DNA of 64,000 nucleotides, from positions 29,049-93,048 of the forward strand of contig DATKIP010000012.1 of NCBI GenBank assembly GCA_035544015.1. The letters are read 5' to 3'. The notes beneath the pieces are model-generated. The model ran no database searches. It had not been told where the DNA came from and worked only from the letters and a program-made list of their open reading frames with translations. How positions within the stretch are numbered: position 1 is the first letter of the stretch; every line of letters begins with the position of its first letter. Shown one piece after another: positions 1 through 64,000 of this stretch. The DNA is from Candidatus Saccharimonadia bacterium. GTDB taxonomy: Bacteria > Patescibacteriota > Saccharimonadia > UBA4664. The translations under genes and the position numbers were made by a program.

Positions 1-1717
1 GCAATGACGGTCCAATCGCCGTAGTCGAGGTGTACTTGGGAATCACATTGGCCGAGCCGCCCGACGTCGACACGCTGCCACCCACGCCCACGCAGTTGCC
101 GGCCGTGGTACACACGTCGTAGGTACCGGCCGCCGCCGTCTGCAGCTGGTAGGTCACGTTGGCCGTGGGCGCCGCAAACGTCAGCTGCGCCACATTGGCG
201 CCATTCGTTTCCGTAATCGTCGTGTTCGAGCCCTGCAGCGTCAGCGATTGGGTGGTCGAGCCTACCGTCAGCGCCGACGATGGCGTGATCGCATTCGTAT
301 TTATCCCCGCAAACGTCGGACTCGCTCCCGTATTGATATTCTGAATAGTGTTTACCGCCCCTGCAGCAGCCGAAAAGTTCGTGGCGCTGAAGCTCGCGAT
401 GCCCTTCGCCGCCGTCGTCGCATCGTTGATCGTCACCGTTCCGCCGGCGCCGCTCGCGTTGGCCACCGTCACCGCTCCCGATTGGCCGTTCACGCTCGTC
501 ACCGCGCCGCCGCCCGGGCAAGCTTGGAAGCTCGGTGCACCCACGTTCGAGATCAAGCACAGCCCAGCACCCCCAGCCACCACCGGGTTCACCGCGCCGG
601 CACCATTGCCCACCAGCACGCCACCAAGCGTCAAAGTGTTCAATCCCGTGCCGCCGTTGGACACATTCAGCGCACTCGTCAACGACAACGCCGCAAACGT
701 CGGACTGCTTGATACCGAAATATTCTGAATCGTGTTCACCACGCCGCTCGCCACGCTGAAGTTGGCCGCATTAAAGCTCGCGATGCCCTTGGCACCGGTG
801 GTGGCGTCGTCGATCGTCACCGTCGTCCCCACGCCGCTCGAATTCGCCAGCGTCAGTGCACCCGTGAGGCCGTCGAGCGAGGCCACCGCCGCACCGCCGC
901 CCGCGCAAGCCCCCCACGTGGCGCCGCCCACGGTCGAAATCAAGCACAATCCCGCCCCGCCCGAAGTCGCCACGCCCAGCGCGCCCGCGCCCTGACCGTA
1001 CAACACCCCGCCGGCCGGCACGTTCGTCAGGCCCGTACCGCCTTGAGGCACTGGCAAGGCGGTGCCCAGCGTCAGGCTCGCGATCGTGGTGGCGCCCAAA
1101 TTCGAACTACCCGTCACCGTCACATTCGCCGCCGACAGTCCACCCGCAGCATCCACCGTCCCCGTAAACGTATTCGCCGCGGTAAACGTATTGGCGGCGT
1201 TGCGCAGCGCCGCATTCGGATTGCCCGCCGCGGCCGCTAGCCCCGCGTAGTACGATCCCGGCTGGCCATTGAGCAATGCCGCATTCACATTCGTCAGCTG
1301 CGAGCCATTGCCCACAAAATTCGCCGCCTGCACGTTGCCCCCAAAAGTACCGTTGCCGCCCACCGCCAGGTTCACCTGCACTTGCACGTCACCCGTCACC
1401 TGAATCGCCTTGGCCAGCAAGGTCCCAATGTCGGCCTGCAGCGCTGTCAGACCGCTCGCATCAATCTGCGTGGGACCCAGCGTGTTTTTGTCACCCAACG
1501 CCGCCTTCTCAGCCGCCGTCACCCCCGGTTGCGGCGAAGGTGTGGGCGTCGCCTGCACGCCTCCCGGCTGGTTGCCGATGATGTTCACCATCGCGTACCC
1601 GACCGCGCTCAGCAGCACCAAAATCACCACCACAACTACCAATCCACGCCAGGGATAATTGCGACGCGGTGGTTTCAATTCACTTTGGCCAACAACGGGC
1701 GAAACCGGCGCTGACAT
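1..1717 (-). CDS. Large repetitive cell-surface protein, partial (C-terminus runs off the left window edge). N-terminal TM anchor, then tandem ~125-aa Gly/Ala/Thr/Asn-rich repeats.
   Basis: Minus-strand frame starting at ATG 1717 is open to the window edge. It encodes MSAPVSPVV...WRGLVVVVVILVLLSAVGYA (TM), then repeated units such as GLCLISNVGAPSFQACPGGGAVTSVNGQSGAVTVANASGAGGTVTINDATTAAKGIASFSATNFS..NTIQNI. The ORF track misses it because there is no stop in the window. The plus-strand ORFs 348..995 are its mirror image. Confidence 0.55.
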   Translation of the reverse strand, partial: MSAPVSPVVGQSELKPPRRNYPWRGLVVVVVILVLLSAVGYAMVNIIGNQPGGVQATPTPSPQPGVTAAEKAALGDKNTLGPTQIDASGLTALQADIGTLLAKAIQVTGDVQVQVNLAVGGNGTFGGNVQAANFVGNGSQLTNVNAALLNGQPGSYYAGLAAAAGNPNAALRNAANTFTAANTFTGTVDAAGGLSAANVTVTGSSNLGATTIASLTLGTALPVPQGGTGLTNVPAGGVLYGQGAGALGVATSGGAGLCLISTVGGATWGACAGGGAAVASLDGLTGALTLANSSGVGTTVTIDDATTGAKGIASFNAANFSVASGVVNTIQNISVSSSPTFAALSLTSALNVSNGGTGLNTLTLGGVLVGNGAGAVNPVVAGGAGLCLISNVGAPSFQACPGGGAVTSVNGQSGAVTVANASGAGGTVTINDATTAAKGIASFSATNFSAAAGAVNTIQNINTGASPTFAGINTNAITPSSALTVGSTTQSLTLQGSNTTITETNGANVAQLTFAAPTANVTYQLQTAAAGTYDVCTTAGNCVGVGGSVSTSGGSANVIPKYTSTTAIGPSL

Positions 1718-1866
1718 ATTTGGTCTTTCTTCTGGATCCATCTCACCACTTACTGGTTACGCCTATTTTACTCCGTATCAAGCCTTAAACACAACCATTA
1801 TCAGGGCCGAAAAACGTCCTTCACCAAGCCATAAAAATTTTCTCTCACCTACGCCAAGGAGCGGCT

Positions 1867-3273
1867 CTACATTGCGATTTTATAGACATGCCACTGGAAA
1901 GGCGTAAAGGTGTCCGTAAACTTCCCGCCCGTAGCGGTGAGCGTGCGACTCTCGTTCGGCAGCTGCACCGTCGCATTGGTGAGCTTGTCCACCGTGAAGG
2001 TCGCACTGGTCGAGCCACTATTCACGTGCGTCTCGTCGCCGTCGGCGATCGCAAAGATGTACGCAAACCCGTTCAAATACTTCACCAGCGTCGTGACCTT
2101 GGTGGTATTACCACTCACCGTCACCGCATTGCCGCGCGTGGGACTGTTGAGCACCGCCGCATACGATTTCAGCCAGGTGTTCATCTGCGTGATCGCCGCG
2201 GTGCGCGGTGGATCGTGCAGGCACTTCGTATCCCAATCTCCTGCGCTCTGGTTGCCAAAGTCGTGGCAGAAGTAGATCAGCCCATTCGCCCCGTGAATGA
2301 TCCCCAGCCACGCATTCTGCTGGATCTGCAACGGCGTCGGCGCTGGCAAATTCCCACCCTGATCGCTCGGAGCGTTCACCTTCTCGGCCTCCACATAGTG
2401 CCACACCGGCTTAGCCGGCCCGCACGCCGCCCGCATCAGGTCAATGGTCTTGCCGTACACAAACTGGCCAGTCGGCCCATTGTACGCGTTCGCATAACCA
2501 AAGTTTTGCGGGTCCTGCGGACCATAAAAGTCCGCCGCCACCACATCCGGCACCGCACAATATTCCGACGGCTGGTGCCCATTGAGCCATATGTTGGCCT
2601 GCGGCTGCGGCAGCGACAATCCCTTGCCGTAGCCCACAAACACCGGCCGGCTGGTATCATGCACCCGAATGTCGTTCACCCAACCCTGAATATCAGCCGG
2701 ATCATAACCTTTCATCTCCGCTTCATCCGCCGGCTGGTAGCCCTGAATATGCGCGCCACCCGTCGCGTCGTTCATAATGTTAACCGCATCCGAGCCCTCA
2801 CCCGCAAACGCATAGCTATTGTGCGGCACCAAACCCTGCGTCACATAGTGCGAATACTGACCGCCAAAATCGTACAGCCCCACGTATGTATTAATGTTGG
2901 CCGCCTTCACATCATCGTCGTTCCAATACGGATCATTATCAAACACGCCGATCGGAAACCAATTCGGGTCCGTGCTCGGCCCATGGCTCCACTGCGCCCA
3001 ATAATTCGGCGAGAAGCTCGCCACCGCCACCCCCGGCGCGCCACCGCCACCAGTCGCCCCCGACCCAAATTGCACCGCCTGACCACCCGAGGCCCCCGAC
3101 GCCGTCACCACCGCAGCGCTGCCGCTGAGCGTGCCGTTCTCGGGCTCAAAGGCGCTAAACGTCCCCGCCGCAAAGATCGCTACCACCACCACGATCCCCG
3201 TGATAGTCAAAGCACCCATATAAATCGTCAACCGGCGGCGGGAAAAATTCTGGCGGTTCTTGATAAATCTCAT
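1867..3273 (-). CDS. Secreted/signal-anchored protein, possible glycoside hydrolase (468 aa)
   Basis: N-terminal hydrophobic anchor IVVVVAIFAAG, then a CBM-like motif FEPENGTLSG..ASGASGGQAVQFG, a Gly-rich linker, and a ~380-aa globular domain with conserved acidic/aromatic residues (VFDNDPYWNDDD, EAEKV). The antisense ORF 1888..3300 is Arg-rich junk. Confidence 0.6.
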   Translation of the reverse strand: MRFIKNRQNFSRRRLTIYMGALTITGIVVVVAIFAAGTFSAFEPENGTLSGSAAVVTASGASGGQAVQFGSGATGGGGAPGVAVASFSPNYWAQWSHGPSTDPNWFPIGVFDNDPYWNDDDVKAANINTYVGLYDFGGQYSHYVTQGLVPHNSYAFAGEGSDAVNIMNDATGGAHIQGYQPADEAEMKGYDPADIQGWVNDIRVHDTSRPVFVGYGKGLSLPQPQANIWLNGHQPSEYCAVPDVVAADFYGPQDPQNFGYANAYNGPTGQFVYGKTIDLMRAACGPAKPVWHYVEAEKVNAPSDQGGNLPAPTPLQIQQNAWLGIIHGANGLIYFCHDFGNQSAGDWDTKCLHDPPRTAAITQMNTWLKSYAAVLNSPTRGNAVTVSGNTTKVTTLVKYLNGFAYIFAIADGDETHVNSGSTSATFTVDKLTNATVQLPNESRTLTATGGKFTDTFTPFQWHVYKIAM

Positions 3274-3300
3274 ACGGACTCAGCGTCTCCTAACAATTAA

Positions 3301-4488
3301 TTACAGGCTTAAAGCACTGCCATTTTGGTTCACATTCCCACTCTGCACGCTCGGCGTACGGCCCACAAACACCGAGGTGGCATGGTTGGCAATAAACGTG
3401 TTATTCGTCACCACAAACGGGTTTGTGAACTTAGTCGTACTGTTCGTGGCCAAAATCATCGTCTGCGAGCGATCGAAGTAGTTATTATTGATCGTCCAGT
3501 CAGTAATCGTGGCACAACCCTCGCAGCCGCCATTGTCATTGTAAATACCGATGCCGTTTACTACATAGCTATTCCCCACCCGGATACCATCAAGGTAATT
3601 GTGCTGAATATTGATGTGGCTAGCCCGGAAGTTTCCGTTCAAAATATCGGTATGATCACTGCAGCAAGACCAGATATCGTGCAGGAAATTATCTTGGATC
3701 AAAGTCGTACCCTCATTGGATTCAATCTCAAACCCAATCAGCACGTTGGCGCCGTAGATATTGTTGCGCACAGCGGTAAACGGCACGTAGCTCAAAATAG
3801 CCTTGTCTGAGCCATAAGCCGTGCCGCCTGAGGCCAAAATCGGCGTGTTCGGCCCCAGCGTTGAGTCTTGGACGGTCACGAATGGCCCATCGTCTTGGAT
3901 AAACAATACGCGGCTGTCGTCGGGCGTGGGATTACTGCCATCACCGTAAAAACGGCTGTTCGTAAACTTCACATACTTGCCCCCAAGCGCCGAGCCGCCG
4001 CAGCCACATCCCAACGTAACTTTGCTCGTAAAGGTAACGCGGTCGACTAGGTAGGGATTGGCCTGGGTACCGGCGCCGGAGAAACCGTTGCTCGAAAACC
4101 ACGACGGATCATCAATACCGACGCCGCCCATAGTCCTCGTGGTGCTCACGAGCAGCCCCACATTGGAAGCGTTCGGCCAACCCGTGGGACCACCCCCCAC
4201 CGGTGTGGCCGTGGGAGTGGGAGCGGGCGTTGGGGTGGGAGTGGGAGTCGGCGTAGCACCCACTCCAAACTGCACTGCGTGCCCGCCCGACGCTCCCGAC
4301 GCCGTCACCACCGTCGCCCCGCCACTCAAGGTCCCGTTCTCGGGCTCGAAGGCACTAAACGTGCCGGCCGCGAATATCGCTACGACCACCACAATCCCCA
4401 CCACGGCCGTAAGTCCAGCAAACACCGACATCCGAACACGCGACAACCCGCGAAGAGGTTTTATGAGTTGCGAAACCTGGCGATTCAT
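3301..4488 (-). CDS. Secreted right-handed beta-helix (pectin/pectate-lyase fold) protein, 395 aa, with PT linker
   Basis: Same N-terminal module as the upstream paralog (IVVVVAIFAAGTFSAFEPENGTLSG..VQFG), a TPTPTPTPTPAPTPTATP linker, then parallel beta-helix-like repeats (NNIYGANVLIGFEIE.., HINIQHNYLDGIRVGNSYVVNGIGIYNDNGGCEGC, WTINNNYF). Confidence 0.6.
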   Translation of the reverse strand: MNRQVSQLIKPLRGLSRVRMSVFAGLTAVVGIVVVVAIFAAGTFSAFEPENGTLSGGATVVTASGASGGHAVQFGVGATPTPTPTPTPAPTPTATPVGGGPTGWPNASNVGLLVSTTRTMGGVGIDDPSWFSSNGFSGAGTQANPYLVDRVTFTSKVTLGCGCGGSALGGKYVKFTNSRFYGDGSNPTPDDSRVLFIQDDGPFVTVQDSTLGPNTPILASGGTAYGSDKAILSYVPFTAVRNNIYGANVLIGFEIESNEGTTLIQDNFLHDIWSCCSDHTDILNGNFRASHINIQHNYLDGIRVGNSYVVNGIGIYNDNGGCEGCATITDWTINNNYFDRSQTMILATNSTTKFTNPFVVTNNTFIANHATSVFVGRTPSVQSGNVNQNGSALSL

Positions 4489-4612
4489 ATGTAGCGGGCT
4501 CCCTTAAGATAATGGGGCTGGACTCAACATAATTATTCTTATGGTACCATAATTTCCCCACTGCAACACCAAAAGCTCCAAACACCAAAAGCCATCCAAG
4601 GGAATGGCTGAT

Positions 4613-4647
4613 CAAAACGCACAAAACTCCGCTTTCGCAGAGTTTTG
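4613..4647 (-). terminator. Intrinsic terminator downstream of 5S rRNA
   Basis: On the minus-strand RNA: a 10-bp stem (AAAACUCUGC/GCGGAGUUUU, one G.U pair) with a GAAA tetraloop, followed by GUGCGUUUUG. Confidence 0.5.
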
Positions 4648-4652
4648 TGATA

Positions 4653-4762
4653 ATCCGGCACCGTGCTACTTTCCCCCAGAGGAGTATCATCGCCGCAGCG
4701 GGTCTTAACTTTGGTGTTCGAGATGGGAACCAGTGTATCCCCCGCGCTAAAAGCACCGGTCT
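4653..4762 (-). rRNA. rrf: 5S ribosomal RNA
   Basis: The reverse complement reads ccggtgcttttagcgcggggg...ttcccatctcgaacaccaaagttaagacccgctgcggcgatgatactcctctgggggaaagtagcacggtgccgg. This matches the 5S consensus (CCCAUGCCGAACUCAGAAGUGAAAC region) and helix I closes as CCGGUGC/GUGCCGG. It lies about 160 nt downstream of the 23S 3-prime end. Confidence 0.85.
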
Positions 4763-4924
4763 GGCATACGTGCGAGGCCATAGGCGTGCACTGGATGCCG
4801 GATCGGCGCTCTTACGGGAGCGCCAGATGTGTCGAAGATGAATGGATTTTGCCTACTAGAGGCTACAAACTGCTAGTCAAACATTTACTCTCTCGTTAGC
4901 CAGAATTGCGTAAGGCTAAAGAGA

Positions 4925-8215
<3,291 letters not shown>

Positions 8216-8485
8216 CGGAACCATGTTTGACTAGCAGTTTGCAGCTGCTAGTCGCCATTTCTAGCCACCTCGGCGGTGGTTTCGAAAATGGTGAAATTGT
8301 TTGTATGATCTCACGTCTTGCGACGCTCGACCTTACCCATTCATCTTCGGTTTTCAAAAAAACTACTCCGCGAAACCCTTGCGATTCTGCGGAGCCCACA
8401 TGATAAAAGACAGTTGATAGTTCTAGTGGGTTTCTCCGCTTAAACCTAACTGTCTACTCATATGAGCCCTCGAAGTAACTCAATC

Positions 8486-8514
8486 AGATTATCAGATGCA
8501 ACGAGGCTGGTCAA
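8486..8514 (-). promoter_or_regulatory. Candidate sigma70-type promoter for the 23S-5S transcript
   Basis: On the minus strand: TTGACC (8514-8509), a 17-nt spacer, then TAATCT (8491-8486), about 270 nt upstream of the 23S 5-prime end. Weak -10, so low confidence. Confidence 0.3.
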
Positions 8515-8579
8515 GGGGTTTTTGCAAACAACCACAAATGGGGTGTTTATCGATAAATCAAGAGCAAATTTCACAAAAT

Positions 8580-8608
8580 TTGACCAAATTCAACAAAAAG
8601 GTCATAAT
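8580..8608 (+). promoter_or_regulatory. Near-consensus sigma70 promoter for the DUF4082 protein gene
   Basis: TTGACC (8580-8585), a 17-nt spacer, then CATAAT (8603-8608). The predicted TSS is about 8615, roughly 50 nt upstream of an AAGGAAGG RBS and ATG 8667. Confidence 0.4.
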
Positions 8609-8666
8609 TGCAGTAGTGCCGTCAACCCGACGGCGCGTTTCCACCTTGACAAAGGAAGGCCTGTCC

Positions 8667-11666
8667 ATGACGACGAACTCGTCAACACGACGGTCCTCCA
8701 GGGGGGCTCGTGCGGGGCGACGCTTTGCGGCGTTGTTAGTTCTCGCACTTGGCACTCTGGGGCTGTCCATCCCGGCTGCGCACGCGGCCACGACCGAGAC
8801 CATCTACACCGCCGCCAACGTCCCCACCACGGCCGGCTACCTGCCCGACACCGCCGCTGTGGAGGTGGGGGCCAAGGTCGTCCCGGCCACCACCGGAACC
8901 TTCGACGGTGGCCACTTCTACCACCTCGCCGACGCGACGGGGACCTACTACGTCCACCTGTGGACGAGCAGCGGAACCCTCCTCGCCACCGGCAGCGTGA
9001 CGGGACTCGCCAGCACCGGCTGGCAGACCGTCAACTTCACCACCCCCGGCGGCGCCCTGGCGCCCGTCAACGTCACGGCCGGCACCACTTACGTGGTGTC
9101 GTACCTCGCCCCGCATGGTCAATACGCCTATGATGGTCCCAGCAATCCTGGCAACCTCAACAGCGCCAAGACCAGCGCGGCCGGCGATCTGACCGAACCA
9201 GCCAGCGGCACCGTCGGCGGAAACGGGCTCTACAAGTACCCCACCGTCAGCGGCGCCACCAGCGCGTTCCCGGCCAACACCACCAGCGGCAGCAACTACT
9301 GGGTCGACCCGGTCTACACGCCGGGCGCCTCAGCTCCGCCGCCGCCACCCCCGTCGGGCACGCACGTGCACGCCGACGCCTGGCTGCCCACCACGCCGAA
9401 CGTCCACGACGCCAGCGCCGTGGCCACCGGCATGAAGTTCACCAGCAGTACCTCCGGGTACATCACCGGCCTGCGCTTCTACAAGGGCGCCGGCAACACC
9501 GGTGTGCACATCGGCTCGCTGTGGGCTACCAATGTTCAGCACTCGTTGCTGGCATCGGGCACCTACGTCGAAACCGCCTCCGGCTGGCAGGACTTGGTCC
9601 TGACCAACCCGGTGCCGATCGAGGCCGGCGTCACGTACATCGTGAGCAACTGGTCGGCAGGCGGCAACTACGCCTACGCGGCCGACCTCGGCAGCGGCAT
9701 GTCCAACCCGCCGCTGTCGGCACCGGCCGGCAACAACGGCGTCTACACCTACGCGGCCGCCGCCACGGTGCCCCTCAAGGGTACCGCCGATGGCGACTAC
9801 GGCGTCGACGTCACGTTCAGCACCACCGGCACGCAGTCCACCACCCAGCCCGCCCCGCGGACCGGCACAGTGGGCGCGGGCTCGGTGCTCGTGCTGACCG
9901 ACCCCACCAACGCGTGGACCGACGACGTCTGCGACGCACTGTTGCCCACCCAGGGCTACACCTGCACGCGCACCGACGCCGCCAACCTCACGACCGCCAG
10001 CGTGCTCACCCCGTACCACACCGTGGTTCTGGGTGACGGCGTGCTCCTCACGAGCGCGCAGATCACGTTGGTGAACAACTGGCTGACCGGAACGTCCGGC
10101 AACCACTTCATCGCGATGAGGCCGAAGGAGAACCTCAACACCCTGTTGGGGCTCGGCCCGCGCACGGGCATCCTGCCCGACGCGTACGTGGGCATCGACA
10201 CCACCCAAGCGCCCGGTCTCGGCAACGACCCCCAGCCGTTGCAGTACCACGGCGTGGCCGACAAGCACGCGCTCCTTTCGGGAACGCGCGCCGTCGCCAC
10301 CATCTGGAGCGACGCCAGCACCCCCACCACCTTCCCCGCGGTTACAGCGAGGCCGGTGGGAACGGGCGCCAGCCTCGCTTCGGCCTGGTTGTTCGACCTC
10401 AGCAAGTCCGTGGCCTACACCCGCTTCGGCAATCCAGCCCTGGTGGGCGCCACCGGCGTCTCGCAGCTCAACACCGCCACGGTCGTCCCGCGGCTCGTCG
10501 ACCGGTTCCAGGACTACCTCAACCCCAACAAGGTCGCGGTACCCCAGGCCGATCTGCAGCTGCGGCTCCTGGGCAACCAGATCCAGCAGACCGGGAAGTT
10601 CCCGGCGCCGAGCAAGTGGCTGTTCCCGTCGTATCCCGGCACTACCGGGCACGCGGGCGGCCGCATCGACGCCGCGGTCATCCTCACCGCCGATAACCAC
10701 TCCGGCGGGCCGATACGATACAACGACCTCGTCGCCAACCACAGCCCAGCCGGCTGCACGGTAGCGGCCTGGACGTGTGCTCGCGACACGACCTACCTCT
10801 ACCCGAACACCAGCATCACCGACGCGGCCCTCAAGACCGCGACCGACAACGGGGCCGAGATCGGTCCCCACATCGCCACGAGCAGCGGCAACTGCGCCCA
10901 GGCCACCAGCCTGGCCGACGCCACGTCGCTCGTGACCGCCACCATGGCCGGGCTGACGGCCCAGTACCCCCTCACCACGGGGGCCCACCCGCCCACCTCG
11001 ACCCGAACCCACTGCTACGCATGGCCGGGCACCGACTCGTACAACACCGCCGCCCAGGCGGAGCGAGCGAGCGGGCTCACCGCCGACACCAGCACCTCGT
11101 GCTGGCCGGCGGAGTACATCCCGACCACCGGACCGTGCAACCTCGGCAGTTCGGCGATCCCGATGCAATACACCGATGCGAACGGTGTGCTGTCCGGGGT
11201 GAATCAGTTCCTGACCCAGGTCACGGACGAGAACACCGGACAGATCGACAAGCTCGACGATCTGGTGGCAAACGCCACCGGTCCGCTGGGCTTCCGCGGG
11301 TACTTCACCGCCCTGGCCCACGAGGACGGCTGGCCCGAGTCCACCACGTTGTACAACAACGTGTGGGCAACGGCAGCCGCTGCCGACATCCCGGTGATCT
11401 CCGCGGCTCAGGCCCAGGCCTTCATGACGGCCCGGGCGGCGACGGGCGTGGCCAACCCCACGTACGCCGCTTCCACCATCAGCTTCGCGGTCGCGAACTC
11501 CGCGACCAACCTGCTGATGACACTCCCGGTGAAGTACGGCACCAAGACCCTCACCGGCATCAAGCGTGGCACCACCACGCTGCCGTTCTCGGTCCAGACC
11601 ATCGACGGCACCTCGGTCGCCCTCGTCGCCCCCGGCACGGGCACCATCACCGCCACCTACGCGTAG
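8667..11666 (+). CDS. Large secreted protein with two DUF4082-like domains (about 999 aa)
   Basis: Start ATG 8667 preceded by RBS aaggaagg. N-terminus MTTNSSTRRSSRGARAGRRFAALLVLALGTLGLSIPAAHAA is a signal peptide. Duplicated blocks ...FYHLADATGTYYVHLW.../...GMKFTSSTSGYITGLRFYKGAGNTGVHIGSLW...VTYIVS resemble DUF4082. Very high GC3 codon usage. The antisense ORF 9330..11747 is rejected. Confidence 0.7.
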   Translation: MTTNSSTRRSSRGARAGRRFAALLVLALGTLGLSIPAAHAATTETIYTAANVPTTAGYLPDTAAVEVGAKVVPATTGTFDGGHFYHLADATGTYYVHLWTSSGTLLATGSVTGLASTGWQTVNFTTPGGALAPVNVTAGTTYVVSYLAPHGQYAYDGPSNPGNLNSAKTSAAGDLTEPASGTVGGNGLYKYPTVSGATSAFPANTTSGSNYWVDPVYTPGASAPPPPPPSGTHVHADAWLPTTPNVHDASAVATGMKFTSSTSGYITGLRFYKGAGNTGVHIGSLWATNVQHSLLASGTYVETASGWQDLVLTNPVPIEAGVTYIVSNWSAGGNYAYAADLGSGMSNPPLSAPAGNNGVYTYAAAATVPLKGTADGDYGVDVTFSTTGTQSTTQPAPRTGTVGAGSVLVLTDPTNAWTDDVCDALLPTQGYTCTRTDAANLTTASVLTPYHTVVLGDGVLLTSAQITLVNNWLTGTSGNHFIAMRPKENLNTLLGLGPRTGILPDAYVGIDTTQAPGLGNDPQPLQYHGVADKHALLSGTRAVATIWSDASTPTTFPAVTARPVGTGASLASAWLFDLSKSVAYTRFGNPALVGATGVSQLNTATVVPRLVDRFQDYLNPNKVAVPQADLQLRLLGNQIQQTGKFPAPSKWLFPSYPGTTGHAGGRIDAAVILTADNHSGGPIRYNDLVANHSPAGCTVAAWTCARDTTYLYPNTSITDAALKTATDNGAEIGPHIATSSGNCAQATSLADATSLVTATMAGLTAQYPLTTGAHPPTSTRTHCYAWPGTDSYNTAAQAERASGLTADTSTSCWPAEYIPTTGPCNLGSSAIPMQYTDANGVLSGVNQFLTQVTDENTGQIDKLDDLVANATGPLGFRGYFTALAHEDGWPESTTLYNNVWATAAAADIPVISAAQAQAFMTARAATGVANPTYAASTISFAVANSATNLLMTLPVKYGTKTLTGIKRGTTTLPFSVQTIDGTSVALVAPGTGTITATYA

Positions 11667-11829
11667 GTGGCACCCCGCACTGCAGCCACGAACCTGTGGC
11701 CGCAGTGCGGCCGGCCCGTCCCTCGCACACCAGCGAGGGCGGGCCAACCCAAGCCATTATTGTCCACCCCAAAATCAATCTCAAAACTGCTAAAATCAAA
11801 CCAAATACGAACGTAAGGCGAACCACATC

Positions 11830-13179
11830 ATGAACGAACAAACACTAGCTCCATTGAAAGACCGTATCAAAGGCCAGGTTGTCCTGCCCACCTCCCCCCA
11901 ATACGCCCAGCTGCGTCGCGGCTTCAATCACACCGGCAGCCCAGCCGTTATTGTCCAATGTGCCAGCGATGAAGATGTCGCTAGCGCTATTAAATTTGCC
12001 CGCGACCACACCCTCACCTTATCTGTGCGCTGCGGCGGCCACAGCTTCAGCGGACTCTCCACCAACAACGGCGGCCTCGTCATCGACCTCTCGCCGCTCA
12101 GCCAAATAGAAATCCTCGATCCGCGACAACACCTAGTCCGCATCGGCGGCGGCGCCAAATGGGGCGCGGTAGCCGCCGAGCTCGGCACTCGCGGCCTCGG
12201 CCTCTCGTCCGGCGACACCAATTCCGTCGGCGTCGGGGGCCTCACGCTCGGCGGCGGCATCGGCTGGCTAGTCCGCAAATACGGCCTGGCCATCGACAGC
12301 CTCGAAGCCGCCCAAATCGTCACCGCCGACGGCCGCAGCTTGCGCGTCAGCGCCACCGAGTACCCCGATTTGTTTTGGGCCATCCGCGGCGGTGGCGGCA
12401 ATTTTGGCGTCGTCACGTCGTTCGACTTCCGCGCCCACCCACTCATCACCATCGTCGGCGGCCTGGCCACCTACCCCGTCGCCGAAATGAAACAAGTATT
12501 GCAAGGCTGGGCCGCCTACCTGCGCATCGCCCCCGAAGAGCTCAATTCCACCCTCACCATCATGCCCGGCTTCGGCCCCCAAATGCCACCCCAGATCATG
12601 CTCGGCATCTGCTACGGCGGTGAAGACGAAGCTGGGGCCAACCACGCCATCAAGCCCCTCCTCGAACTTGGCACGCTCCAGCACCAAACCATCCAAAAGA
12701 AGCCGTATCACGAGATGCTCGAGGACGCCAAGCCGCCGTCGGCGGATTTCAGAGCTACCACCCAAGACGGCTTCATCAAAACCCTCAGCGACGATGTCAT
12801 AGCAGTCATCGCCGCCGCCTACGGCAAGCCGGGCACCCCCATTGTGCAAATCCGCAGCCTCGATGGCGCCGTTGCCCGGGTCAGCCCCGAAGCCACAGCC
12901 TTTGCCCATCGCGAGTACGAGGCATTCATCATGGCAGCGTCACTCGTACCCACCGCCACCACCGACGCCGAGGCCCGACGTATCAGCCAAGCCGCCTGGC
13001 TCCCCCTACAGCCCTTCGCCCACGGCGCCTACATTAATTTCCAAACCGCAGTCGACACCGCCAGCGTAGCCGCCGCCTATCCGCCCGCCACCTACGCTCG
13101 CCTGGCCACCGTCAAAGCCGCGTACGATCCCGAGAACCTCTTCAATCAAAACGCCAACATCAAACCGGCGGCGGCTTAA
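11830..13179 (+). CDS. FAD-linked oxidoreductase, BBE/VAO family (FAD_binding_4 plus C-terminal BBE domain)
   Basis: VRCGGHSFSGLS...GGLVIDLS, GGGNFGVVTSFDF, and C-terminal AYINFQ...YDPENLF are hallmarks of berberine-bridge-enzyme-like flavoproteins. Confidence 0.8.
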   Translation: MNEQTLAPLKDRIKGQVVLPTSPQYAQLRRGFNHTGSPAVIVQCASDEDVASAIKFARDHTLTLSVRCGGHSFSGLSTNNGGLVIDLSPLSQIEILDPRQHLVRIGGGAKWGAVAAELGTRGLGLSSGDTNSVGVGGLTLGGGIGWLVRKYGLAIDSLEAAQIVTADGRSLRVSATEYPDLFWAIRGGGGNFGVVTSFDFRAHPLITIVGGLATYPVAEMKQVLQGWAAYLRIAPEELNSTLTIMPGFGPQMPPQIMLGICYGGEDEAGANHAIKPLLELGTLQHQTIQKKPYHEMLEDAKPPSADFRATTQDGFIKTLSDDVIAVIAAAYGKPGTPIVQIRSLDGAVARVSPEATAFAHREYEAFIMAASLVPTATTDAEARRISQAAWLPLQPFAHGAYINFQTAVDTASVAAAYPPATYARLATVKAAYDPENLFNQNANIKPAAA

Positions 13180-13814
13180 ACCTCGGTCGTCGTCCCGTTC
13201 TCCACCACCCGCAGCTCGATGCTCGCCGGGTCCGTAAACCGCTTCACAATCGCCACATTCATCTGCGGTATCGCCAGCACCGCGTCGTGCACCGGAATCG
13301 CCACCAGCGGCTTCACCGCCATCACGTAGTCAATAACCTCACTCACCTTCAGCCAGGGCGCCCCAAACGGCAGCGCCAACACCTCCACCGGGTCTCCGGG
13401 CTGAGTAAAATTGTCACCCGGGTAGAAAAACCGCGCCGCTATCATATAGCCCACATTCTCAATTCCCGGAATCGTCGGGTGGATCACCGCATGGTCGCTC
13501 CCAAACACCTTCACCTTCACGCCCGCCACGTCAAATTCTTCCCCGGCGTGCACCGGCTTCACGTCCACATCTCCGCGGCCGGCCATTACCTCCACCGTCC
13601 CCTCATCCGCGTACACCGCGATCCCCGGATTATTTTGCCGAATCTTAGCCAACGCTTCCGGCGTCACATGATCCGCATGCTGATGCGTTACAAGCACCGC
13701 ATCAAGCTCACGCAGGCCTTCGAATCCCTGCGAGTATGCCCCCGGGTCGATCAAAATCTGGGCCTCCCCTTCTTCCACCACTAAACAAGCGTGACCCAAT
13801 TTCGTAATCTTCAT
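13176..13814 (-). CDS. MBL-fold metallo-hydrolase
   Basis: MKITKLGHACLVVE...LVTHQHADHV (HxHxDH). Start taken at MKITK rather than the upstream GTG. Its stop codon shares a TTAA with the convergent upstream gene. Confidence 0.75.
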   Translation of the reverse strand: MKITKLGHACLVVEEGEAQILIDPGAYSQGFEGLRELDAVLVTHQHADHVTPEALAKIRQNNPGIAVYADEGTVEVMAGRGDVDVKPVHAGEEFDVAGVKVKVFGSDHAVIHPTIPGIENVGYMIAARFFYPGDNFTQPGDPVEVLALPFGAPWLKVSEVIDYVMAVKPLVAIPVHDAVLAIPQMNVAIVKRFTDPASIELRVVENGTTTEV

Positions 13815-15170
13815 GGCGTGGCTCCTTCTAGCCCAAATTGTCCCTCCTCCGCTCCGACCGCGCAAGCATTCCAAAAATGTCTAAGGCATATTATAGTAGC
13901 CCGGTCCCGAAGTTCGAACCCGCCTTCGAAGGCCTGGTGCCCGTTGAATCCACATGTCCGCAACCTCCGCCTGCTCCAAAAGATCCGCGGCCTGAACTCC
14001 GTCAGCCCGTTCGTTGGCTACGCCGTCCCGTGGCTCAGGCAAAATCAGCTCAGCCTCAGCCAAATCACGGCCCTCCAAGCCATCGCCGGGCTCGCGGCCG
14101 CGCTCACGCTCGTTCCCACCGGCTACTTCGCCGACACCTTCGGCCGGCAACGCAGCATCATCATCGGCGGCCTGAGCTGCCTCATGGGATTCGTGCTCTA
14201 TGCCGCCGGCGGCGGCTTCGCGGTCTTCGTGGCGGCCCAGATCCTCATTGCCATCGGAGCCGCCTTCATCAGCGGCGCCGACGACTCGCTGGCCAACGAC
14301 AGCCTCGAAGCCTCCGGCCATGCCGCTCAAGCCGAGGACGCCTATCACCGTTATCAAAGCACTTTGATGGGCATCGAGGGCGGCGTGGAAGCCATCGGTG
14401 CCCTCACCGCCTTTGGCCTCGTGTACTTCGTCCATGCCGACCTGCGCACACCCATGGTCCTGCAGGTTCTCGTATATGCCTGGTTGACCGCCGAGGCCTT
14501 CCGGCTACACGAAGAACCGCCTCGGGCCCGTAGGTCGACAGCCGGCTGGAGCGACCTGCGCGCCACCCTCGCCGAATGCTGGAACAACCGCGCACTCTGG
14601 TGGCAATTGTGGTTTGCCATGGCCATCGGCAGCGCCACCCACACCATGGTGTGGCTCACTCAGCCATACTTCGGGGCAGCCCACATCGGCGCGGTGTGGT
14701 CGGGTCTGCTATGGGCGGGGCTCCTGGCATCACTCGAACCCTCTCGGCGTCTGGCCGAACGCCGGCGCCGGCGCGACCAGCTCACAAGCCCCGCCAAGCC
14801 GGGGCTATGGCGCGATTGCCGAGATCTCGTGGTCATCACCACCGCCACCTACGCGCTCCTGTCGGTGCTCGCCCCGTCACCACTCACCATTGCGCTAATC
14901 CTGGCGTTTTACTACGTCCGGGCCGCTCAGTACCCGCTCAACGCCGACCGCATCCGGCGCCTCGTCCGACCCGACCGGCTGGCCACGTTTTCGTCCGTGC
15001 GCACCATGGGCGAAAATCTCGTCTACGCCGCCCTCGTCTGGCCACTCGGAATCATCGCCGACCGCTCGTTACTCGGCGCCCTGTGCGTTTCCGGTGTGGC
15101 CTACCTCGTCCTGGCCGGCCTCGGCGTCCTCATGCTACGCCGATACCTGCTGCACCCAGCTCAGCCCTGA
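13791..15170 (+). CDS. MFS transporter (true start uncertain, probably downstream of 13791)
   Basis: MFS motif A region GLAAALTLVPTGYFADTFGRQRSIIIGG followed by about 10 further TM helices. The first TM is not clearly encoded downstream of a canonical start. High GC3. Confidence 0.65.
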   Translation: MTQFRNLHGVAPSSPNCPSSAPTAQAFQKCLRHIIVARSRSSNPPSKAWCPLNPHVRNLRLLQKIRGLNSVSPFVGYAVPWLRQNQLSLSQITALQAIAGLAAALTLVPTGYFADTFGRQRSIIIGGLSCLMGFVLYAAGGGFAVFVAAQILIAIGAAFISGADDSLANDSLEASGHAAQAEDAYHRYQSTLMGIEGGVEAIGALTAFGLVYFVHADLRTPMVLQVLVYAWLTAEAFRLHEEPPRARRSTAGWSDLRATLAECWNNRALWWQLWFAMAIGSATHTMVWLTQPYFGAAHIGAVWSGLLWAGLLASLEPSRRLAERRRRRDQLTSPAKPGLWRDCRDLVVITTATYALLSVLAPSPLTIALILAFYYVRAAQYPLNADRIRRLVRPDRLATFSSVRTMGENLVYAALVWPLGIIADRSLLGALCVSGVAYLVLAGLGVLMLRRYLLHPAQP

Positions 15171-15181
15171 CCCGTCCGTCC

Positions 15182-15220
15182 GGTCCGGCCGTCGTCATGA
15201 CGGCCGGACCCCTTTCAATC
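15182..15220 (+). terminator. Terminator hairpin after the MFS gene
   Basis: Perfect 12-bp stem ggtccggccgtc/gacggccggacc with loop gtcat, 12 nt after the TGA, followed by ccTTTcaaTccc. Confidence 0.55.
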
Positions 15221-15365
15221 CCACCCCAAAAACGAAACACGCCCACTTGGTTAAACCAAATGGGCAGGCAGACATCAGACGCGGACTTGCCGCCCAACCC
15301 CTGGCGGCGGACAGTGTTCCTGCCCGCCGCCACACCAGGCGGTACCGAAGCAATGGAGACAAACG

Positions 15366-15773
15366 TCAGACGGGAGGTAAAGGCGTAGGCCACGCGGGGC
15401 CTTTCTCGATACCCCGGGAACCGGGCGCCAGAACACCAGCCGAAAGAAGCTGGATCACCACCGGCATGACCTCCCCCTGGAGCCGCTCGAGATCGCTGAG
15501 CTGGCATTGCAGGGAACGAAGCTCGTCCTTGGCATCCAGATAGCCCGGCGCCGTCCGGTAAATGATGGCTTCTGCCATCGTTACCCTGCTTCGCAGTGAG
15601 CAGTCATCGAGCAACCGCCTGATGCGATCCGCCAGCTCCTCGCGACCCGTCGCCGGACCATTGAGTGCGCTGCACACGGCTGCCCACAGGTTCGCCGGCA
15701 GGCTCACCTTTTCCGGCTGAGCCGGGACTGACTCTGCACCAACGAAGGCCCGATGTGGCTCGACCATCGTCAT
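15366..15773 (-). CDS. Hypothetical protein (135 aa)
   Basis: ORF only, no recognisable motif. Codon usage moderately coding-like. Confidence 0.35.
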   Translation of the reverse strand: MTMVEPHRAFVGAESVPAQPEKVSLPANLWAAVCSALNGPATGREELADRIRRLLDDCSLRSRVTMAEAIIYRTAPGYLDAKDELRSLQCQLSDLERLQGEVMPVVIQLLSAGVLAPGSRGIEKGPAWPTPLPPV

Positions 15774-16034
15774 GCAATCACGCCCTTTCGGACTAGGTCC
15801 CGAAATTCTCGGGAGACTTTGAGAGTACTGGGACGCCCCTGACGTCCTTGGAATATTATCGTACGCCGGTTATGCCTTTTCGTCAATATTCACAAAAATT
15901 CCAACCCCGCATCACCTAAGAACCAGATTCTCGTTCATAAAATCGCCCAATGACTTTTATGCCACCACATCACTTGCTCGCATCACCAAATTATGCTTAA
16001 ATATTGAAGTTAATCGTACCATCATTGCCCTCGC

Positions 16035-16111
16035 GGGCTTGTAGCTCAGCTGGTTAGAGCGCGTCACTGATAATGACGAGGTCGCAGGTTCGAGTCCTGC
16101 CAAGCCCACCA
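16035..16111 (+). tRNA. tRNA-Ile (anticodon GAT)
   Basis: gggcttgtagctcagctggttagagcgcgtcactGATaatgacgaggtcgcaggttcgagtcctgccaagcccaCCA. Cloverleaf with 7-bp acceptor stem and T-loop GGTTCGAGTCC. Confidence 0.95.
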
Positions 16112-16133
16112 TGCAATTTTAATTTTCCCTATT

Positions 16134-16255
16134 ACGAACTGGCGCCTAGTGGGTAGTGCAAGGAGAGGCGAGCACCGGAGTGAAACGTACTCAGCCGTAC
16201 GTTGAGCGAGGAGCGCAAGACTCGACACCGCAATACGCGCTAGGCGCCAGTTCGT
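16134..16255. repeat. Perfect 16-bp inverted repeat (acgaactggcgcctag / ctaggcgccagttcgt) enclosing a 90-nt GC-rich element between tRNA-Ile and tRNA-Ala
   Basis: Directly visible. TTCCCT occurs on both flanks (16124-16129 and 16256-16261). Confidence 0.6.
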
Positions 16256-16260
16256 TTCCC

Positions 16261-16336
16261 TGGGGCATTAGCTCATTTGGTAGAGCGCCTGCTTTGCAAG
16301 CAGGAGGTGGCCGGTTCGAGCCCGGCATGCTCCACC
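16261..16336 (+). tRNA. tRNA-Ala (anticodon TGC)
   Basis: ggggcattagctcatttggtagagcgcctgcttTGCaagcaggaggtggccggttcgagcccggcatgctccaCCA, with the G3:U70 Ala identity pair. Confidence 0.95.
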
Positions 16337-16409
16337 AAGGATTTATCAACAAAAACGGCTTCCAGGAGCCGTTTTTAAGTTGCTTGCCCCAACGTAGTAT
16401 ACTTTTGTC

Positions 16410-16649
16410 ATGAACCGGAAGCTTATCGAATTTGCTGGCTGGTATGGCACCGTCGCCATTGTACTGGCTTACGCGTTGGTAAGTTTCAAGATAGTTGCAG
16501 CAGACAGTGCACTCTATCAGTTGCTGAATCTAACCGGAGCGGCTGGAATAATCGCAATTTCGGCGCTAAAAGGAGTCAAGCAATCTGTTGTCTTAAATGG
16601 GTTTTGGGCAGCAATTGCTCTCGTTGCACTTGCCCGTATCGTTTTGTAG
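16410..16649 (+). CDS. Small membrane protein (79 aa, 2-3 TM)
   Basis: Hydrophobic ORF immediately downstream of tRNA-Ala, in the lower-GC segment. Confidence 0.45.
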   Translation: MNRKLIEFAGWYGTVAIVLAYALVSFKIVAADSALYQLLNLTGAAGIIAISALKGVKQSVVLNGFWAAIALVALARIVL

Positions 16650-16711
16650 CAGGTAAATTAACCGCGGACAGCCCTCCTCAGCTCATCTCCGGACACGCAG
16701 CTCTCTCATGG

Positions 16712-16996
16712 ATGAAATATCAAATGATAGATCTGCCAATCTGCTTGCTCGAGCTACTCGGCGTTCCGGCCGCCGCCTGGATATTGGGCGGAAACCCCCT
16801 GCGATGGCCGATCATGATAGTCTTTGCAGTCATCGGGATAAGCGGCGGGCTGGCGCTCATCGCTATTGGGATTGGCATGGCTAGAGCAATCAGGGCCGAG
16901 TCAAAAGCAGGGTACACGACATTATTTGACCCACGAAAGAAGCATTTATGGCAACTCGATCCACAGACGGGCGCCGCGATTAGCAAACCCCTATGA
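16712..16996 (+). CDS. Small membrane protein (start placed at internal Met MKYQ; the ORF track starts at 16604)
   Basis: Two TM helices (LPICLLELLGVPAAAWILGG; IMIVFAVIGISGGLALIAIGIGMA). The upstream part of the ORF overlaps the previous gene. Confidence 0.4.
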   Translation: MKYQMIDLPICLLELLGVPAAAWILGGNPLRWPIMIVFAVIGISGGLALIAIGIGMARAIRAESKAGYTTLFDPRKKHLWQLDPQTGAAISKPL

Positions 16997-17400
16997 GCAG
17001 CTCCTCTTCCACTCCCCGCAAAGTCATATTGTCCGCCTACCGGATGTTCAATCGAACCGGATGGGTGATGCTGTTAGCGTATTTAAGTGGAGTCACACTC
17101 CTGCCGACCGGCGATAGAGGTTCTTCAGTGTGGATTTACGGCCTAAGTTTTCTAGGTGCGGCCGGACTCGTCCGAACCATTGACGAATACCAGCACCCTC
17201 AGCCGCTTGACCCGCGAACGCTCCTTCATCGATCAGTCTTCTTGAAGCGGCTAATCACCGCCCTCATCATCTTTACGCTCGGACCCTGGCTCTTCTTCAA
17301 ATGGAACCACCTACCAGCCGAATTACCCTGGCTCGCCTTGCTCTGGGGAGCGGCGGCCCTGGTTGGCCTTCTACGGTCAACTGTCCGCACGCGGAAATGA
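16993..17400 (+). CDS. Membrane protein (135 aa)
   Basis: 3-4 TM helices. Start overlaps the previous stop (ATGA). Confidence 0.45.
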   Translation: MSSSSSTPRKVILSAYRMFNRTGWVMLLAYLSGVTLLPTGDRGSSVWIYGLSFLGAAGLVRTIDEYQHPQPLDPRTLLHRSVFLKRLITALIIFTLGPWLFFKWNHLPAELPWLALLWGAAALVGLLRSTVRTRK

Positions 17401-17515
17401 GCTTAGGACTAATCGTCAATTTGACGAATAAGCTTCCCTTGTATTTGAATCTTTGATTAACCAGTCACAAGGCTCTCATCTGATATAATCCTCGTACGAA
17501 TGAAAGCTATGTCGC

Positions 17516-18652
17516 ATGCCCGAAGGGATAGGTCCATCACCCGAATTTGACGCTAGTGAGGCACGGGAACTGGGACTCTCCAACTCTGAATGGATGCGCG
17601 CGCGTTGGACCGGCGAACTACCCGCAAATGCAGAGGCCATCCTGCACAAGCGCTTTATAGATCAAACGACTCCACGAGAACCAAGGCACTCGGATACTGA
17701 AGCGCCCACGGCGCAAGTGGAATTCACCGATTTCAATGCCTATAAGTCTTGGTCCATGAGTCAATTAACAGCAATTGGGCAAAATCAAGCAAGCGAGCCG
17801 ACAGCTGGAGCTGAATATGGTGCCACGCTTCACCAGGCTAGTACGTGGGCAAAGGCCTCAAAGCCATTCAGCCTTGAGATTATGGGAAATCCAGATATAG
17901 CAGGGGCGGCTCAAACCGCAGTAAGGGACATAGAGGCACGCCTAGATAATGAGGCGTCCGAACCTGATGCGGTAGCGAATTTAATAGATGCCGAGGCATT
18001 CGTATTGGATGCCGCAATGCAGCCCGACAGCCCTATCCGTACAAGGCTCAAGTCGGTGGCTGCCATGGGGAATGTCGAGCTCCTTGGCAAACTCATCGGA
18101 CGCGATACGCCGGCTGGGAATTTGGCCACCTACGCATTCATAAGCGACTATCCCGGCTCAACAGCAAGCCCAGTGAAGGCATTCGAGGCTGTTCAATCAA
18201 TAGTATTACCCTTGGCGCAAAGAATTAAGACAACTATCGAGCGAGGTGGCCTTGAAGCGGGCTCCCTCGAGCTACGCTGTCTCAACTCGATAGCAGGCGA
18301 CGCGAACGCCCAGCCGGAAGTACGCGAGCATCTGGAAGCGATTGGGTATGATAGCGCTGTCGCTGTCGCCCAGGTAGTATCTGGGTTGAGCCACGAAACC
18401 GAGAAAATTGAGGGTGGCTACCCATCTCATGGCTTGGCTCGAGAGATTCTCGAAACCATTAGTGACTTGTACGCCTTAGGTGGCGCCCCGGGTCCAAAAG
18501 AAATACCGGCGGAACTGCAGGCTTTTCTAAGGAGGCTATACCGGGAAAAGGTTACCAAATATAGTACAACGAATCAGTTAAATTCCTTGCACAATAGCTT
18601 TTTGAAGCTAGCTGACGAATTGGGTATAGATAAAGATGCCATTATCAACTGA
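17516..18652 (+). CDS. Hypothetical cytoplasmic protein (378 aa)
   Basis: Long ORF with about 52 percent GC, noticeably lower than its flanks. No recognisable motif. Confidence 0.55.
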   Translation: MPEGIGPSPEFDASEARELGLSNSEWMRARWTGELPANAEAILHKRFIDQTTPREPRHSDTEAPTAQVEFTDFNAYKSWSMSQLTAIGQNQASEPTAGAEYGATLHQASTWAKASKPFSLEIMGNPDIAGAAQTAVRDIEARLDNEASEPDAVANLIDAEAFVLDAAMQPDSPIRTRLKSVAAMGNVELLGKLIGRDTPAGNLATYAFISDYPGSTASPVKAFEAVQSIVLPLAQRIKTTIERGGLEAGSLELRCLNSIAGDANAQPEVREHLEAIGYDSAVAVAQVVSGLSHETEKIEGGYPSHGLAREILETISDLYALGGAPGPKEIPAELQAFLRRLYREKVTKYSTTNQLNSLHNSFLKLADELGIDKDAIIN

Positions 18653-18697
18653 GGACGCGATCGCAGCTAGAGCCCGCCTATCCGCTATACTAGCGGT

Positions 18698-19558
18698 ATG
18701 ATCCTGCCCCTCTCCATAGCCCTTGGGCTCATCTCCATGCTCGCCTACGGATTTGCCAATGCATATTCACAACCCCTTTCGAAGAGCCTCGGAGCCGCCC
18801 AAACACTGTTTTTGCGCGGCTTAACCATTGTCGCAATTTTGACGATTGCGGCTCTCCCAAGCCTTATGCAACCTCACAGCTGGGTTGTAATGCTCGCCAC
18901 CGTCGCCCTCGGAGTAGCCGGGTACCTCCCGGTATTAGCCTTCACTCACGGCATCAAGATCAGCCGTCTCGGCATCGTCGCCCCCATTGCCGGCACCTCG
19001 CCACTCATCACCGTCTTGCTCGCGTACATATTTCTCCATACCAGTATTCACACCCTCCAATGGGTGGCGATTGTAGTCATCATCGTAGCCAATGTCGCCG
19101 TCTCAGTGGATTTCAAAAACTGGCGGCAATCCAACCTGCTCCAACGCTCCAGCGGCATCCCCTACGCTCTCATTGCCACCGTCGGCTGGGGGCTGTTCTA
19201 TTTCTTTCTCGTGTCCGTCACCACAACCCTCGGTCCCTGGCTATCGGCCTTGCTGGTGGAAATCGGCGTCACCGTAGCCGCCGGCGTCCATCTCTGGCTG
19301 TCGCGCCGCCCCATCCCGCTGCGCGACGCTCTCCGGACTCCGGTAATCCTCAACGCGGCGTTAATTTGCACCGGCACCGTCGCCTTCACCCTCGGCGTCC
19401 GCTACTTCAACGTTGGCATCGTGGCCGCCCTCAGCAACTCCACGGCGCTCATTTCGGCCCTGCTCGGTTCATTCATGTTCCACGAGCGCCTCACTCGGCT
19501 AGAGAAGGGCGCGGCTGCAGCCATGATAGTAGGCGTAGCCATCATCGCCCTGGCCTAA
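18698..19558 (+). CDS. DMT-superfamily (EamA-like) transporter
   Basis: 286 aa with about 10 TM helices and a duplicated 5-TM architecture. Confidence 0.7.
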   Translation: MILPLSIALGLISMLAYGFANAYSQPLSKSLGAAQTLFLRGLTIVAILTIAALPSLMQPHSWVVMLATVALGVAGYLPVLAFTHGIKISRLGIVAPIAGTSPLITVLLAYIFLHTSIHTLQWVAIVVIIVANVAVSVDFKNWRQSNLLQRSSGIPYALIATVGWGLFYFFLVSVTTTLGPWLSALLVEIGVTVAAGVHLWLSRRPIPLRDALRTPVILNAALICTGTVAFTLGVRYFNVGIVAALSNSTALISALLGSFMFHERLTRLEKGAAAAMIVGVAIIALA

Positions 19559-19708
19559 CATTTGCCGAACCTTCAACATGCTATAACTAATTTGTGGGAC
19601 ACGCGAAGCACCTATTCGCGTACCAAGAACCGCCCTCGAACCGCTCCGAAGGGAGCCCAATGCCCAGGTCCACCCGCCCCCTACTAGCAAGCAAGGCTTG
19701 CCGTAACG

Positions 19709-20770
19709 GTGGCAGCCGCCGGCCTCCTCGCCGGCTGCAGCACCACCACGATTCCGCCGGACGACAACAACGCTTGCCCGGCGCCAGCAGCCCTCGCCGC
19801 GCCATGGAAGGTATCCGCACCTCCCTCTGGCGTCGGCCACAATGTCAAGACGGTCGGGATCGGCACGTACTTCGTGAAGCAGACCAGCCAGGAAATCACC
19901 AAGCGGCTGGATCTTCTCGCACGCGAGCACATCACCGAAGTCAGGTTCGATGTGCCGTGGTACCTCATCGAGACCAGCAGCTGCCGCTACGACTGGAGCG
20001 ACCTCGACCTCGCCATGCGGGGTCTGGCCGAGCACAACATCAGCGCCCTGCTACTCGTGGCCTACGCGCCGAGCTGGGAAACCGGCGATCCCGCGTGCAG
20101 CCGTCGCGCCAAAAACCCGCATTGCGCTCCAGGCAAGCCAGGCCACGCCGGCCAAAACCAAGGCGCCGCCGACTTCGGCCGCTTCGTCGGCGCTCTGTGG
20201 TCACGATACAAGAACTTCTCGCCCAAGCTTCAGCTCTGGAACGAAGCGCAGCGAAAGATCGGCCCAGCGCTCTACGCCAACATGCTTCGGGAGGCCCGCA
20301 AGCAGGCTCGGAACGCCTATCTCGTATACGGAGCCGATTTTCCTCCCCAAGCCAGCAACGACCCCAATCGTCCCGACCGGTACCTGGCAGCCGTCGACCA
20401 AGCCGGGGGCAAGGGCACCTATGACGCCGTATCGGTACATCCCTACACCACCCCGAACCTGCCGCGCCAGGGACGCAGCGGCAACAACGGCTGGGGCCAG
20501 ATGTACCTCGTCCGCGACTACCTGGTAAGCCAAGGTGGAGCAGACATTCCGATCTTCATCACCGAGATCGGCAGCGACCAGACCCCTAAGCAGGCCCCCA
20601 TCCTACGAGCCGCCATGAACCTGCTCGCCACTCCGGAGCACAACTACATTACAGCCCTCTACTGGTACGCGCTCACCGACGACCCACCGAGCGCCTTCGG
20701 CATTTTCACGGCACGCAAGGAGCCCAAACCCGTCGCCGCCGTAATCGCCGACTACAACCACCCCGCCTGA
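19709..20770 (+). CDS. Glycoside hydrolase, GH5-like (possible lipoprotein)
   Basis: GTG start followed by LLAGC (lipobox-like). TEVRFDVPWYLIE, a LQLWNEAQ (NE catalytic acid-like) motif, and later conserved aromatic/acidic residues (FITEIGS). Confidence 0.6.
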   Translation: MAAAGLLAGCSTTTIPPDDNNACPAPAALAAPWKVSAPPSGVGHNVKTVGIGTYFVKQTSQEITKRLDLLAREHITEVRFDVPWYLIETSSCRYDWSDLDLAMRGLAEHNISALLLVAYAPSWETGDPACSRRAKNPHCAPGKPGHAGQNQGAADFGRFVGALWSRYKNFSPKLQLWNEAQRKIGPALYANMLREARKQARNAYLVYGADFPPQASNDPNRPDRYLAAVDQAGGKGTYDAVSVHPYTTPNLPRQGRSGNNGWGQMYLVRDYLVSQGGADIPIFITEIGSDQTPKQAPILRAAMNLLATPEHNYITALYWYALTDDPPSAFGIFTARKEPKPVAAVIADYNHPA

Positions 20771-20940
20771 CAAGATAACCCCGCTAGGCGGCCAGGAGCG
20801 GTCGGATCTCCAGCACAAAGATCCGACCGCTCCCACAAGCACCCTATCCACCGATCAAACCTTGCGCTCATCCCAAAAAAGCAACACAATAGTATTTCCC
20901 GCTCACCCGAGTGGGGCTCCTTTCGGAGCACAGTTCGCAC

Positions 20941-21117
20941 AGAGGAGACCGTGGCTGTGAATGCCAAAAAAGCACTCACTTGGATCGGTATCGCTTTCGT
21001 GGTGTTTTTCGTCCTCAGCTCGCCCAATGACGCCGGCGGCGTAATCAACTCCGCGTTCCAGGGCATCGAGACGGCGGCCAACGAGCTGGCCAGCTTCGTC
21101 AAGTCGATCGCCGGCTA
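20941..21117 (+). CDS. Small membrane protein (58 aa)
   Basis: GTG start 7 nt after AGGAG. VAVNAKKALTWIGIAFVVFFVLSS... Below the ORF-track size cutoff. Confidence 0.3.
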
Positions 21118-21145
21118 ACGCCACCACCACGCCGCCTCTCTTACC

Positions 21146-21180
21146 GCCAGCCGATCCGGGCCCACTCCGGATCGGCTGGC
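21146..21180. terminator. Bidirectional terminator-like hairpin between convergent genes
   Basis: Perfect 14-bp stem gccagccgatccgg/ccggatcggctggc with loop gcccact. No clear U-tract. Confidence 0.4.
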
Positions 21181-21183
21181 CCC

Positions 21184-22473
21184 CTACAGCAAACTCAACT
21201 GGTCCAGCGTCTCCGCCCGCTCCGCCCCATCGCGAAACACTTTCACCACCCCAAACACGCCGTCATACCCCGGCTCCAAATACACATCACGACGGCGCAT
21301 GCGCTCCACCGCCTCCGCCACCGGCCGGCTCACCGCCCGTATCTGCTCCACCGGCAGCCCGCGCAAAATCCCAAACTCCGGTCCCAGCGCCCGTATCAGC
21401 CGGTGGTATTCCTCCACCACCGCCCGGCCGCTCGCGCCCTTCACCCCGCGCAACTCCGCCAGCACCTCCCCCAGCGGAATAATATACTCCACCTGCTTCG
21501 CGCCCACCGGCTCGTACCCTTCCGGACGCTCCGGCGCCGCCAGCTCACCCACTCGATAATCCACACCCACCACCAGCGGCTTCCCGCATTTCGGGCACAT
21601 CCCGCCGTGTGCCCGCGTCTCCTCCGGCGTAAACCGCACCCCACACACCCGGTGCCCATCGTAGTGATACTTGCCCTCCTGGGGAAAAAACTCAATCGTG
21701 CCCACCAGCCGTTCATCATTCGTCTTCATCGCCCCCATCACGGCCTCAAAGCTCAACTCCGAGCGCACCACCGTCGCCTCCCGCCCCAGCTTCCCGGGCG
21801 AATGCGCGTCCGAGTTCGAAATAATCGCCCGCCCGTCCAAATTCGCCACCCGCCAGTTCATGCTCGGATCGCTCGAAAGCCCCGTCTCCACCGCCCGCAC
21901 CTCGCCCGCCAGCTCCCCGTACGCCTCCTCCAGCGAGTCAAATCCGCTCTTCGACCCAAACACCGCAAACCACGGCGTCCAGATATGCGCCGGCACATAC
22001 AATGCCCGCGACTCCTCCTCCAGCACCAGTCGCAACAATTCTCGCGAATCCAAGCCCAAAATCGGCCGCCCATCCGCCTTCAAATTCCCAATCCGCTCCA
22101 GCCGCGCGTTAATCCGCCCCACCGCCTCAAAACTCGGCACTATCACCAGCTGATGCACCTTCCGCACCTTGCCACCCCGCGAGTAAATCGTGCTAATCTC
22201 CACGCTCGGCACAAACCGGATTACGTTCCCGCGTACGCTCTCCGGCAATTCCGCGTCTATCGGCGCGGCCAATTCCTCCCGCAACGCAAACAACCCCGCC
22301 TCCGCCGGCACCAGCTTATCGCGCAGCTCCAAAAACCACTCCGGGTGCGTAAAATCCCCGGTCCCAATCACCGAAATCCCCTTGATTTTCCCCCACCGGT
22401 ACAGCCCTTCCAGCGTACTATCGCGGCTCGTCGCCCGAGAATAATGCGAGTGAACATGCAAATCAACCAATAA
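21184..22473 (-). CDS. PHP-domain phosphoesterase with C-terminal Cys-rich (zinc-ribbon-like) region
   Basis: MELLVDLHVHSHYSRATS (PHP motif I), GDFTHPE, ...HTPW, and a CPKCGK cysteine pair. Start taken at MELLVD. Confidence 0.75.
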   Translation of the reverse strand, partial: LLVDLHVHSHYSRATSRDSTLEGLYRWGKIKGISVIGTGDFTHPEWFLELRDKLVPAEAGLFALREELAAPIDAELPESVRGNVIRFVPSVEISTIYSRGGKVRKVHQLVIVPSFEAVGRINARLERIGNLKADGRPILGLDSRELLRLVLEEESRALYVPAHIWTPWFAVFGSKSGFDSLEEAYGELAGEVRAVETGLSSDPSMNWRVANLDGRAIISNSDAHSPGKLGREATVVRSELSFEAVMGAMKTNDERLVGTIEFFPQEGKYHYDGHRVCGVRFTPEETRAHGGMCPKCGKPLVVGVDYRVGELAAPERPEGYEPVGAKQVEYIIPLGEVLAELRGVKGASGRAVVEEYHRLIRALGPEFGILRGLPVEQIRAVSRPVAEAVERMRRRDVYLEPGYDGVFGVVKVFRDGAERAETLDQLSLL

Positions 22474-22537
22474 TTCCATAGCCCTATTATGCCCACAAAT
22501 CAAAACCACCCGCTAGGCACCCCGCGAATGCTATAAT

Positions 22538-22819
22538 ATGCTTATGTTTACCCTCTCCGGCCTCCTTATCGGGCTTAGCATGGTTGCCCTCGGCATTTTG
22601 GGCATCAAATTCACCTTCTGGATCCACAACGTCACCGGCCCGCTCGACTTTCTCGAGCGCTACACCGGCTCCGGTTCCACCTACGGCATCTACAAAATCC
22701 TGTCCGTCCTGCTCGTCATGATCGGCATTATCTGGGCCACCGGCTTCGGCCACAACGTGATGGACTTCATTTTTTCGCCCTTCGTCAACCTCTTTCGACC
22801 CGGCGGCTCATCGCAATAG
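22538..22819 (+). CDS. Small membrane protein (93 aa)
   Basis: 2-3 TM helices. Confidence 0.45.
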   Translation: MLMFTLSGLLIGLSMVALGILGIKFTFWIHNVTGPLDFLERYTGSGSTYGIYKILSVLLVMIGIIWATGFGHNVMDFIFSPFVNLFRPGGSSQ

Positions 22820-22901
22820 CGCTTCGCTTGACGTCTCATGACCCAGCCTCCACACTAGGCACGACGATCGTTTCGTTGTTCCCCACCAGAGAGGACCGGC
22901 C

Positions 22902-23480
22902 ATGCCCGCACGCGCTCTCCCTAGCTCGATCCCCCTCGACCCCGGCATGAACGCCGTACTGCGCGTCATCCAGCTGGAGGATGTCCCTGAGTTTTTCAAA
23001 CTCATCCAGGCCCACCGCACGTACTTCGCTCAGTACGACACGTACATCAACACCGATCTGGGCACGCTCCAGCAGGTCGCCATTGAAATCGAGGCTGTCC
23101 TCGAGCGGCTCGCAGCCGGCACCAGCCTCACGCACGGCATCTGGGTGCAGGGCCGGCTTGTCGGCCGTTTCGGCGTACGGCTCGAGCCAGACACCCGCCG
23201 CGCCCAATTCAGCTACGTCCTGGCGCCACTCTGGCAGGGCTTCGGCCTCGTCACCCGCGCCGGCGAAACGCTGATGCGACACCTCTTCACCGAGCTCGGC
23301 TACCGAGAAATCCGCGCCCTCTGCGAGCCAGACAACGTACCCAGCATCGCCGTCGCCCGCCGTCTGGGCCTCACCTACGACGGCCAACCCCTTGTTGAAC
23401 TGGAGTCCCCGCCCGGCGACGTGCGCCGGCTCATCCGCTACGCCATCACCGCCGAGCAGTGGCGCCAACGCCACCCTTGA
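22902..23480 (+). CDS. GNAT family N-acetyltransferase (RimJ/RimL-like)
   Basis: HGIWVQGRLVGRFGV..., ...GFGLVTRAGETLMRHLFTELGYREIRALCEPDNVPSIAVARRLGL is a typical GNAT acetyl-CoA binding core. Confidence 0.7.
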   Translation: MPARALPSSIPLDPGMNAVLRVIQLEDVPEFFKLIQAHRTYFAQYDTYINTDLGTLQQVAIEIEAVLERLAAGTSLTHGIWVQGRLVGRFGVRLEPDTRRAQFSYVLAPLWQGFGLVTRAGETLMRHLFTELGYREIRALCEPDNVPSIAVARRLGLTYDGQPLVELESPPGDVRRLIRYAITAEQWRQRHP

Positions 23481-23676
23481 GGCACCCGACAGCGACAAGC
23501 CCCACCCGGCCAGCTCATCGCAGCACGGCCGGGTGGGGCGCATTCAGATACACCTCCCTAAATCAAGATACAAATCTGGTAATAATTCGCCAGGCAACCC
23601 ACCCGGATCTGCCAAAAAATCAGCTGCTTCTAAGCACTGTTCTCCATATAGTGAGCAACGTTAAGGTAGGAGTCCT

Positions 23677-24906
23677 ATGAAAAGATTCAAACACAGTAGC
23701 CTCATGCTTGCTGCCGCCACCATGATGGCCGTCCCGCTCGCATCAGCCGCACCAACCACGGCTACCAATACATCACCCGTCACGTTCCATGCCTGGAACG
23801 GCTCAAGCCTGCTCAGAGGCGAATTTGATACCGGCGCGCAGTTTAGTATCTCGCAGGGCCGGCCAGGCCTCACCTTGCGACCCGGCAGCAAAACCGGCAG
23901 CTGGACCTCGCCCGTCTACGAATCCGCCGCCGTCGGTGATCTGGTAAGTTCATGGCAAGCCTCCACTCCCACAGGCACCTGGATCGAAACCCGTTTAAGC
24001 GTGCGGGCGGGTGGCCACTGGAGCCAATGGTATCAAATGGGCCAATGGGCGTCCGACGCCTCCACCATCCAGCGCACCAGCATCAATGACCAATCTGACG
24101 CCGACGGCACCATCTACACCGACACGTACGTAGCCGGCGACAACGGCCAACCCACCGCCTACCGCCTGCGCGAAATACTCCATAGCACTGGCACCGCGCG
24201 ACCCATGGTGTACCAGATCGGCGCGACTACCTCCAATCTTACCGGCGCACCGCCCACGACTAGCGCCACGACTATGACGCACACAGTCGACCTCCCCGTT
24301 CCCCAATATTCGCAAGAAATCCACGCCGGCGAATACCCCGCTTACGGCGGTGGTGGCGAGGTCTGGTGCAGCCCCACCTCAACAGCCATGGTGATGGCCT
24401 ATTGGCACAAAGGCCCCAGCGCCGCCGATCTCGCCACGCTCCCGGCCGATCCCACCTCAGGCGCCCACGGCCGCCCCGACCCCCAAGTCGACTGGGCCGC
24501 CATCCACACCTGGGATATCGGCTATGAGGGCACCGGCAACTGGCCGTTCAACACCGCCTATGCCTCGTCCTACGGTCTCGACGGCTCCGTCCGCCAGTAC
24601 GCGTCGCTACGTGACATCGAATCATGGATCAAGCGCGGCGTGCCCATCGTAGTCTCCATCGCCTGGAACAACACCGACGCTAGCCCCGACAACGACCTCA
24701 CCGGCGCCCCTATCGCCAAAACCGGCGGTCACCTCATGGTCGTGCGCGGCTTCACCGCCGCCGGCGACGTTATCGCAGGCGACCCAGCAGCCCCAGCCAA
24801 CAGCTCCGTCCGCCGCGTCTACCAACGCTCCCAATTTGAGCGCGACTGGCTAAACGCCTCCACCGGCACCACCTATGTCATCAAGCCGTCAAGCATTCGC
24901 GGCTAG
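23677..24906 (+). CDS. Secreted papain-like cysteine peptidase (C39-like / Peptidase_C39_2-type)
   Basis: Signal peptide MKRFKHSSLMLAAATMMAVPLASA. Catalytic-Cys context GGGGEVWCSPTSTAMVMAYW and a downstream conserved His region (GGHLMVVRGF). Confidence 0.6.
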   Translation: MKRFKHSSLMLAAATMMAVPLASAAPTTATNTSPVTFHAWNGSSLLRGEFDTGAQFSISQGRPGLTLRPGSKTGSWTSPVYESAAVGDLVSSWQASTPTGTWIETRLSVRAGGHWSQWYQMGQWASDASTIQRTSINDQSDADGTIYTDTYVAGDNGQPTAYRLREILHSTGTARPMVYQIGATTSNLTGAPPTTSATTMTHTVDLPVPQYSQEIHAGEYPAYGGGGEVWCSPTSTAMVMAYWHKGPSAADLATLPADPTSGAHGRPDPQVDWAAIHTWDIGYEGTGNWPFNTAYASSYGLDGSVRQYASLRDIESWIKRGVPIVVSIAWNNTDASPDNDLTGAPIAKTGGHLMVVRGFTAAGDVIAGDPAAPANSSVRRVYQRSQFERDWLNASTGTTYVIKPSSIRG

Positions 24907-24937
24907 TGCCCAAATAGAGCTTCACAGAGGTATAATT

Positions 24938-26449
24938 ATGACCATAGCCCCAGCCAGCTACATCCGGCTCGTGCTCGCAGTCACCCTGACCATCAGCGGA
25001 CTGCTCGCACCCGCTATCTCATTCGCCAGTCCCCCGCCCGACCCAGCCCCCGCTACCAGCCTCCAGTTCAAGGCCAGCGGCAAAACCGCCGCCAGCAGCC
25101 TGCCCCTGCCCCAACTCCGCGCGCTAGCGGGACGAGGCGCCGGGCCCAGTGCAGCCATCACCCCCACCGCCCCCTCATTGCTCAACCCCCGGCCCGAATG
25201 CCCACCCGGCCTCACCTGCAAATTCGTACCCGCCGCCTACCAGCAAGATGACCCGGCCGACCCGAGCAATTACGGCAACTACGACCTCGCCAACCGGCCC
25301 AGCGGCGGCCTCCGCAGCCAACCCGGCGTCGGCCTGGCGATCAACAGCGTGGTCATCCACGACACCGAAGGCTCCCTGGCCAACACTCTAGCCGTCTTCC
25401 AAGACCCCACCCAATACAGGTCGGCCCACTATGTCATTGACACCGACGGCACCGTCTACCAAATGATCCAGACCAAAAACGTCGCGTGGCACGCCGGCAA
25501 TTGGTATGTCAATGAACATTCCATCGGCATTGAGCATGTCGGTCACGCCGCGCAGGGCGGCACCGAATACACGCCGGCCATGTATCGCTCCTCGGCTCTG
25601 CTGGTGCGTTACCTCGCCTCCCGCTTCAACATTCCGCTCGACCGCCAGCACATCGTTGGCCACGACAATGTCTCCGCACCCATACCTGGTCTCATGGCCG
25701 GCATGCACTACGATCCAGGCCCCTTCTGGAACTGGCAGTACTACCAAGCGCTCCTTGGCATCCCCGTAGTACCCACCGCCGCTCTCGGCAGCCCGCTCGT
25801 CACCATCGCCCCCAATTGGCCCATTAACCAACCGCCCACCATCGGATGCGCCCCCGACGGCAGCAATTGCGCGCCGCTGCCCAAACAACCAGCCAACTTC
25901 GTCTATCTCCACACCGCGCCCAGTGACACCGCGCCGCTCCTGAGCGATGCCGCCTTGCACCCCGACGGTAGTCCCGGCACCATCCACATCGATGATTGGT
26001 CCGCCACCGCCGCCTACGGCCAGCAATTCGCCCTCGCCGACCACCACGACGACTGGACCGCCATCTGGTACGCCGGCCAAAAAGCCTGGTTCCGCAACCC
26101 CGCCCAAATACTCGCCGCTCTGCCCACACGAGGCCAGCTCATCAAACCTCGAGCCGACCTCGCCAGCATTCCCGTCTACGGCCGTGCCTATCCCGAAGCC
26201 GCCGCTTACGCTGGCAAGCAGGTACCCGTGCAGGCCATCATGCCCATCCAGTACACCATTCCGGCCGGCCAAGCCTACGCCACCACCGGCCCCGTGCCCA
26301 CCGATTACTACTGGTCCTGGTACATCGATGCTTCGTTCAACCCCGATGATCACACCGTCATCGTCGGCACCGAGCGCTACTTGGAAATCCAGCTCGGCCA
26401 CCGTACGGCCTACGTCAAAGCTAGCGACGTCGATATCTCGACCAACTAG
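24938..26449 (+). CDS. N-acetylmuramoyl-L-alanine amidase (Amidase_2/PGRP domain) with signal peptide and C-terminal extension
   Basis: Start ATG 24938 with AGAGG RBS. Signal MTIAPASYIRLVLAVTLTISGLLAPAISFA. VVIHDTEGS..., AHYVIDTDGTVYQ, NVAWHAGNWYVNEHSIGIEHVG, HIVGHDNV. Confidence 0.75.
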   Translation: MTIAPASYIRLVLAVTLTISGLLAPAISFASPPPDPAPATSLQFKASGKTAASSLPLPQLRALAGRGAGPSAAITPTAPSLLNPRPECPPGLTCKFVPAAYQQDDPADPSNYGNYDLANRPSGGLRSQPGVGLAINSVVIHDTEGSLANTLAVFQDPTQYRSAHYVIDTDGTVYQMIQTKNVAWHAGNWYVNEHSIGIEHVGHAAQGGTEYTPAMYRSSALLVRYLASRFNIPLDRQHIVGHDNVSAPIPGLMAGMHYDPGPFWNWQYYQALLGIPVVPTAALGSPLVTIAPNWPINQPPTIGCAPDGSNCAPLPKQPANFVYLHTAPSDTAPLLSDAALHPDGSPGTIHIDDWSATAAYGQQFALADHHDDWTAIWYAGQKAWFRNPAQILAALPTRGQLIKPRADLASIPVYGRAYPEAAAYAGKQVPVQAIMPIQYTIPAGQAYATTGPVPTDYYWSWYIDASFNPDDHTVIVGTERYLEIQLGHRTAYVKASDVDISTN

Positions 26450-26491
26450 ACCATACACCCTCTGCCCCGGAGCACCAGACCAAAAGCATTA

Positions 26492-27394
26492 ATGCAGTGC
26501 TGGTGCTCCGGATGGCCAAGGAGCCATAAATCAAATATCATAACCACAAGCGAAAAACACCCCGTGCCAAAAACCACCGCTCCAACCCCACCAGCCACCA
26601 CCCTCGACGCCCACCTCGCGGCCGTCCTGGACGGATTTGGCGGCGACATCGATCGTATCGAACAAGCATTGCTGAGGCTCAAAGCCCAACGCCCGCCAAC
26701 CACGACCAACCCCCAATCCAGCGGCCACGTCATCGTCGAGCTCACAGCCGTCAGCCGCCGGTACAAACTCGGCCGCGAGCGCGTAGGCGCCGTGCAAGAC
26801 GTGTCGCTGCAAATCCACGCCGGCGAACTCATCGCGATCACCGGGCCGAGTGGCAGCGGCAAGAGCACCCTGCTCAACCTCATTGGCGCCCTCGACAAAC
26901 CCGACAGCGGCACCGTAGAAGTAGACGATCAACTCCTAACCAAACTCAACGATCGCCGCCTGTCCGAATTTCGCAATCATACCGTTGGGTTTGTGTTCCA
27001 ATTTTTCTACCTCCAACCATTCCTCAATCTCCGCACCAACCTGGAAGTCCCCGGTATGTTCTCTCGCCTCTCGCGGACCGATCGCGCCACTCGCATCCAA
27101 GAATTAGCCGAGGCCGTTGGCATCGCGGACCGACTCGAGCACCTACCCAAGGAGCTTTCAGGCGGCCAAATGCAGCGCGCCGCCATCGCCCGAGCCCTGC
27201 TCAATCGCCCCAAAATAATCCTAGCCGACGAGCCCACCGGCAATGTCGACCGTGCCAACGCTCGCGCCATCATTGCTCTCTTTTCCGAAATTCGCGAGCG
27301 TTATGGCACCACCATCATCATCGTCACCCACGACCCCGAAGTCGCCGGCGCCGCCGACCGCACCATCACCTTGCGCGACGGAAGGATCATCTAA
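26492..27394 (+). CDS. ABC transporter ATP-binding protein (MacB/LolD/FtsE-like). Real start possibly GTG 26564.
   Basis: Walker [10 protein letters not shown], signature [15 protein letters not shown], Walker [13 protein letters not shown]-loop VTHD. Confidence 0.85.
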
Positions 27395-29286
27395 TGCTGG
27401 GTTTCCGCGACACGTTCGTCCTGGCCACCACCAAATTGCGCGTCCATCGCCTCCGATTAGCCGTCACCATCCTGGTAGCAGGCCTCCTATTCACCAGTCT
27501 AGTGGCTGGCTCTCTAGTAGTCCGCGGCACTACCCAAAGTCTTGAAACATTCTCGGGCGACGGCCTCCTACACCGATTCATCACCAATATCATTACTCCC
27601 TTCAATTACGACACCTACAGCGACCCCCGATACGTCGCCCGCACCGCCCAACTCGACACCATTCGCCTAGCCGCCCAAAGCGCCGCCGCCAAGCGACTCG
27701 GCCTTGAATTCGACCCCAAGACCGCCGCCAAGGGCGTCAGTGAACCCGGCGGCCCCAGCGGCACAACCAAAAGCATCAACATCAATGAACCCACTGCCCG
27801 CCAAGCCTTTCTCGAACTCACCCCCGACACCATGCAGCAAAATATCGCCGGCATCGCCAAAAAATACCACGCCACCGCCACCTACGAAAGCACTTCGCTA
27901 GGCTTCTCAGCAATCGGTCCCGACCAATACGGATTCTCTATTATCACCGGCGGCCAGGAACAAAGATCCGAAAACCCCGGCTTTAACGCCGGCCAAGATC
28001 CCATTCTGTCCTTCCAAAACCTACTTAGCGCTTTCGACAACAACCTACTAAAACCCTTCCTCCTCCCAGGCGTCAGCCTCGACGCACCTGCCGGAAAACC
28101 CGTGCCCATTCTAGCTCCCATCGGCGGCGCCGAAAAACTGCTCACCATCAAGCCCCTCTCCTCCAAAGCCTCGGCCAAAGCCCAAATCCAACGGCTCGAC
28201 GAAATTCGCACCAGATCAAAAGATCTCGTTTTCGACGTCTGCTACCGCAACAAGGCCGCCCTCGACCTCCTCCGCACAGCCACCCAGCAAACCAACGAAA
28301 TTGTCTCGCACAAAACCGACTCCACCTATCAAAAACCCTCGCTAATCTACGCCCCCACCAATCTCACCTGCCAACCCACCCACATCGCCAGCGACACCCG
28401 CACCGCCGCCGAACGCACCCAAGCCGCCAAGGAAGACCAATTTGCCCGCGAATTTGGCGCCGAAGCCCCGATCACGCAGCGCTTGTCGTTTCGCATCGTC
28501 GGCATACTGCCCAACCCCGGCACACTCGCCAGCGCCTCAGGTCCCCAGGCGCTGCTAGCCGGTTTCGTCACCACCTCGTTGGGCGAAGGCTGGTTCACTT
28601 CGCGCGAGGCAGCCACTGCCAATCCCGTCCTCGGGCCCATCGTCAGCGACCGCGTCAACAAGCTGGCAGGCATTCGCAATCTGTATCTTGAATTCGCCAA
28701 CCGCACCGACCAAAAACACTTCATCGACGACAAAAACTGCAACCCCGAAAACGGCAATCCCGCCAGCTGCACCAAAGACAACAAGTTCCTCATCACCCCG
28801 TTTGGCAATCCGCTCGCATCGCTCTACGAAATCGGCCAAAAGTTGAATACATTTTTCCAAATCGCAATCGGTATCGTCGCCCTCGTATCGGCCATCATTC
28901 TCGTCGGCACCATCGGCAAAGTTATCGCCGACAGCCGCAAAGAAACGAGCGTCTTCCGCGCCGTCGGAGCCAAGCGCCTCGATATTGCCCAAATCTACCT
29001 CCTGTACGCCGGCATGTTAGCCTCCTTGGCATTCGGCGTAGCCCTCATCTTGGGCCTCCTCGTAGGCTGGTACCTCGAATCCCACTACAGCCCCGGCCTC
29101 AGTGCCGAAGCCGTCCTAAGCTTCAATACGCGCGACCTCACCAAAACCTTCCATGTCATTGGCTTCAACCTCGGCGATATGGCTATCATTTGTGCCTTCA
29201 TCATCACAATCGCCCTGGCAAGCGCCATCGTGCCCATCCTCGCCAACCTCCGCCGCAACCCCATCAAGGACATGCGCGAAGAATAA
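27394..29286 (+). CDS. ABC transporter permease, FtsX/MacB-like, with large extracytoplasmic domain
   Basis: ATG overlaps the upstream TAA. N-terminal TM, about 450-aa extracellular region, and C-terminal 3-TM FtsX-type bundle (..VALVSAIILVGTIG..). Confidence 0.8.
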   Translation: MLGFRDTFVLATTKLRVHRLRLAVTILVAGLLFTSLVAGSLVVRGTTQSLETFSGDGLLHRFITNIITPFNYDTYSDPRYVARTAQLDTIRLAAQSAAAKRLGLEFDPKTAAKGVSEPGGPSGTTKSININEPTARQAFLELTPDTMQQNIAGIAKKYHATATYESTSLGFSAIGPDQYGFSIITGGQEQRSENPGFNAGQDPILSFQNLLSAFDNNLLKPFLLPGVSLDAPAGKPVPILAPIGGAEKLLTIKPLSSKASAKAQIQRLDEIRTRSKDLVFDVCYRNKAALDLLRTATQQTNEIVSHKTDSTYQKPSLIYAPTNLTCQPTHIASDTRTAAERTQAAKEDQFAREFGAEAPITQRLSFRIVGILPNPGTLASASGPQALLAGFVTTSLGEGWFTSREAATANPVLGPIVSDRVNKLAGIRNLYLEFANRTDQKHFIDDKNCNPENGNPASCTKDNKFLITPFGNPLASLYEIGQKLNTFFQIAIGIVALVSAIILVGTIGKVIADSRKETSVFRAVGAKRLDIAQIYLLYAGMLASLAFGVALILGLLVGWYLESHYSPGLSAEAVLSFNTRDLTKTFHVIGFNLGDMAIICAFIITIALASAIVPILANLRRNPIKDMREE

Positions 29287-29314
29287 TATTGCCTCCGCAG
29301 CCATACAGTCAACG

Positions 29315-29357
29315 CAAACAGCCAGCTCAAAACGAGCTGGCTGTTTGTTTCAACTTG
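29315..29357 (+). terminator. Intrinsic terminator after the ABC permease (perfect 14-bp stem plus T-tract)
   Basis: caaacagccagctc-aaaac-gagctggctgtttg followed by tttcaacttg. It also lies about 160 nt beyond the 16S 3-prime end on the other strand. Confidence 0.55.
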
Positions 29358-29509
29358 AAACCTTAATCGTGCAGTACAATGACCGACCTAGAAGTACCGC
29401 AGCTAACAATTCGCAATCACATCCTCCATTGCTGAAGGCAGATCAAACGAGGCAGTTAGTCTGGCCAGAGGTCGAGCCTCTGGGGCTCATTGCTGAGCCG
29501 TTTCTCCCT

Positions 29510-30969
<1,460 letters not shown>

Positions 30970-31173
30970 AATATGCTACCGGATTGCTCCGACAGACTTG
31001 GGTTCGTTTGAGCTTGGCGCTCATTCAAAAAAATTTTTCGGTTCTTTGGTAGCTTGCGCTACCGAAAACTGATGTGCTCACGGCTTTCACCGTGGCACGG
31101 TAACCAACTTCCCGCTGACGGAAAAGTTGGCCACATCATTGCACTGCACGATTAATGATTTCAAGTTGCGTTG

Positions 31174-31204
31174 CCCCGAAAATACGGCCCGGAAAAACCG
31201 GGCC
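31174..31204 (-). terminator. Intrinsic terminator of the FN3 membrane protein gene, upstream of the 16S promoter region
   Basis: Stem ggcccgg/ccgggcc with A5 loop, followed on the minus strand by GUAUUUUCGGGG. Confidence 0.5.
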
Positions 31205-31314
31205 CTGAGTCAAAACAAATAGCTAGCTCATTACGAGCCTGCTATCCACAAGACCATTTCAAGACCAATTCATCTTACTAGATCAAGCGAGCAGTGTCAA
31301 CGATTACAGACCGC

Positions 31315-32811
31315 CTACAAATTATAGTATTTAGAGCGGAGATAATCATTGTAATTCTGGCGCTGCGATTTGCGCAAAATCAGCACGAATACCCCAGCGA
31401 TGAGCAGCAATATGAACACCACGATGGCAATAAAGCTGGGCGACAAGCCGTGGTGCACCGAGGCCAGCACCGCAATCGTAGTCGCAGACGTCTGGCTAAA
31501 ATGCATGGTCGTGGTCTTGGCATCGTACACCGCGCCCTTCACCTCACTCTCGCCGCCGGAGCTATCCACGCTCACCGCGCTGGGCCGATCGTATCCCTTG
31601 AGCTTAGACTTGAGCGCAAAATTCCACGTCACCGGCTTGCTCAAATCGACGATCAGGTCACCCCCCGCGTTTTTGCACACCAACGAGTATGGCCCCGCCA
31701 CCACCGGCCGATCAGCCGTCCCGAGCTTATTGGTCGCCGCCACCACCGTACACACCGCATTCTCCACCGGCAGCGCCCCCGCTGGTACCTCCACGCCCAC
31801 GATCTGATCATCGCTCATAAAGGTCCCACCAGCCGAGTTGGCCGAGTTGGCCGCAAATCCACTAGTAGTAACGTCAGCCGCCACAACACCAGAAGTCCCT
31901 GCCGCACTCACCGCACTCAAACGATAGTAGTAGTGCACCCCAAAGCTCACCTTGTCATCACGATATTCCAACCCCGCCAGCGCATCACCCAGCGACGTCC
32001 AAGTGTTCCGATCAATCGACCGCTCCAGTTTATACGACACCCCCGCTGCCGTATCGGCTGGCGCCGCCCAGCTCAGCATGACCACCGCGTTACTCGCCAC
32101 GGCCAGCGCCTGGAAATTGCCCGGAGCCCCTTGCGGCGTCGCCGGAGCCGGCGTGGGCGCCGGCCCGCCCGTCACGGGCACCGACGTGGGCACCGCGGAC
32201 GGCTTGGGCGTCGCGCGCACCGGCGTCGGAGCCGGCTTGGGGGTCGGCGCCGCAGTCGGTGCTGGTGTCGGCGCGGCGGTCGGTACGGGCGTCGGCGTGG
32301 GCGGCACCGGCTGATAGATCCACCGCATATGATACGTATGATTGGGGAAAAACTTAAAGGTGCGCGACGAACCACCCAAAAGATTCGAAGTCTGCGGATT
32401 AAAACCGGCGCACGTATCCTGGCACACCGTCGAACCCTTCACCGTGTAGCCCCCCACCGTCACCGGCGCTACGCTTACCACATAATCCTCACCCCCCGAG
32501 ATCGCCGCCCGTCCCAAAAAATAAAACGGATTAGCCGCACTCGCGGCGGCGGCGCCACTTGAAACCCGCTTCACCGTCACGGTGGCAGTACTAAATGGTC
32601 CCGTGGTAGTACCACCATACGTCCCCCCACCCGAGTTCAAAATCTTGACGCCGTCCAAATCCGCCGTCGTCGTACTAGCCGCATACGACAAGAAAGCCGG
32701 CGTGGCAAACCCAACGGCGGCCACAAAAATTGCCCCGAGCGCAATCCGAACCCGCGCGCCATTGCGCCTCGCCTCTAACAGATGGTGCTCAAAATGATAC
32801 TGATGGGCCAT
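31315..32811 (-). CDS. Membrane-anchored surface protein with fibronectin type III domain and Pro/Thr-rich linker
   Basis: N-terminal TM (IALGAIFVAAVGFATPAFLSYAA). PTPTPVPTAAPTPAPTAAPTPKPAPTP linker. FN3-like VSYKLERSIDRNTWTSLG...YYYRLSAVSAAGTSG. C-terminal TM plus KR tail. Confidence 0.6.
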   Translation of the reverse strand: MAHQYHFEHHLLEARRNGARVRIALGAIFVAAVGFATPAFLSYAASTTTADLDGVKILNSGGGTYGGTTTGPFSTATVTVKRVSSGAAAASAANPFYFLGRAAISGGEDYVVSVAPVTVGGYTVKGSTVCQDTCAGFNPQTSNLLGGSSRTFKFFPNHTYHMRWIYQPVPPTPTPVPTAAPTPAPTAAPTPKPAPTPVRATPKPSAVPTSVPVTGGPAPTPAPATPQGAPGNFQALAVASNAVVMLSWAAPADTAAGVSYKLERSIDRNTWTSLGDALAGLEYRDDKVSFGVHYYYRLSAVSAAGTSGVVAADVTTSGFAANSANSAGGTFMSDDQIVGVEVPAGALPVENAVCTVVAATNKLGTADRPVVAGPYSLVCKNAGGDLIVDLSKPVTWNFALKSKLKGYDRPSAVSVDSSGGESEVKGAVYDAKTTTMHFSQTSATTIAVLASVHHGLSPSFIAIVVFILLLIAGVFVLILRKSQRQNYNDYLRSKYYNL

Positions 32812-32880
32812 GGTATCTACCAGTATAACCCACGCCGCTTATGTTCGGACGAGGCGCTCCCAAAAACGGCAGCCGCTGTA

Positions 32881-33717
32881 CTAGCGCGATTTACGGCCAA
32901 AATTAAGCCACTTCTGCTTGCGAGCGTGATTGGCCTCGGCCGCCAAACCAGCCGGCACTTCCTTGGCCGATCCCGTCAGCAACCAAATCCCCCACACCAC
33001 CCCAACCACCATCATCAAGAGGGGCCAGAGCCGCCACGACAGATAGCTCGCACGCTCATAGGCAAACAAGCACGTCGCCAGCCCTATCCAACCCACCGTC
33101 TGCGCCGCCACAAACACCCGCGCCCGAAAACGCTTCATAACCGTCGATTTGCGATACTTACGTGCCAGCACCACGCGCAAAATCAACCCTCCAACCACCA
33201 AGGCACCAAACACCACCAGATAGGCCCATAATTCGTACCGCACCGGCAAAACCCGCACAAACGTCCCGAACTTGCCCAAATGGTCATAATTAAACAACAT
33301 CGCCAATGCCACACCCACGGCCGCACCCACCGTCACCTCGCGCGGCTGATGACCCAAAATCTCCCGGATACGCGGCGGCGGCTCGTCGAGCTTAAAACGG
33401 TTTCGGTCGAGATTTTGCAGCAGCATATTGAGCGCCATGGCCTGCTCACCCGAGGAGCGCCGTACCCCAAACGAATCGTACATCACGATCACGGCCAAAA
33501 TCGCCGTCAATCCAAACAGGTGACTACCCGCACCATCCACCAAAAATGACGTGGTAGCAAGCGAAGTCACAACCGCCGAATGAACGCTCGGCATACCGCC
33601 CGAGGCATAGAGATACCGGAAGTCGATACGGCCCTTCATGGCCTCGATCGCAAACTTAGCGACCTGTGCTACCGCCCATGTAGCGAGCGGAACAGCGATA
33701 TAGGGATTGTAAACCAC
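32881..33717 (-). CDS. Divergent PAP2 (DUF212/YuiD-like) membrane protein with extra C-terminal TM region
   Basis: YASGGMPSVHSAVVTSLA is the YuiD-type divergent PAP2 signature. Confidence 0.7.
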   Translation of the reverse strand: MVYNPYIAVPLATWAVAQVAKFAIEAMKGRIDFRYLYASGGMPSVHSAVVTSLATTSFLVDGAGSHLFGLTAILAVIVMYDSFGVRRSSGEQAMALNMLLQNLDRNRFKLDEPPPRIREILGHQPREVTVGAAVGVALAMLFNYDHLGKFGTFVRVLPVRYELWAYLVVFGALVVGGLILRVVLARKYRKSTVMKRFRARVFVAAQTVGWIGLATCLFAYERASYLSWRLWPLLMMVVGVVWGIWLLTGSAKEVPAGLAAEANHARKQKWLNFGRKSR

Positions 33718-33783
33718 CTGGCTTCTCCTGATACAGTACGCCTATTGTAGCGGTTTTTCGGCCTCAACAACAGATAGGTTAAA

Positions 33784-36018
33784 TTATCGCCGCTTAAGTT
33801 TGCGATCAATGGTGGCAAGCGCCCCCGCCACCAGCATCACGAGCGCCGAGATGATAAACATGAAGCTCATGTTTTTGGCCTTGGTTTCAGCCAACACTGC
33901 CTTGGGCGAAGTTTGCGCCGCCGCCGTTAGCACCGTGCCGTTGCCGCCTGCTGTCACCTGGGTCGCCGCACCAGCCACCGCACCGCCGCTACTACCCGCC
34001 ACCAGTGGCTTCACAAACGCCAGCAGGCCCACCGCCGGCACAGCGGTACTGGGCGCCGACGACGACGCGGTTGCATTCATAGACGCCTTGCCGGCCTCGG
34101 TCGAGAATCCGCCTGCCGCCGTGTCGTTGTTGACGTCACCGGTCCAGTCGCCAAAGACGTTGATCACGAGCACCCCAAACCAGTGCTTCACGTTGAGAAC
34201 CGCGTTAAAGAAGTTGGCCACACTCGAATTAGCCGAGGCATCACCGGTCGTCACATTGCCCACACCCGTGTTGTGATCCACATTGGCATCGCCGCTCTGT
34301 GCGTTCACGTTAACGTTGTTGGTAATGCTGCCGGTAGCATTTTGGTTGATCGTGACGTCCGAGCCGTTGTTTACGTTCACGGCGTTGTTCGAACCAGCAC
34401 CGGTGTCGTTGATCCCCACGTTGGCGTTGCCGGTAAGCAGCGCAGTCTGGGTGCTACCCGTACCGGGCAGGGTCATAATTTTGCCCACCCAGTGGCCCAA
34501 CACGTTCACCATCACCAGCACTGCATTGTCGCCAAAAATAGTGTTATTGGCCAGGTTAAACAAGCTCTGGGTCGTGGAAGCGGCGCCGGTCTGCACATCG
34601 CCCACGCCCGTGTTGGCATCCACGTTCGCCGCACCCGTACCGGCTGTGGTCGAGATATTGTTGTTTACTCCATTGGTGCTTGTGCTATTGATGGTCGTCG
34701 AGCCACCATTATTGATGTTCACCTGGTTGTTCGAATCTGGCCCCGTACCCCCGATGCCCACCGTTGAAGACGTCAGCAGCCCATTCAGGAACCCATCCGG
34801 AAACAGGATGTCACCGTTGAGGTTGCCAAGAATGTTAAGCACTCCGAAAAACGAGCTCCCAGAGCTAATAAACGAGTTGATGAGGTTAATAATATTCACT
34901 TCAGCCGCCGCATTCCCCGTACCCACATTGCCAGCCAAGGTATTGCCAGACACATTCGCGTTACCACTTTGCGCGTTCAGATCGACATTGTTGGTAATAT
35001 TACCCGAGCTCTGGGCGTTAACATTAAGCCCACCCGGGTTGTTCACGTCCACCGTATTATTCGAACCCGAACCCGTACCGTCAATATTGACGTTCGTGCC
35101 GCCCAGTTGGCCACCCCCGCCCTGAACCGTCTGCGTGGGGTTGAGCGTAATATCGCCGGTGTGAGGCGCAAAGAACGTCTGCATAAAGAAGCTCAAATTG
35201 CCGTTCGACCACGACCAAGCCGAAGCCAACAGGTTGATGAGGTTGGCCACCACCGTGGCCGCACCGGTTGAGGTATTACCCACCTGCGTATTGCTCGTAG
35301 CCGACGCGTCACCGGAAGCCGCATTGCTCTGCAGCGTGTTAATCACGTTCACCAGGCTTGTGAAATCAAACCAACTCTGGCCGCCGCCCGCCGCGCTGGC
35401 CTGGGTAGCCGCACCAGCCCCCGCAGCACTAGCGCCCGCAGGCAGCAAAATGCCACCGCCACCGGTCGTGAGCAACCCAAGCGCCTTGGCCGTCTGGTAG
35501 TCCTGCGAACCCACAACCAGATCACCCAGCACGGTATGAACCACGTTGGGGGCCGTCAAATAGGTTGGGTTGCCGGCTGCCACCGACGCCGGAACGATCT
35601 CGTACCAGCTGGTGTGCTTATCAAAGTAATACAGCGGCGAGAGGTAATACCCCGTAGCCTTATCGCAGCTAAAGGTACTCTTATCGGCCGCCACCCAGAC
35701 ACGGCTCACCGTATCAAACACCCAGCTCGGGATCACGCCGCCGCACCCATCCGGACCAATGTCGGTAGATTTTTTCTTGGGCGTCGGAGTGGGCGTGGGA
35801 GTCGAGCTCGGCTCGGGCGAGGCCGAAGGCTCAGGCGAGGCGCTGGGGCTCGGCGAGGCCTCAGGCGACGGCGAAGGATTGGCCGACGGACTTGGCGACA
35901 CCGACGGGCTCGGCGACGGTGTCGCGTCGTCTTCGGCCGCAGCCGCGGTCGTCCAGCCCAATTGAGCCACGATCATAAGCGCTGCTAACGTTGCTGAAAA
36001 AAATTTACGGTATCTCAT
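33784..36018 (-). CDS. Secreted repeat protein (744 aa): signal peptide, PS-rich linker, Cys-containing globular domain, four curlin-like N/G/T-rich repeat units each ending in a hydrophobic motif, C-terminal TM anchor
   Basis: MRYRKFFSATLAALMIVAQLGWTTAAAA, then (SPSP)n. Repeats such as TGPDSNNQVNINNGG...NTGVGDVQTGAAS, INDTGAGSNNAVNVNNGSDV..NAQSGDANVDHNTGVGNVTTGDASA, and NAQSGNANVSGNTLAGNVGTGNAAA. Hydrophobic motifs INLINSFISSGSSFFGVLNILGNL. C-terminal FMFIISALVMLVAGALATIDRKLKRR. Confidence 0.6.
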   Translation of the reverse strand: MRYRKFFSATLAALMIVAQLGWTTAAAAEDDATPSPSPSVSPSPSANPSPSPEASPSPSASPEPSASPEPSSTPTPTPTPKKKSTDIGPDGCGGVIPSWVFDTVSRVWVAADKSTFSCDKATGYYLSPLYYFDKHTSWYEIVPASVAAGNPTYLTAPNVVHTVLGDLVVGSQDYQTAKALGLLTTGGGGILLPAGASAAGAGAATQASAAGGGQSWFDFTSLVNVINTLQSNAASGDASATSNTQVGNTSTGAATVVANLINLLASAWSWSNGNLSFFMQTFFAPHTGDITLNPTQTVQGGGGQLGGTNVNIDGTGSGSNNTVDVNNPGGLNVNAQSSGNITNNVDLNAQSGNANVSGNTLAGNVGTGNAAAEVNIINLINSFISSGSSFFGVLNILGNLNGDILFPDGFLNGLLTSSTVGIGGTGPDSNNQVNINNGGSTTINSTSTNGVNNNISTTAGTGAANVDANTGVGDVQTGAASTTQSLFNLANNTIFGDNAVLVMVNVLGHWVGKIMTLPGTGSTQTALLTGNANVGINDTGAGSNNAVNVNNGSDVTINQNATGSITNNVNVNAQSGDANVDHNTGVGNVTTGDASANSSVANFFNAVLNVKHWFGVLVINVFGDWTGDVNNDTAAGGFSTEAGKASMNATASSSAPSTAVPAVGLLAFVKPLVAGSSGGAVAGAATQVTAGGNGTVLTAAAQTSPKAVLAETKAKNMSFMFIISALVMLVAGALATIDRKLKRR

Positions 36019-36138
36019 GGGTAACTGCCTCTCCCCCTTTTACGATCTTACTAACGTGCTGGTCAGATAATTGCTGGGCAGGGAGCGCTAAGCGCTCCCT
36101 GCGGGAACCAAAACCCCCTGCAGGGTCAAATCACCAAA

Positions 36139-36729
36139 CTAGTTGGTGAAGTTGACGACCGTGCTGGTGGTGCTGGTGTTCGCAGCACTACCCGTAGAAA
36201 CGCCACCGGCGGTGGTGTTGTGAGAAGCGCTAGCGTTACCGCTCTGGGCACCCTGGACGGTAACGTTGCTCACCTGAGCCTCGTTCACGTTGGTGACTGT
36301 CACGTTGTGCTCGTTGTTGACGTGCACTTGGTTGTTCGAGTCAGGACCAGTGGTGCTCATGGTAACCACGGTCGGGTCGGCAGCACCCCAGCCAGCGAGA
36401 GCCGACAGGCCGGCGCCCATGCCGTTGTTCACACCGACGACCGTCGAGGTGGTGCTGACGTTCGCAGCGTTGCCCGAACCTACACCGCCAACGGTGGTGT
36501 TCTGGTGAGCCGAAGCATCACCCGAAGCGGCACCCTGGCCGGTGAAGTTGCCTACGGCAGCCACGTTCAGGTTGGTGCTGTCGAAGTTGCTGCTGTTGTG
36601 CAGGACAACTTCCTGGTTCGAGTCGGGGCCGGTGTGGTCGAACGTTACGGTGCTGGCGGCGGCGAAGCCGGCCATGCTTACGGTAGCCATACCAATGGCT
36701 GCGTAGCGGAGGATAGAAGTCTTAATCAT
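36139..36729 (-). CDS. Secreted curlin-like repeat protein (196 aa), candidate major subunit
   Basis: Signal peptide MIKTSILRYAAIGMATVSMAGFAAA. Two repeats: TGPDSNQEVVLHNSSNFDSTNLNVAAVGNFTGQGAASGDASAHQNTTVGGVGSGNAANVSTTSTVV and TGPDSNNQVHVNNEHNVTVTNVNEAQVSNVTVQGAQSGNASASHNTTAGGVSTGSAANTSTTSTVV. Followed by a perfect 10-bp stem-loop (36079-36101). Confidence 0.6.
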   Translation of the reverse strand: MIKTSILRYAAIGMATVSMAGFAAASTVTFDHTGPDSNQEVVLHNSSNFDSTNLNVAAVGNFTGQGAASGDASAHQNTTVGGVGSGNAANVSTTSTVVGVNNGMGAGLSALAGWGAADPTVVTMSTTGPDSNNQVHVNNEHNVTVTNVNEAQVSNVTVQGAQSGNASASHNTTAGGVSTGSAANTSTTSTVVNFTN

Positions 36730-36793
36730 TGTTAAGATCCTTTCGTTTAGTTTATGTAGGTCTTTAGTACCGGGCCCGAGGGCCCGCCGGTCA

Positions 36794-37306
36794 CTACTGC
36801 GAAACGCTCACGTGATCGGCACCAGTACTAAAGATCGAAGTATTGTTGTAGCTCGAGGAACCATTGTTCGAGCTGTAGCTGGAGCCATAAACCTGGGTAA
36901 CCCCTGAATTTGTGCCTCCGCTGGTTTGCGAGCTCATGTTGATTTCAACATTGCCGCTCTGGTTGTTCGAGGTATCCCCGCTGGTGCCACTGTCATTCGT
37001 GGTAATCCGAGTGTGTCCACCAGACACCTCAACATGGGCCTTACCGTTACCTGCCGGCACATCGGCGCTTCCATCCCTATCGGTTGGAACCTGTGTGCCG
37101 TTAACCGTGACCGTCGAGGCGGCGGTCGGTGCGGGCGACTCGGCAGTTTGGGCCTGGACCGTAGCTGAGTTAGCCCCAGTCACGGCCGCCTTTGAGCCCC
37201 GGCCGCCGGTCTGACCGCTGACCATCAAAGCCAGCCCCAACGTCACAACTCCCGCCGGCAGTACCCATTTGGCTTTTTTAATGTCCGTGAAACTCACCTT
37301 TTTCAT
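36794..37306 (-). CDS. Secreted low-complexity S/G/N/T-rich protein (170 aa)
   Basis: Signal peptide MKKVSFTDIKKAKWVLPAGVVTLGLALMVSG. No TM. Followed by hairpin 36770-36790. Confidence 0.5.
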   Translation of the reverse strand: MKKVSFTDIKKAKWVLPAGVVTLGLALMVSGQTGGRGSKAAVTGANSATVQAQTAESPAPTAASTVTVNGTQVPTDRDGSADVPAGNGKAHVEVSGGHTRITTNDSGTSGDTSNNQSGNVEINMSSQTSGGTNSGVTQVYGSSYSSNNGSSSYNNTSIFSTGADHVSVSQ

Positions 37307-37310
37307 CTCT

Positions 37311-37979
37311 CTATACCCTCTCTTCTCTTCGCCGGGCGTACCAGGCGCTGCCCAATGCTCCGAGCAAGCTCAAAAGCGTGGCTGTTAGCAGCATGGCGCC
37401 GGTGAAAAGACGTGAACCTTTGGCTAATGCCGCTGTCGGGGCCGCACCTTGCGGATGCCAAGCAGCCCGCAAAGCCGACACGTCCATAGGCACGGACGCG
37501 CCCACTGCGGGCAATGTCGCAGCGCCGGCACCAAGGCCGCCAACGGTCGAAGCGCCGAGGACACTACCGCCGCCGGTCGTCGAGCCGTTGCTCACTCCGC
37601 CAGTGCTACCGCTACCAGGGTTGGTGCCAGTACCAGGCCCAACCACGGGCGGCACGCCGGGCGTGTTCGAAACCCCAATCGTGGTAGTGGTGTCGTTGTT
37701 GTTCGAGGCATTACCCGACTGAACCAGACCGCCAACGCTGGTATTACTGTTGGCCGAAGCCCCACCGGACGTCGCTTGCTGAACATTTTCATTCGTCACC
37801 TGCACAATGTTCGTATTGCTCACACTTACGTTCGACGAATTGTCGATAACTACCTGTTGGTTCGAACCCGGACCGGTAGTACCGATCGAAACATTATCCG
37901 CGGCCAAAGCCGAACCGGAGACGCCAAAGGCCAAACCACACACCACCGAGGCCGCACCCAAATATCGTCGTACTATCAT
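37311..37979 (-). CDS. Curlin-like repeat protein with signal peptide and C-terminal TM anchor plus basic tail (222 aa)
   Basis: MIVRRYLGAASVVCGLAFGVSGSALAA; TGPGSNQQVVIDNSSNVSVSNTNIVQVTNENVQQATSGGASANSNTSVG; C-terminal LFTGAMLLTATLLSLLGALGSAWYARRREERV. Start overlaps the upstream stop (ATGA). Confidence 0.55.
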   Translation of the reverse strand: MIVRRYLGAASVVCGLAFGVSGSALAADNVSIGTTGPGSNQQVVIDNSSNVSVSNTNIVQVTNENVQQATSGGASANSNTSVGGLVQSGNASNNNDTTTTIGVSNTPGVPPVVGPGTGTNPGSGSTGGVSNGSTTGGGSVLGASTVGGLGAGAATLPAVGASVPMDVSALRAAWHPQGAAPTAALAKGSRLFTGAMLLTATLLSLLGALGSAWYARRREERV

Positions 37980-38980
37980 ATGTATCTCCTCCTTTCTAAA
38001 AGCGTTGGGAGCACAGAAGTTAAGCTTTTCGTCTCTGACACCATAAAAATTGGGCTATGCGTTGACCGAATGGCCGTTACATAACCCAAGGGGAATGGTG
38101 TAGCGAAAAAAGTCTTTACCATGGCACTGGCCACATCGCTCCGAGCAGCATGAGCATAGCCGCCCTGCCGCATCCAGGTTCCGAATACCGATACTACCCG
38201 CCGGAGTGCGAGCGAGACCATCAGGGCCAATACCATCAAACTAACCACCAGCCCCACAGGAGCCGCATCCAGAGCAATCAAAAAGTACGGAACCACGCTA
38301 CCAGCCAGCGTCAACGTAAGCCGTCCAAACACTCCCGTAGGCTGCTGCGGCGCCGGAACATTGCTGGGCTTTTGGGCTACTGCCGGCGCCGAAGGAAGCG
38401 CCGTCGCCAAATCTTCCACCACAGCCGGCCGGCCGGTAGTAATACGAGGCTGAATCGTCAATACGGCAGCATGATAACGAGCCGCGGCCGCCTGCCCGTC
38501 AGCACCCGAAGCCATCCCACCCCCGCCGGACGCAGCGCCACTACTCGTCGGCACGTTCACGGTAATCGTAGCCGGACCCTCATGGCTCGGCGCCGCCACG
38601 CCAGCATCGCCGTCGGACGGCTGAGTGGGCTGGACCGGATCGGGCACGGTCGCCGCCCCCAAACCACCACCCGATGCATCAGACTCTGGTTGCCCAACGA
38701 CAGCTCCGTTGCCTAATCCCGGCGCATTATCAGACCCACCCGTCGGACCAGAAACACCAGGCGTTGACCCAGCACGCGGCTCTGCGCTCGCCCGGGGAGA
38801 ATCATCCACGGCCAGCTTCACCAAGGGCACCTCAGCCGCACTCGCCTCGGCTTGGGTAGGAGTTTGAGAAATCACGCCTGCGCCACCATCGGCGGCGTAC
38901 GCGCTACCACTCAAAACTACCGCCAAACCGCCACTAGCGGCAAGGCTAAGAAGGACCTCTACTGACTTTGCTAACCTCAT
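37976..38980 (-). CDS. Secreted/membrane protein (334 aa): signal peptide, Gly/Ala/Pro-rich region, C-terminal multi-TM segment. First gene of the operon.
   Basis: MRLAKSVEVLLSLAASGGLAVVLSGSAYAA, then a low-complexity region, then VVPYFLIALDAAPVGLVVSLMVLALMVSLAL. Preceded by a 240-nt AT-rich promoter region. Confidence 0.5.
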   Translation of the reverse strand: MRLAKSVEVLLSLAASGGLAVVLSGSAYAADGGAGVISQTPTQAEASAAEVPLVKLAVDDSPRASAEPRAGSTPGVSGPTGGSDNAPGLGNGAVVGQPESDASGGGLGAATVPDPVQPTQPSDGDAGVAAPSHEGPATITVNVPTSSGAASGGGGMASGADGQAAAARYHAAVLTIQPRITTGRPAVVEDLATALPSAPAVAQKPSNVPAPQQPTGVFGRLTLTLAGSVVPYFLIALDAAPVGLVVSLMVLALMVSLALRRVVSVFGTWMRQGGYAHAARSDVASAMVKTFFATPFPLGYVTAIRSTHSPIFMVSETKSLTSVLPTLLERRRYI

Positions 38981-39223
38981 GCAACCCCTCGATCAATAGT
39001 GAACGTAGAACCATCAGTGCAACTGACACATACCCAACATTAGCCCTATGTCTGATGCCCAACATTGGATGTATTAACAAAAGATTAAATAAAAATTAAC
39101 TTATTTATTGTGAGTTTAACTATAAATACGTACGACTCTTCGCCCTCAGGCTCGTATCTCAACAACAGATACGTAGCCGGCGGATGGTCGCGCTGGAACA
39201 ATTACTAGCCCCGAAAGTAAAAG

Positions 39224-41758
39224 CTACTCAGCCGACTCAGGCTCAGTCACCGCCACAGCATCCTCAAGCTCAGTCTCGCCCACCAGCGCCACCGACGCCA
39301 CCTTATCGTCCTCAGCCATCCGCATCACCCGCACGCCCTGAGTCGCCCGGCCGATGAGCGAAATGTTGGCCAGCGCCATCCGGATCACCTGACCCTGGGT
39401 ACTCACCACCACCACCTCATTGCGCGGATCACTAATCCCCCGCACGTCCACCGTCTTACCGGTCTTGGCCGTCACCACGCCCGCCTTAATGCCTACGCCG
39501 CCACGCGCATGCGTCGCAAATTGATCCACCTTGGTGCGCTTGCCGTAGCCGTTTTCCATCACCACCAGCATCTCCATACCGGCGCGTACCACATCCATGC
39601 CCACCGCAGTATCACCGCTACGCAGTCGAATACCCCGCACGCCGCGCGTTGCCCGGCCCATCGGCCGCACTTCACTCTCCTTAAACCGAATCGCCTGCGC
39701 CAACGCCGTCGAAATAATAATCTCGTCTTTGCCACTCGTCAGCTTCACCCATTTCAGCTCATCGCCGTCGTCCAGCTTGATCGCAATCAAACCATTCGCC
39801 CGCACATTCGCGTAATCCGCCAAGGGCGTCTTCTTCACGGTTCCCAGCTTGGTCGCCATAAACAAATACAAATGGTCCACTTTGCTATCAAATGTCACAA
39901 GCGACGTCACCTTTTCGCCTTGTCCCAGCTGCAGCAGATTCACCACCGGCTGGCCTTTGGCCGTTCGCGAAGCTGCCGGAATTTCGTAAACCTTCAGGCG
40001 GAATACCCGGCCTTTATTGGTAAAGAACAGCATGTAGTCGTGGTTTTGCGTCAGGAGTAGGTGCTCCACCACATCTTCTTCTTTGGTGGTCATACCCATA
40101 ATGCCCTTACCGCCACGGCCCTGACTCTTGTAAGTGTTCGCCGGAATGCGCTTGATATAATTGCCCGTTGTAAGCGTGACAATGACTTGTTCGTTTGGCA
40201 CCAGCTCCTCTTCCGAGAACTTGCCCAATTCACTTCCCACAATCTGTGTGCGCCGGTCGTCGCCATATTTGGCCTTGATCTCTTCCAGCTCCTCTCGAAT
40301 CACTCGCAAAATCTCGCTTTCGCTAGCCAAAATCTTCTCCAGCTCAGCAATCAGCTTGCGCAGCTCTGCCAGCTCGTCTTCGATGCGTTGGCGCTCCAGG
40401 CCCGCCAGCGACCGCAGCTGCATACCCAAGATCGCCTTGGCCTGAATCTCGCTGAGCTTAAACCGCTCCATCAAATTCGTACGCGCCTCATCGGTCGTCT
40501 GCGAAGCCCGAATCACTTTGATGACCTCATCGATGTGATCCAGCGCCAGCTTGAACCCTTCCAGGATGTGCGCCCGATCCTTGGCTTTGCGAAGCTCAAA
40601 CTCCGTACGCCGCCGCACCACAATCTGCCGGTGCTTCAGGTATTCGCGCAGCATCATTTCCAGGCTCAGCACCCGCGGCTGACGGCCGTTGTCCACCAAC
40701 GCCAGCATGTTCAGGTGGAAAGCCGTCTGCATCGGCGTCAGCTTATAGAGCTGGTTGAGCACTTTCTTCGGGTAGCTGTCTTTCTTGAGGTCAATCACCA
40801 CCTTCGTACCATGGCGGTTGCTTTCGTCGCGCAAGTCGCTAATGCCCACCACGCGCTTGTCTTTCACCAGCTCGGCAATTTTCTCCACCATCGTAGCGCG
40901 GTTCACGGCGTAGGGAATCTCGGTGATCACAATCGACTCGTGACCCTTTTTGTCTTCCTTGATCTCCGCCTTGGCCCGCACCACCACACTGCCCTTGCCT
41001 GTACCATACGCCTGCCGAATCGAATCATTGCCAAAAATAATGCCGCCGGTCGGAAAATCCGGACCTTTCACGCAGGTCAGTAGGTCGTCGAGCGTCACAT
41101 CTTCTTTGTCGATGATCATCACGATCGCGTCTACCAGCTCGCTCAAATTGTGCGGCGGAATGTTGGTAGCCATGCCCACGGCGATACCCATCTGGCCGTT
41201 GAGCAAAAGGTTTGGCAGCTTGGCCGGCAACACCGACGGCTGCTTCTTTGAGCCGTCATAGTTGGGCACGAAGTCCACCGTGTCTTTTTCGATATCGAAG
41301 AGCATCTCCTCGGCAATCCCCGCCATCCGCGCCTCGGTATAGCGCATGGCGGCCGGCGAGTCGCCGTCCATTGAGCCAAAGTTACCCTGGCCATCCACCA
41401 GCGGGTAGCGCATCGAAAAATCCTGCGCCATACGCACCATGGCGTCGTAAATAGCACTGTCGCCGTGCGGGTGGTAATTACCCATCACATCACCCACTAC
41501 CGACGCGCTCTTGCGATATTTGGCCGTATGCCGCAGGCCCAAATTATTCATCACATAGAGAATTCGCCTATGCACGGGCTTTAATCCATCGCGCACATCT
41601 GGCAGCGCCCGCGACACAATCACCGACATCGCATACGCCAAATAGCTCGTTTCCATCTCGGTCTCGAGTTTTTGCATCCGCACCGTGCCGATGTCGGTCT
41701 TGATGACTTCGGGCTCTTCTTCCGGATTTTCTAGGTTTTCGATTTGCTCTTCGTCCAT
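39224..41758 (-). CDS. gyrA: DNA gyrase subunit A
   Basis: [40 protein letters not shown], active-site region ...[10 protein letters not shown], and C-terminal beta-pinwheel repeats. Immediately downstream of gyrB. Confidence 0.95.
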
Positions 41759-41768
41759 GCCAGTTCCC

Positions 41769-43910
<2,142 letters not shown>

Positions 43911-43990
43911 TCAACAAAAAGGGAGCTTTTGGCTCGGCTTTACCCCCATTATACCGCCCGTGACTATCTGGAGCAAATAACCACCCTCGT

Positions 43991-45535
43991 TTGCCAGATC
44001 AGCCTCGAAGCCGTACAATTGCGCTAATGTTTAGAAAGATCGTTTCTCAGCTCTCGCTATCACCGAGTGCCGTCAGCCAGCTGACGTTCTACGCGCGTCG
44101 CCTGGGCAAGGAACGTGTCACACGCACGTTCACCGTGATCGCCGGCGTGCTGCTGGTGGGCCTCCAAAGTGCCGTCGTACTCGGCCCGCCCACCCCCTCC
44201 AACGCCGCCTCCCCGAGCGACATCATCCACGGCGGCATCGTCTCCCAGGCCGACCTTCTCAACCGCTACGACGAGAGCGCTGAGCTCCAGGCTATCTACA
44301 ACCGCCTCGGCATCAGCCGTGCCGACCTCCAAAACACCAAAAAAGCCACGGTCAACACCAAGGATCGCACCCTCAAATCTATCGGCCGCAGCCAGCACTC
44401 CGCCAGCGACTACGAAGTCACCATCGGGACCCACACCTATTGGATGCAGCCCCTGTACCAATGGGATACCGGCTCCAATGTTTACAACGGCTCAAACTAC
44501 GACGTACTCCAAGGCACCCGCTCACGCGACGGCAGCTATTTTGCCGTCATGTTCCACTGCGGCAATATTATCAGCAAAACTTACCCACCAACCCCAACCC
44601 CCACCCCCAAACCGACACCCAAGCCAACTCCCAAACCTACACCGACCCCCACCCCAAAGCCCACGCCAACACCCAAACCCAACACGCCCACGCTAGCCTG
44701 TGTCAAACTCACCCCCAGCACCACTTCGGGCGATGTGCCGCTGAAGGTAAATTACACCGGCTCCGGCACCGCTACCGGCCAAACCGTGGCCTCCTACAGC
44801 TTCGATTTCGGCGACAATAGCCCCACCGCCACGAGCGCCGCTCCCGCCGCTAGTCATACCTACACCACAGCCGGCAGTTTCGTCGCCACCATGCGCGTCA
44901 AAGGCTCGTTGGGCGCCACCACTGCCGTCACCAGCGCCTGCAGCGCCACCATTACTACCGCTGCCATTCCGCCGAGCTTCACCAAGGCCAAATCTGCCCT
45001 CAACCTCACCCAAAACATCGACGCCGTCACCAAGCCCGCAGGTGCCGGTGACCTCGTCAAATACCACCTCAGCACCAAAAATATCGGCGGCAGCGCTGGC
45101 GACTACACCGTCGTGGAACACATTACCGATGTGCTCGAATACGCCGACGTTACCGACCTCACCGGGGCCACCCTCACCGACGGCGTACTCACGTGGCCGG
45201 CGCAGTCCATTGCCCCCGACGCCACCCTCGTGACCACCTTCACGGTCAAAATCAAAGACCCCATCCCCACCACTCCCGTCGGCATCTCCGACAAAAATTC
45301 CTTCGACCTCCGCCTCGACAACGTCTACGGCACCACCGTCCAGATCACCCTCACTCCCCCACCCGCCAAGCAAGTTGAAATCGCCGCCGCTACCCTCCCA
45401 GACACGGGTGGCGCCACCAGCACCCTCGTCGTACTCCTCGTGAGCGGGCTCAGTCTCTTCTTCTACTTCCGCAACCGCCAACTCCTCACCGAAATCAAAT
45501 TACTACGCGGCGAATTCCAAGGAGGAACCCAGTAA
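43991..45535 (+). CDS. LPXTG-anchored surface protein with PT linker, PKD domain and DUF11-like repeat (sortase substrate). Likely start at MFRK, about 44027.
   Basis: C-terminal LPDTGGATSTLVVLLVSGLSLFFYFRNRQ is a sorting signal. YSFDFGDNSPTATSAAPAASHTYTTAGSFVATMRV is a PKD motif. TPTPTPKPTPKPTPKPTPTPTPKP linker. Confidence 0.75.
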   Translation: MPDQPRSRTIALMFRKIVSQLSLSPSAVSQLTFYARRLGKERVTRTFTVIAGVLLVGLQSAVVLGPPTPSNAASPSDIIHGGIVSQADLLNRYDESAELQAIYNRLGISRADLQNTKKATVNTKDRTLKSIGRSQHSASDYEVTIGTHTYWMQPLYQWDTGSNVYNGSNYDVLQGTRSRDGSYFAVMFHCGNIISKTYPPTPTPTPKPTPKPTPKPTPTPTPKPTPTPKPNTPTLACVKLTPSTTSGDVPLKVNYTGSGTATGQTVASYSFDFGDNSPTATSAAPAASHTYTTAGSFVATMRVKGSLGATTAVTSACSATITTAAIPPSFTKAKSALNLTQNIDAVTKPAGAGDLVKYHLSTKNIGGSAGDYTVVEHITDVLEYADVTDLTGATLTDGVLTWPAQSIAPDATLVTTFTVKIKDPIPTTPVGISDKNSFDLRLDNVYGTTVQITLTPPPAKQVEIAAATLPDTGGATSTLVVLLVSGLSLFFYFRNRQLLTEIKLLRGEFQGGTQ

Positions 45536-46107
45536 TGTCGAGTGAACGTATTTCATCTGGCGGTGAACGCAACGAACAAGCCGCAGCCGAGCTCGAAGCC
45601 GCTCGCGCCGAGCGTCTCGCCGAAATCCGCGAAACCGCCGCCGAACACGACCCCGCCGCCCATGCCGAAAAACGGGCCGAGCGAGCAGCCGAAAAAGCGC
45701 GCGAAGCCATCGAGATCCACGCCGCCGAGCCCGAGCCGAACAACACTTCAGAAACCGAAACCCCTCACACCGGTCGCCAGCTGCCGTTCCTCAATCAGCA
45801 TCTCAATTACGCCCAAACTGTCGCGAGTATGCAACGTCACCTGCGCCCCATCAGCCGCAGTTTCAGCAAGGTCATCCACACCCCCGCCATCGAAACCGCC
45901 AGCGAAGCCCTCGAAAAGACCGTCGCCCGCCCCTCAGTGCTCCTGGGCGCCACCTGGACGGCCCTCATTGTCGGGAGCGCATTCTATCTCATTGCCCGGC
46001 ATTACGGCTTTGCGCTGTCTGGCTCGGAACTGATCTTCTCGTTCATCGTCGGCGCTGTACTCGGGCTCGTCCTCGAGGGGCTGTGGCGCGGCCTGCGCCG
46101 CCGCTAA
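45535..46107 (+). CDS. Membrane protein (190 aa): Ala/Glu-rich N-terminal region plus 2 C-terminal TM helices
   Basis: ATG overlaps the upstream TAA, so translationally coupled to the LPXTG protein. TWTALIVGSAFYLIARHY..LIFSFIVGAVLGLVLEGLW. Confidence 0.5.
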   Translation: MSSERISSGGERNEQAAAELEAARAERLAEIRETAAEHDPAAHAEKRAERAAEKAREAIEIHAAEPEPNNTSETETPHTGRQLPFLNQHLNYAQTVASMQRHLRPISRSFSKVIHTPAIETASEALEKTVARPSVLLGATWTALIVGSAFYLIARHYGFALSGSELIFSFIVGAVLGLVLEGLWRGLRRR

Positions 46108-46139
46108 CGCGTCGCCGATCGACTCTCCCTGCTGCTTTC

Positions 46140-49100
46140 TTAGCCGATCACCACATTACCCTGCTCATCCACGTACACCTCACCAGGGGCTAATTTTTTG
46201 GGCTTCTCTTCCTTTGGCTTATCAAGTTCCGCCGCCGGCTTCTCACCGGTGGGCAGGATAAGCTTACCGGTCATCGAACCCGCTTCCCTAGCCGCAGCCG
46301 TCGGCTGGTTGTGCTCGGCCTCAGCCTTGCTGACAATCACCTCCGCCGGCTTCTCGCGACCACGCCCGCCCCGATGACGCCGACGCGGCGCATTGCGACT
46401 ACCACCGTCAGCTGAGCCGGCCGGAGCGGCCGCGCTCTCAGCGGCCGCGGGCTTCCGATTCACGACAGGCTCGGCCGTCTCCTCCGGGCGCGCTACGCCC
46501 ACGGGTGGTTCGGGGTTGCGAGCCATCACCGCCGTCGCTTGACGCTCCGCGCGGGCCTTGGCCACATCGTCCGCCGCCAATGACTGCGCTTGCGGCAATC
46601 CCTCGTCCTCATCGGCAGCCGCTGAAGCCGGCGGTGGCTCCGGCGAGAGAACCATAGCCCCCGCATGCTTAATGATGGCCGGCGCATCAGCCTCCACCGC
46701 CGGTACCGCTGGTGCTACCGGTGGCTCCACCGAAGCCGCCGGGACCGGCCGCTTCGGCTCTGCCGGCGCCTTCGCGGGAGATGCCACGGCCGGCGCTGGG
46801 GTCGGTGGCGGAGTTTGATTCACCGCCGGCGAGGCCGAGACCGGCTGAGGTTCCGGCGCTGAAACCGCAGCGGCCGGGCCTTTCACAATCTGCGCCGCCG
46901 TACCCGCCGTCTCGCGATTAAGCTCCGCTATCTCACGCGCAAACCGCTCCTTCGACGACTCAATCGGCTCTAGTGGCTGAATAACCTTCAGCCCGTGGTG
47001 CTGCGCCGCCGTCCTAGCGTTCGCAGCCGATGCCCCTGTTGACACACCCGGAGCAGTATTGAGCTCAAGATCACCGCCCGGTTGATCTTCCATTCGAGGT
47101 CCCGCCACCGGCTCGGGCAAACGCCGATGTTCCGCCGTAGCCTCAGGGTGAATAAGAGCTGCACTCATCACCGTATCAATTTCGTGCTCCGCTTTCTCGA
47201 TCTGGGCTGATGGCGACAACTCATTAGTCGTCGCCGGCGCTTTTTCAACCTCCGGCGACGACCCTTCAAGCACCAAAGCCTCTGCTTTCGGCGCCTCCGG
47301 CTCCGATACGATGAGTGTCGACGACGTCACGGCCGGCACTGGTTCCGCCGGCACCGGCTTAGGCGGCGCCGAATGCTCCGGCGCCTCCACGACCGACTGA
47401 GGGGTCGGCGCGGACTCCGCATTATCGTGCTGAGACTCCGCCGGAGGCGCCATCGATTCCGGCAAACTTTCCGCTACACTCACCACATCATCCAGACCCT
47501 GCGATGCATTTGCCAAGGCCGGGGCAGAAACCGGAACTGCCGGAGGCTGAGCCGACCCCGTATTCGCAATACTCGCCGCCAGCTCAGCCTGACCCACCGG
47601 AACTTGAACCGGCGCGGGCGCCGGCGGCGATGCTACAACGGGCGCGGGTAGGGGTTCAGGTACAGGCACGGGTTCCGCCGGCGCCGGCTCGACCAAAGCA
47701 ATTCCCTCCGGAAGACCATTTAGTGAAGGCTTACCATCGGCCGCCGATTCCTCACTTGGCGCCTCCGGGCTATTGAGCAATGATTCCGCCGCCGGATCCA
47801 CAAAGTGAATCAACGGCTCGGGCGGCTGTGGCTCCGCCGGGGATACCGGCTCGGGCACTGGGGTTCGCGGAGCCGGCTCAGCCATTGCCACCGAAGAAGC
47901 TGCGGGCGCCACTGGCATCACCGGGGTCTGAACTTCCTCCGGAACCGCCGCAGCAACCTCAACCGGCACCATCGGCTCAGGCGCTGGCGGCGTATCCTGA
48001 ACAGCCGGTAATACCGGCGGCGCCTCCACCATCGGCGGCTCAACCGGCGGCGCGGGTTCCGGCGCGCGCAACGGCTCCTGCACAGACAATGCGGCCGGCT
48101 CAACCGGCACCACCGGCAGAGGCCCACTGGCTACCACCGGCTGCGGCTCTGGCTCCGGACGCACCACCGGTTGAGGGGCAACCGCCACCGCTACTGGAGC
48201 CGACGGAGCAATGGGAACGACCGGAACAGCCGGAGGGGGCGCAGCCGCCGGAACCACCGGCGCCGCACCCAGCACGTCAACCCCCGCATAGGGATCATCC
48301 GGCAAAGCCCCACCCTCGCCCACCAACCCCGGCTCTACCAGAGGCTCCGGCGCCTCAGCGACACGTGGCGCAGTCTCGGGCGCCGCTGCACCCAGCACAT
48401 CAATATTCGCATACGGATCATTCTCAAGCGGCTGTCCATCGCCCACAAAGGCCTGATTACTCGCCTCACCCAACAACGGAATTTCACCCAACGACGGCGA
48501 CTCGGACTGGCTGGCCGACTGGCCGCCACCTCCCGTAATATCATTAATGGACAACGTCCCCCCGCCAGCCGGAGGCACCGAAACTCCAGCCACCGGCCTC
48601 GGGTCTCCAGGCAGATCCACCGGTGGCGCTCCAATCGGAGGCGGAGTCGTGGCGGCACCGGTCACAGCCGGAGCCGCCGGCGCAACCGCCGCTGCAGCCT
48701 GCGCTCGATCACCCGCCGCCGCAATTTGTTGCGCCAATTCATCGGCTGCGTTTGCCGGAGCTGCCGGTATTGGCGCCACAGGCTGTTGCACCGGCGGCGC
48801 CACGGCCTCCCGAAAAGCCGGCGCCACCGCACCCAAATCCAGCGGCTGAACCGCGGGCCGCGGGGTTACCACCGGCAACGGCGGCACACCCGCACCCGGC
48901 GCCGGCAGATCAACCGGCGGCGCACCAATCGGAGGCGGAGTCACCGAAAGGCCCACGGGAGCCGGCGCTGGGGCAGGCGGCGGCGGGGGGGGTGCAGCAG
49001 CAGCTGACGCCGAGTCAGACGTCAAAGCCAGCGCCGCCAACGGATCAAGTTGCGCCGCCGCCGAAACCGGAGGCGCCGGAAATGCCACGGGGGCAGGGGT

Positions 49101-51758
49101 CGCCACCGGAGCGGGCATCACCACGGGGGCCACCGGCGGCTGAGGCTGCGGCATCGGCGCGACCGCCGGCGCCGCCCCGACCGCAGGGATGGCCACATCC
49201 GCCGGCGCCGCCACGGGCGCGACAGGAGCCGCCGCGACCGGAGGCATGGCCGCCGCCGCGACCGGAGGCATGGCCACGGCCGCCGGCGCCGGAACCGGAA
49301 CCGGCGCAGCCGCTGGCGGCTTCGAACTCAATCGATCGATCAAATCTGCCTCCACCACCGCTTTATCATGCCCATATTTTGCCGCACTCAACTGCTTTAT
49401 AGCTAGCCCTAGCTCCACATTCACGTTTCCAATCGGCGCGCTGTCCGCAATACTAAACGGCTGGCTCGGCAACCCACCAATCATCAGCCGCATCGCCGCA
49501 TGGTAGTTGGGAATGTTCACGAGGTCACTCGCATCAAACACCGGTGCAAACTGCCTCACCATAAACTCCGCATCCTCCGGCCCCATCCGGTGAGCCACGA
49601 TCGTGCCAATGTTCCCAAACACCGCATCCCGAATCGGATCACTCAGCTGCCCGATGAATTGGTTCGCCACGATCAAATTCAGCCGGTACTTGCGCGCCTC
49701 GCTCAAAATGCTCGCAAAACTATCGGTCGAAAAATTCTGAAACTCATCCACGTACAGCGCAAAATCACTCCGCTCTGCCTCCGGCATATCCGCACGGCTC
49801 ATCGCCGCCGCCTGGAACTTAATCACAAAGATCATACCCAGCAGCTGCGAGTTGAGTTCCCCTATCCGCCCCTTACTCAAGTTCACGATCAAAATCTTTT
49901 TCTGATCCATCACCTCGCGAATGTTAAATGAGCTCTTCGTCTGCCCAATGATATTGCGCATCATCTCGTTGTTTTGGAACGCCCCAAACTTACTCACAAA
50001 CCACCCGAGCATCTCACTCTTGTGGTAGTCGCTCGTTTGCCCCATCTCCTTCGTCCAGAAGTCGATCACCGTCGGGTCCTTGAGGTACTTAAACTTCCGC
50101 TTCAAGTAGTCCGTATCCGTAAACACCTTCGGAATCTCAATGAACGTCGCCCCGTTCGGGTCGCTCATGAGCGTCAACGCTGCATTCCGGTACCAATGCT
50201 CATACCGCGGACCAATGATCCCCGTGTGCCCCGGGTCGTACAATTTGTAGAGCATGCCGATCGTCTCTTGCACCAAAAAATCCTTCTGGGTCGGATCCGT
50301 AAACTCAAACAGGTTCAGCCCCAGCGGATACTGCGTATCGGCCGGGTTAAAGTAAATCACATCCTCGGCTCGGCTCTTGGGCACCAACGCCAATAATTTC
50401 TCGGCGCTATCCCCGTGCGGATCAATAAACGCAAAGCCATTACCAGCCTGCATATCCTGCACTGCCAAGTTTTCGAGCATGGTCGATTTACCCGTACCCG
50501 TTTGACCCAAAATGTAGCTATGGCGGCGCCGATCTTCAGCACTTAGCCGAATCTCCTTGCGCACCCCCCGAAACTCGTTGTAGCCAAACATAAGCCCCGT
50601 TGTCGGCAACTGCACCGGCCCATCCACCTGCTTCGTCTGCTGGCGCTGCACGCTGGCGCTGGGCGTAAACTGCGAATCCGGCAAATGAAACAGCGTCGCG
50701 AGCTCCGCGCTCGACAGCACATTGCTCGCCAGCTCATTGGGGAAAAACCGAAAAATAAACGCCGTCACCAACCCCTGCACATCCAGCGCCGGCAAAAACT
50801 TAAATCCATTGAGCCCTGGGCTATCAAACAACGCAAACGTTGTCGCAATGTCGCGCAAGAGCTGCTGGCTACGCACCACCGAACCCGTCGACACGATCAC
50901 CCGCACCAGCACCTCAAATCCCGGATGCTTGGTTTTCTCCTCGATCCGGTCAACCTGGCCCAGCTGCAACTGCGAAACATCCGCTTGCCCACCATTTCGG
51001 GCCCGCTCCTCTTCGCGCCGCTCCGCCGGCGCCTTCACGGCCGCTTTAGCCAAATCCAAGGCCGAGAATTTCAGATCATTGTTCTTGCCCTTACGCATCC
51101 GATCAGCCAGCGCCACCGACTTTTTCACCCAACCACTACCGGCCGGCCGCAGCATAATCTGTATCGCCACCCCATCTTGCTTCTCCAGCGCCGATACCGT
51201 CGTCAACAACGCCTCCATCGGATCACGCTCCAGCTGCTCATATGTCGCAATCGGATACGCGCTCTCGGTTTTGAGCACCATCTCGCCACCCAAAGTCGCC
51301 GCCAGCCGCCCGTCCTGATTGAAGATGTTGTGGTCCTCCACCTCCTCCAGCCGCGAGCCCGGATACGCCGTTTGCACCGCCTTTTTCACCACGCTCACCA
51401 GCGCCACGGGCACGGCGGCGTAGAAGTGCACCAAACCATCCACCACGATCAGCTCCAACGCAATATGCCGCTGGCCATAGAAGCTACTCTTAAACCCTTC
51501 GGTGGCCGTGCCCGCTAGCAGGTTATAGAGCACCTCTGCCTGGGAAGTCTTTTCGCGCATTATCTCGCGCAAATCACGATTTTCGCCCTGCGTATCCGAG
51601 CTGGGCGGCGGCAGATGAATCAGCACGGGCACCATCTTGAGACCCCGTTCAATCGCTTTAGCGCGCCGCAATTTCTTCTGATACGTAAAGTACGCCACCG
51701 CGCCCAAGCCCCCGGCCAGCGTGAAAAATATCAGCACAATCACCAAGATCACGCTCAC
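46140..51758 (-). CDS. Giant membrane-anchored P-loop ATPase of the HerA/FtsK/VirD4-TraD (type IV coupling protein-like) superfamily with about 1100-aa Pro/Ala-rich repetitive C-terminal tail (1872 aa)
   Basis: N-terminal TM MSVILVIVLIFFTLAGGLGAVAYF. Walker A HSYILGQTGTGKSTMLENL. Walker B/DExx ALYVDEFQNF. SEARKYRLNLIVANQFIGQL (RK...Q motif of TraD/VirD4/HerA). After about aa 760 the sequence is Pro/Ala/Val-rich, with internal repeats (TPPPIGAPPVDLP x2; DPYA.IDVLGAAP x2). Confidence 0.75.
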   Translation of the reverse strand: MSVILVIVLIFFTLAGGLGAVAYFTYQKKLRRAKAIERGLKMVPVLIHLPPPSSDTQGENRDLREIMREKTSQAEVLYNLLAGTATEGFKSSFYGQRHIALELIVVDGLVHFYAAVPVALVSVVKKAVQTAYPGSRLEEVEDHNIFNQDGRLAATLGGEMVLKTESAYPIATYEQLERDPMEALLTTVSALEKQDGVAIQIMLRPAGSGWVKKSVALADRMRKGKNNDLKFSALDLAKAAVKAPAERREEERARNGGQADVSQLQLGQVDRIEEKTKHPGFEVLVRVIVSTGSVVRSQQLLRDIATTFALFDSPGLNGFKFLPALDVQGLVTAFIFRFFPNELASNVLSSAELATLFHLPDSQFTPSASVQRQQTKQVDGPVQLPTTGLMFGYNEFRGVRKEIRLSAEDRRRHSYILGQTGTGKSTMLENLAVQDMQAGNGFAFIDPHGDSAEKLLALVPKSRAEDVIYFNPADTQYPLGLNLFEFTDPTQKDFLVQETIGMLYKLYDPGHTGIIGPRYEHWYRNAALTLMSDPNGATFIEIPKVFTDTDYLKRKFKYLKDPTVIDFWTKEMGQTSDYHKSEMLGWFVSKFGAFQNNEMMRNIIGQTKSSFNIREVMDQKKILIVNLSKGRIGELNSQLLGMIFVIKFQAAAMSRADMPEAERSDFALYVDEFQNFSTDSFASILSEARKYRLNLIVANQFIGQLSDPIRDAVFGNIGTIVAHRMGPEDAEFMVRQFAPVFDASDLVNIPNYHAAMRLMIGGLPSQPFSIADSAPIGNVNVELGLAIKQLSAAKYGHDKAVVEADLIDRLSSKPPAAAPVPVPAPAAVAMPPVAAAAMPPVAAAPVAPVAAPADVAIPAVGAAPAVAPMPQPQPPVAPVVMPAPVATPAPVAFPAPPVSAAAQLDPLAALALTSDSASAAAAPPPPPPAPAPAPVGLSVTPPPIGAPPVDLPAPGAGVPPLPVVTPRPAVQPLDLGAVAPAFREAVAPPVQQPVAPIPAAPANAADELAQQIAAAGDRAQAAAAVAPAAPAVTGAATTPPPIGAPPVDLPGDPRPVAGVSVPPAGGGTLSINDITGGGGQSASQSESPSLGEIPLLGEASNQAFVGDGQPLENDPYANIDVLGAAAPETAPRVAEAPEPLVEPGLVGEGGALPDDPYAGVDVLGAAPVVPAAAPPPAVPVVPIAPSAPVAVAVAPQPVVRPEPEPQPVVASGPLPVVPVEPAALSVQEPLRAPEPAPPVEPPMVEAPPVLPAVQDTPPAPEPMVPVEVAAAVPEEVQTPVMPVAPAASSVAMAEPAPRTPVPEPVSPAEPQPPEPLIHFVDPAAESLLNSPEAPSEESAADGKPSLNGLPEGIALVEPAPAEPVPVPEPLPAPVVASPPAPAPVQVPVGQAELAASIANTGSAQPPAVPVSAPALANASQGLDDVVSVAESLPESMAPPAESQHDNAESAPTPQSVVEAPEHSAPPKPVPAEPVPAVTSSTLIVSEPEAPKAEALVLEGSSPEVEKAPATTNELSPSAQIEKAEHEIDTVMSAALIHPEATAEHRRLPEPVAGPRMEDQPGGDLELNTAPGVSTGASAANARTAAQHHGLKVIQPLEPIESSKERFAREIAELNRETAGTAAQIVKGPAAAVSAPEPQPVSASPAVNQTPPPTPAPAVASPAKAPAEPKRPVPAASVEPPVAPAVPAVEADAPAIIKHAGAMVLSPEPPPASAAADEDEGLPQAQSLAADDVAKARAERQATAVMARNPEPPVGVARPEETAEPVVNRKPAAAESAAAPAGSADGGSRNAPRRRHRGGRGREKPAEVIVSKAEAEHNQPTAAAREAGSMTGKLILPTGEKPAAELDKPKEEKPKKLAPGEVYVDEQGNVVIG

Positions 51759-51782
51759 CGCCGCACCCTCCAGCCCAAGACG

Positions 51783-52226
51783 TTACGCTCCTTTGGACTT
51801 AGTATCGTCGGGGTTCGGATCCGCTACATTGATCCCATAACGCTTTTGCAAATAATCCTGCTGCAAATCTTCGATCGCCTCTTCCTCACCATACGGATCA
51901 CCCGCGTGATCTCGAATCACTACCTCGGCCTTATCAACCCATTCAGGCTCAATCACGTCCACATCCGCTGCCGTCGCCGGATTCGCCGAGGCCGAAGTCG
52001 GCGCCGCCCCCACGGCCGGAGTCGCCGCTATCGCCGCCGCCACATCCGCCGCCGACAGCTTCGGCGCCGCCGGTTGGCCGCCCGCCGGAGCCGCCGCCGG
52101 CCGCTCGCCACCCGCAGCCATCTCCGGGGTCACAGCCGGCATCGCACGCTCCGGGCTCGGGCCCATCGGCCGCTCGCCTCCAGCCGGCATATTCGGTGAG
52201 GGTGATTGACTATCCATTACCCGCAA
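51783..52226 (-). CDS. Hypothetical protein (147 aa), Pro/Ala-rich N-terminus and acidic conserved C-terminus. Immediately upstream of, and co-oriented with, the giant ATPase.
   Basis: A 24-nt gap separates it from the downstream ATPase gene. IEPEWVDKAEVVIRDHAGDPYGEEEAIEDLQQDYLQKRYG. Confidence 0.45.
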   Translation of the reverse strand: MRVMDSQSPSPNMPAGGERPMGPSPERAMPAVTPEMAAGGERPAAAPAGGQPAAPKLSAADVAAAIAATPAVGAAPTSASANPATAADVDVIEPEWVDKAEVVIRDHAGDPYGEEEAIEDLQQDYLQKRYGINVADPNPDDTKSKGA

Positions 52227-52307
52227 TTATACCATATATTGCGCTTGTGCTAACCTGCCGCGGCCGCCCGATTTTGCTACAATGAAACCCAATAACGCAG
52301 AAAAGCT

Positions 52308-52919
52308 ATGCCAACTCCCGAAGCTCCATCCGAGCATCCCCCAGTCACAGCCCAAGAGTTAGACCACTCTCAAGACGCCGACAGAGCCAGGTACCTCGAC
52401 GCCGTAGCCCAAATTGGCGCCGAGCTTGGCTACCAGGGTCCGCCAAATCATTCACCCTACGAGCTCGCCATGCGCCTCACCGGTGGCAATGCCGAAATCA
52501 GCACCATCAGGCGAGTTGCTCGCGCGGCCCACGATAGGGGTATGCTCTCTGATCAGTTCAGCTCCAGTCAACTTGCCATCTTTCGCCTCGTTGGCGACGC
52601 GGCGCCGGATTGGGGTGAACGAAAAGCTGAAATCCGCCAAACTCCACTGTGGCAACGGATAGTGGCCAGGGCCGAGAAGGAACCCATCTTCTTTGGCGAC
52701 CCCGACATCCTCTGGAAGGACATCGCCACTCTATACGGTCTCGATCTAACCACCACCTTTGATAGCCTCGATCAGTCCATCAAGGCCGAAACCAATGAAG
52801 ACAACGCTCAGGGTCTACCGCCAAACCGCCGCCATTACACCCCGCCTCTCTTCAACGCCTACGACCTATTCAGCGACGAACAAAACGGCGCCGGTTTCGG
52901 CCGAGCAATAGACTGGTAG
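52308..52919 (+). CDS. Hypothetical protein (203 aa)
   Basis: Clean ORF with coding-like composition and no recognised motif. Confidence 0.5.
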   Translation: MPTPEAPSEHPPVTAQELDHSQDADRARYLDAVAQIGAELGYQGPPNHSPYELAMRLTGGNAEISTIRRVARAAHDRGMLSDQFSSSQLAIFRLVGDAAPDWGERKAEIRQTPLWQRIVARAEKEPIFFGDPDILWKDIATLYGLDLTTTFDSLDQSIKAETNEDNAQGLPPNRRHYTPPLFNAYDLFSDEQNGAGFGRAIDW

Positions 52920-52943
52920 CCGGCACCCAAAACGCCTCAGAAT

Positions 52944-54377
52944 CTAATTATGCACCCACACCGGCGTCCCGATCGTCGACCAATTGTATAGGAATTCCGC
53001 CGTCGCATCCGGCAAGTTCACACACCCATGCGACCCGCCGTAGTAGTAATCCGGCCCACCAAATTTACCGTTCCGCCATACCGCATCATGCAAGCCATAA
53101 CCAGAGTAGAAGGGCATCCAGTACTTCACTGGCACGTCGTAATTATACCCATATTGATACCCCACCAGATGAGTATTCGTCGTTTTGTAATAAATGCTAA
53201 ACAGTCCTGTAACAGTGCCCAAACCAGCGCCCGTAGCCCCACTCGTTAGCGGTGATTCGTAAATCACCTGGTGATCCTGCCATACCCACAAATGCTGCTT
53301 GCTCAGATTTATTTCGATGTACCGGCCCAAATCCAAACTCACGAGCGTAGTAGAGGTCGTCTTAAACGGCACCGCATGCGAGGTAATCGCAAATGTCAGG
53401 GGAGTCTGCTTGCCCACCGCCTCGGCCACCGCCGCCGTGATCGAATCCTGATCGATAGCCGTCCCCTCGACGCCCTCCTGAGCCACCTTGGCAACACCGT
53501 TCTCCACATTCACTTTTTTGTTTGTCGGCGCCACGTCCAGCCGATTGGCCAAACCCTGCACATAATTTTTCAACCGAGCCGTATCCACCTGCGGTACCAA
53601 CTTATGAGCCAGCCCATCCGGCTGCTTCACAAACCCAATCCAAGTACCAATCTCGGCCGGAGTAGGGGTAAACGTCTGGCCCTGGTAGCTCAAAACCACC
53701 GGCACCGCCATCAAATGCCTGGTTTGCTCAATCGTCGGCGCCAGGGCCTGCACCCGAATATCGGCCAGCTGTTCGCGAGGCTTCAGCGCCAGGGTCGCCC
53801 CGGCGGGGGAGCGCACATCATCCTCAATCAGCCGCTCCAATCCAATCCGATCAATCGACCAGCCGCTTTTTTCCGGCACCGTCGTCACCGCTCCAGCTGC
53901 CACCACCACCGCCGCGTCGACCGGGGGAGTACCAATTTTGTTTGACACACTCGTCGCAAACGCATTGAGCTGGACACGATTGAGCCGGTATGACAGCTCC
54001 AGGGGCTCGTGGTGCAACGGCGGCAACCAGCTCTCACGACCCGAATTGTAAGCACTCGAAAGCGTCGCCTCCACATCGAAGGTCACCCCCAAGTCAGCCG
54101 CCGCCACGTTATATTTGTCGCCCGCCACATCGAGCTTCAACCGGTAAGCCGCCACATTCTTCGCAATCACCATCCGCGCCTGAGCCAGCGTTAGCCCGCT
54201 CAAATTATGGCCGGCCACCCGCACCCCCGGAAGCATCCGCCCATCGTAGTAAGCCTGGGTAGCCATATGCATACCCACAGCAAAAAAACCCACTACCAGG
54301 CCCATAGCGGCCACCCGGGTCACCGACGTAAAACCGGCGCTTCCGTGCCGCTCAGGATCTAATCTCCGCCTCAGCAT
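52944..54377 (-). CDS. L,D-transpeptidase (YkuD domain) with N-terminal TM anchor and large extracellular region
   Basis: C-terminal YkuD catalytic motif ...HDAVWRNGKFGGPDYYYGGSHGCVNLPDATAEFLYNW. N-terminal VAAMGLVVGFFAVGMHMA is a TM helix. Confidence 0.75.
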   Translation of the reverse strand: MLRRRLDPERHGSAGFTSVTRVAAMGLVVGFFAVGMHMATQAYYDGRMLPGVRVAGHNLSGLTLAQARMVIAKNVAAYRLKLDVAGDKYNVAAADLGVTFDVEATLSSAYNSGRESWLPPLHHEPLELSYRLNRVQLNAFATSVSNKIGTPPVDAAVVVAAGAVTTVPEKSGWSIDRIGLERLIEDDVRSPAGATLALKPREQLADIRVQALAPTIEQTRHLMAVPVVLSYQGQTFTPTPAEIGTWIGFVKQPDGLAHKLVPQVDTARLKNYVQGLANRLDVAPTNKKVNVENGVAKVAQEGVEGTAIDQDSITAAVAEAVGKQTPLTFAITSHAVPFKTTSTTLVSLDLGRYIEINLSKQHLWVWQDHQVIYESPLTSGATGAGLGTVTGLFSIYYKTTNTHLVGYQYGYNYDVPVKYWMPFYSGYGLHDAVWRNGKFGGPDYYYGGSHGCVNLPDATAEFLYNWSTIGTPVWVHN

Positions 54378-54429
54378 AGAGCTAGTATACCGCTAACGCT
54401 TTATTTGAAACAGAGCAAAATGCGCTCCG

Positions 54430-56742
54430 CTAGCCGCGGCGCTGCGCACCCACCTTGTGGCGCAATCGAGCCAAGACAGCCTCCTCGAGCTGCGTCGCAT
54501 CAGACTCGGTCGGCGTGCGGTCGGGGAGTGCCAGCCTCACTCGAATCGTCATACCCTTATGACCCGGCGGCAACCCCTCGCCATAATAATCACCCACAAA
54601 CGTCAGCTCCCAACCCGCCGCCGCTTCCCGCACAGCCTGCCACGACACCTCGCGCGGCACCACGAGCGCAATATCGCGCGTCGTCGCCGGAAACACCCCC
54701 GGCGCTACATATGCTCGCGTGCCGCTGGCCGCCACCAGGGGACCGAGGTCAAGCTCCAAGTGCGCCACTTCGCCGTCCAGTTTGAGCGCGCGCAGGTGGC
54801 TCGGCAGCAATTGCCCAATACCCCCCACCACCTTGTCGCCCACCAGCACTTCACCAAACCGCCCATTCACATAGGCCGCATGCTGCGCCGGCCGCACCAC
54901 CACATCCACATTGAGCGCGTCGCCCAGCGCATCGAGCAACCCCTTAGCCACCGCGTAAGCCCGCTCCGGGTCCAACACGGTCACCGCCAAACGCTCCGGT
55001 TCGTCCGGCTGATCACCCGCGCTTCGCTTCAAAAACACCTTCGAAATCTCGTAAAATGTCACTGCCTTGGCATACATTCGGTTGCGCTCCAGCGTCGTCA
55101 AATGACTCGGCAACAAGCTGCTCCGCAAATACGCCTGCTCACTCGAGAGCGGATTCTTGAGCTTCAAATGCTCGCCAAGGTCCAGTCCCAGCCGTTCCAG
55201 CTGATGCGCCGACACAAACGAGTACGTCATTACCTCGAAGCCGCCGGCAGCCCACAGCGTATCGCGAATCCTTCGCCGCCACGTTCTCTGCCGATCAAAT
55301 TCAATCCGACGCGGCCGCCACGAGGGAATAGTGGACGGCACGCGCTCGTAACCCATCACGCGCACAATTTCCTCTACGAGATCAGCCGGCTCGCGCAAAT
55401 CCGGCCGCCACCATGGCACCTCAGCCACTTCGATCACCTCGCCCTTAACCTTCGCCTCAATTCCCAGCCGCGCCAGCGCCGCCACGGCCTCTTTGTGCGT
55501 AATTCCAAAACCCACCGTGCGCACCAATTTCGGTACCGCTAGTGCAATATTCCAAGTCGAAGGATGTGCATATGGTGCTTCGTAAGTATGCACTAACTGG
55601 CCCTCAGCCACCTCGCCCAGCAATTCCACCGCGCGGGCCAAGCCCAGAGGGGGGAGTACCACCGGCAGCGCTCGCTCAAACCGCGCGCTTGCCTCCGTAC
55701 GCAACCCATGGCGCTGAGCCATCTTGCGCACCGTAGCGCCGTCAAACACCGCCGCCTCCAGCAAAATCTCTTCGGTCTCACCCGACACCTCCGTCGACTG
55801 CCCGCCCATCAACCCAGCCAGCGCAATCGGCCCCGAACCGTCAGCAATCACCAAATCAGCCTCAGACAGCGTGCGCCGTACACCATCGAGCGTCACCAGC
55901 TCTTCGCCAGCCCGAGCCCGCCGCACGACGATAGGGAGCTTCACCTTGGCGGCGTCAAAAGCGTGCAGCGGTTGCCCAGTCTCCAGCAGCACATAATTCG
56001 TCACGTCCACCACCGGCCCAATCGACCGCACACCAGCCGCTCGCAACCGGGCCGCCACCGAGAGGGGAGAGCCAGCCGTCTGCCGCACGCGTACCTTTGC
56101 CACCATATACCGAGCCGCCTCAGGCTTCGCCGCCAAAACCCCGCTCGCATCCGCAAACTCCACCAGCGGGGGAGTCAAGGGCAGCAGCGTCGAATCAGTC
56201 ATTGCCGCCACTTCGCGCGCCAATCCGTACACGCTTTGAACGTCCCAGCGGTTGGCCGGGGTCTTAAGGTCAATGACCGACTCGGCAGGGTAGAGTGAGC
56301 TCACCGGCTCACCAAGCCCCGCAGTAGGGGGCAGCTCAAGCAGTCCGTCGTGATTCTGCCCGAGACCCAATTCCTGCTCGCTACACAACATTCCCTCGCT
56401 ATATTCACCTCGCAATTTCGCCTTCGCAATCCGCTCGCCATCTGGTAACACGGCACCCACTTGAGCAAATGCTACTCGCATGCCCTCGCGAACATTGGGG
56501 GCACCACATACTACGCCATATTTACCCTCATTCGTCTCTACCTCGACCAATTTAAGCCTATCGGCTCCCGGGTGCTGAACAACTTTTTTAACCAGAGCCG
56601 TCACTACCCTTTTGTCTATTTCGGTTGAAGTAATAAATTGTTCAATCTCCATGCCAGCCCGCTCCAGCGCCTCAACCACTTGACGGTCACTCAACATTGT
56701 GCGACGTAGGCATTCTTTGATCCAAGTTGATGTCACCTTCAT
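54430..56742 (-). CDS. pheT: Phenylalanine--tRNA ligase beta subunit (start at MKVTSTWIKE; ATGA overlap with pheS stop)
   Basis: MKVTSTWIKECL..., tRNA-binding N-terminal domain, B3/B4 and FDX-ACB regions. Located directly downstream of pheS. Confidence 0.9.
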   Translation of the reverse strand: MKVTSTWIKECLRRTMLSDRQVVEALERAGMEIEQFITSTEIDKRVVTALVKKVVQHPGADRLKLVEVETNEGKYGVVCGAPNVREGMRVAFAQVGAVLPDGERIAKAKLRGEYSEGMLCSEQELGLGQNHDGLLELPPTAGLGEPVSSLYPAESVIDLKTPANRWDVQSVYGLAREVAAMTDSTLLPLTPPLVEFADASGVLAAKPEAARYMVAKVRVRQTAGSPLSVAARLRAAGVRSIGPVVDVTNYVLLETGQPLHAFDAAKVKLPIVVRRARAGEELVTLDGVRRTLSEADLVIADGSGPIALAGLMGGQSTEVSGETEEILLEAAVFDGATVRKMAQRHGLRTEASARFERALPVVLPPLGLARAVELLGEVAEGQLVHTYEAPYAHPSTWNIALAVPKLVRTVGFGITHKEAVAALARLGIEAKVKGEVIEVAEVPWWRPDLREPADLVEEIVRVMGYERVPSTIPSWRPRRIEFDRQRTWRRRIRDTLWAAGGFEVMTYSFVSAHQLERLGLDLGEHLKLKNPLSSEQAYLRSSLLPSHLTTLERNRMYAKAVTFYEISKVFLKRSAGDQPDEPERLAVTVLDPERAYAVAKGLLDALGDALNVDVVVRPAQHAAYVNGRFGEVLVGDKVVGGIGQLLPSHLRALKLDGEVAHLELDLGPLVAASGTRAYVAPGVFPATTRDIALVVPREVSWQAVREAAAGWELTFVGDYYGEGLPPGHKGMTIRVRLALPDRTPTESDATQLEEAVLARLRHKVGAQRRG

Positions 56743-57770
56743 CGAAACTGCTCCAAAAACTTGAAGTTGGGTCGCCAAAACTCGCGCACGTCATCCACTC
56801 CATACTTTATAGCTGCCAACCTCTCCGGCCCAAAGCCAAAGGCAAAGCCGCTATACACCTCCGGGTCGATCCCCACATTGCGCAACACCTGCGGATGCAC
56901 CATGCCAGCACCCCCCAGCTCAAGCCAACCAGTGCCACTACACAAATGACACCCTTTGCCATCCCGCAAACCAGTGCCGCCACAAATCACACATGTTGCA
57001 TCCATCTCAACACTTGGCTCAGTATAAGGAAAATAATTCGACCGCAGTCGTACCTTCGTCTCGTCGCCCAGCACTCCACGCATCATTTGCTCAAGCGTAC
57101 CCTTGAGGTCACCCAAGCTAATGCCCTCATCCACCACCAATCCCTCAATCTGATAAAAGCTCCACGAATGCCGGGCATCCTCATCCTCATTGCGATAAAC
57201 CTTCCCCGGAGCAATGATCCGGATAGGGAAGTCGTCATGATGCTCAAGCATATAGCGAATCTGAATCCCCGAGGTATGCGTCCGCGGCAAATTCCCCTCT
57301 TCCAGATAGAATGTATCCTGCATGTCGCGCGCGGGGTGGTCCTTGCCCACTAAAAGCGCCTCAAAGTTATGCCACTCGGTCTCCACCTCCGGACCATCCG
57401 CCACCTGATACCCCATCTGCCAAAACAAGTCCACCAGCTCATCAAGCACCATGCTCACCGGATGGTGATGCCCCAACACCGGCCAAACTCCCGGCGCCGT
57501 CACATCCAGCGGCTCAGCCAACGCCATTGCCTCCACTGCGGCAGCCAGTTCCGTCTCGCGAGCCGCCATCGCCGCCTCCACCGCCTCCCGCAACGCGTTG
57601 GCCCGCTTGCCGGCCTCTGCCCTCTCCCCCGCCGGCAGCGCCCCCACCGCCTTGAGCTCATCGGTGAGGCCGCCCTTGCGCCCCAGATACGCCACACGCA
57701 CCAGCTCAAGCTCACTCAAGCTCGAAGCATCCGCAATTTTTTCCATGATTTCGGCTGCGTCTAGGGCCAC
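56739..57770 (-). CDS. pheS: Phenylalanine--tRNA ligase alpha subunit
   Basis: HHPVSMVLDELVDLFWQMGY, class II motifs (..FRNEDEDARHSWSFYQIEG.., GAGMVHPQVL..). Confidence 0.9.
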   Translation of the reverse strand: MALDAAEIMEKIADASSLSELELVRVAYLGRKGGLTDELKAVGALPAGERAEAGKRANALREAVEAAMAARETELAAAVEAMALAEPLDVTAPGVWPVLGHHHPVSMVLDELVDLFWQMGYQVADGPEVETEWHNFEALLVGKDHPARDMQDTFYLEEGNLPRTHTSGIQIRYMLEHHDDFPIRIIAPGKVYRNEDEDARHSWSFYQIEGLVVDEGISLGDLKGTLEQMMRGVLGDETKVRLRSNYFPYTEPSVEMDATCVICGGTGLRDGKGCHLCSGTGWLELGGAGMVHPQVLRNVGIDPEVYSGFAFGFGPERLAAIKYGVDDVREFWRPNFKFLEQFR

Positions 57771-58135
57771 CTAAGCCTCACGTAAACTTCCACGATCACA
57801 AGTAATATTCCCAGTAGTATAGCATCAAGCACGCCCAGCTGGTGCAACGAGCTCAAACTCAGCATCCCCACCAGCCAACCACTCACCAGCATCCCCTGCC
57901 GCCACGAATAACGCAGCCGCGCCGCAGCCGTCGCATGTAGCCTCAAATACGTCTTGGCCCCATACAGGCCCAGGGTCAACCCGCACGCCAGCACCAGCAG
58001 AAGCAGCACAAACCACACCGTCACCCCAAGCGGTCCCACCGCCTCCGGATTCGTCACAATCAAGCTCAGCACCAAACCGATCGCTCCCGCCAGCGACCCA
58101 ATAATCAAAACCGTTATCCACGCCAACACCGTCAC
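57761..58135 (-). CDS. Small membrane protein (about 124 aa, GTG start), first gene of the membrane-pheS-pheT transcription unit
   Basis: 4 TM helices. Overlaps the pheS start by about 10 nt. Confidence 0.45.
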   Translation of the reverse strand: MTVLAWITVLIIGSLAGAIGLVLSLIVTNPEAVGPLGVTVWFVLLLLVLACGLTLGLYGAKTYLRLHATAAARLRYSWRQGMLVSGWLVGMLSLSSLHQLGVLDAILLGILLVIVEVYVRLRWP

Positions 58136-58187
58136 CGCATATCACTCACGCTTACGTCTCCCCTATTATCTCACCCCGCCACCATCC

Positions 58188-58244
58188 ACCGCAAACCAAA
58201 AACCGCTCAGATGCGGGCGCCTCGCGGCGGCCGCATCTGAGCGG
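58188..58244 (-). terminator. Strong intrinsic terminator (14-bp stem plus U5)
   Basis: On the minus-strand RNA: CCGCUCAGAUGCGG-(14-nt GC loop)-CCGCAUCUGAGCGG followed by UUUUUGGUUUG. It ends about 55 nt upstream of the membrane-protein GTG. Confidence 0.55.
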
Positions 58245-58730
58245 TTCAGCAAAATAAGTGCAGAGTTACGGGGCGAAATCTGAAGCATCCATGTGTGTAA
58301 TTGACGCCAGTCGCCCCGCAACGATCTCTACCCGTGTGGAGCGCATAGCGTTTTTCCTTTATGAGGATTGATGAACAACGTGGTGCGTTTTTGTTTTGGA
58401 GTAAAGATTTTTGTGTGGTTGGATTAGTCGACCGCAAATTATTGTGGCTATTGCTTCGAGCTGAATCCATATTACTTCCCACCAACCCGTATGGGGTGGC
58501 CGGAAGCATTCGGCTACGACCATGGGTCATAACCGCGTGCTTCCGGCAACCCGATGACTCTGCGCGATACCTTGGTTTGGGCCCAAAGTAAGAGTCTTCT
58601 GGCCGTGACCATTCTGGTCGAGACAGTAGAGCAAACCCGGATTAGAAATAAGGGGGATACCTCTAACCGGGGTTCGCTCTACCGTCTGGGTGCGGAAGAA
58701 AGCAATGAGAACTAAACTATCAACGAACTG
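58245..58730 (-). ncRNA. Candidate structured non-coding RNA or long regulatory leader (about 490-540 nt) between trpS and the pheST operon. Identity unknown.
   Basis: AT-rich. Contains only short ORFs with Arg/His-rich junk composition. Several long hairpins whose G.U pairs are valid only on the minus strand (e.g. 58620-58688 with an 18-bp stem; 58497-58547 with a 14-bp stem). Bounded by a promoter-like element and a terminator. Confidence 0.3.
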
Positions 58731-58735
58731 AACAT

Positions 58736-58764
58736 AACTTAGCACAAGCAGTTTAGATTGTCAA
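58736..58764 (-). promoter_or_regulatory. Candidate promoter for the non-coding locus
   Basis: On the minus strand: TTGACA (58764-58759), a 17-nt spacer, then TAAGTT (58741-58736). Confidence 0.3.
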
Positions 58765-59019
58765 TATTCTTATGTTATTTAGCGCCCTGCTCCCATAAAT
58801 GACTTAGGATAGGGAAAATAACGCCATAAACCCCCTATTTTTGTTCCCCTGAAATCGGGTCTATGTAGAGATATTAACAACATTTATGCACAAAAGTTTA
58901 GGCCGTTCTCGATTGCAGAAAAAAGATTGTAAAATATTACCCTAATAAAGCAAATTATTCACGGGTACTCAAAAACCTTAGATCATGCGTCCACCCAGAA
59001 AATAGAGCACACGAGCGTA

Positions 59020-60024
59020 TTACAACAGGCCGAGAACTTCTTTCACCTGCGCCAGCTTAGCGTTCGCAAGCTCCGATGCCCGCCACCAACCGTGCTCCAG
59101 CGCCTTATCAATCTTCTCGTTGCCCTCATGGGTCAGCTGCCCATACAAGTGCTGCAGGGGGCGAAGCGTACGTACCACCTCTTCGGCCAAATCCCGCTTA
59201 AAGACGCCGTATCCCGAACCGGCGTACTTTTCTTCCAGTTCCGCCACCGACTTCTCGCTCAGCACGGACATAATCACGAGTAAATTGGTCAACGCCGGTT
59301 TATCGGCGCCGGCCGCCACCACGCTGCCCGAATCTGTCACCGCTCGCAAAATCTTTTTCTCAATGAGCCCCTCGTCATCTTTGAGCAAAATGTTGCCGGA
59401 ATCATCAAGATCACTCTTGCTCATTTTCTTGGTGGGGTCCTGAAGGTTCATAATCCGCGCCCCCTCGGTCTGTACCGTCGGCGCCGGCACCTTAAAGGTC
59501 TCACCGTGAACGTTGTTAAACCGCGTCGCAATATCGCGCGTCAGCTCAATGTGCTGCTTCTGGTCCTCGCCCACCGGCACCTCATCGGCGTCATACAGCA
59601 AAATATCCGCGGCCATCAGTACTGGGTAGTCGTACAAACCCACCAACTGCCCCTCTGCACCGCCGCTCTTGAGCGACCGGTCTTTAAACTGCGTCATCCG
59701 GTTGAGCTCACCGATAGTGGTGTAGTTGTTCAAAATCCACGTCAGCTCCGAGTGAGCCGGCACCTGCGACTGCATAAAGATGTACGAATGGTCATGATCA
59801 ACTCCGCACGCCAGCAGCCATGCCACCGCCGACCGGCTATCCCGCTGGAGCACCTCCGGCTCCGGCCGCGCCGTCAGCGCATGCAAATTGGGCACAAAAA
59901 AGAAATGCTCGCGGTTTGGGTCGGCGCTCATCTGTCCCCAGCGCCGCATCGCGCCTATGTAATTTCCAAGTGTCAATTCTCCGGTGGGCTTAATACCCGA
60001 AACAACTCGCTTCACTGTCATCAC
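59020..60024 (-). CDS. trpS: Tryptophan--tRNA ligase
   Basis: SGIKPTGELTLGNYIGA (HIGH-type), ...TKKMSKSD (KMSKS), 334 aa. Confidence 0.9.
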   Translation of the reverse strand: MMTVKRVVSGIKPTGELTLGNYIGAMRRWGQMSADPNREHFFFVPNLHALTARPEPEVLQRDSRSAVAWLLACGVDHDHSYIFMQSQVPAHSELTWILNNYTTIGELNRMTQFKDRSLKSGGAEGQLVGLYDYPVLMAADILLYDADEVPVGEDQKQHIELTRDIATRFNNVHGETFKVPAPTVQTEGARIMNLQDPTKKMSKSDLDDSGNILLKDDEGLIEKKILRAVTDSGSVVAAGADKPALTNLLVIMSVLSEKSVAELEEKYAGSGYGVFKRDLAEEVVRTLRPLQHLYGQLTHEGNEKIDKALEHGWWRASELANAKLAQVKEVLGLL

Positions 60025-60076
60025 CTTTCTTTGGGCTTAACTATACTGGGTTTGGCCTGGCGCGGCTACAATCCGC

Positions 60077-61357
60077 CTACTCTTCTGGTTCACCAACCGG
60101 CTGGACGAGCGCTTGGGGCGAAACCGAGACAGACTCAGGCAGATCCCCTACCTTATCGAGCCTCCGTTCAATCGTTCGAGACTTCGTCGCGGCCGTCTCG
60201 ATCGTATTACTAGCCTCCTGGAGCTTCTTGTGTGTCTTTTCCAGCATGTCGCCAAACTTTCCAAACTCACTCTTAACGCTACCAAGTATCTGCCACACCT
60301 CGCTCGAACGCTTTTCGATCGTGAGGGTGCGAAAGCCCATCTGCAAACTATTGAGCAGCGCCGCAATCGTGTTGGGGCCCGCCACCATCACGCGATAATC
60401 GCGCTGCAGCAGCTCCTGCAACCCCGGCCGCTGCGTAATCTCGGCGTACAGACCCTCGGTCGGCAAATACAAAATTCCAAAATCGGTCGTTTCCGGCGGG
60501 GCGATGTATTTATCGCGAATATCCTTCGCCTCGCCCTTGATCCGCACCACCAAATCTTTGCTAATCGATTCCATGAGCACTGGGTCCGCCATCTCACGCG
60601 CTGCGATCAGTCGCTGATAATCCTCAACCGGAAACTTCGCGTCAATCGGCAGCCACAGCGGCGTATGTTCATCCGGCCCATTCGGCAGCTTGATCGCGTA
60701 CTCCACTCGCTCCGCGCTGCGCTTCTTCACCGCCACGTTCTTCTCGTATTGCGACGGCGTCATGATCTGCTCAAGCAGATTCCCCAGCTGCACCTCCCCC
60801 CATGTGCCCCGCGTCTTCACATTCGTCAGCACCTTCTTGAGGTCCCCCACCCCCGCGGCCAGCGTCTGCATCTCACCCAGCCCCTTATGTACCGACTCCA
60901 ACCGCTCCGACACCATTTTAAACGACTCGCCCAAACGTCGCTCCAGCGTGGCATGGAGTTTCTCATCGACGGTTGCGCGCATCACCTCGAGCTTCTCGTT
61001 ATTATCTTTTTGCATCAGCTGCAATCGATTCTCCACCACGCTGCGCACTCGTTCAAGCTTGGCCTCGTTACTTTGCGTCATCTGCTCCAAACTCACCCGC
61101 TGCGTAGTCGCCAGGCTCGCCAGCCGCCGGTCCAGCGAATCCCCCACCCGCTTGAGCTCCTCGGCCTGCTCGCGCCGATTCATGCCCAGATCATTTTTGA
61201 GCCGCTGCTCCACTCCCCCCAAGGCCTCCACCAAATCTTTGCGCACCTCAGGAGCATCGCTTAGCCCCCGCCGCAGCTCACCAAGGCGCCACAGCACCAG
61301 TCCAAAGCCGGCCGCGACCACCACCAATACGATTCCCAGAAGTATCGAAATAACCAT
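60077..61357 (-). CDS. rmuC: DNA recombination protein RmuC (start set at internal Met after the MarR stop; the ORF track extends to 61459)
   Basis: N-terminal TM and coiled coil. C-terminal RmuC core ...YLPTEGLYAEI..RDYRVMVAGPNTIAALLNSLQMGFRTLTIEKRSSEVW. Confidence 0.75.
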   Translation of the reverse strand: MVISILLGIVLVVVAAGFGLVLWRLGELRRGLSDAPEVRKDLVEALGGVEQRLKNDLGMNRREQAEELKRVGDSLDRRLASLATTQRVSLEQMTQSNEAKLERVRSVVENRLQLMQKDNNEKLEVMRATVDEKLHATLERRLGESFKMVSERLESVHKGLGEMQTLAAGVGDLKKVLTNVKTRGTWGEVQLGNLLEQIMTPSQYEKNVAVKKRSAERVEYAIKLPNGPDEHTPLWLPIDAKFPVEDYQRLIAAREMADPVLMESISKDLVVRIKGEAKDIRDKYIAPPETTDFGILYLPTEGLYAEITQRPGLQELLQRDYRVMVAGPNTIAALLNSLQMGFRTLTIEKRSSEVWQILGSVKSEFGKFGDMLEKTHKKLQEASNTIETAATKSRTIERRLDKVGDLPESVSVSPQALVQPVGEPEE

Positions 61358-61406
61358 AAAATAAACTATACCAGCTCCCCCAATTCCGAACAAGTACCGA
61401 ACGAGA

Positions 61407-61844
61407 TTATTCGAGCGCCTTACCGAGCGCCTCAATCGCACGCTCAAACGCCGTCTCATCTTTCAAACTCAAATTCGCAAAAATCGCTTTCTGCCGGTCC
61501 GCAATCACCACCGCCGCATCTACCACCGCCTGCTCCCCTTTCGGGGTCAGCGCCAGCACTTTTTCGCGCTTACTACGCGGGTTTTGCTTCGTTGTCACCA
61601 GGCCGCGCGAACCCAACGCCTCTGCTTGGCGCGTTACGACCGCGGGTGTCACCTCCAGGCTGCCTGCCAACTCGCGCCCGCTCGCCTCGCCGAGCGCCAG
61701 TAGGCCATTCAGGACCCGGAACTGAGAAAAGGTCAGTTTAAAACTGACCTTTAGCTCATTTTCCACCTCTCGCTCGAGACTGCTTGAGACTCGGGCGATT
61801 TGATTGAGAAGAGATTTCTCGAACTGAGAATTCCTTACCTGCAC
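61407..61844 (-). CDS. MarR-family transcriptional regulator
   Basis: wHTH core LTFSQFRVLNGLLALGEASGRELAGSLEVTPAVVTRQAEALGSRGLVTTKQNPRSKREKVLALTPKGE. Confidence 0.7.
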   Translation of the reverse strand: MQVRNSQFEKSLLNQIARVSSSLEREVENELKVSFKLTFSQFRVLNGLLALGEASGRELAGSLEVTPAVVTRQAEALGSRGLVTTKQNPRSKREKVLALTPKGEQAVVDAAVVIADRQKAIFANLSLKDETAFERAIEALGKALE

Positions 61845-62076
61845 TTTTGAACTCCATAACCAATATACCCCTAAACGATTTAGGGGTCAACAGTTTTTAT
61901 ACGTCGAGGCCAAAAGTCCCGCTCCCCTATCTGTTGCGAGCGTATTAAATTACCACCGTCGCTCCCAGGTGAAACCGTTGAGCCCTAATTTATCCCCATC
62001 TTTTCCACAGGCACCCACCAAAAAACCGAACATCCTCATGTTCGGTCCGTTCGCTTTTACGCCAAAACCTCCCCGT

Positions 62077-62649
62077 TTACGCCAGGAACTTCTCCGGCAA
62101 CTCCCCAGCCTGCTCCAAAACCACGCGCCGGCGCCCCGCAAACGCCCGACGCACCTCCGGCAAGACCATCTTCCGGTCCCAATCCTTAGCCACCTTCCGC
62201 CGCTGCTTGGCCATGAGCTCTTCCACACTCAAATCCGGGTTTTCCTTCCAGTGCACCGCCATGAACGGCCCCACAAAGTGCGATGCCGCATCCGCCGAGC
62301 TCACTATCTGCACCTCTAAAGGCGCCTCATGCAGATCAAGCTCCAATTTCCGATCAAGGATCCCAATGTAATCCACCGCTCGCCTCGCAAAATCAGGCGC
62401 AAACCCCAGCCGCGCCAAGGTCTTAGACCCCTCCGTCAGCGTCTTCTCATACTGATGCTCAAAATCCAGTAGCTTGCCGTAGTCATGGAGCCACACCATC
62501 ACTACTACCAAATCTCGGTCCGCCTTCGGATAGATATCGAGCAGCTCAACCGCAATGCGTCCACCAACTCCAGGTGATATTGCGCAAACCAGGCGTGGTG
62601 CACAAATCCCGGCTCGGCCGCCGCCCGGCGCACTTCATTCTTAAAAGCT
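62077..62649 (-). pseudogene. HD-domain phosphohydrolase with an apparent +/-1 frameshift near 62545-62560
   Basis: An upstream frame encodes MQGQIEAFKNEVRRAAAEPGFVHHAWFAQYHLELVDAL. The downstream frame continues VELLDIYPKADRDLVVVMVWLHDYGK... (HD motif). The two frames are offset by one nucleotide. Confidence 0.4.
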
Positions 62650-62721
62650 TCGATTTGCCCCTGCATACAATAATCTTACCATCCAACACCATATACCTTC
62701 GACTCGCCACCCATCTGCAAC

Positions 62722-62829
62722 GGTACTATTCCACTTTTTGGAATAGTTAGAAAATCACCTGTAAGTTTACCTTGGCAGAGCTATAATTTTTCACCATTGG
62801 GCAACCATTCCAAAAAATGGAATAGTACC
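62722..62829. repeat. Two copies of a 26-bp palindromic element (GGTACTATTCCA-N5/6-TGGAATAGT) in inverted orientation flanking a TATAAT box
   Basis: 62722-62747 is ggtactattccactttttggaatagt. 62804-62829 is its near-identical reverse complement accattccaaaaaatggaatagtacc. A tataat hexamer lies at 62782-62787 between them. Confidence 0.55.
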
Positions 62830-63024
62830 AGGATGCGTACGCCGAGAAAAAGCCCCAGAATGGCAGGGTCAAGAACACACCGGCATCTACGCCGGATTAA
62901 TTACGCAAATGTAATATTTATAGCAAAAATCAAGTTCAATATCGGAATAAAATTATCATTTATCTAGCACAATTCAATCCCATGAAACATCAAAAAAGCC
63001 CACAAACCCGTGAGCTTCCTTGAA

Positions 63025-63100
63025 TGGTCGGGGTGAGAGGACTCGAACCTCCGGCCTCAGCGTCCCGAACGCTGCGCGCTACCAGCTGCGCCACACCCCG
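63025..63100 (-). tRNA. tRNA-Pro (anticodon CGG)
   Basis: The reverse complement is cggggtgtggcgcagctggtagcgcgcagcgttCGGgacgctgaggccggaggttcgagtcctctcaccccgaCCA. Confidence 0.9.
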
Positions 63101-63166
63101 ATGGCTCCGCATTTGATTGAACCACGTTATCTTAGCTCAAACCTGGCAAATTTGCCAGTACCTACG

Positions 63167-63664
63167 CTATTCACCGATAAACCAAAACGGTTTCGGCGCC
63201 ACTACCCGCCGCACCCGCCCACCACTGCGGGGTCGCACCGCCGGCACCCCAAACTCCGCCGTCAACACCGCTAGCCAGTGTTCTTTGAGCCAGCGCTTTT
63301 GCTGCAAATACAGCTCCAGCAGACCGCGCTCCGCAAACTCCCGCCGCATTACGCCCCCGGCATGCGGATGGCGCTGAGCCCGATCGAGCGGCGAGTTAAA
63401 CCCATGAGCATAGTGCGTGAGCTCGTGAAACAAGGTGGCCTCCACCACAAATTCCGGAATATCCTCCCGCCGAAACAAACCGTTCATAGTGATAATACTC
63501 GTCTTCCGGTCGTGCGGATCAAGGCTGATCGAACCCAGCCGGCGCTTGGTGCGGCGCCCAAACCCAATCCGCACATCATTTACCTGCGGCACTTCCGGAA
63601 AATAATTATCCCAGATCTTGTCCAGCATAGCCTGCAACCAAGCCTCATCACGCTTAGGCATCAC
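63167..63664 (-). CDS. Putative zinc metalloprotease with HExxH motif (SprT/DUF45-like)
   Basis: TLFHELTHYAHG...H...H. 165 aa. Confidence 0.45.
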   Translation of the reverse strand: MMPKRDEAWLQAMLDKIWDNYFPEVPQVNDVRIGFGRRTKRRLGSISLDPHDRKTSIITMNGLFRREDIPEFVVEATLFHELTHYAHGFNSPLDRAQRHPHAGGVMRREFAERGLLELYLQQKRWLKEHWLAVLTAEFGVPAVRPRSGGRVRRVVAPKPFWFIGE

Positions 63665-64000
63665 GAGCCGCCTCCCGCTTGAAGCTGGAGCGTCAATTCG
63701 TCGAGTTCACCAGTGCCGTAATACCGAATCGCGGCGCACTGGTGCAACGCCGATGGATTGGGTGCAAAATCTCGCCGTCGAATACGCTCCGCCATAGCAC
63801 AAAGCTTATCATGATGATTACGCAGGATCGTCTCCGACAGCACCGCCTCGCCTTCCACCCCCGTCACCACATAATCCAGCACCACCGCCGCCGGCGGCGC
63901 ACCCCGCAGCTGGCTCCCAGCCAGCGCGTACGACCGGAGCTGAAAGTTTTCCTTGGCTTGCTTCGTGAGCTTTTCCGCCGAGGTTTTGGTGCGGCCGGTT
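63661..64000 (-). CDS. Hypothetical protein, partial (N-terminus beyond the right window edge)
   Basis: The minus-strand frame is open from the window edge to the stop at 63661 (...AVVLDYVVTGVEGEAVLSETILRNHHDKLCAMAERIRRRDF...). Stop overlaps the downstream start (ATGA). Confidence 0.4.
   Translation of the reverse strand, partial: TGRTKTSAEKLTKQAKENFQLRSYALAGSQLRGAPPAAVVLDYVVTGVEGEAVLSETILRNHHDKLCAMAERIRRRDFAPNPSALHQCAAIRYYGTGELDELTLQLQAGGGS

Follow-up and report, generated by a model that had tools for sequence, protein, structure and literature searches.

The locus described here lies directly downstream of gyrB and gyrA of a soil-type Saccharimonadia (CPR) bacterium, within a 64-kb stretch of DNA that is called the window below. 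Five open reading frames (ORFs) adjoin the gyrase genes, and the coordinates, lengths and minus-strand orientation given for them by an earlier sequence-only reading were all reproduced; they are listed here together with the neighbouring features:

37976-38980, minus strand, 334-aa ORF (ORF listing)
37311-37979, minus strand, 222-aa ORF (ORF listing)
36794-37306, minus strand, 170-aa ORF (ORF listing)
36139-36729, minus strand, 196-aa ORF (ORF listing)
33784-36018, minus strand, 744-aa ORF (ORF listing)
38981-39223, minus strand, AT-rich intergenic region from gyrA to the first gene, where the cluster promoter probably lies
32881-33717, minus strand, divergent PAP2 (DUF212) membrane protein (Pfam DUF212, E = 2.5e-38)
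31315-32811, minus strand, 498-aa Pro/Thr-rich protein (weak fn3 match, E = 0.046; C-terminal TM segment)

A conserved cluster of exported proteins

The genes are tightly packed: those for the 334-aa and 222-aa proteins overlap by 4 nt, and a gap of 4 nt separates the 222-aa gene from the 170-aa gene. The low-complexity composition reported earlier is confirmed, with N, G, S, T, A, Q and V making up 60-83% of the mature proteins, and the N-termini of all five, as read from sequence, look like Sec-type signal peptides. Searches of Pfam and NCBIfam matched none of the five to a described family, which upholds their claimed novelty, and found no enzymatic or peptidoglycan-binding domain in any of them. 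The opposite strand of this GC-rich region carries many long overlapping ORFs. The AT-rich character of the region 38981-39223 was likewise confirmed (41.6% GC, falling to 22% in the core at 39060-39140, against 59% in the operon); a scan of this region for consensus sigma-70 sites returned none, so the cluster promoter placed there is putative.

The order gyrB-gyrA-334-222-170-196-744-DUF212-498 is found again in about 28 species-level Saccharimonadia genomes, among which gyrA identity is 71-92%. Conservation of both the proteins and their order exceeds chance, and the five ORFs are real genes. In Southlakia epibionticum, an oral species in culture, the corresponding locus reads gyrB-gyrA-PAP2-16S and lacks the cluster, which is therefore no general requirement of Saccharibacteria. 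The DUF212 gene, which is syntenic in all gyrA-linked loci and preceded by a conserved -10-like element, AAAAACCGcTACAAT, belongs to the ancestral backbone and not to the repeat cluster. The 498-aa gene is a conserved neighbour flanked by DUF212 and the 16S rRNA gene, with one or two homologues at this position in most loci.

One repeat in three of the five proteins

The features of the proteins, all encoded on the minus strand, are as follows:

36424-36651 and 36142-36369, minus strand, repeats of the 196-aa protein
37500-37514, minus strand, LPAVG of the 222-aa protein
37335-37409, minus strand, TM segment of the 222-aa protein
222-aa protein, minus strand: signal peptide; one repeat (aa ~33-105); Gly/Ser-rich linker; LPAVG; DVSALRAAW; TM segment; RRREERV tail
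744-aa protein, minus strand, N-terminal part: signal peptide; Pro/Ser linker; Cys-containing globular domain (aa ~88-183)
744-aa protein, minus strand, extended repeats (four HMM hits): aa ~213-294, 312-410, 424-519 and 538-630
744-aa protein, minus strand, C-terminal part: low-complexity linker; conserved VLTAAA (aa 696-701); TM segment (aa 719-737); RKLKRR
334-aa protein, minus strand: signal peptide; low-complexity outer region with conserved QPRIT; TM segment (aa ~223-259); conserved tail RRGGYAHAARSD...FATP
170-aa protein, minus strand: Ser/Thr/Asn/Gly-rich; N-terminal hydrophobic anchor or signal (aa 14-31); conserved VTVNG...GKAxVEVS

A repeat of about 70 aa that contains TGPDSNN occurs twice in the 196-aa protein, once in the 222-aa protein and four times in the 744-aa protein. 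The sequence-only reading had assigned it to four proteins. The assignment stands for these three, with the 222-aa protein matching the repeat HMM at E = 1.9e-22 and its family aligning with the 196-aa family at an hhalign probability of 99.9%, but it fails for the other two: against the repeat profile the hhalign probability is 18% for the 170-aa family, which shows no detectable repeat paralogy and has orthologues in 12 loci, and 2% for the 334-aa family, whose orthologues, also devoid of the repeat, occupy the same position in at least 16 loci. The earlier picture of exported proteins encoded in one tight, co-oriented cluster, some paralogues anchored and others not, is recovered, with the repeat common to three of the five members.

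No relatives of the repeat were found in Pfam, NCBIfam or PDB. The family that it defines is large (2068 clusters) and unnamed; those members that do have names are nearly all Patescibacteria, and the repeat is an undescribed all-beta Asn/Thr/Gly/Ser unit widespread in CPR bacteria. In the alignment of 196-aa homologues the conserved columns (N/V/Q/A/S) alternate, an indication that the beta strands share a single conserved face. Relatives contain from 2 to 7 repeats and their C-terminus is always the last repeat strand (...SN); a repeat number that is modular and an end on the last strand would suit an elongated, stackable unit. The 196-aa protein itself, 69 homologues of which are almost all ~195 aa long, lacks an anchor and, in its mature form, any Lys or Arg, and we propose that it may be the major secreted subunit. 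The 744-aa protein is proposed to be a membrane-anchored scaffold. In agreement with the earlier description, a conserved hydrophobic beta segment comes after each of its four repeats and the RKLKRR tail after its C-terminal TM helix; in the AF2 model the repeat cores have pLDDT >90 and a terminal helix is present, and 227 homologues are 37-68% identical to it across the full length. Of the TM ends ascribed to the 222-aa and 334-aa proteins, only the former is terminal (a TM segment and the RRREERV tail), as in the 334-aa protein a conserved 75-aa tail follows the TM segment at ~223-259.

Every 222-aa orthologue has LPxTG or LPxVG in the same place, followed by conserved DVSALRA, a TM segment and a basic tail. 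The statement that there is no LPXTG here is literally true because the motif reads LPAVG, but canonical LPxTG takes its place in about half of the orthologues, and the family bears what reads as a sortase-type (LPxTG-type) sorting signal. The distance of ~35 aa between LPAVG and the TM segment is atypical for such a signal. No sortase gene was found anywhere in the 64-kb window nor, in gyrA-linked loci, at a distance of up to 10 kb from the cluster. In two loci of distant relatives a sortase gene stands beside a 196/744-like pair, adjoining the counterpart of the 222-aa protein, which is a one-repeat LPQTG protein in one (L002) and an LPFTS protein in the other (L004). Given the Sec-type signals, the sorting signal of the 222-aa family and the adjacent sortases of these relatives, export need not follow the unconventional route that had been envisaged.

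RNA hairpins on both sides of the 196-aa gene

Two intergenic regions contain the following elements:

36770-36790, minus strand, hairpin of conserved sequence (GCGGGCCCUCGGGCCCGG, then UACUAAAG) that separates the 170-aa gene from the 196-aa gene
36066-36125, minus strand, intergenic RNA element after the 196-aa gene (palindrome, hairpin and motif)
36116-36125, minus strand, palindrome CCCTGCAGGG
36078-36102, minus strand, hairpin with an 11-bp stem and a 3-nt loop
36066-36074, minus strand, conserved motif GCAATTATC

The stem-loops and palindrome described earlier after the 196-aa and 170-aa genes are present, at 36078-36102 (10-11 bp), 36116-36125 (palindrome) and 36770-36790. A hairpin had been claimed after each gene; this is true of two of the five, and nothing is conserved 3' of the 744-aa gene. 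The downstream hairpin, with a stem of 7-13 bp, occurs in 27/27 gyrA-linked loci. Each of the 27 loci has a stem sequence of its own, 3-6 types of pair occur at each position, and the stem always ends -1 to +3 nt from the GCAATTATC motif. The folding z-score at this element is below -2 in 28 of 32 loci, the combination of motif and hairpin was not found elsewhere in the window, and Rfam contains no match to it. The upstream hairpin (GGGCC-loop-GGCCC) is kept in all 12 orthologous loci examined. The sequence at the hairpins includes no U-tract, so a terminator role is putative. The hairpin downstream of the 196-aa gene is an RNA structure that is conserved and shows covariation, which fits the role in setting subunit stoichiometry suggested for it earlier.

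Known surface systems and a possible function

The closest match in logic is provided by the chaplins (PF03777) of Streptomyces, which are exported by Sec in single-membrane bacteria and comprise the long ChpA-C, anchored by sortase, and the short ChpD-H, which are secreted; a hydrophobic domain of ~40 aa with two Cys is common to both. As in the chaplins, one repeat domain is found here both in proteins anchored to wall or membrane, with a sortase-type signal, and in short anchor-free secreted ones, the 222-aa and 744-aa proteins corresponding to the former and the 196-aa protein to the latter, but the repeat is ~70 aa long, polar and without Cys. TasA/TapA of Bacillus subtilis, also a single-membrane bacterium, similarly have a secreted fibre subunit and an anchoring or nucleating accessory protein encoded together in a small operon. 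The present proteins differ in composition and in the architecture of their repeats, and neither the chaplin domain nor any other Pfam family, Peptidase_M73/TasA included, matched the five proteins at E <= 1. Like the sortase-anchored LPXTG proteins and pili of Gram-positive bacteria, the 222-aa family has LPxTG/LPxVG ahead of a hydrophobic stretch and a basic tail. In the window the motif differs, being LPAVG, and a conserved insert of ~35 aa (DVSALRA...) stands between it and the TM segment; the proposed 196-aa subunit, unlike those of sortase-built pili, has no sorting signal. Sortases are common in CPR bacteria (PMC6744442). The Pam pili of Candidatus Mycosynbacter amalyticus are built of two-domain Ig-like pilins of 39-55 kDa that are joined by donor-strand exchange with PapD-like chaperones, their genes lying close to those of ATP synthase (bioRxiv 10.64898/2026.03.03.709456). 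The present cluster is likewise a CPR-/Saccharimonadia-specific, Sec-dependent and putatively surface-related operon with membrane-anchored helpers and no envelope-spanning machine; it is set apart from the Pam description by Asn-rich repeats without Ig/PapD signatures and by its location beside gyrA, and the structure models predict no Ig-like pilin fold for its proteins.

The reading that we favour, with a probability of roughly 0.45, is that in this environmental Saccharimonadia clade the cluster encodes a Sec-exported surface polymer or coat, made of an abundant secreted subunit and two anchored paralogues with chaplin-like logic. In its favour are the conserved gene order and close packing, the modular repeat with its conserved face, the sorting signal and the two hairpins; the lack of a sortase gene near the cluster, the atypical LPAVG, the missing cluster in Southlakia and the absent U-tract speak against it. 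It is rather unlikely, in our estimate, that the proteins are instead independent, non-polymerising adhesins or glycan-binding proteins of beta-helix-like structure that bind the walls of an actinobacterial host or environmental polymers, with the 196-aa protein as a soluble or loosely bound lectin. For adhesins, their conservation is strong and even (50-68% identity and fixed lengths in many species), the conserved positions give a buried-looking Asn/Val ladder instead of a variable binding face, and such a role leaves unexplained both the free and anchored forms of the repeat in one operon and the RNA elements that flank the free form. We give a small chance to a true functional amyloid of the curli/chaplin type, in which the 196-aa subunit would be nucleated extracellularly by the anchored 222-aa and/or 744-aa proteins. 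The likeness to curlin noted from sequence was not borne out: the hhalign probability against CsgA is 1.2%, with the signal peptide alone aligned, the Pfam family Curlin_rpt was unmatched at E <= 1, and the repeat of ~70 aa contrasts with that of ~20 aa in curli (CsgA subunit, CsgB nucleator; PF07012).

A module for cell-wall biogenesis or maintenance, whose proteins would act with the neighbouring PAP2-type phosphatase to organise or measure the wall zone and would form no outward-facing structure, also appears improbable to us. The cluster is invariably syntenic with the divergent PAP2 gene, this gene was scored essential in Southlakia, a YkuD L,D-transpeptidase, an Amidase_2 and a C39-like peptidase are encoded elsewhere in the window, and the long Gly/Ser/Pro linkers could span the wall. 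However, PAP2 adjoins gyrA even without the five genes and has its own promoter-like element, so the arrangement looks like an insertion into the backbone and not like a functional operon, and the five proteins lack the domains expected of wall enzymes or peptidoglycan binders. That low-complexity, GC-rich sequence has produced spurious ORFs here, as the opposite-strand ORFs and the extreme protein composition might suggest, has next to no probability and was rejected: many genomes encode orthologues of every ORF, with lengths that match and the order kept, and the conservation is position-specific, with invariant Gly, Asn, Gln and Trp columns.

If the cluster does encode a surface polymer or coat, Sec would export all five proteins. 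The 744-aa protein would be held in the membrane via its C-terminal helix and display four repeats, the hydrophobic extensions of which may form a stable core, and the 222-aa protein would present one repeat atop a Gly/Ser-rich stalk, fixed at the wall or membrane by its sortase-type signal. The 196-aa protein, unanchored, devoid of Lys and Arg and with two bare repeats, would be the abundant free subunit that packs onto the anchored repeats and onto itself through repeat-to-repeat beta packing, giving a fibril or a coat on a single-membrane cell. The two hairpins bracketing its gene may raise the level of its mRNA relative to that of its neighbours, by partial termination or by protection of transcript ends, and the 334-aa and 170-aa proteins could serve as membrane-tethered accessory factors. 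In favour of this reading, one and the same repeat is found in three settings: free in the 196-aa protein, on a stalk with a sorting signal in the 222-aa protein, and fourfold with a TM anchor in the 744-aa protein.

The five-gene cluster and its genomic context

The sequence-only reading described five minus-strand genes close to gyrA, named here after the lengths of their products, and all five are present with the exact coordinates and lengths it gave.

Genes and elements of the cluster and the adjacent gyrase genes
37976-38980, minus strand, 334-aa gene
37311-37979, minus strand, 222-aa gene
36794-37306, minus strand, 170-aa gene
36139-36729, minus strand, 196-aa gene
36066-36102, hairpin with the GCA(A/C)T(T/C)ATC motif, between the 196-aa and 744-aa genes
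33784-36018, minus strand, 744-aa gene
39224-41758, gyrA, with the cluster immediately downstream
41769-43895, gyrB

The 334-aa and 222-aa genes overlap by 4 nt and a 4-nt gap separates the 222-aa and 170-aa genes, while the 196-aa gene comes after a gap of 64 nt and the 744-aa gene after one of 120 nt. The AT-rich region reported upstream of the cluster was found as described (GC content of 41.6%, falling to 22% in its core, compared to 59% in the cluster), and so were the signal peptides, since all five N-termini read as Sec-type, and the low-complexity composition, with N, G, S, T, A, Q and V accounting for 60-83% of residues after signal-peptide removal. In its mature form the 196-aa protein lacks Lys, Arg and Cys (the mature 222-aa protein is also devoid of Cys), and the lack of Lys and Arg means that trypsin-based proteomics would miss it even at high abundance.

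A hypothetical protein from a metagenome-assembled genome of Candidatus Saccharimonadia matches the 196-aa protein exactly, and the latter has 69 homologues, almost all of 190-203 aa; the 744-aa protein has 227, which align over the full length with 37-68% identity. When the 744-aa alignment was used as a query with one genome per species, 34 loci were found, mostly labelled Saccharimonadia, Saccharibacteria or Patescibacteria, the exceptions being two loci from Parcubacteria, one from Nanoarchaeia and a few that are labelled 'bacterium' and nothing more. The comparison of gene order in related genomes that had been suggested earlier supports the cluster: the order gyrB-gyrA-334-222-170-196-744-DUF212-498, in which DUF212 is a gene for a divergent PAP2 membrane protein and 498 the gene that follows it, is kept in about 28 of the 34 loci (BLAST map), across which gyrA identity is 71-92%. 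Since both the order and the homologues are retained, the five genes must be real and vertically inherited, and the idea that they are artefactual, low-complexity ORFs is practically dismissed by this conservation.

The cultured oral species Southlakia epibionticum has gyrB, gyrA, the divergent PAP2 gene and the 16S rRNA gene in a row with nothing between them (PMC10633639 supplement). These backbone genes, SEML1_0145-0148, correspond to positions 31315-43895 of the window, where the five-gene cluster lies between gyrA and the PAP2 gene and the 498-aa gene lies between the PAP2 and 16S rRNA genes. Their absence from the Southlakia backbone means that the cluster and the 498-aa gene both look like a clade-specific insertion into a conserved backbone, and that neither is universal in Saccharibacteria. 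The PAP2 gene of Southlakia was scored as essential (PMC10633639 supplement) and is 429 nt long; its counterpart in the window (32881-33717) encodes 278 aa, of which the DUF212/PAP2-like domain covers residues 4-137 only, the additional C-terminal half being hydrophobic and looking like added TM segments.

Several other features of the window are worth recording. The gyrBA block is flanked by two more exported proteins with Ig-type domains, the 498-aa protein (31315-32811), in which a weak match to fn3 is combined with a TM segment at the C-terminus, and a 514-aa PKD-domain protein (43991-45535), which is found again in locus L005/L006. The layout of the 498-aa protein, an fn3-type domain with a C-terminal TM segment, recalls that of PamR from the work on the Pam pilus. 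Upstream of gyrB, an ORF of 1872 aa (46140-51758) gives weak TrwB coupling-protein and HerA P-loop matches and may encode a type IV secretion coupling-type ATPase; at the matching position Southlakia has a 'TraM recognition domain-containing protein' whose gene was scored as essential (PMC10633639 supplement). Two adjacent minus-strand genes at 1867-3273 and 3301-4488 encode proteins of 468 and 395 aa with near-identical N-termini (...VVVVAIFAAGTFSAFEPENGTLSG..ASGG.AVQFG) and no Pfam match, which appear, from their sequences, to be paralogous exported proteins. The 16S rRNA gene (29512-30973) is located about 21 kb away from the 23S (4929-8183) and 5S (4653-4760) pair, with protein-coding genes in between and with tRNA-Ile and tRNA-Ala (16035-16337) on the opposite strand; the 23S match of 3255 nt, compared to a model of 2925 positions, suggests one or more insertions. 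An 89-nt tRNA-Ala(ggc) called by ARAGORN at 14566-14654 falls within an MFS transporter ORF (13791-15170), is missing from the Rfam results and is probably a false positive.

The TGPDSNN repeat and its relatives

A repeat profile based on 58 sequences homologous to the 196-aa protein was run against all ORFs of the window. It recovered two repeat units in the 196-aa protein (E = 1.9e-70), four in the 744-aa protein (E = 6.9e-25), one in the 222-aa protein (E = 1.9e-22) and none in any further ORF. Comparison of orthologue-alignment profiles with hhalign gave 99.9% for the 222-aa versus the 196-aa family, and 18% and 2% for the 170-aa and 334-aa families, respectively, versus the repeat family. 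The latter two thus have no detectable profile similarity to the repeat and are ruled out as repeat paralogues, which reduces the four proteins said earlier to share the repeat to three. The 334-aa and 222-aa families do match each other at 86%, within the N-terminal ~90 alignment columns only, and we read this match as the signal-peptide region.

The repeat unit is about 70 aa long and can be written TGPxSxN-x12-NxNxVxVxNxNxQxAxSGxxxxxxNTxxGxxxSGxAxNxxxTxxxV, i.e., TGPxSxN is followed by the alternating conserved run NxNxVxVxNxNxQxAxSG, then by NTxxGxxxSGxAxN and by a final strand. Each unit of the 744-aa protein continues into a hydrophobic extension that is strongly conserved, such as NIINLINSFIxSGSSFFGILNIFGNLNGDILFP or NAVLVIVNVLGHWVGK. 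On the N-terminal side of its repeats this protein has a Pro/Ser-rich linker and a conserved Cys-containing globular domain. The repeats are followed by a low-complexity linker, beyond which come the conserved motif VLTAAA, a TM helix and a basic tail. As for the 334-aa protein, it had been thought to end in a TM anchor; its TM segment (aa ~223-259) is in fact followed by a conserved tail, RRGGYAHAARSD...FATP.

AlphaFold2, run with the family alignment, produced an all-beta model of the 196-aa protein with low confidence (mean pLDDT of 57). The model of the 744-aa protein has a mean pLDDT of 64.6 and a terminal TM helix, with values above 90 in the second repeat halves and the hydrophobic extensions and of 82-92 in the N-terminal domain. 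The structure models match beta-helix proteins, not Ig folds, and a Foldseek search of the PDB found nothing. The models would fit a stacked, solenoid-like arrangement, a compatibility that establishes neither this arrangement nor membership in a fold family.

None of the five proteins had a relevant match at E <= 1 in Pfam or NCBIfam, a library that includes curlin, chaplin, TasA and SLH models; in sequence and profile searches of the PDB the sole match was Pro-rich low complexity, and nine divergent members of the repeat family had no match in Pfam. A profile search of 1.84 billion cluster representatives returned 2068 relatives at E <= 1e-3, 989 of them at E <= 1e-10, that bear two to seven repeats. 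Among the best 150 of the 2068, most are anchorless and terminate exactly where the final repeat strand does. The repeat takes a more regular, acidic form in 'hypothetical' proteins of Daviesbacteria, Gottesmanbacteria, Woesebacteria, Andersenbacteria and other Patescibacteria, and the named members of the family come almost all from Patescibacteria (Saccharimonadia, the Microgenomates, i.e., the first three of these lineages, and Andersenbacteria). A partial match labelled Dehalococcoidales and a distant relative called 'spore coat protein C' (JGI; entry P0445) are the sole hints of members outside the Patescibacteria or of a functional label. Full-text literature searches found no paper that describes the family. 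Judged by these searches, the TGPDSNN repeat is an unnamed family with no database entry that is widespread in bacteria of the CPR (Patescibacteria).

Membrane anchoring and RNA hairpins

The 222-aa protein encoded in the window carries LPAVG about 35 aa before its TM segment, followed by a conserved AS.P.DVSALRA segment, ~30 residues, the TM segment and RRREERV. Canonical LPxTG occupies the same position in 12 of 26 orthologues from the gyrA-linked loci (as LPVTG, LPQTG, LPETG, LPLTG, LPATG or LPDTG) and LPxVG in the other 14, so the earlier statement that LPXTG is absent holds for the window, with its LPAVG, but is wrong at the level of the family. The 744-aa protein also ends in a TM segment and a basic tail, with only the conserved VLTAAA in the place of the motif. 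In two distant genomes (loci L002 and L004) the 196-like and 744-like genes are still neighbours, the one-repeat protein carries near its C-terminus LPQTG (L002) or LPFTS (L004) with a TM segment and a basic tail directly after, and a sortase gene adjoins it. No sortase gene was found in the window (64 kb) or, in the gyrA-linked loci, at a distance of up to 10 kb from the cluster; sortases have been reported for over half of the genomes of the CPR (PMC6744442). The sorting motif, together with the adjacency of sortase genes in the two distant loci, marks the 222-aa protein, as far as its sequence tells, as either a substrate of the sortase type or a protein derived from such a substrate, its cleavage in this organism being only putative.

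The stem-loops and the palindrome that were noted earlier between the genes are present in the sequence. A near-perfect stem of 7-13 bp follows the stop codon of the 196-aa gene in all 27 gyrA-linked loci; its sequence differs in every one of them, with three to six pair types per position in stem-anchored pair counts, which are fitted to the structure, and in each locus the distance from the end of the stem to the conserved GCA(A/C)T(T/C)ATC is -1 to +3 nt. When each sequence was folded and set against shuffled controls, 28 of 32 loci had z < -2, and z averaged -3.1. RNAalifold predicted no structure from the MAFFT alignment of the hairpins, in which the stems are out of register, and Rfam has no match for the element. 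Elsewhere in the window the motif GCAATTATC has just two copies, the one inspected being sequence without a hairpin and the other lying inside the 1872-aa ORF, which rules out the hairpin and its motif as a general terminator of this genome.

A second hairpin (36770-36790), which is conserved in sequence (GCGGGCCCUCGGGCCCGG, then UACUAAAG), occupies the gap that separates the 170-aa gene from the 196-aa gene in all 12 loci compared, and neither hairpin is followed by a U-tract. The proposal that each gene is followed by a hairpin is thus borne out for the 170-aa and 196-aa genes but not for the 744-aa gene, downstream of which nothing comparable occurs and there is instead a conserved -10-like element, TACAAT, ahead of the DUF212 gene. 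The 196-aa gene is therefore bracketed by two conserved structures. To judge from their position, these may mark partial termination or protection of transcript ends, which would lift the 196-aa mRNA above that of its neighbours, an arrangement expected for a major subunit.

Nature of the proposed surface structure

The resemblance to curlin that had been proposed is not one of homology: Pfam gives no match to PF07012 at E <= 1, and when the 58-sequence repeat profile was compared with CsgA of E. coli by hhalign, the probability was 1.2% and only signal peptides aligned. The likeness is compositional, and we keep it as a loose mechanistic comparison. Pfam also found no csgG, csgE or csgF among 36 ORFs of the window (nearly all those of at least 150 aa outside other genes and rRNA genes), in agreement with the sequence-only reading, which was equally right that a type IV pilin signature is absent. 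Type IV pilins have a short basic leader, the G|F/M-T-L-x-E site and a hydrophobic N-terminal helix, whereas the N-termini here are classical Sec signals with AxA-type sites (AAA|S, ALA|A, AYA|A). Sortase-assembled pili are made of Ig-like (CnaA/CnaB) subunits with a sorting signal and a pilin motif; members of the 196-aa family lack a sorting signal, their final repeat strand being the end of the protein, and Pfam gives no Ig-like match at E <= 1. Neither the SLH domain (PF00395) nor another known S-layer family was found in the five proteins, and none matches the chaplin domain PF03777 (Pfam, E <= 1). The chaplins of Streptomyces, which include long sortase-anchored and short secreted paralogues, are nevertheless the closest analogue in logic, with no homology to the cluster.

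CPR bacteria constitute a large share of bacterial diversity and live attached to other cells, and to our knowledge the proteins of their outer surface are almost entirely unknown. Leaving type IV pili aside, our literature search turned up a single surface filament specific to the CPR, the Pam pilus of Candidatus Mycosynbacter amalyticus, reported in a 2026 preprint, which consists of Ig-like donor-strand two-domain pilins, has PapD/FimC-like membrane-anchored chaperones and is encoded near ATP synthase genes (bioRxiv 10.64898/2026.03.03.709456). In Pfam none of the five proteins matches an Ig or PapD-like family, and the models are non-Ig. By this description of its architecture and genomic context the Pam pilus is a different system, and the cluster is ruled out as its operon.

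The sequence-only observation is thus largely correct, and the cluster is real, conserved and uncharacterised. We rate it as a putative surface structure of a single-membrane bacterium, made of anchored and secreted paralogues from a CPR repeat family. More specifically, in the reading with the best support the cluster may encode a Sec-exported structure composed of the free 196-aa subunit, anchored paralogues and accessories, and we give this a probability of about 0.45. The abundant two-repeat 196-aa subunit would associate with two anchored paralogues, the 744-aa protein as a membrane scaffold and the 222-aa protein as a stalked sortase-type anchor, and the accessory role would fall to the 334-aa and 170-aa proteins, tethered to the membrane. 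It is unlikely, if worth serious consideration, that the proteins are instead independent beta-helix adhesins or lectins, because their conservation is high and uniform and RNA elements surround the free 196-aa form. A true functional amyloid of the curli or chaplin type would be a special case of the assembled surface structure and is improbable, having no support from homology. No more credible is a wall-organising module tied to the PAP2 gene, given that in Southlakia this gene adjoins gyrA even where the cluster is missing.

The Sec-exported structure can be extended to a bolder proposal, which we regard as speculative and rather doubtful, namely that the TGPDSNN proteins form a new, CPR-wide class of self-assembling beta-solenoid surface polymer. 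In such a polymer the four-repeat 744-aa membrane template and the one-repeat, sortase-type 222-aa anchor would nucleate end-on stacking of 196-aa subunits, whose supply would be set by the RNA hairpin pair. The product would be an amyloid-like outer coat or fibrils by which soil Saccharimonadia meet their hosts, and would have evolved independently of curli, chaplins, Fap and TasA.

The repeat has no Pfam, NCBIfam or PDB relative yet occurs in more than 2000 clusters, and the operon that carries it here is conserved, has a clear topological logic and possesses its own RNA elements. Even if the proteins turn out to be ordinary adhesins, they would make a well-delimited new domain family that is worth a database entry. 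If a surface polymer or coat is indeed formed, one of the major structural constituents of the envelope of CPR bacteria would have been identified, the absence of its subunit from standard proteomics would be explained by a mature form with no tryptic sites, and host contact of these bacteria would gain a concrete, testable handle.

Follow-up and report, generated by a model that had tools for sequence, protein, structure and literature searches.

The window analysed here (the whole stretch of 64,000 nucleotides of DNA from Candidatus Saccharimonadia bacterium) encoded an ATPase composed of an N-terminal transmembrane (TM) helix, a 345-aa DUF8128 domain, a motor of the VirD4/VirB4/HerA clade and a Pro/Ala/Val-rich tail about 1,060 aa long (Table 1). 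With modest confidence, this protein was best explained as a chromosomally encoded Saccharimonadia (CPR bacteria) coupling protein (T4CP) of the monoderm type of type IV secretion system (T4SS), that is, a membrane-anchored hexameric translocase whose tails would recruit partners. The protein family was already known; the hypertrophied tail with its conserved islands and end-peptide, and orf147 as a conserved partner gene of the ATPase, are new here. The overall interpretation in the initial annotation was partly supported: T4CP family, disorder of the tail and end-peptide were retained, and the ideas of an envelope span or host tether and of an orphan ATPase were abandoned.

Table 1. Features of the ATPase gene and its neighbours (positions counted from the first nucleotide of the window).
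Feature	Coordinates	Strand	Remarks
DUF8128/T4CP-family ATPase, full ORF	46140..51758	-	1872 aa; same product in the Logan assembly of SRR8863102
TM helix (aa 2-26; core aa 3-21), then basic QKKLRRAK	51681..51755	-	Kyte-Doolittle and AF2
N-terminal α/β domain, Pfam DUF8128 (aa 41-385)	50604..51638	-	
Motor (aa 386-811): RecA-like NBD whose Walker A and Walker B are separated by an all-helical insertion (about aa 486-604)	49326..50603	-	
Walker A GQTGTGKS (aa 418-425), then IDPHGD (aa 445-450)	50484..50507	-	
Walker B ALYVDE (aa 667-672)	49743..49760	-	aligns to TrwB LFIDEL
EARKYRLNLIVANQ (aa 687-700), the RK...Q motif common to T4CPs	49659..49700	-	
Disordered cytoplasmic tail, predicted (aa 812-1850)	46209..49325	-	composition, dN/dS, homologue pLDDT
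Two copies of TPPPIGAPPVDLP (aa 940-952, 1038-1050)	48609..48941	-	kept in P0001, L085 and the long-tail clade
LSINDITGG island (aa 1069-1077)	48528..48554	-	
Two copies of DPYAx[IV]DVLGAA (aa 1114-1125, 1155-1166)	48261..48419	-	
IHFVDP island (aa 1317-1322)	47793..47810	-	kept in the long-tail clade and L085
Islands AEHEIDTVMSAALIH (aa 1523-1537), RLPEPV (aa 1546-1551) and KVIQPLEPI (aa 1591-1599)	46962..47192	-	clade conservation map
GLPQAQSLAADDVAKARAER island (aa 1720-1739)	46542..46601	-	clade conservation map
TGKLILPT island (aa 1830-1837)	46248..46271	-	GLILP in P0010, GKLIMPT in L085
C-terminal peptide EKPKKLAPGEVYVDEQGNVVIG (aa 1851-1872)	46143..46208	-	predicted β-hairpin
orf147, 144 aa from ATG at 52217	51783..52217	-	Pro/Ala-rich N-terminal half and conserved C-terminal module DVIEPEWVDKAEVVIRDHAGDPYGEEEAIEDLQQDYLQKRYG
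Promoter-like site: TTAGCA, 16-nt spacer, TATAAT, extended -10 TG	52226..52253	-	10/12 consensus matches; putative
orf190, convergent with the ATPase	45535..46107	+	190 aa; acidic helical N-terminus, two C-terminal TM helices
PKD-domain, LPDTG-anchored surface protein	43991..45535	+	514 aa; PKD_4 1.4e-9, PKD 3.5e-9

The ATPase was encoded by a single ORF with a GTG start (a GGAGG Shine-Dalgarno sequence lies just 5′) and a stop codon at 46140-46142; the ORF and all the motifs quoted previously were re-derived from the sequence. Hydropathy (Kyte-Doolittle, 19-residue window) gave a sole convincing TM segment at the N-terminus (score 2.78), in agreement with the single helix initially reported, and the AF2 model contained a helix at aa 2-40; no further TM segment was found in the tail when the whole protein was scanned. 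By the positive-inside rule the topology would be N-out/C-in, with the motor and everything C-terminal to it, including the tail, in the cytoplasm, because the single N-terminal TM helix is followed by KKLRRAK. The match to PF26449 (DUF8128) was a precomputed one, on file both for a product of the same 1872-aa sequence and for almost every homologue; this domain gave no structural match and has no known function. The folded part extended to about aa 811 in the AF2 model. The order of motor and tail described earlier was maintained, with the border moved from aa 760 to about aa 811 and the tail shortened from more than 1,100 aa to about 1,060 aa.

The assignment of the motor to the HerA/VirD4 type was confirmed: it comprises a RecA-like NBD with Walker A, Walker B and RK...Q. 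Walker A and IDPHGD were invariant in alignments A1 and A2, in a stretch that aligns with the P-loop region of TrwB and DotL. D671 and E672 of Walker B and R689, K690, N699 and Q700 of EARKYRLNLIVANQ were invariant as well. The alignment of EARKYRLNLIVANQ to TrwB GRKAGLRVVAGLQ was weak alone and was backed by the structural superposition, which covered 359 of 420 residues of TrwB, more than the NBD alone. The all-helical block between Walker A and Walker B in the AF2 model would correspond to the all-α domain that marks T4CPs, and the N-terminal anchor with a putatively cytoplasmic motor is also T4CP-like, with one TM helix instead of the classical two. The ATPase profile matched TrwB (4e-7) and DotL (1.8e-6), the latter being among the top structural and sequence matches for the motor, and matched neither FtsK nor VirB4.

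Compared with TrwB (R388), VirD4 and Cagβ, the protein shared the membrane-anchored N-terminus, the RecA-like NBD, the all-helical insertion, and the succession of Walker A, DPxGD, Walker B DE and RK...Q. It differed in the single TM helix, the extra 345-aa DUF8128 domain (missing from classical TrwB/VirD4), the tail, and the absence of adjacent T4SS or relaxase genes, and identity was only 16-17%. Pfam T4CP models fell just under their cutoffs (PF10412, 20.3 vs. 20.5 bits), TIGR03743 scored 34.6 vs. 366, and PF02534 and PF12696 were not reported in the profile search; many orthologues carry precomputed PF10412, PF02534 or PF12696 matches.

The family assignment was supported by plasmid relatives of the same architecture. 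A homologue from an Embleya plasmid (WP_331738717.1; aligned over aa 158-770, 27% identity, E 2e-54) passed the gathering thresholds of PF02534, PF10412 and PF12696, and its gene was flanked by those of a VirB4-like ATPase and of a Replic_Relax relaxase. A second one, from a B. subtilis plasmid (WP_345805471.1, “DUF87 domain-containing protein”), adjoined Replic_Relax and an AAA_10 VirB4 (7.7e-116). Homology to these two proteins (E 2e-54 and 4e-34) covered the N-terminal domain and motor, from aa 89-158 through about aa 775-800, and in both cases a conjugation operon encodes the protein as its second ATPase, beside VirB4 AAA_10 and Replic_Relax. They differ from the present protein in size (812-885 aa), in having little or no tail, and in that no orf147-like gene is annotated upstream. 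Because VirB4 ATPase and relaxase genes flank these relatives, the family was assigned to the monoderm-type T4SS coupling proteins, as predicted from sequence, and the T4CP reading proposed initially gained a relative that passes Pfam T4CP thresholds within a conjugation operon. Similarity over the full length of the N-terminal domain and motor was also shared by Bacillus phage proteins (SPO1 gp27.4, phage G gp156, phage JL “MsbA-like” and phrog_5156), with E 8e-80 for phrog_5156 and, in the structural comparison, Foldseek E 9e-46 and TM 0.69 over 851 columns. These showed about 20% identity and no long tail, and were found in a phage context without T4SS; therefore, the fold alone does not imply T4SS coupling.

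Other motors of the clade fitted less well: the N-terminal domains of HerA and VirB4 were unmatched and their Pfam models were absent or sub-threshold. A mis-placed FtsK, considered initially, was rejected; the protein gave no FtsK profile match and does not follow the FtsK/SpoIIIE domain plan (polytopic N-domain, linker, C-terminal αβγ motor with a KOPS-binding γ domain). For HerA, no HAS-barrel or adjacent partner was found and DUF87 was below threshold (20.7 vs. 23.2); PADLOC matches to HerA and mad8 covered parts of the motor alone, the neighbours gave no PADLOC match, and no NurA, Sir2 or other nuclease partner was present near the ATPase. Neither the AAA_10 or CagE_TrbE_VirB profiles nor a VirB4-type N-domain was detected.

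The small gene orf147 lay 24 nt upstream of the ATPase ORF on the same strand, as first described, although its proposed length of 147 aa was not kept: the start is most likely the ATG at 52217, since the TTG at 52226 falls inside the -10 box of the promoter-like site found just upstream by consensus scan and direct reading. No terminator was found between the two genes. In 74 of 80 related loci, orf147 immediately preceded the ATPase gene in the same orientation, usually at a spacing of -11 to +50 nt and with frequent overlap with the ATPase start. The ATPase gene thus forms a conserved two-gene operon with orf147, its conserved partner gene, and was not the orphan it had seemed. No family match to orf147 was found in Pfam, NCBIfam, PADLOC or PHROG, and its 191 homologues were all annotated “hypothetical”. 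The surface protein and the coupled membrane protein converging on the ATPase were both confirmed; the former has its LPDTG motif followed by a TM segment, its stop overlaps the start of orf190 by 1 nt, and each of the two was a syntenic neighbour of the ATPase in 52 of the 80 loci (orf190 being downstream). Synteny of the block with gyrB and gyrA was found in 64 and 58 loci respectively, and the other neighbours were orf147, the surface protein and housekeeping genes.

Profile and other searches bore out that T4SS genes (VirB4, VirB6, etc.) and relaxases were undetectable in the 64-kb window; at tblastn sensitivity, neither a T4SS gene nor a second related ATPase was present within 10 kb in the 80 loci. 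T4CP homologues far from virB4 are the published norm for Patescibacteria (PMC12102498): of 5,713 VirD4-type T4CP homologues in 2,918 genomes, 148 were near virB4, and the T4SS itself is MPF-FATA-like and mostly lacks a relaxase. Against a coupling role, Wang et al. 2023 saw nothing recognisable as a coupling protein within the T4SS cluster. The present gene almost certainly belongs to the set counted by Quinonero-Coronel et al. 2025 (PMC12102498), which is likewise chromosomal, mostly distant from virB4 and widespread in Saccharimonadia; that paper counts these homologues, apparently with no description of DUF8128, of the variable disordered tail, its motifs and end-peptide, of orf147 or of the gyrBA synteny. 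The family was large (more than 7,600 word-index matches; 5,571 representatives at E≤1e-30), its named members being mostly Saccharimonadia.

The tail was rich in Ala (22%), Pro (20%), Val (11%) and Glu (8%), with a net charge of -68, 8 aromatic residues and neither Trp nor Cys. Its predicted disorder was borne out by the counterpart in the compact homologue P0010 (pLDDT 36-55, no secondary structure in the predicted model); in the charge-hydropathy plot, the Ala and Val residues of the tail placed it among “folded” sequences. The initial description of the tail as repetitive was overstated: both quoted duplications exist, but the only DNA repeats were one pair of 39 nt (92% identity), another of 69 nt (71%) and a unit of 24 nt (x2.3), and composition-corrected self-BLASTP found no internal repeats. 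The tail is compositionally biased and not assembled from repeat units. It evolves about 5 times faster than the motor yet under purifying selection (dN/dS 0.27-0.29 vs. 0.07-0.09). Nearly all Patescibacteria homologues were tailed, with variable length (median 173-378 aa), and the comparison across homologues proposed in the initial annotation gave tail lengths between about 70 and about 1,200 aa for the family. The length called extraordinary needs qualification: the tail is family-wide, and a whole clade has proteins of 1,584-2,006 aa, some of which exceed this one.

At least nine short conserved islands were found within the diverged linker of the tail by the clade conservation map. The LSINDITGG island was kept as LS[LI]xDI[TV]GG well outside the clade and also in P0010. 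The conservation of the C-terminal peptide was upheld: GE[IV]x[IV]Dx2-3GN[IV] (consensus PGEVYVDxxGNV) occurred in the last 30 residues of 64 of 120 homologues and of all 10 long-tail relatives, and more distant orthologues finish in the related DTIxIDxxGN[LF] or [DE]EVSIKLR. In 1.4 Mb of related DNA the motif was found solely at the C-terminus of this ATPase family protein. In P0010 the end-peptide was modelled as two strands (pLDDT 69-74, vs. about 40 in the linker before it).

Disordered C-terminal extensions with short docking motifs exist in other coupling proteins. That of F TraD binds TraM through its extreme C-terminal peptide, and that of Legionella DotL/IcmO binds IcmS/IcmW/LvgA/DotN; both are roughly 140-200 aa long. 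The present protein would share with them a plan of motor, flexible linker and terminal recognition peptide; its tail is 5-7 times longer, has at least nine islands, and ends in PGEVYVDxxGNV, unrelated in sequence. The ATPase would assemble at the membrane as a hexamer whose motor and six tails all lie in the cytoplasm. Each tail would be a flexible docking arm with an estimated coil reach of about 30 nm and a contour length of about 330-380 nm, comparable with the width of these cells (100-300 nm). Short motifs would capture partners or cargo and hand them to the ATPase, as in TraD/DotL, with orf147 as a stoichiometric accessory or regulatory partner. The likeliest client machine would be the MPF-FATA-like T4SS of Patescibacteria, with its genes at another site in the genome; given the absence of a relaxase, it would receive proteins, or possibly nucleic acid, as cargo and not a conjugative relaxosome. 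The Pro/Ala richness may be largely a by-product of a high-GC genome, the motifs and a long flexible spacer being what is selected.

It is conceivable, if on balance doubtful, that tail length is largely neutral, a low-complexity expansion driven by high GC and slippage in which the motifs and end-peptide alone matter. The P+A content of the tail tracked locus GC (rho 0.68) and its length showed a weak correlation with GC (rho 0.35); tails span 73 to about 1,200 aa in orthologues that share the motor, P0010 keeps three islands in a 180-aa tail, and the linker is about 50% identical where the motor is 89% identical. However, tails of 750-1,200 aa are kept throughout the long-tail clade with motors just 74-87% identical, tail dN/dS is below 0.4 in both halves, and long-tail proteins carry more islands than compact ones. 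This possibility is also compatible with the T4CP explanation and not exclusive of it.

An exapted, T4SS-independent translocase, acting alone or with orf147, for instance in membrane-associated chromosome or nucleic-acid handling or in the uptake or export of nucleic acid from the host, seems unlikely; its tail would serve to recruit such clients. It would fit the distance of the gene from virB4 nearly everywhere in Patescibacteria and the S. epibionticum t4cp homologue, possibly an orthologue of the present gene, which is reported to be non-essential while the T4SS is essential, the authors themselves raising exaptation (PMC12102498). The strictly conserved gyrB and gyrA synteny, the phage homologues of full architecture without T4SS, and the proximity of the motor to the DndH/DptH and HerA DNA translocases point the same way. 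However, Saccharimonadia genomes are highly syntenic and the gyrBA adjacency may be mere backbone conservation, genuine T4CP genes are often apart from virB4 (PMC12102498), the nearest characterisable relatives are in conjugation operons, and no DNA-binding domain was detected in the protein.

An extracellular tail crossing the envelope or tethering the epibiont to a host cell, as initially suggested, is very improbable in spite of its length, its Pro-rich and acidic composition (superficially like cell-wall-spanning regions) and the neighbouring LPXTG gene: the positive flank of the single N-terminal TM helix is C-terminal to it, an ATPase has to work in the cytoplasm and no further TM segment occurs in the tail behind it, the tail is devoid of signal peptide, sortase motif and wall-binding domain, and the LPXTG gene runs opposite to the ATPase gene. 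A tail placed in the cytoplasm would be neither envelope-spanning nor a host tether. The idea that the long ORF results from faulty assembly or annotation, or joins two separate genes, also raised initially, was rejected as hardly credible. The proximal tail is hard to assemble (a 100-N scaffold gap in the relative L087, frameshifts in the low-coverage long-read contig L086), and in the relative L085 the motor is cut off by an in-frame TAG from a tail ORF that is itself fully conserved, so that covalent motor-tail linkage may not be obligatory, or the L085 assembly may be in error. However, over 16,017 bp the Logan assembly of SRR8863102 showed 0 mismatches, its identical gene being likewise assigned to PF26449 (DUF8128), and at least 10 relatives have unbroken ORFs of 1,568-2,006 aa ending in the same peptide (P0121-P0128, 1,584-2,006 aa; L001, 1,568 aa; L033, with a tail of 1,028 aa). 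No DNA repeat exceeds 69 nt, GC1 is higher than GC2 in the tail region with the coding frame open and the other five closed, the tail is under purifying selection, and nearly every family member ends in a related motif.

A bolder extension of the T4CP explanation, of rather low probability, is that six acidic tails of about 1,000 residues form a cytoplasm-spanning capture net or scaffold whose islands dock distinct clients, with the terminal β-hairpin and orf147 gating the motor. The T4CP might thereby have become a hub on the scale of the cell that supplies the T4SS essential to Patescibacteria, or the protein might be a T4SS-independent motor moving host-derived nucleic acid or protein. If true, either variant would be a direct handle on the exchange between epibiont and host.

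The initial annotation had described a membrane-anchored ATPase with a giant tail, and this was confirmed: the ORF was uninterrupted, every motif quoted was located, and a Shine-Dalgarno sequence (GGAGG) was present approximately 8 nt ahead of the start codon. An assembly artefact, the alternative set for the tail, was excluded. The Logan assembly of SRR8863102 contained a 16,017-bp contig corresponding to window positions 43564-59580 with 0 mismatches, and carried the same 1872-aa gene call, annotated as PF26449 (DUF8128). The other five frames across the tail were closed (14-56 stops each, longest open stretch 331 codons), and GC1 (0.71-0.86) exceeded GC2 (0.53-0.69), which fits a translated frame rich in Ala, Pro, Val and Glu. 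DNA duplications in the tail were all short (pairs of 39 nt, 92% identical, and 69 nt, 71% identical, plus 2.3 copies of a 24-nt unit) and composition-corrected self-BLASTP detected no internal repeats, ruling out true tandem or segmental repeats; the tail is thus Pro/Ala/Val-rich and low-complexity, as annotated, but not repetitive, as had also been claimed.

Long relatives also exist. An exhaustive search of representatives identified a long-tail clade with motors 74-87% identical to that of the window and total lengths of 1842, 1584, 1706, 2006, 1870, 1708, 1694 and 1773 aa, and two further long proteins were found in GTDB genomes (L001, 1568 aa; L033, with a 1028-aa tail). All of them terminate in ...KLxxGE[VI][YF]VDxxGNVxxGE, bearing out the conserved C-terminal peptide of the initial annotation. 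Values of dN/dS with respect to L033 and L001 were in the purifying range, at 0.07-0.09 (motor) and 0.27-0.29 (tail); these are approximate, with saturated dS and an uncertain low-complexity alignment. Assemblies of relatives break at the proximal tail: locus L087 has a 100-N gap there, and frameshifts occur in L086, which seems to be a long-read contig of low coverage. In L085 (JGI Ga0642625_00633; motor 81% identical), the motor ORF (839 aa) and the tail ORF (at least 1039 aa, with all the conserved motifs and the terminal peptide retained) are separated by a single in-frame TAG (8518-8520), which may reflect sequencing error, true splitting of the gene or read-through. A search for distal-tail homologues, swamped by low-complexity words, returned seven fragments, one at a contig end and one behind a scaffold gap.

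Features of the ATPase and of the window (positions in nt of the window unless given as aa of the ATPase)
Feature	Position	Strand	Description
ATPase ORF	46140..51758	-	GTG start, 1872 codons
TM helix	extending to aa 40		AF2 model of aa 1-812
alpha/beta domain	aa 41-385		AF2 model of aa 1-812
RecA-like domain			AF2 model of aa 1-812
All-helical insertion	~aa 486-604		AF2 model of aa 1-812
5S rRNA	4653-4760	-	
23S rRNA	4929-8183	-	match of 3,255 nt vs. 2,925-position model
DUF4082 protein	8496-11666	+	1056 aa, two DUF4082 domains
MFS-transporter ORF	13791-15170		
tRNA-Ala(GGC)	14566-14654	-	89 nt, ARAGORN
tRNA-Ile	16035-16111	+	
tRNA-Ala	16262-16337	+	
Envelope-type cluster	23677-29286	+	Peptidase_C39-like, Amidase_2 (N-acetylmuramoyl-L-alanine amidase), ABC ATPase, FtsX-like permease
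16S rRNA	29512-30973	-	
ORF run	31315-38980	-	just upstream of gyrA
Unmatched ORF	31315-32811	-	498 aa
Unmatched ORF	33784-36018	-	744 aa
Other unmatched ORFs		-	196, 170, 222 and 334 aa
PKD/LPDTG surface protein and overlapping orf190	43991-46107	+	orf190: 190 aa, two TM
Segment between pheT and orf147	52308-54377	+ / -	203-aa ORF without family (+); YkuD L,D-transpeptidase with PG_binding_4 (-)

In sequence, the motor pointed to type IV coupling proteins (T4CPs). P-loop matches in Pfam and NCBIfam were all sub-threshold (TrwB_AAD_bind, 20.3 vs. 20.5 bits; DUF87, 20.7 vs. 23.2; also SXT_TraD), and the 345-aa N-terminal domain corresponded to Pfam DUF8128, for which neither a counterpart among the top structural matches nor any report in a literature search was found. 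An AF2 model (56-sequence MSA, mean pLDDT 83.5) matched the VirB4 C-terminal domain (29.8), the DndH/DptH C-domain (28.6), TrwB (27.2, with 359 of 420 residues aligned), DotL (25.0), HerA (24.6), Cagbeta (21.9), TcpA (17.7) and FtsK (17.4), and Foldseek agreed. When the family profile was compared with PDB sequences, T4CPs alone were significant (TrwB, 4e-7; DotL, 1.8e-6). A defence-type HerA system was rejected, as PADLOC matches covered only parts of the motor and the neighbours included no system genes. A canonical FtsK with a mis-placed motor, the other alternative set in the initial annotation, was dismissed on the Pfam, profile and structure comparisons.

The sole TM segment (aa 3-21) has the basic stretch QKKLRRAK on its C-terminal side, and the tail's hydrophobic windows contain 4-6 prolines apiece. 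The positive-inside rule, together with the need of the ATPase for access to ATP, leads us to infer that motor and tail are cytoplasmic. The interpretation originally offered is partly supported: the T4CP family reading is retained; the extracellular tether is contradicted by the predicted topology (a single N-terminal TM segment and none in the tail).

The family is large: the 90%-cluster database gave more than 7,600 matches, 5,571 representatives reached E<=1e-30, and named members came overwhelmingly from Saccharimonadia. Four orthologues labelled Nanoarchaeia, Dormibacteraeota, Pristimantibacillus or Dongiaceae in the source records (P0031, P0054, L041 and L047) are likely mis-binned MAG contigs. 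Tails of 750-1,200 aa were confined to the clade of the window: the 72 complete GTDB orthologues had a median length of 980 aa and a median tail of 173 aa, and closer 90%-cluster homologues had a median tail of 378 aa (maximum 606 aa). Short motifs are conserved amid diverged linker, and the long-tail clade has at least nine such islands: PPPIGAPPVDLP (twice), LSxxDITGG, DPYAxIDxLG (twice), IHFVDP, EHxID..S..LIH, RLPEPV, KVIqPLEPI, GLPxAxSLAAxDVAKA and TGKLIlPt, together with the terminal EKPKKLAPGEVYVDExGNVxIG. Tails of other clades contain LIEAHExDG (1-3 copies) and KxMIATH[RK], and the C-termini of more distant orthologues read DTIxIDxxGN[LF] or [DE]EVSIKLR. The terminal peptide as a signal common to other proteins was not supported by a six-frame scan of the window and 1.4 Mb of related loci, which recovered only this C-terminus, a limited test since it covered flanking regions only.

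A compact homologue, P0010 (990 aa, motor 71% identical), retains LSDITG, GLILP and GEVYVDEHGNV in its tail. In its AF2 model, examined for cis-docking of the tail motifs, the body had a pLDDT of about 90 and the linker, at 36-55, was without secondary structure; LSDITG and GLILP stayed low, and the terminal segment alone was raised to about 70 (69-74 over the last 20 residues), with two short strands forming a predicted beta-hairpin. The tail of the window has 70% disorder-promoting residues, no Trp or Cys and a net charge of -68, though its high share of Ala and Val kept it from being classed as disordered in a charge-hydropathy plot. With kinship uncorrected, Pro/Ala richness of the tail correlated with genomic GC (Spearman 0.68, p 6e-10), and tail length only weakly (0.35, p 0.004). 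Nothing relevant was found in the literature on disordered T4CP tails.

The genomic context was well conserved. In 74 of 80 GTDB loci the gene immediately upstream, in the same orientation, is the small orf147, typically between -11 and +50 nt from where the ATPase begins. It has no family assignment in Pfam/NCBIfam searches, and what is conserved of it is a module of about 50 aa (DLIEKEWVxKAKxIxxxTxxDP...ADYxKKRY). A promoter-like site precedes orf147 (10 of 12 matches, extended -10), and no terminator was found between the two genes. The PKD/LPDTG protein and orf190 are kept together, convergent downstream, in 52 of 80 loci; their proximity may reflect a functional link or mere synteny of the genome backbone. 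Next come gyrB (64 of 80 loci) and gyrA (58 of 80). The 203-aa ORF and the YkuD gene were absent from the 80 GTDB loci by tblastn, the latter being at the same position in the closest relatives (L085 and L087), and this segment is a lineage-specific insertion in an otherwise conserved block.

Elsewhere in the window, the rRNA genes are unlinked (23S and 5S approximately 21 kb from 16S), and tRNA-Ile and tRNA-Ala, the usual spacer genes, are placed apart on the opposite strand; from the length of its match, the 23S gene probably carries about 330 nt of inserted or intron sequence. The tRNA-Ala(GGC), inside the MFS-transporter ORF and without Rfam support at the gathering threshold, is probably a false positive. 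The ORFs listed as unmatched had no Pfam/NCBIfam match. The DUF4082 protein and the 23677-29286 cluster represent cell-envelope or cell-wall functions that may matter to an epibiotic lifestyle.

No type IV secretion system (T4SS) genes were detectable in the window, in agreement with the initial annotation, and none of the 80 loci had a second related ATPase within 10 kb. This separation is the pattern known from the literature: of 5,713 VirD4-type homologues in 2,918 Patescibacteria genomes, 148 were near virB4, and a t4cp homologue of S. epibionticum, possibly the orthologue of this gene, was non-essential vs. an essential T4SS cluster, exaptation being "not ruled out" (PMC12102498); no recognisable coupling protein was noted in the T4SS cluster by Wang et al. 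2023 (PMC10633639). Relatives on plasmids (342 records matched by tblastn) have a different setting. An Embleya plasmid homologue (812 aa; aligned over aa 158-770, 27% identity, E 2e-54) scored above the gathering cutoffs of three Pfam models (T4SS-DNA_transf, TrwB_AAD_bind and TraG-D_C) and has a VirB4-like ATPase on one side and a Replic_Relax relaxase on the other, PrgI and NlpC/P60 genes being close by; a B. subtilis plasmid homologue (885 aa) adjoins Replic_Relax and an AAA_10 VirB4 (7.7e-116). The N-terminal domain plus motor is therefore the coupling protein of monoderm conjugation operons. The same architecture was shared by Bacillus phages without a surrounding T4SS (phrog_5156, 8e-80; SPO1 gp27.4; phage G gp156; and a phage JL protein with a TM of 0.69 over 851 columns), so the fold alone is no proof of T4SS coupling. 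Proteins with full DUF8128 and a T4CP-like motor were observed in large Bacillus/Geobacillus phages, SPO1 gp27.4 occupying 4776-7496 of locus L084 and others being encoded by 0305phi8-36 (ORF201) and TP-84.

The best-supported reading is a receptor/translocase of the T4CP family whose tails would act as multivalent docking arms, with orf147 as a putative co-translated accessory. TrwB and DotL are precedents for a membrane-bound hexamer, and by analogy the ATPase may display six tails. For a coil of 1,060 residues, denatured-chain scaling predicts that Rg would be about 12 nm and that the two ends would lie about 30 nm apart; the contour of about 330-380 nm is comparable to the 100-300 nm quoted for the cell width of these bacteria (PMC12857230). 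TraD-TraM and DotL-adaptor interactions follow the same docking principle, of which the tail here would be a far larger instance. Within this proposal, a link to the Patescibacteria T4SS, any particular cargo and a partner for each motif are all putative.

The family, its separation from virB4 and the N-terminal domain (as a Pfam DUF) were already published. Not found described in the searchable literature were the layout shared across the family, in which a motor is followed by a variable, disordered linker and a conserved terminal peptide; the expansion of the tail to at least 1,000 aa with multiple islands in one clade; and the conserved orf147 partner and gyrBA synteny. The Patescibacteria T4SS is reportedly essential for epibiotic growth in the single species tested, and to our knowledge its substrates and coupling mechanism are not known. 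This ATPase family is the obvious candidate receptor, and the tail motifs, the invariant terminal peptide and the co-translated small partner can serve as baits for cargo and adaptors. With a motor that hardly varies and tails that range from about 70 to 1,200 residues, the orthologues are a natural experiment on what linker length does for a recruitment arm tethered to the membrane of an ultra-small cell. Experiments are feasible, since the cultivated strain TM7i (L067) has an orthologue with the same operon. If the ATPase were T4SS-independent, the T4CP motor would have been put to a new use, common to uncharacterised Bacillus phage proteins.

Follow-up and report, generated by a model that had tools for sequence, protein, structure and literature searches.

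The 64,000-nt stretch of Saccharimonadia DNA analyzed here (the window) carries trpS and, beyond a gap of 884 nt, an operon encoding a membrane protein, PheS and PheT. The gap is close to the 880 nt given in the original prediction, which had also called it AT-rich; this description fits the spacer at 59019-58765 (35-37% GC) but not the RNA body (45-56% GC). All elements listed in that prediction were found on the minus strand between 58764 and 58198, where a promoter is followed by a body of ~530 nt made up of long hairpins and then by a strong intrinsic terminator. Positions 58730-58198 of the minus strand very probably constitute an independent gene whose product, a structured non-coding RNA of ~530 nt, represents a new family. 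The transcription start, 3' end and abundance of this RNA are all deduced from sequence. The locus comprises the following features:

58861-58895, minus strand: conserved palindromic motif TTTGTGCATAAAYGTTGT-N8-10-CAACA, lying ~75 nt ahead of the -35 element
58736-58764, minus strand: promoter, with -35 TTGACA at 58764-58759, a 17-nt spacer and extended -10 TGcTAAGTT at 58744-58736
58707-58730, minus strand: conserved 5' segment CAGUUCGUUGAUAGUUUAGUUCUC, with invariant alignment columns
58694-58706, minus strand: P1 5' strand (..UUGCUUUCUUCC), pairing with GGGAAGUAAU at 58480-58471
58622-58687, minus strand: helix H1, a hairpin of ~28 bp with invariant apical loop UCCCCCU (C5 at 58656-58652)
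58557-58595, minus strand: helix H2, in which basal stem ACUCU/AGAGU leads via an internal loop to an apical hairpin whose 7-nt loop is G(Y)CCAAA
58499-58547, minus strand: helix H3, a long regular hairpin GCCGGAAGCAnGCGGUUAUGA.../...UCGUAGCCGAAUGCUUCCGGC
58471-58497, minus strand: hairpin H4 (CACCC-N4-GGGUG), then the P1 3' strand GGGAAGUAAU
58409-58468, minus strand: variable middle, with hairpin H5 (GGAUUCAGCUCGA.../...UCGACUAAUCC) and a C/A-rich linker, from the alignment and MFE fold
58324-58408, minus strand: long-range stem, AUCUUUACU at 58408-58400 with GGUAGAGAU at 58332-58324
58251-58320, minus strand: 3' hairpin UGCGGGGCGACUGGCGUC-CAAUUACACAC-..GGAUGCUUCAG..UUCGCCCCGUA, then the tail AACUCUGCAYUUAUUUU
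58198-58246, minus strand: intrinsic terminator, a hairpin of ~20 bp at 58246-58203 with apical GCC-GCGA-GGC, then U5 at 58202-58198
58165-58197, minus strand: promoter of the downstream operon, GGTTTGC and then extended -10 TGAGATAAT at 58173-58165
57761-58135, minus strand: neighboring gene, outside the RNA, for a 124-aa protein with four predicted transmembrane segments, the stop codon overlapping the start of pheS at 57770

The promoter of the RNA gene is of a near-consensus sigma-70 type. The arrangement TTGACA-17-TAAGTT that had been predicted is borne out, with TAAGTT at 58741-58736 preceded by the TG of an extended -10 element. The -35 element, the spacing and TGcTAAGTT are kept in ~20 homologues (homologous loci carry L numbers), including the AT-rich L010 (TTGACA...TTGCTACAATT). 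A consensus promoter scanner did not list this promoter because TAAGTT agrees with TATAAT at just three of six positions. Transcription is predicted to begin near 58729. The upstream palindromic motif aligns among L001, L003, L005, L006, L008 and others; in L003 the upstream neighbor is not trpS, yet the motif accompanies the RNA gene. It may be the binding site of a regulator. At the 3' end, the predicted terminator hairpin and U5 tract are both present, but the MFE fold gives ~20 pairs instead of a 14-bp stem, and the distance to the first gene, which starts with GTG at 58135, is 62 nt and not 55. A scanner missed the terminator because of an internal mismatch. All 17 full-length homologues have a hairpin followed by a run of at least four T; its arms vary freely, and each of the eight basal pairs tested covaries (helix 10).

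The minus-strand RNA folds with an MFE of -249.4 kcal/mol, compared to -168.9 +/- 6.8 for shuffled sequences (z = -11.8); the z-score of the plus-strand fold is -8.2. From 17 full-length sequences we obtained a consensus structure of 99 pairs (95.8% paired). The comparative alignment proposed along with the original prediction revealed compensatory changes on both sides of 48 of these pairs, against 21.7 +/- 2.8 in shuffled alignments, none of 500 of which reached 48, and 12-16 in slid controls. A cmsearch alignment (A7) was set aside, as it combined sense matches with antisense ones. Numerous invariant G-U pairs favor the minus-strand RNA, as do two covariance models: R1 reaches 85.7 bits on the minus strand versus 47.2 on the plus strand, and R2 (84 bits) matches on the minus strand only. 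The consensus, 440-553 nt long, has several domains and about ten helices, with P1 closing H1-H4 in a 5' domain that is followed by the variable middle, the long-range stem and the conserved 3' hairpin. Homologues range in length from ~400 to 553 nt.

Within the 5' domain, the CUUCC/GGAAG pairing of P1 was recovered in 17 of 17 sequences with RNAduplex, having been missed by RNAalifold because of the gappy alignment. GGGAAGU, its 3' strand, is retained in the L010 clade too, and duplex prediction suggests that AGUUC of the 5' segment may pair with GGAYU at 58468-58464, extending P1. H1 corresponds to the 18-bp stem originally placed at 58620-58688 and has 27-28 consensus pairs; across 23 sequences, 15 of 27 pairs carry compensatory changes while the loop CCCCCUU is invariant. 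This C-rich loop is the most conserved feature of the RNA. The CCCCCU loop is unchanged even where an AT-rich sister clade has replaced the H1 stem sequence with compensatory pairs. Each of the 11 pairs of H2 (helices 3 and 4) carries compensatory changes. An alternative pairing of AGAGUU with UAACUCU in the 3' tail was rejected because covariation backs the local H2 stem. H3 (helix 5), which matches the 14-bp stem reported at 58497-58547, has 21 pairs, nine of them with compensatory changes. L006, L009 and L111 lack H2, and since H2 and H3 can be dispensed with in some lineages (the same three), not all of the structure is essential. The middle region is poorly conserved in sequence and variable in length. 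Four of seven pairs are compensatory in the long-range stem (helix 7), which encloses a variable insert of small hairpins together with an SD-like AGGA and an AUG (58346); this insert is missing from L004 and L008. In the 3' hairpin, which is also present in L010 and L131-L135, nine of 17 pairs show compensatory change.

The RNA is conserved at ~28 loci from Saccharimonadia genomes and metagenomes, all retrieved by synteny or by the H1 loop sequence itself. Promoter, body and terminator follow trpS in L001-L010 and are likewise kept in L131-L135, the sister clade rich in AT, and in 13 distinct metagenome contigs found by searching with an 18-mer of the loop, a scan in which ~35 of 50 matches were chance or an unrelated gut ribosome-binding site. 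We define the family by H1 with its N-CCCCC-UU loop, the 3' hairpin CGGGSC...CAAUUA...GSCCCGUAAC and the terminator, all in a single transcript. The window, all training loci, L010 and L131-L135 each have a match to R1 followed on the same strand by one to R2. Of the remaining trpS loci, neither those from other CPR bacteria (Levyibacteria, Berkelbacteria, WWE3 and others) nor those from outside the CPR matched R1, although the CPR ones lack synteny, so absence of the RNA there says little. R2 gave two marginal matches elsewhere, L013 (15.7 bits, E 0.042) and L045 (15.1 bits, E 0.073), with no R1 alongside. As far as could be seen from these searches, the family appears restricted to Saccharimonadia, where it persists across lineages whose TrpS proteins are only ~50% identical. 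Comparison with the rRNA leaders, spacers and remainder of the window yielded only chance matches of 10-15 nt.

Downstream of the terminator, a conserved extended -10 (TGNGATAAT) belongs to the membrane-protein/pheS/pheT operon itself; TG(A/C)GATAAT is kept in most homologues, and in L008 and L010 it is found 150-330 nt past the terminator. Several genomes have other genes beside the RNA: an opposite-strand 177-aa gene (L111) or two genes (L135) separate it from the membrane/pheST operon, and an opposite-strand gene of ~430 aa stands between trpS and the RNA in L002, L003, L083 and L119. Its own conserved promoter, the covarying terminator, the separate promoter of the downstream operon and these intervening genes support an independent structured RNA gene, the first of two readings offered originally. 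Synteny with trpS and the membrane/pheST operon is tight in most genomes, which leaves room for a functional link.

No known family matches this RNA. Rfam 15, searched at the gathering score, matched neither the window nor any of 27 homologous loci, and cmscan of 57900-59200 with permissive filters and E up to 10 returned generic hairpin matches only (plant miRNA precursors, isrD/isrG); these fell on the terminator and H3 and were rejected. Covariance models for RNase P RNA (RF00010/RF00011), 6C RNA (RF01066) and RsaE did not match at E up to 10, nor did those for tmRNA (RF00023 and permuted forms), SRP RNA and 6S RNA (RF00013 and its clan), and the OLE RNA model (RF01071) found nothing in the window or the homologues. 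ARAGORN detected no tmRNA in the window. The Infernal scan suggested at the outset thus recovered no known family, and the original failure to match tmRNA or RNase P was confirmed, as was the remark that the RNA is too long for SRP or 6S RNA, both of which it greatly exceeds. Full-text searching of the literature found no description of it. What is new is the RNA family itself, and it is highly probable that the gene is at once independent and of a family not described before. In size (~0.5 kb), abundance of covarying helices, highly conserved blocks, narrow range and lack of coding function the RNA resembles OLE, ROOL, GOLLD and raiA, large ornate RNAs that serve as scaffolds or whose roles are obscure, but it matches none of them in sequence or structure. 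With 6S RNA and Ms1, abundant RNAs that bind RNA polymerase, it shares a strong promoter of constitutive appearance and a transcript that is stable, highly structured and conserved within a lineage; unlike them it is two to three times longer and multi-domain, not a ~180-nt rod with a large, open-promoter-like central bubble.

The other reading offered originally would make the RNA a cis-acting leader or attenuator of the membrane-protein/pheS/pheT operon, sensing tRNA-Phe or Phe and controlling read-through of the terminator. In other bacteria pheST is under T-box or attenuator control, and as in T-box and pheM-type systems the RNA here lies directly upstream of the operon in most genomes, with a strong terminator in between and a short ORF with an SD-like AGGA that stops just before it. 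However, the T-box model (RF00230) found nothing in 57900-59200 at E up to 10, nor in the 27 homologous loci at the gathering score, and no cis-regulator model of any kind matched at E up to 10. The T-box consensus AGGGUGGNACCGCG is absent, as had been stated, along with Stem I/specifier features and an antiterminator. The candidate UGG and UUC elements sit within covarying helices, and the UGG, in CGACUGGCGUC, is not conserved (CUGG, CCGG, CAAG, CAGG). Whereas a pheM-type attenuator has a Phe-rich ORF, the 26-aa ORF here contains a single Phe codon in a variable frame, and is missing or shortened in several genomes. With no conserved antiterminator alternative visible, linkage to pheST broken in L111 and L135, and a separate promoter driving the operon, a leader function is largely refuted and we regard it as very improbable. 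The same ORF could point to a small-protein gene or a dual-function RNA, in which the SD-like AGGA and the AUG at 58346 would open the 26-aa peptide. We listed all ORFs of at least 20 aa and traced this one through 21 homologues, and found AGGA/GGAG 7-10 nt before an AUG at the same alignment position in ~15 of the 21 sequences, and one conserved UAA stop shared by nine ORFs. Against translation, three reading frames are in use through compensating 1-2-nt indels, and mid-peptide sequences are unrelated; the element is missing in L004, L008 and L119, spans only four codons in L127 and lacks the AUG at the conserved position in L111, the ORF being absent or truncated in at least six homologues. 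The helices account for the conserved nucleotides, and the AGGA itself pairs with a UCCU upstream. We judged the RNA not to be coding because its reading frames are not conserved: it encodes no conserved protein, and a role for the 26-aa peptide is exceedingly improbable.

Three further readings concern what such an RNA might do. A divergent 6S, RNase P, tmRNA or SRP RNA that standard models fail to recognize in CPR bacteria would fit a promoter that is strong, rRNA-like and conserved, and a small genome in which conserved RNAs are mostly housekeeping; moreover, GGGAAGUAAUCGG is presumably loosely like the RNase P P4 strand GAGGAAAGUCCGG. Besides the negative searches in the window and homologues, the size of ~530 nt (far above 6S and SRP RNA) and the loss of core parts in some lineages speak against this, as does the lack of a tRNA-like domain, a P4/CR-V partner, an SRP domain IV motif or a rod with a central bubble. 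GGGAAGU, for its part, pairs locally with the 5' CUUCC as an ordinary closing helix. An unrecognized housekeeping RNA is accordingly hard to credit. Slightly less remote, and still quite improbable, is a decoy acting on the translation apparatus, in which the H2 loop would mimic the anticodon loop of tRNA-Trp and bind TrpRS, and/or the H1 loop would imitate the 3' tail of 16S rRNA or base-pair with 5S rRNA. The RNA gene adjoins trpS, the H2 loop agrees with CUCCAAA at five to six of seven positions in 15 of the 16 sequences that have H2, and GGUAUCCCCCUUAUUUCUA in H1 resembles the 16S end GGAUCACCUCCUUUCUA. In addition, GUAUCCCCC perfectly complements nt 18-26 of 5S rRNA, with p ~0.004-0.012 for 5S alone, values that are nominal and uncorrected for the several RNAs tried. 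But the 5S target lies half hidden within helix II, conservation of the H1 loop across clades extends to CCCCCUU only, and H2 is absent in L006, L009 and L111, different in L005 and capped by an unrelated loop in the L010 clade. A third model, which we consider unlikely, draws on OLE RNA, which is ~600 nt long and encoded directly upstream of oapA: by analogy, our RNA would form a membrane-tethered ribonucleoprotein with the adjacent four-transmembrane protein. At nearly every locus in both clades the RNA is adjoined by the gene for this small multi-pass protein of 124-128 aa, with a basic loop and tail; the protein family has no Pfam, NCBIfam or PDB match and was seen only in Saccharimonadia-like genomes. 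Unlike in the ole/oapA pair, the protein gene is co-operonic and translationally coupled with pheS rather than with the RNA, has a separate promoter and shows no detectable homology to a known partner. Inserted genes part the two in L111 and L135, L083 has no such gene within 450 nt, the OLE model does not match, and co-occurrence of RNA and protein is indistinguishable from plain synteny.

The best overall explanation of the locus is probably a free-standing, Saccharimonadia RNA gene whose product is presumed to act in trans, as a stable RNA with a regulatory or scaffold role. The likeliest contact site of such an RNA would be the invariant N-CCCCC-UU loop, held at the tip of a ~28-bp helix whose sequence changes freely. 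It may base-pair with a G-rich partner, as C-rich-loop sRNAs do in Gram-positive bacteria that lack Hfq, or bind a protein; contact with a G-rich RNA is a tentative proposal that we think rather doubtful. Complements of the loop occur within the window at chance frequency only, and neither GGGGG sites nor G-rich ribosome-binding sites gave any pointer to targets. The C-rich loops of 6C RNA in Actinobacteria and of RsaE/RoxS in Firmicutes pair with G-rich or Shine-Dalgarno regions of mRNAs. Like this RNA, they come from independent genes with their own promoter and intrinsic terminator, and an invariant C run in an apical loop is their most conserved feature. They are, however, 60-120 nt long with at least two C-rich loops, 6C RNA having two short hairpins with loops of at least six C, whereas the RNA described here spans 400-550 nt and ~10 helices with a single C5 loop on a 28-bp helix. 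Any kinship with 6C/RsaE-type sRNAs would be one of functional analogy only.

CPR bacteria (Patescibacteria) make up a large share of bacterial diversity and have tiny genomes, and to our knowledge almost none of their non-coding RNAs have been described besides the universal ones. Bacterial RNAs longer than 400 nt with many covarying helices are, as far as we know, rare, and the known large examples are either ribozymes or ribonucleoprotein scaffolds of an unusual kind (RNase P, group I/II introns, OLE, ROOL, GOLLD). That a genome of ~1 Mb retains a 0.5-kb RNA gene with a near-consensus promoter suggests that this sequence is spent on something important. With an alignment, a consensus structure and two covariance models in hand, the distribution, partners and essentiality of the RNA are directly testable, also in the small number of Saccharibacteria that can be cultured, provided they have the gene. 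More speculatively, and with a probability that we place low, this large and ornate Saccharimonadia-specific RNA could be the core of a lineage-specific ribonucleoprotein, either tethered by the four-transmembrane protein, as OLE RNA is by OapA, or docking onto the translation machinery through its C5 loop. If so, the RNA would add a hitherto unknown component to CPR cell biology and would not be an ordinary base-pairing sRNA.

The minus-strand interval between trpS and pheS-pheT holds a genuine gene for a structured non-coding RNA, which is conserved and whose family is absent from Rfam 15. The features of the locus are, in minus-strand order:

60024-59020, minus strand, trpS
884 nt, gap between trpS and the membrane protein gene
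58730-58198, minus strand, RNA gene (~530 nt)
58135-57761, minus strand, gene for a 124-aa membrane protein
57770-56739, minus strand, pheS, overlapping the stop of the membrane protein gene
downstream of pheS, minus strand, pheT

All elements named in the original prediction are present in the minus-strand sequence: a promoter with TTGACA (58764-58759), 17 nt and TAAGTT (58741-58736) preceded by TG; two long hairpins, H1 (58687-58622) and H3 (58547-58499); and a ~20-bp terminator hairpin (58246-58203) followed by U5. The gap had also been called AT-rich, which holds for the spacer at 59019-58765 (35-37% GC) and not for the RNA body (45-56% GC). Generic scanners passed over both the RNA promoter, whose -10 hexamer TAAGTT is weak, and the terminator, whose stem contains a mismatch. 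The minimum free energy of the 561-nt stretch is -249.4 kcal/mol, whereas dinucleotide shuffles reach -168.9 +/- 6.8 kcal/mol (z = -11.8); the opposite strand folds more weakly (-227 kcal/mol, z = -8.2). A conserved palindromic motif, TTTGTGCATAAAYGTTGT-N8-10-CAACA (58861-58895, minus strand), precedes the -35 of the RNA promoter by about 75 nt and may serve as an operator or bind an activator; it keeps company with the RNA gene where trpS is displaced (locus L003).

The window belongs to a genome of the Saccharimonadia (Saccharibacteria/TM7), within the CPR/Patescibacteria. The closest loci found by TrpS-based retrieval are Saccharimonadia and Patescibacteria metagenome-assembled genomes with 76-86% TrpS identity. 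In blastn comparisons of the gap with the trpS loci, L001-L008 showed 67-80% identity over up to 680 nt, beginning exactly at the promoter and stopping at the terminator; L009, with TrpS 60% identical, kept short conserved cores. An exact-match metagenome scan with an 18-mer of the H1 loop returned 50 loci, 15 of which carry the whole element (13 distinct sequences). The others matched by chance or came from an unrelated gut gene: on the opposite strand, the 18-mer coincides with the ribosome-binding site and start region (AAGGGGGAUA...AUG) of a recurrent gut-metagenome gene, on human-gut contigs L082, L085, L093, L107, L110, L113 and others, and this match is a coincidence. An AT-rich sister clade (L010 and L131-L135, the latter five retrieved through the L010-type membrane protein) has a shorter RNA of ~400 nt detected by both our covariance models, R1 for H1 and R2 for the 3' hairpin.

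The RNAalifold consensus for 17 aligned full-length sequences of 440-553 nt has 99 pairs; 48 of these show compensatory double changes, and 95.8% of cells are paired. Column shuffles gave 21.7 +/- 2.8 double-change pairs (0 of 500 reached 48), and sliding the partners by 1-3 columns gave 12-16; the covariation score was 0.305 vs 0.173. From 5' to 3', the consensus comprises:

conserved 5' single strand, CAGUUCGUUGAAAGUU
closing helix P1 (CUUCC/GGAAG), in 17/17 sequences by duplex prediction
helices enclosed by P1: H1 (~28 bp), H2, H3 (21 bp) and a small H4
variable middle region, containing H5 and a linker rich in C and A
long-range stem AUCUUUACU/GGUAGAGAU, which closes off a variable insert
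conserved 3' hairpin CGGGGCGACUGGCGUC-CAAUUACACA-GGAUGCUUCAG-UCGCCCCG, 17 pairs, 9 compensatory
tail AACUCUGCAAUUAUUU after the 3' hairpin
terminator, with 8/8 basal pairs covarying

In many homologues, the terminator apex (window 58198-58246) is GCC-G(U/C)GA-GGC, a GNRA-type tetraloop on otherwise variable stems. Many invariant G-U pairs and higher model scores on the minus strand (R1, 85.7 bits vs 47.2 on the plus strand; R2, minus only) identify it as the transcribed strand. The apical loop of H1 is N-CCCCC-UU in all 23 sequences from both clades, 15 of the 27 H1 pairs show compensatory changes in the same set, and the AT-rich clade has swapped the entire upper stem GGUUAGAGGUA/UAUUUCUAACC for CAUAAAAAGC/GCUUUUUAUG. 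L006, L009 and L111 lack H2 and H3, and the L010 clade has other elements in their place. The family signature therefore consists of the C5-looped H1, GGGAAGU, the long-range stem, the 3' hairpin, GUAAC and the terminator.

The original prediction left open whether this was an independent sRNA or a pheST attenuator, and our data bear out the former and contradict the latter. An extended -10, TG(A/C)GATAAT, follows the terminator in nearly all homologues and lies 150-330 nt past it in L008 and L010, which makes the RNA gene and operon promoter separable modules. L131 has a TTGACA-type promoter at this place. An opposite-strand 177-aa gene (L111) or two genes (L135) separate the RNA from the membrane protein/pheST operon, and a ~430-aa opposite-strand gene stands between trpS and the RNA in L002, L003, L083 and L119. 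The terminator arms vary freely outside the apical GCC-GNRA-GGC, as expected for a gene terminator and not for an expression platform. Neither T-box nor other cis-regulatory models match, and a comparison of the window's region and 27 homologous loci with Rfam 15 gave no family; T-box-like UGG and UUC candidates lie inside covarying helices. The RNA belongs to none of the T-box, RNase P, tmRNA, SRP, 6S, OLE and 6C families, whose defining models it does not match, and ARAGORN found no tmRNA. Full-text searches, largely of literature outside subscription journals, turned up no account of this RNA, though an earlier one may exist.

Judged by its sequence, the RNA does not code for protein. An AUG preceded by an SD-like AGGA (window 58266-58360) is conserved in ~15 of 21 sequences; the resulting ORF falls in three frames with differing sequences, its stops differ or it runs on, and L004, L008, L119, L127 and L111 have a truncated form of it or none. 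One- and two-nucleotide indels are scattered across conserved blocks. A UCCU farther upstream is able to pair with the AGGA.

The RNA would be a stable, terminator-capped, probably abundant transcript in which a long rigid helix presents one invariant C-rich loop. Our leading hypothesis, a tentative one, is that the C5 loop contacts G-rich RNA. The anatomy of the RNA is closest in principle to that of 6C and RsaE/RoxS, sRNAs that use C-rich loops to bind Shine-Dalgarno or G-rich sequences by base-pairing. The H1 loop is similar to the 3' tail of the organism's 16S rRNA, and its complements within the window are at chance level only. The loop sequence GUAUCCCCC is a perfect 9-nt complement of GGGGGAUAC, nt 18-26 of 5S rRNA (window 4653-4760, minus strand; helix II/loop B). 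The duplex energy is -18.9 kcal/mol, which 0.4% of loops and 1.25% of 5S sequences attain after shuffling, uncorrected for the several RNAs tried, and helix II half buries the 5S site. The apex of H2 (58566-58590), a stem of 5-6 bp with the 7-nt loop G(U/C)CCAAA, resembles the tRNA-Trp anticodon loop CUCCAAA, and the gene lies beside trpS, but H2 is dispensable, missing in three loci and reading GUUCUUA in L005.

The main alternative to loop contact with G-rich RNA is a ribonucleoprotein scaffold, and in size and ornate fold the RNA is of the same class as OLE, ROOL and GOLLD-type RNAs. The neighbouring protein, with its four predicted transmembrane segments, is restricted to lineages that carry the RNA and contains no recognised domain, which makes an OLE/OapA-like pairing possible; their co-occurrence, however, is not separable from synteny. 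Searches of Pfam, NCBIfam and PDB gave no relative of this protein, its NCBI record reads hypothetical protein, 'Candidatus Saccharimonadia bacterium', and word-indexed searches yielded just 142 homologues for one clade and 43 for the other. In the window, L001-L010 and L131-L135, it has 124-131 aa, four predicted transmembrane segments, a basic loop and a C-terminal R-x-R-W-P tail, and its gene, which overlaps the start of pheS, always heads the pheS-pheT operon. In the AT-rich clade, PheT is 915-924 aa (L131 4900-7387, L132-L134), with a Pfam NLPC_P60 (cell-wall peptidase) match between B3_4 and B5, an insertion unusual for PheT.

Elsewhere in the window, the rRNA genes are unlinked, with 16S ~21 kb from 23S-5S (4653-8183 and 29512-30973). 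The 23S match spans 3255 nt vs a 2925-position model, an insertion of ~330 nt. tRNA-Ile and tRNA-Ala(UGC) stand apart on the opposite strand (16035-16337). ARAGORN called an 89-nt tRNA-Ala(GGC) at 14566-14654, unreported by the Rfam tRNA model; either this call is doubtful or the tRNA is atypical or contains an intron. GGGGG/CCCCC runs are depleted across the whole window (141 vs 278 +/- 21 expected from dinucleotide shuffles).

Taken as a whole, the RNA works most like a trans-acting structured RNA.
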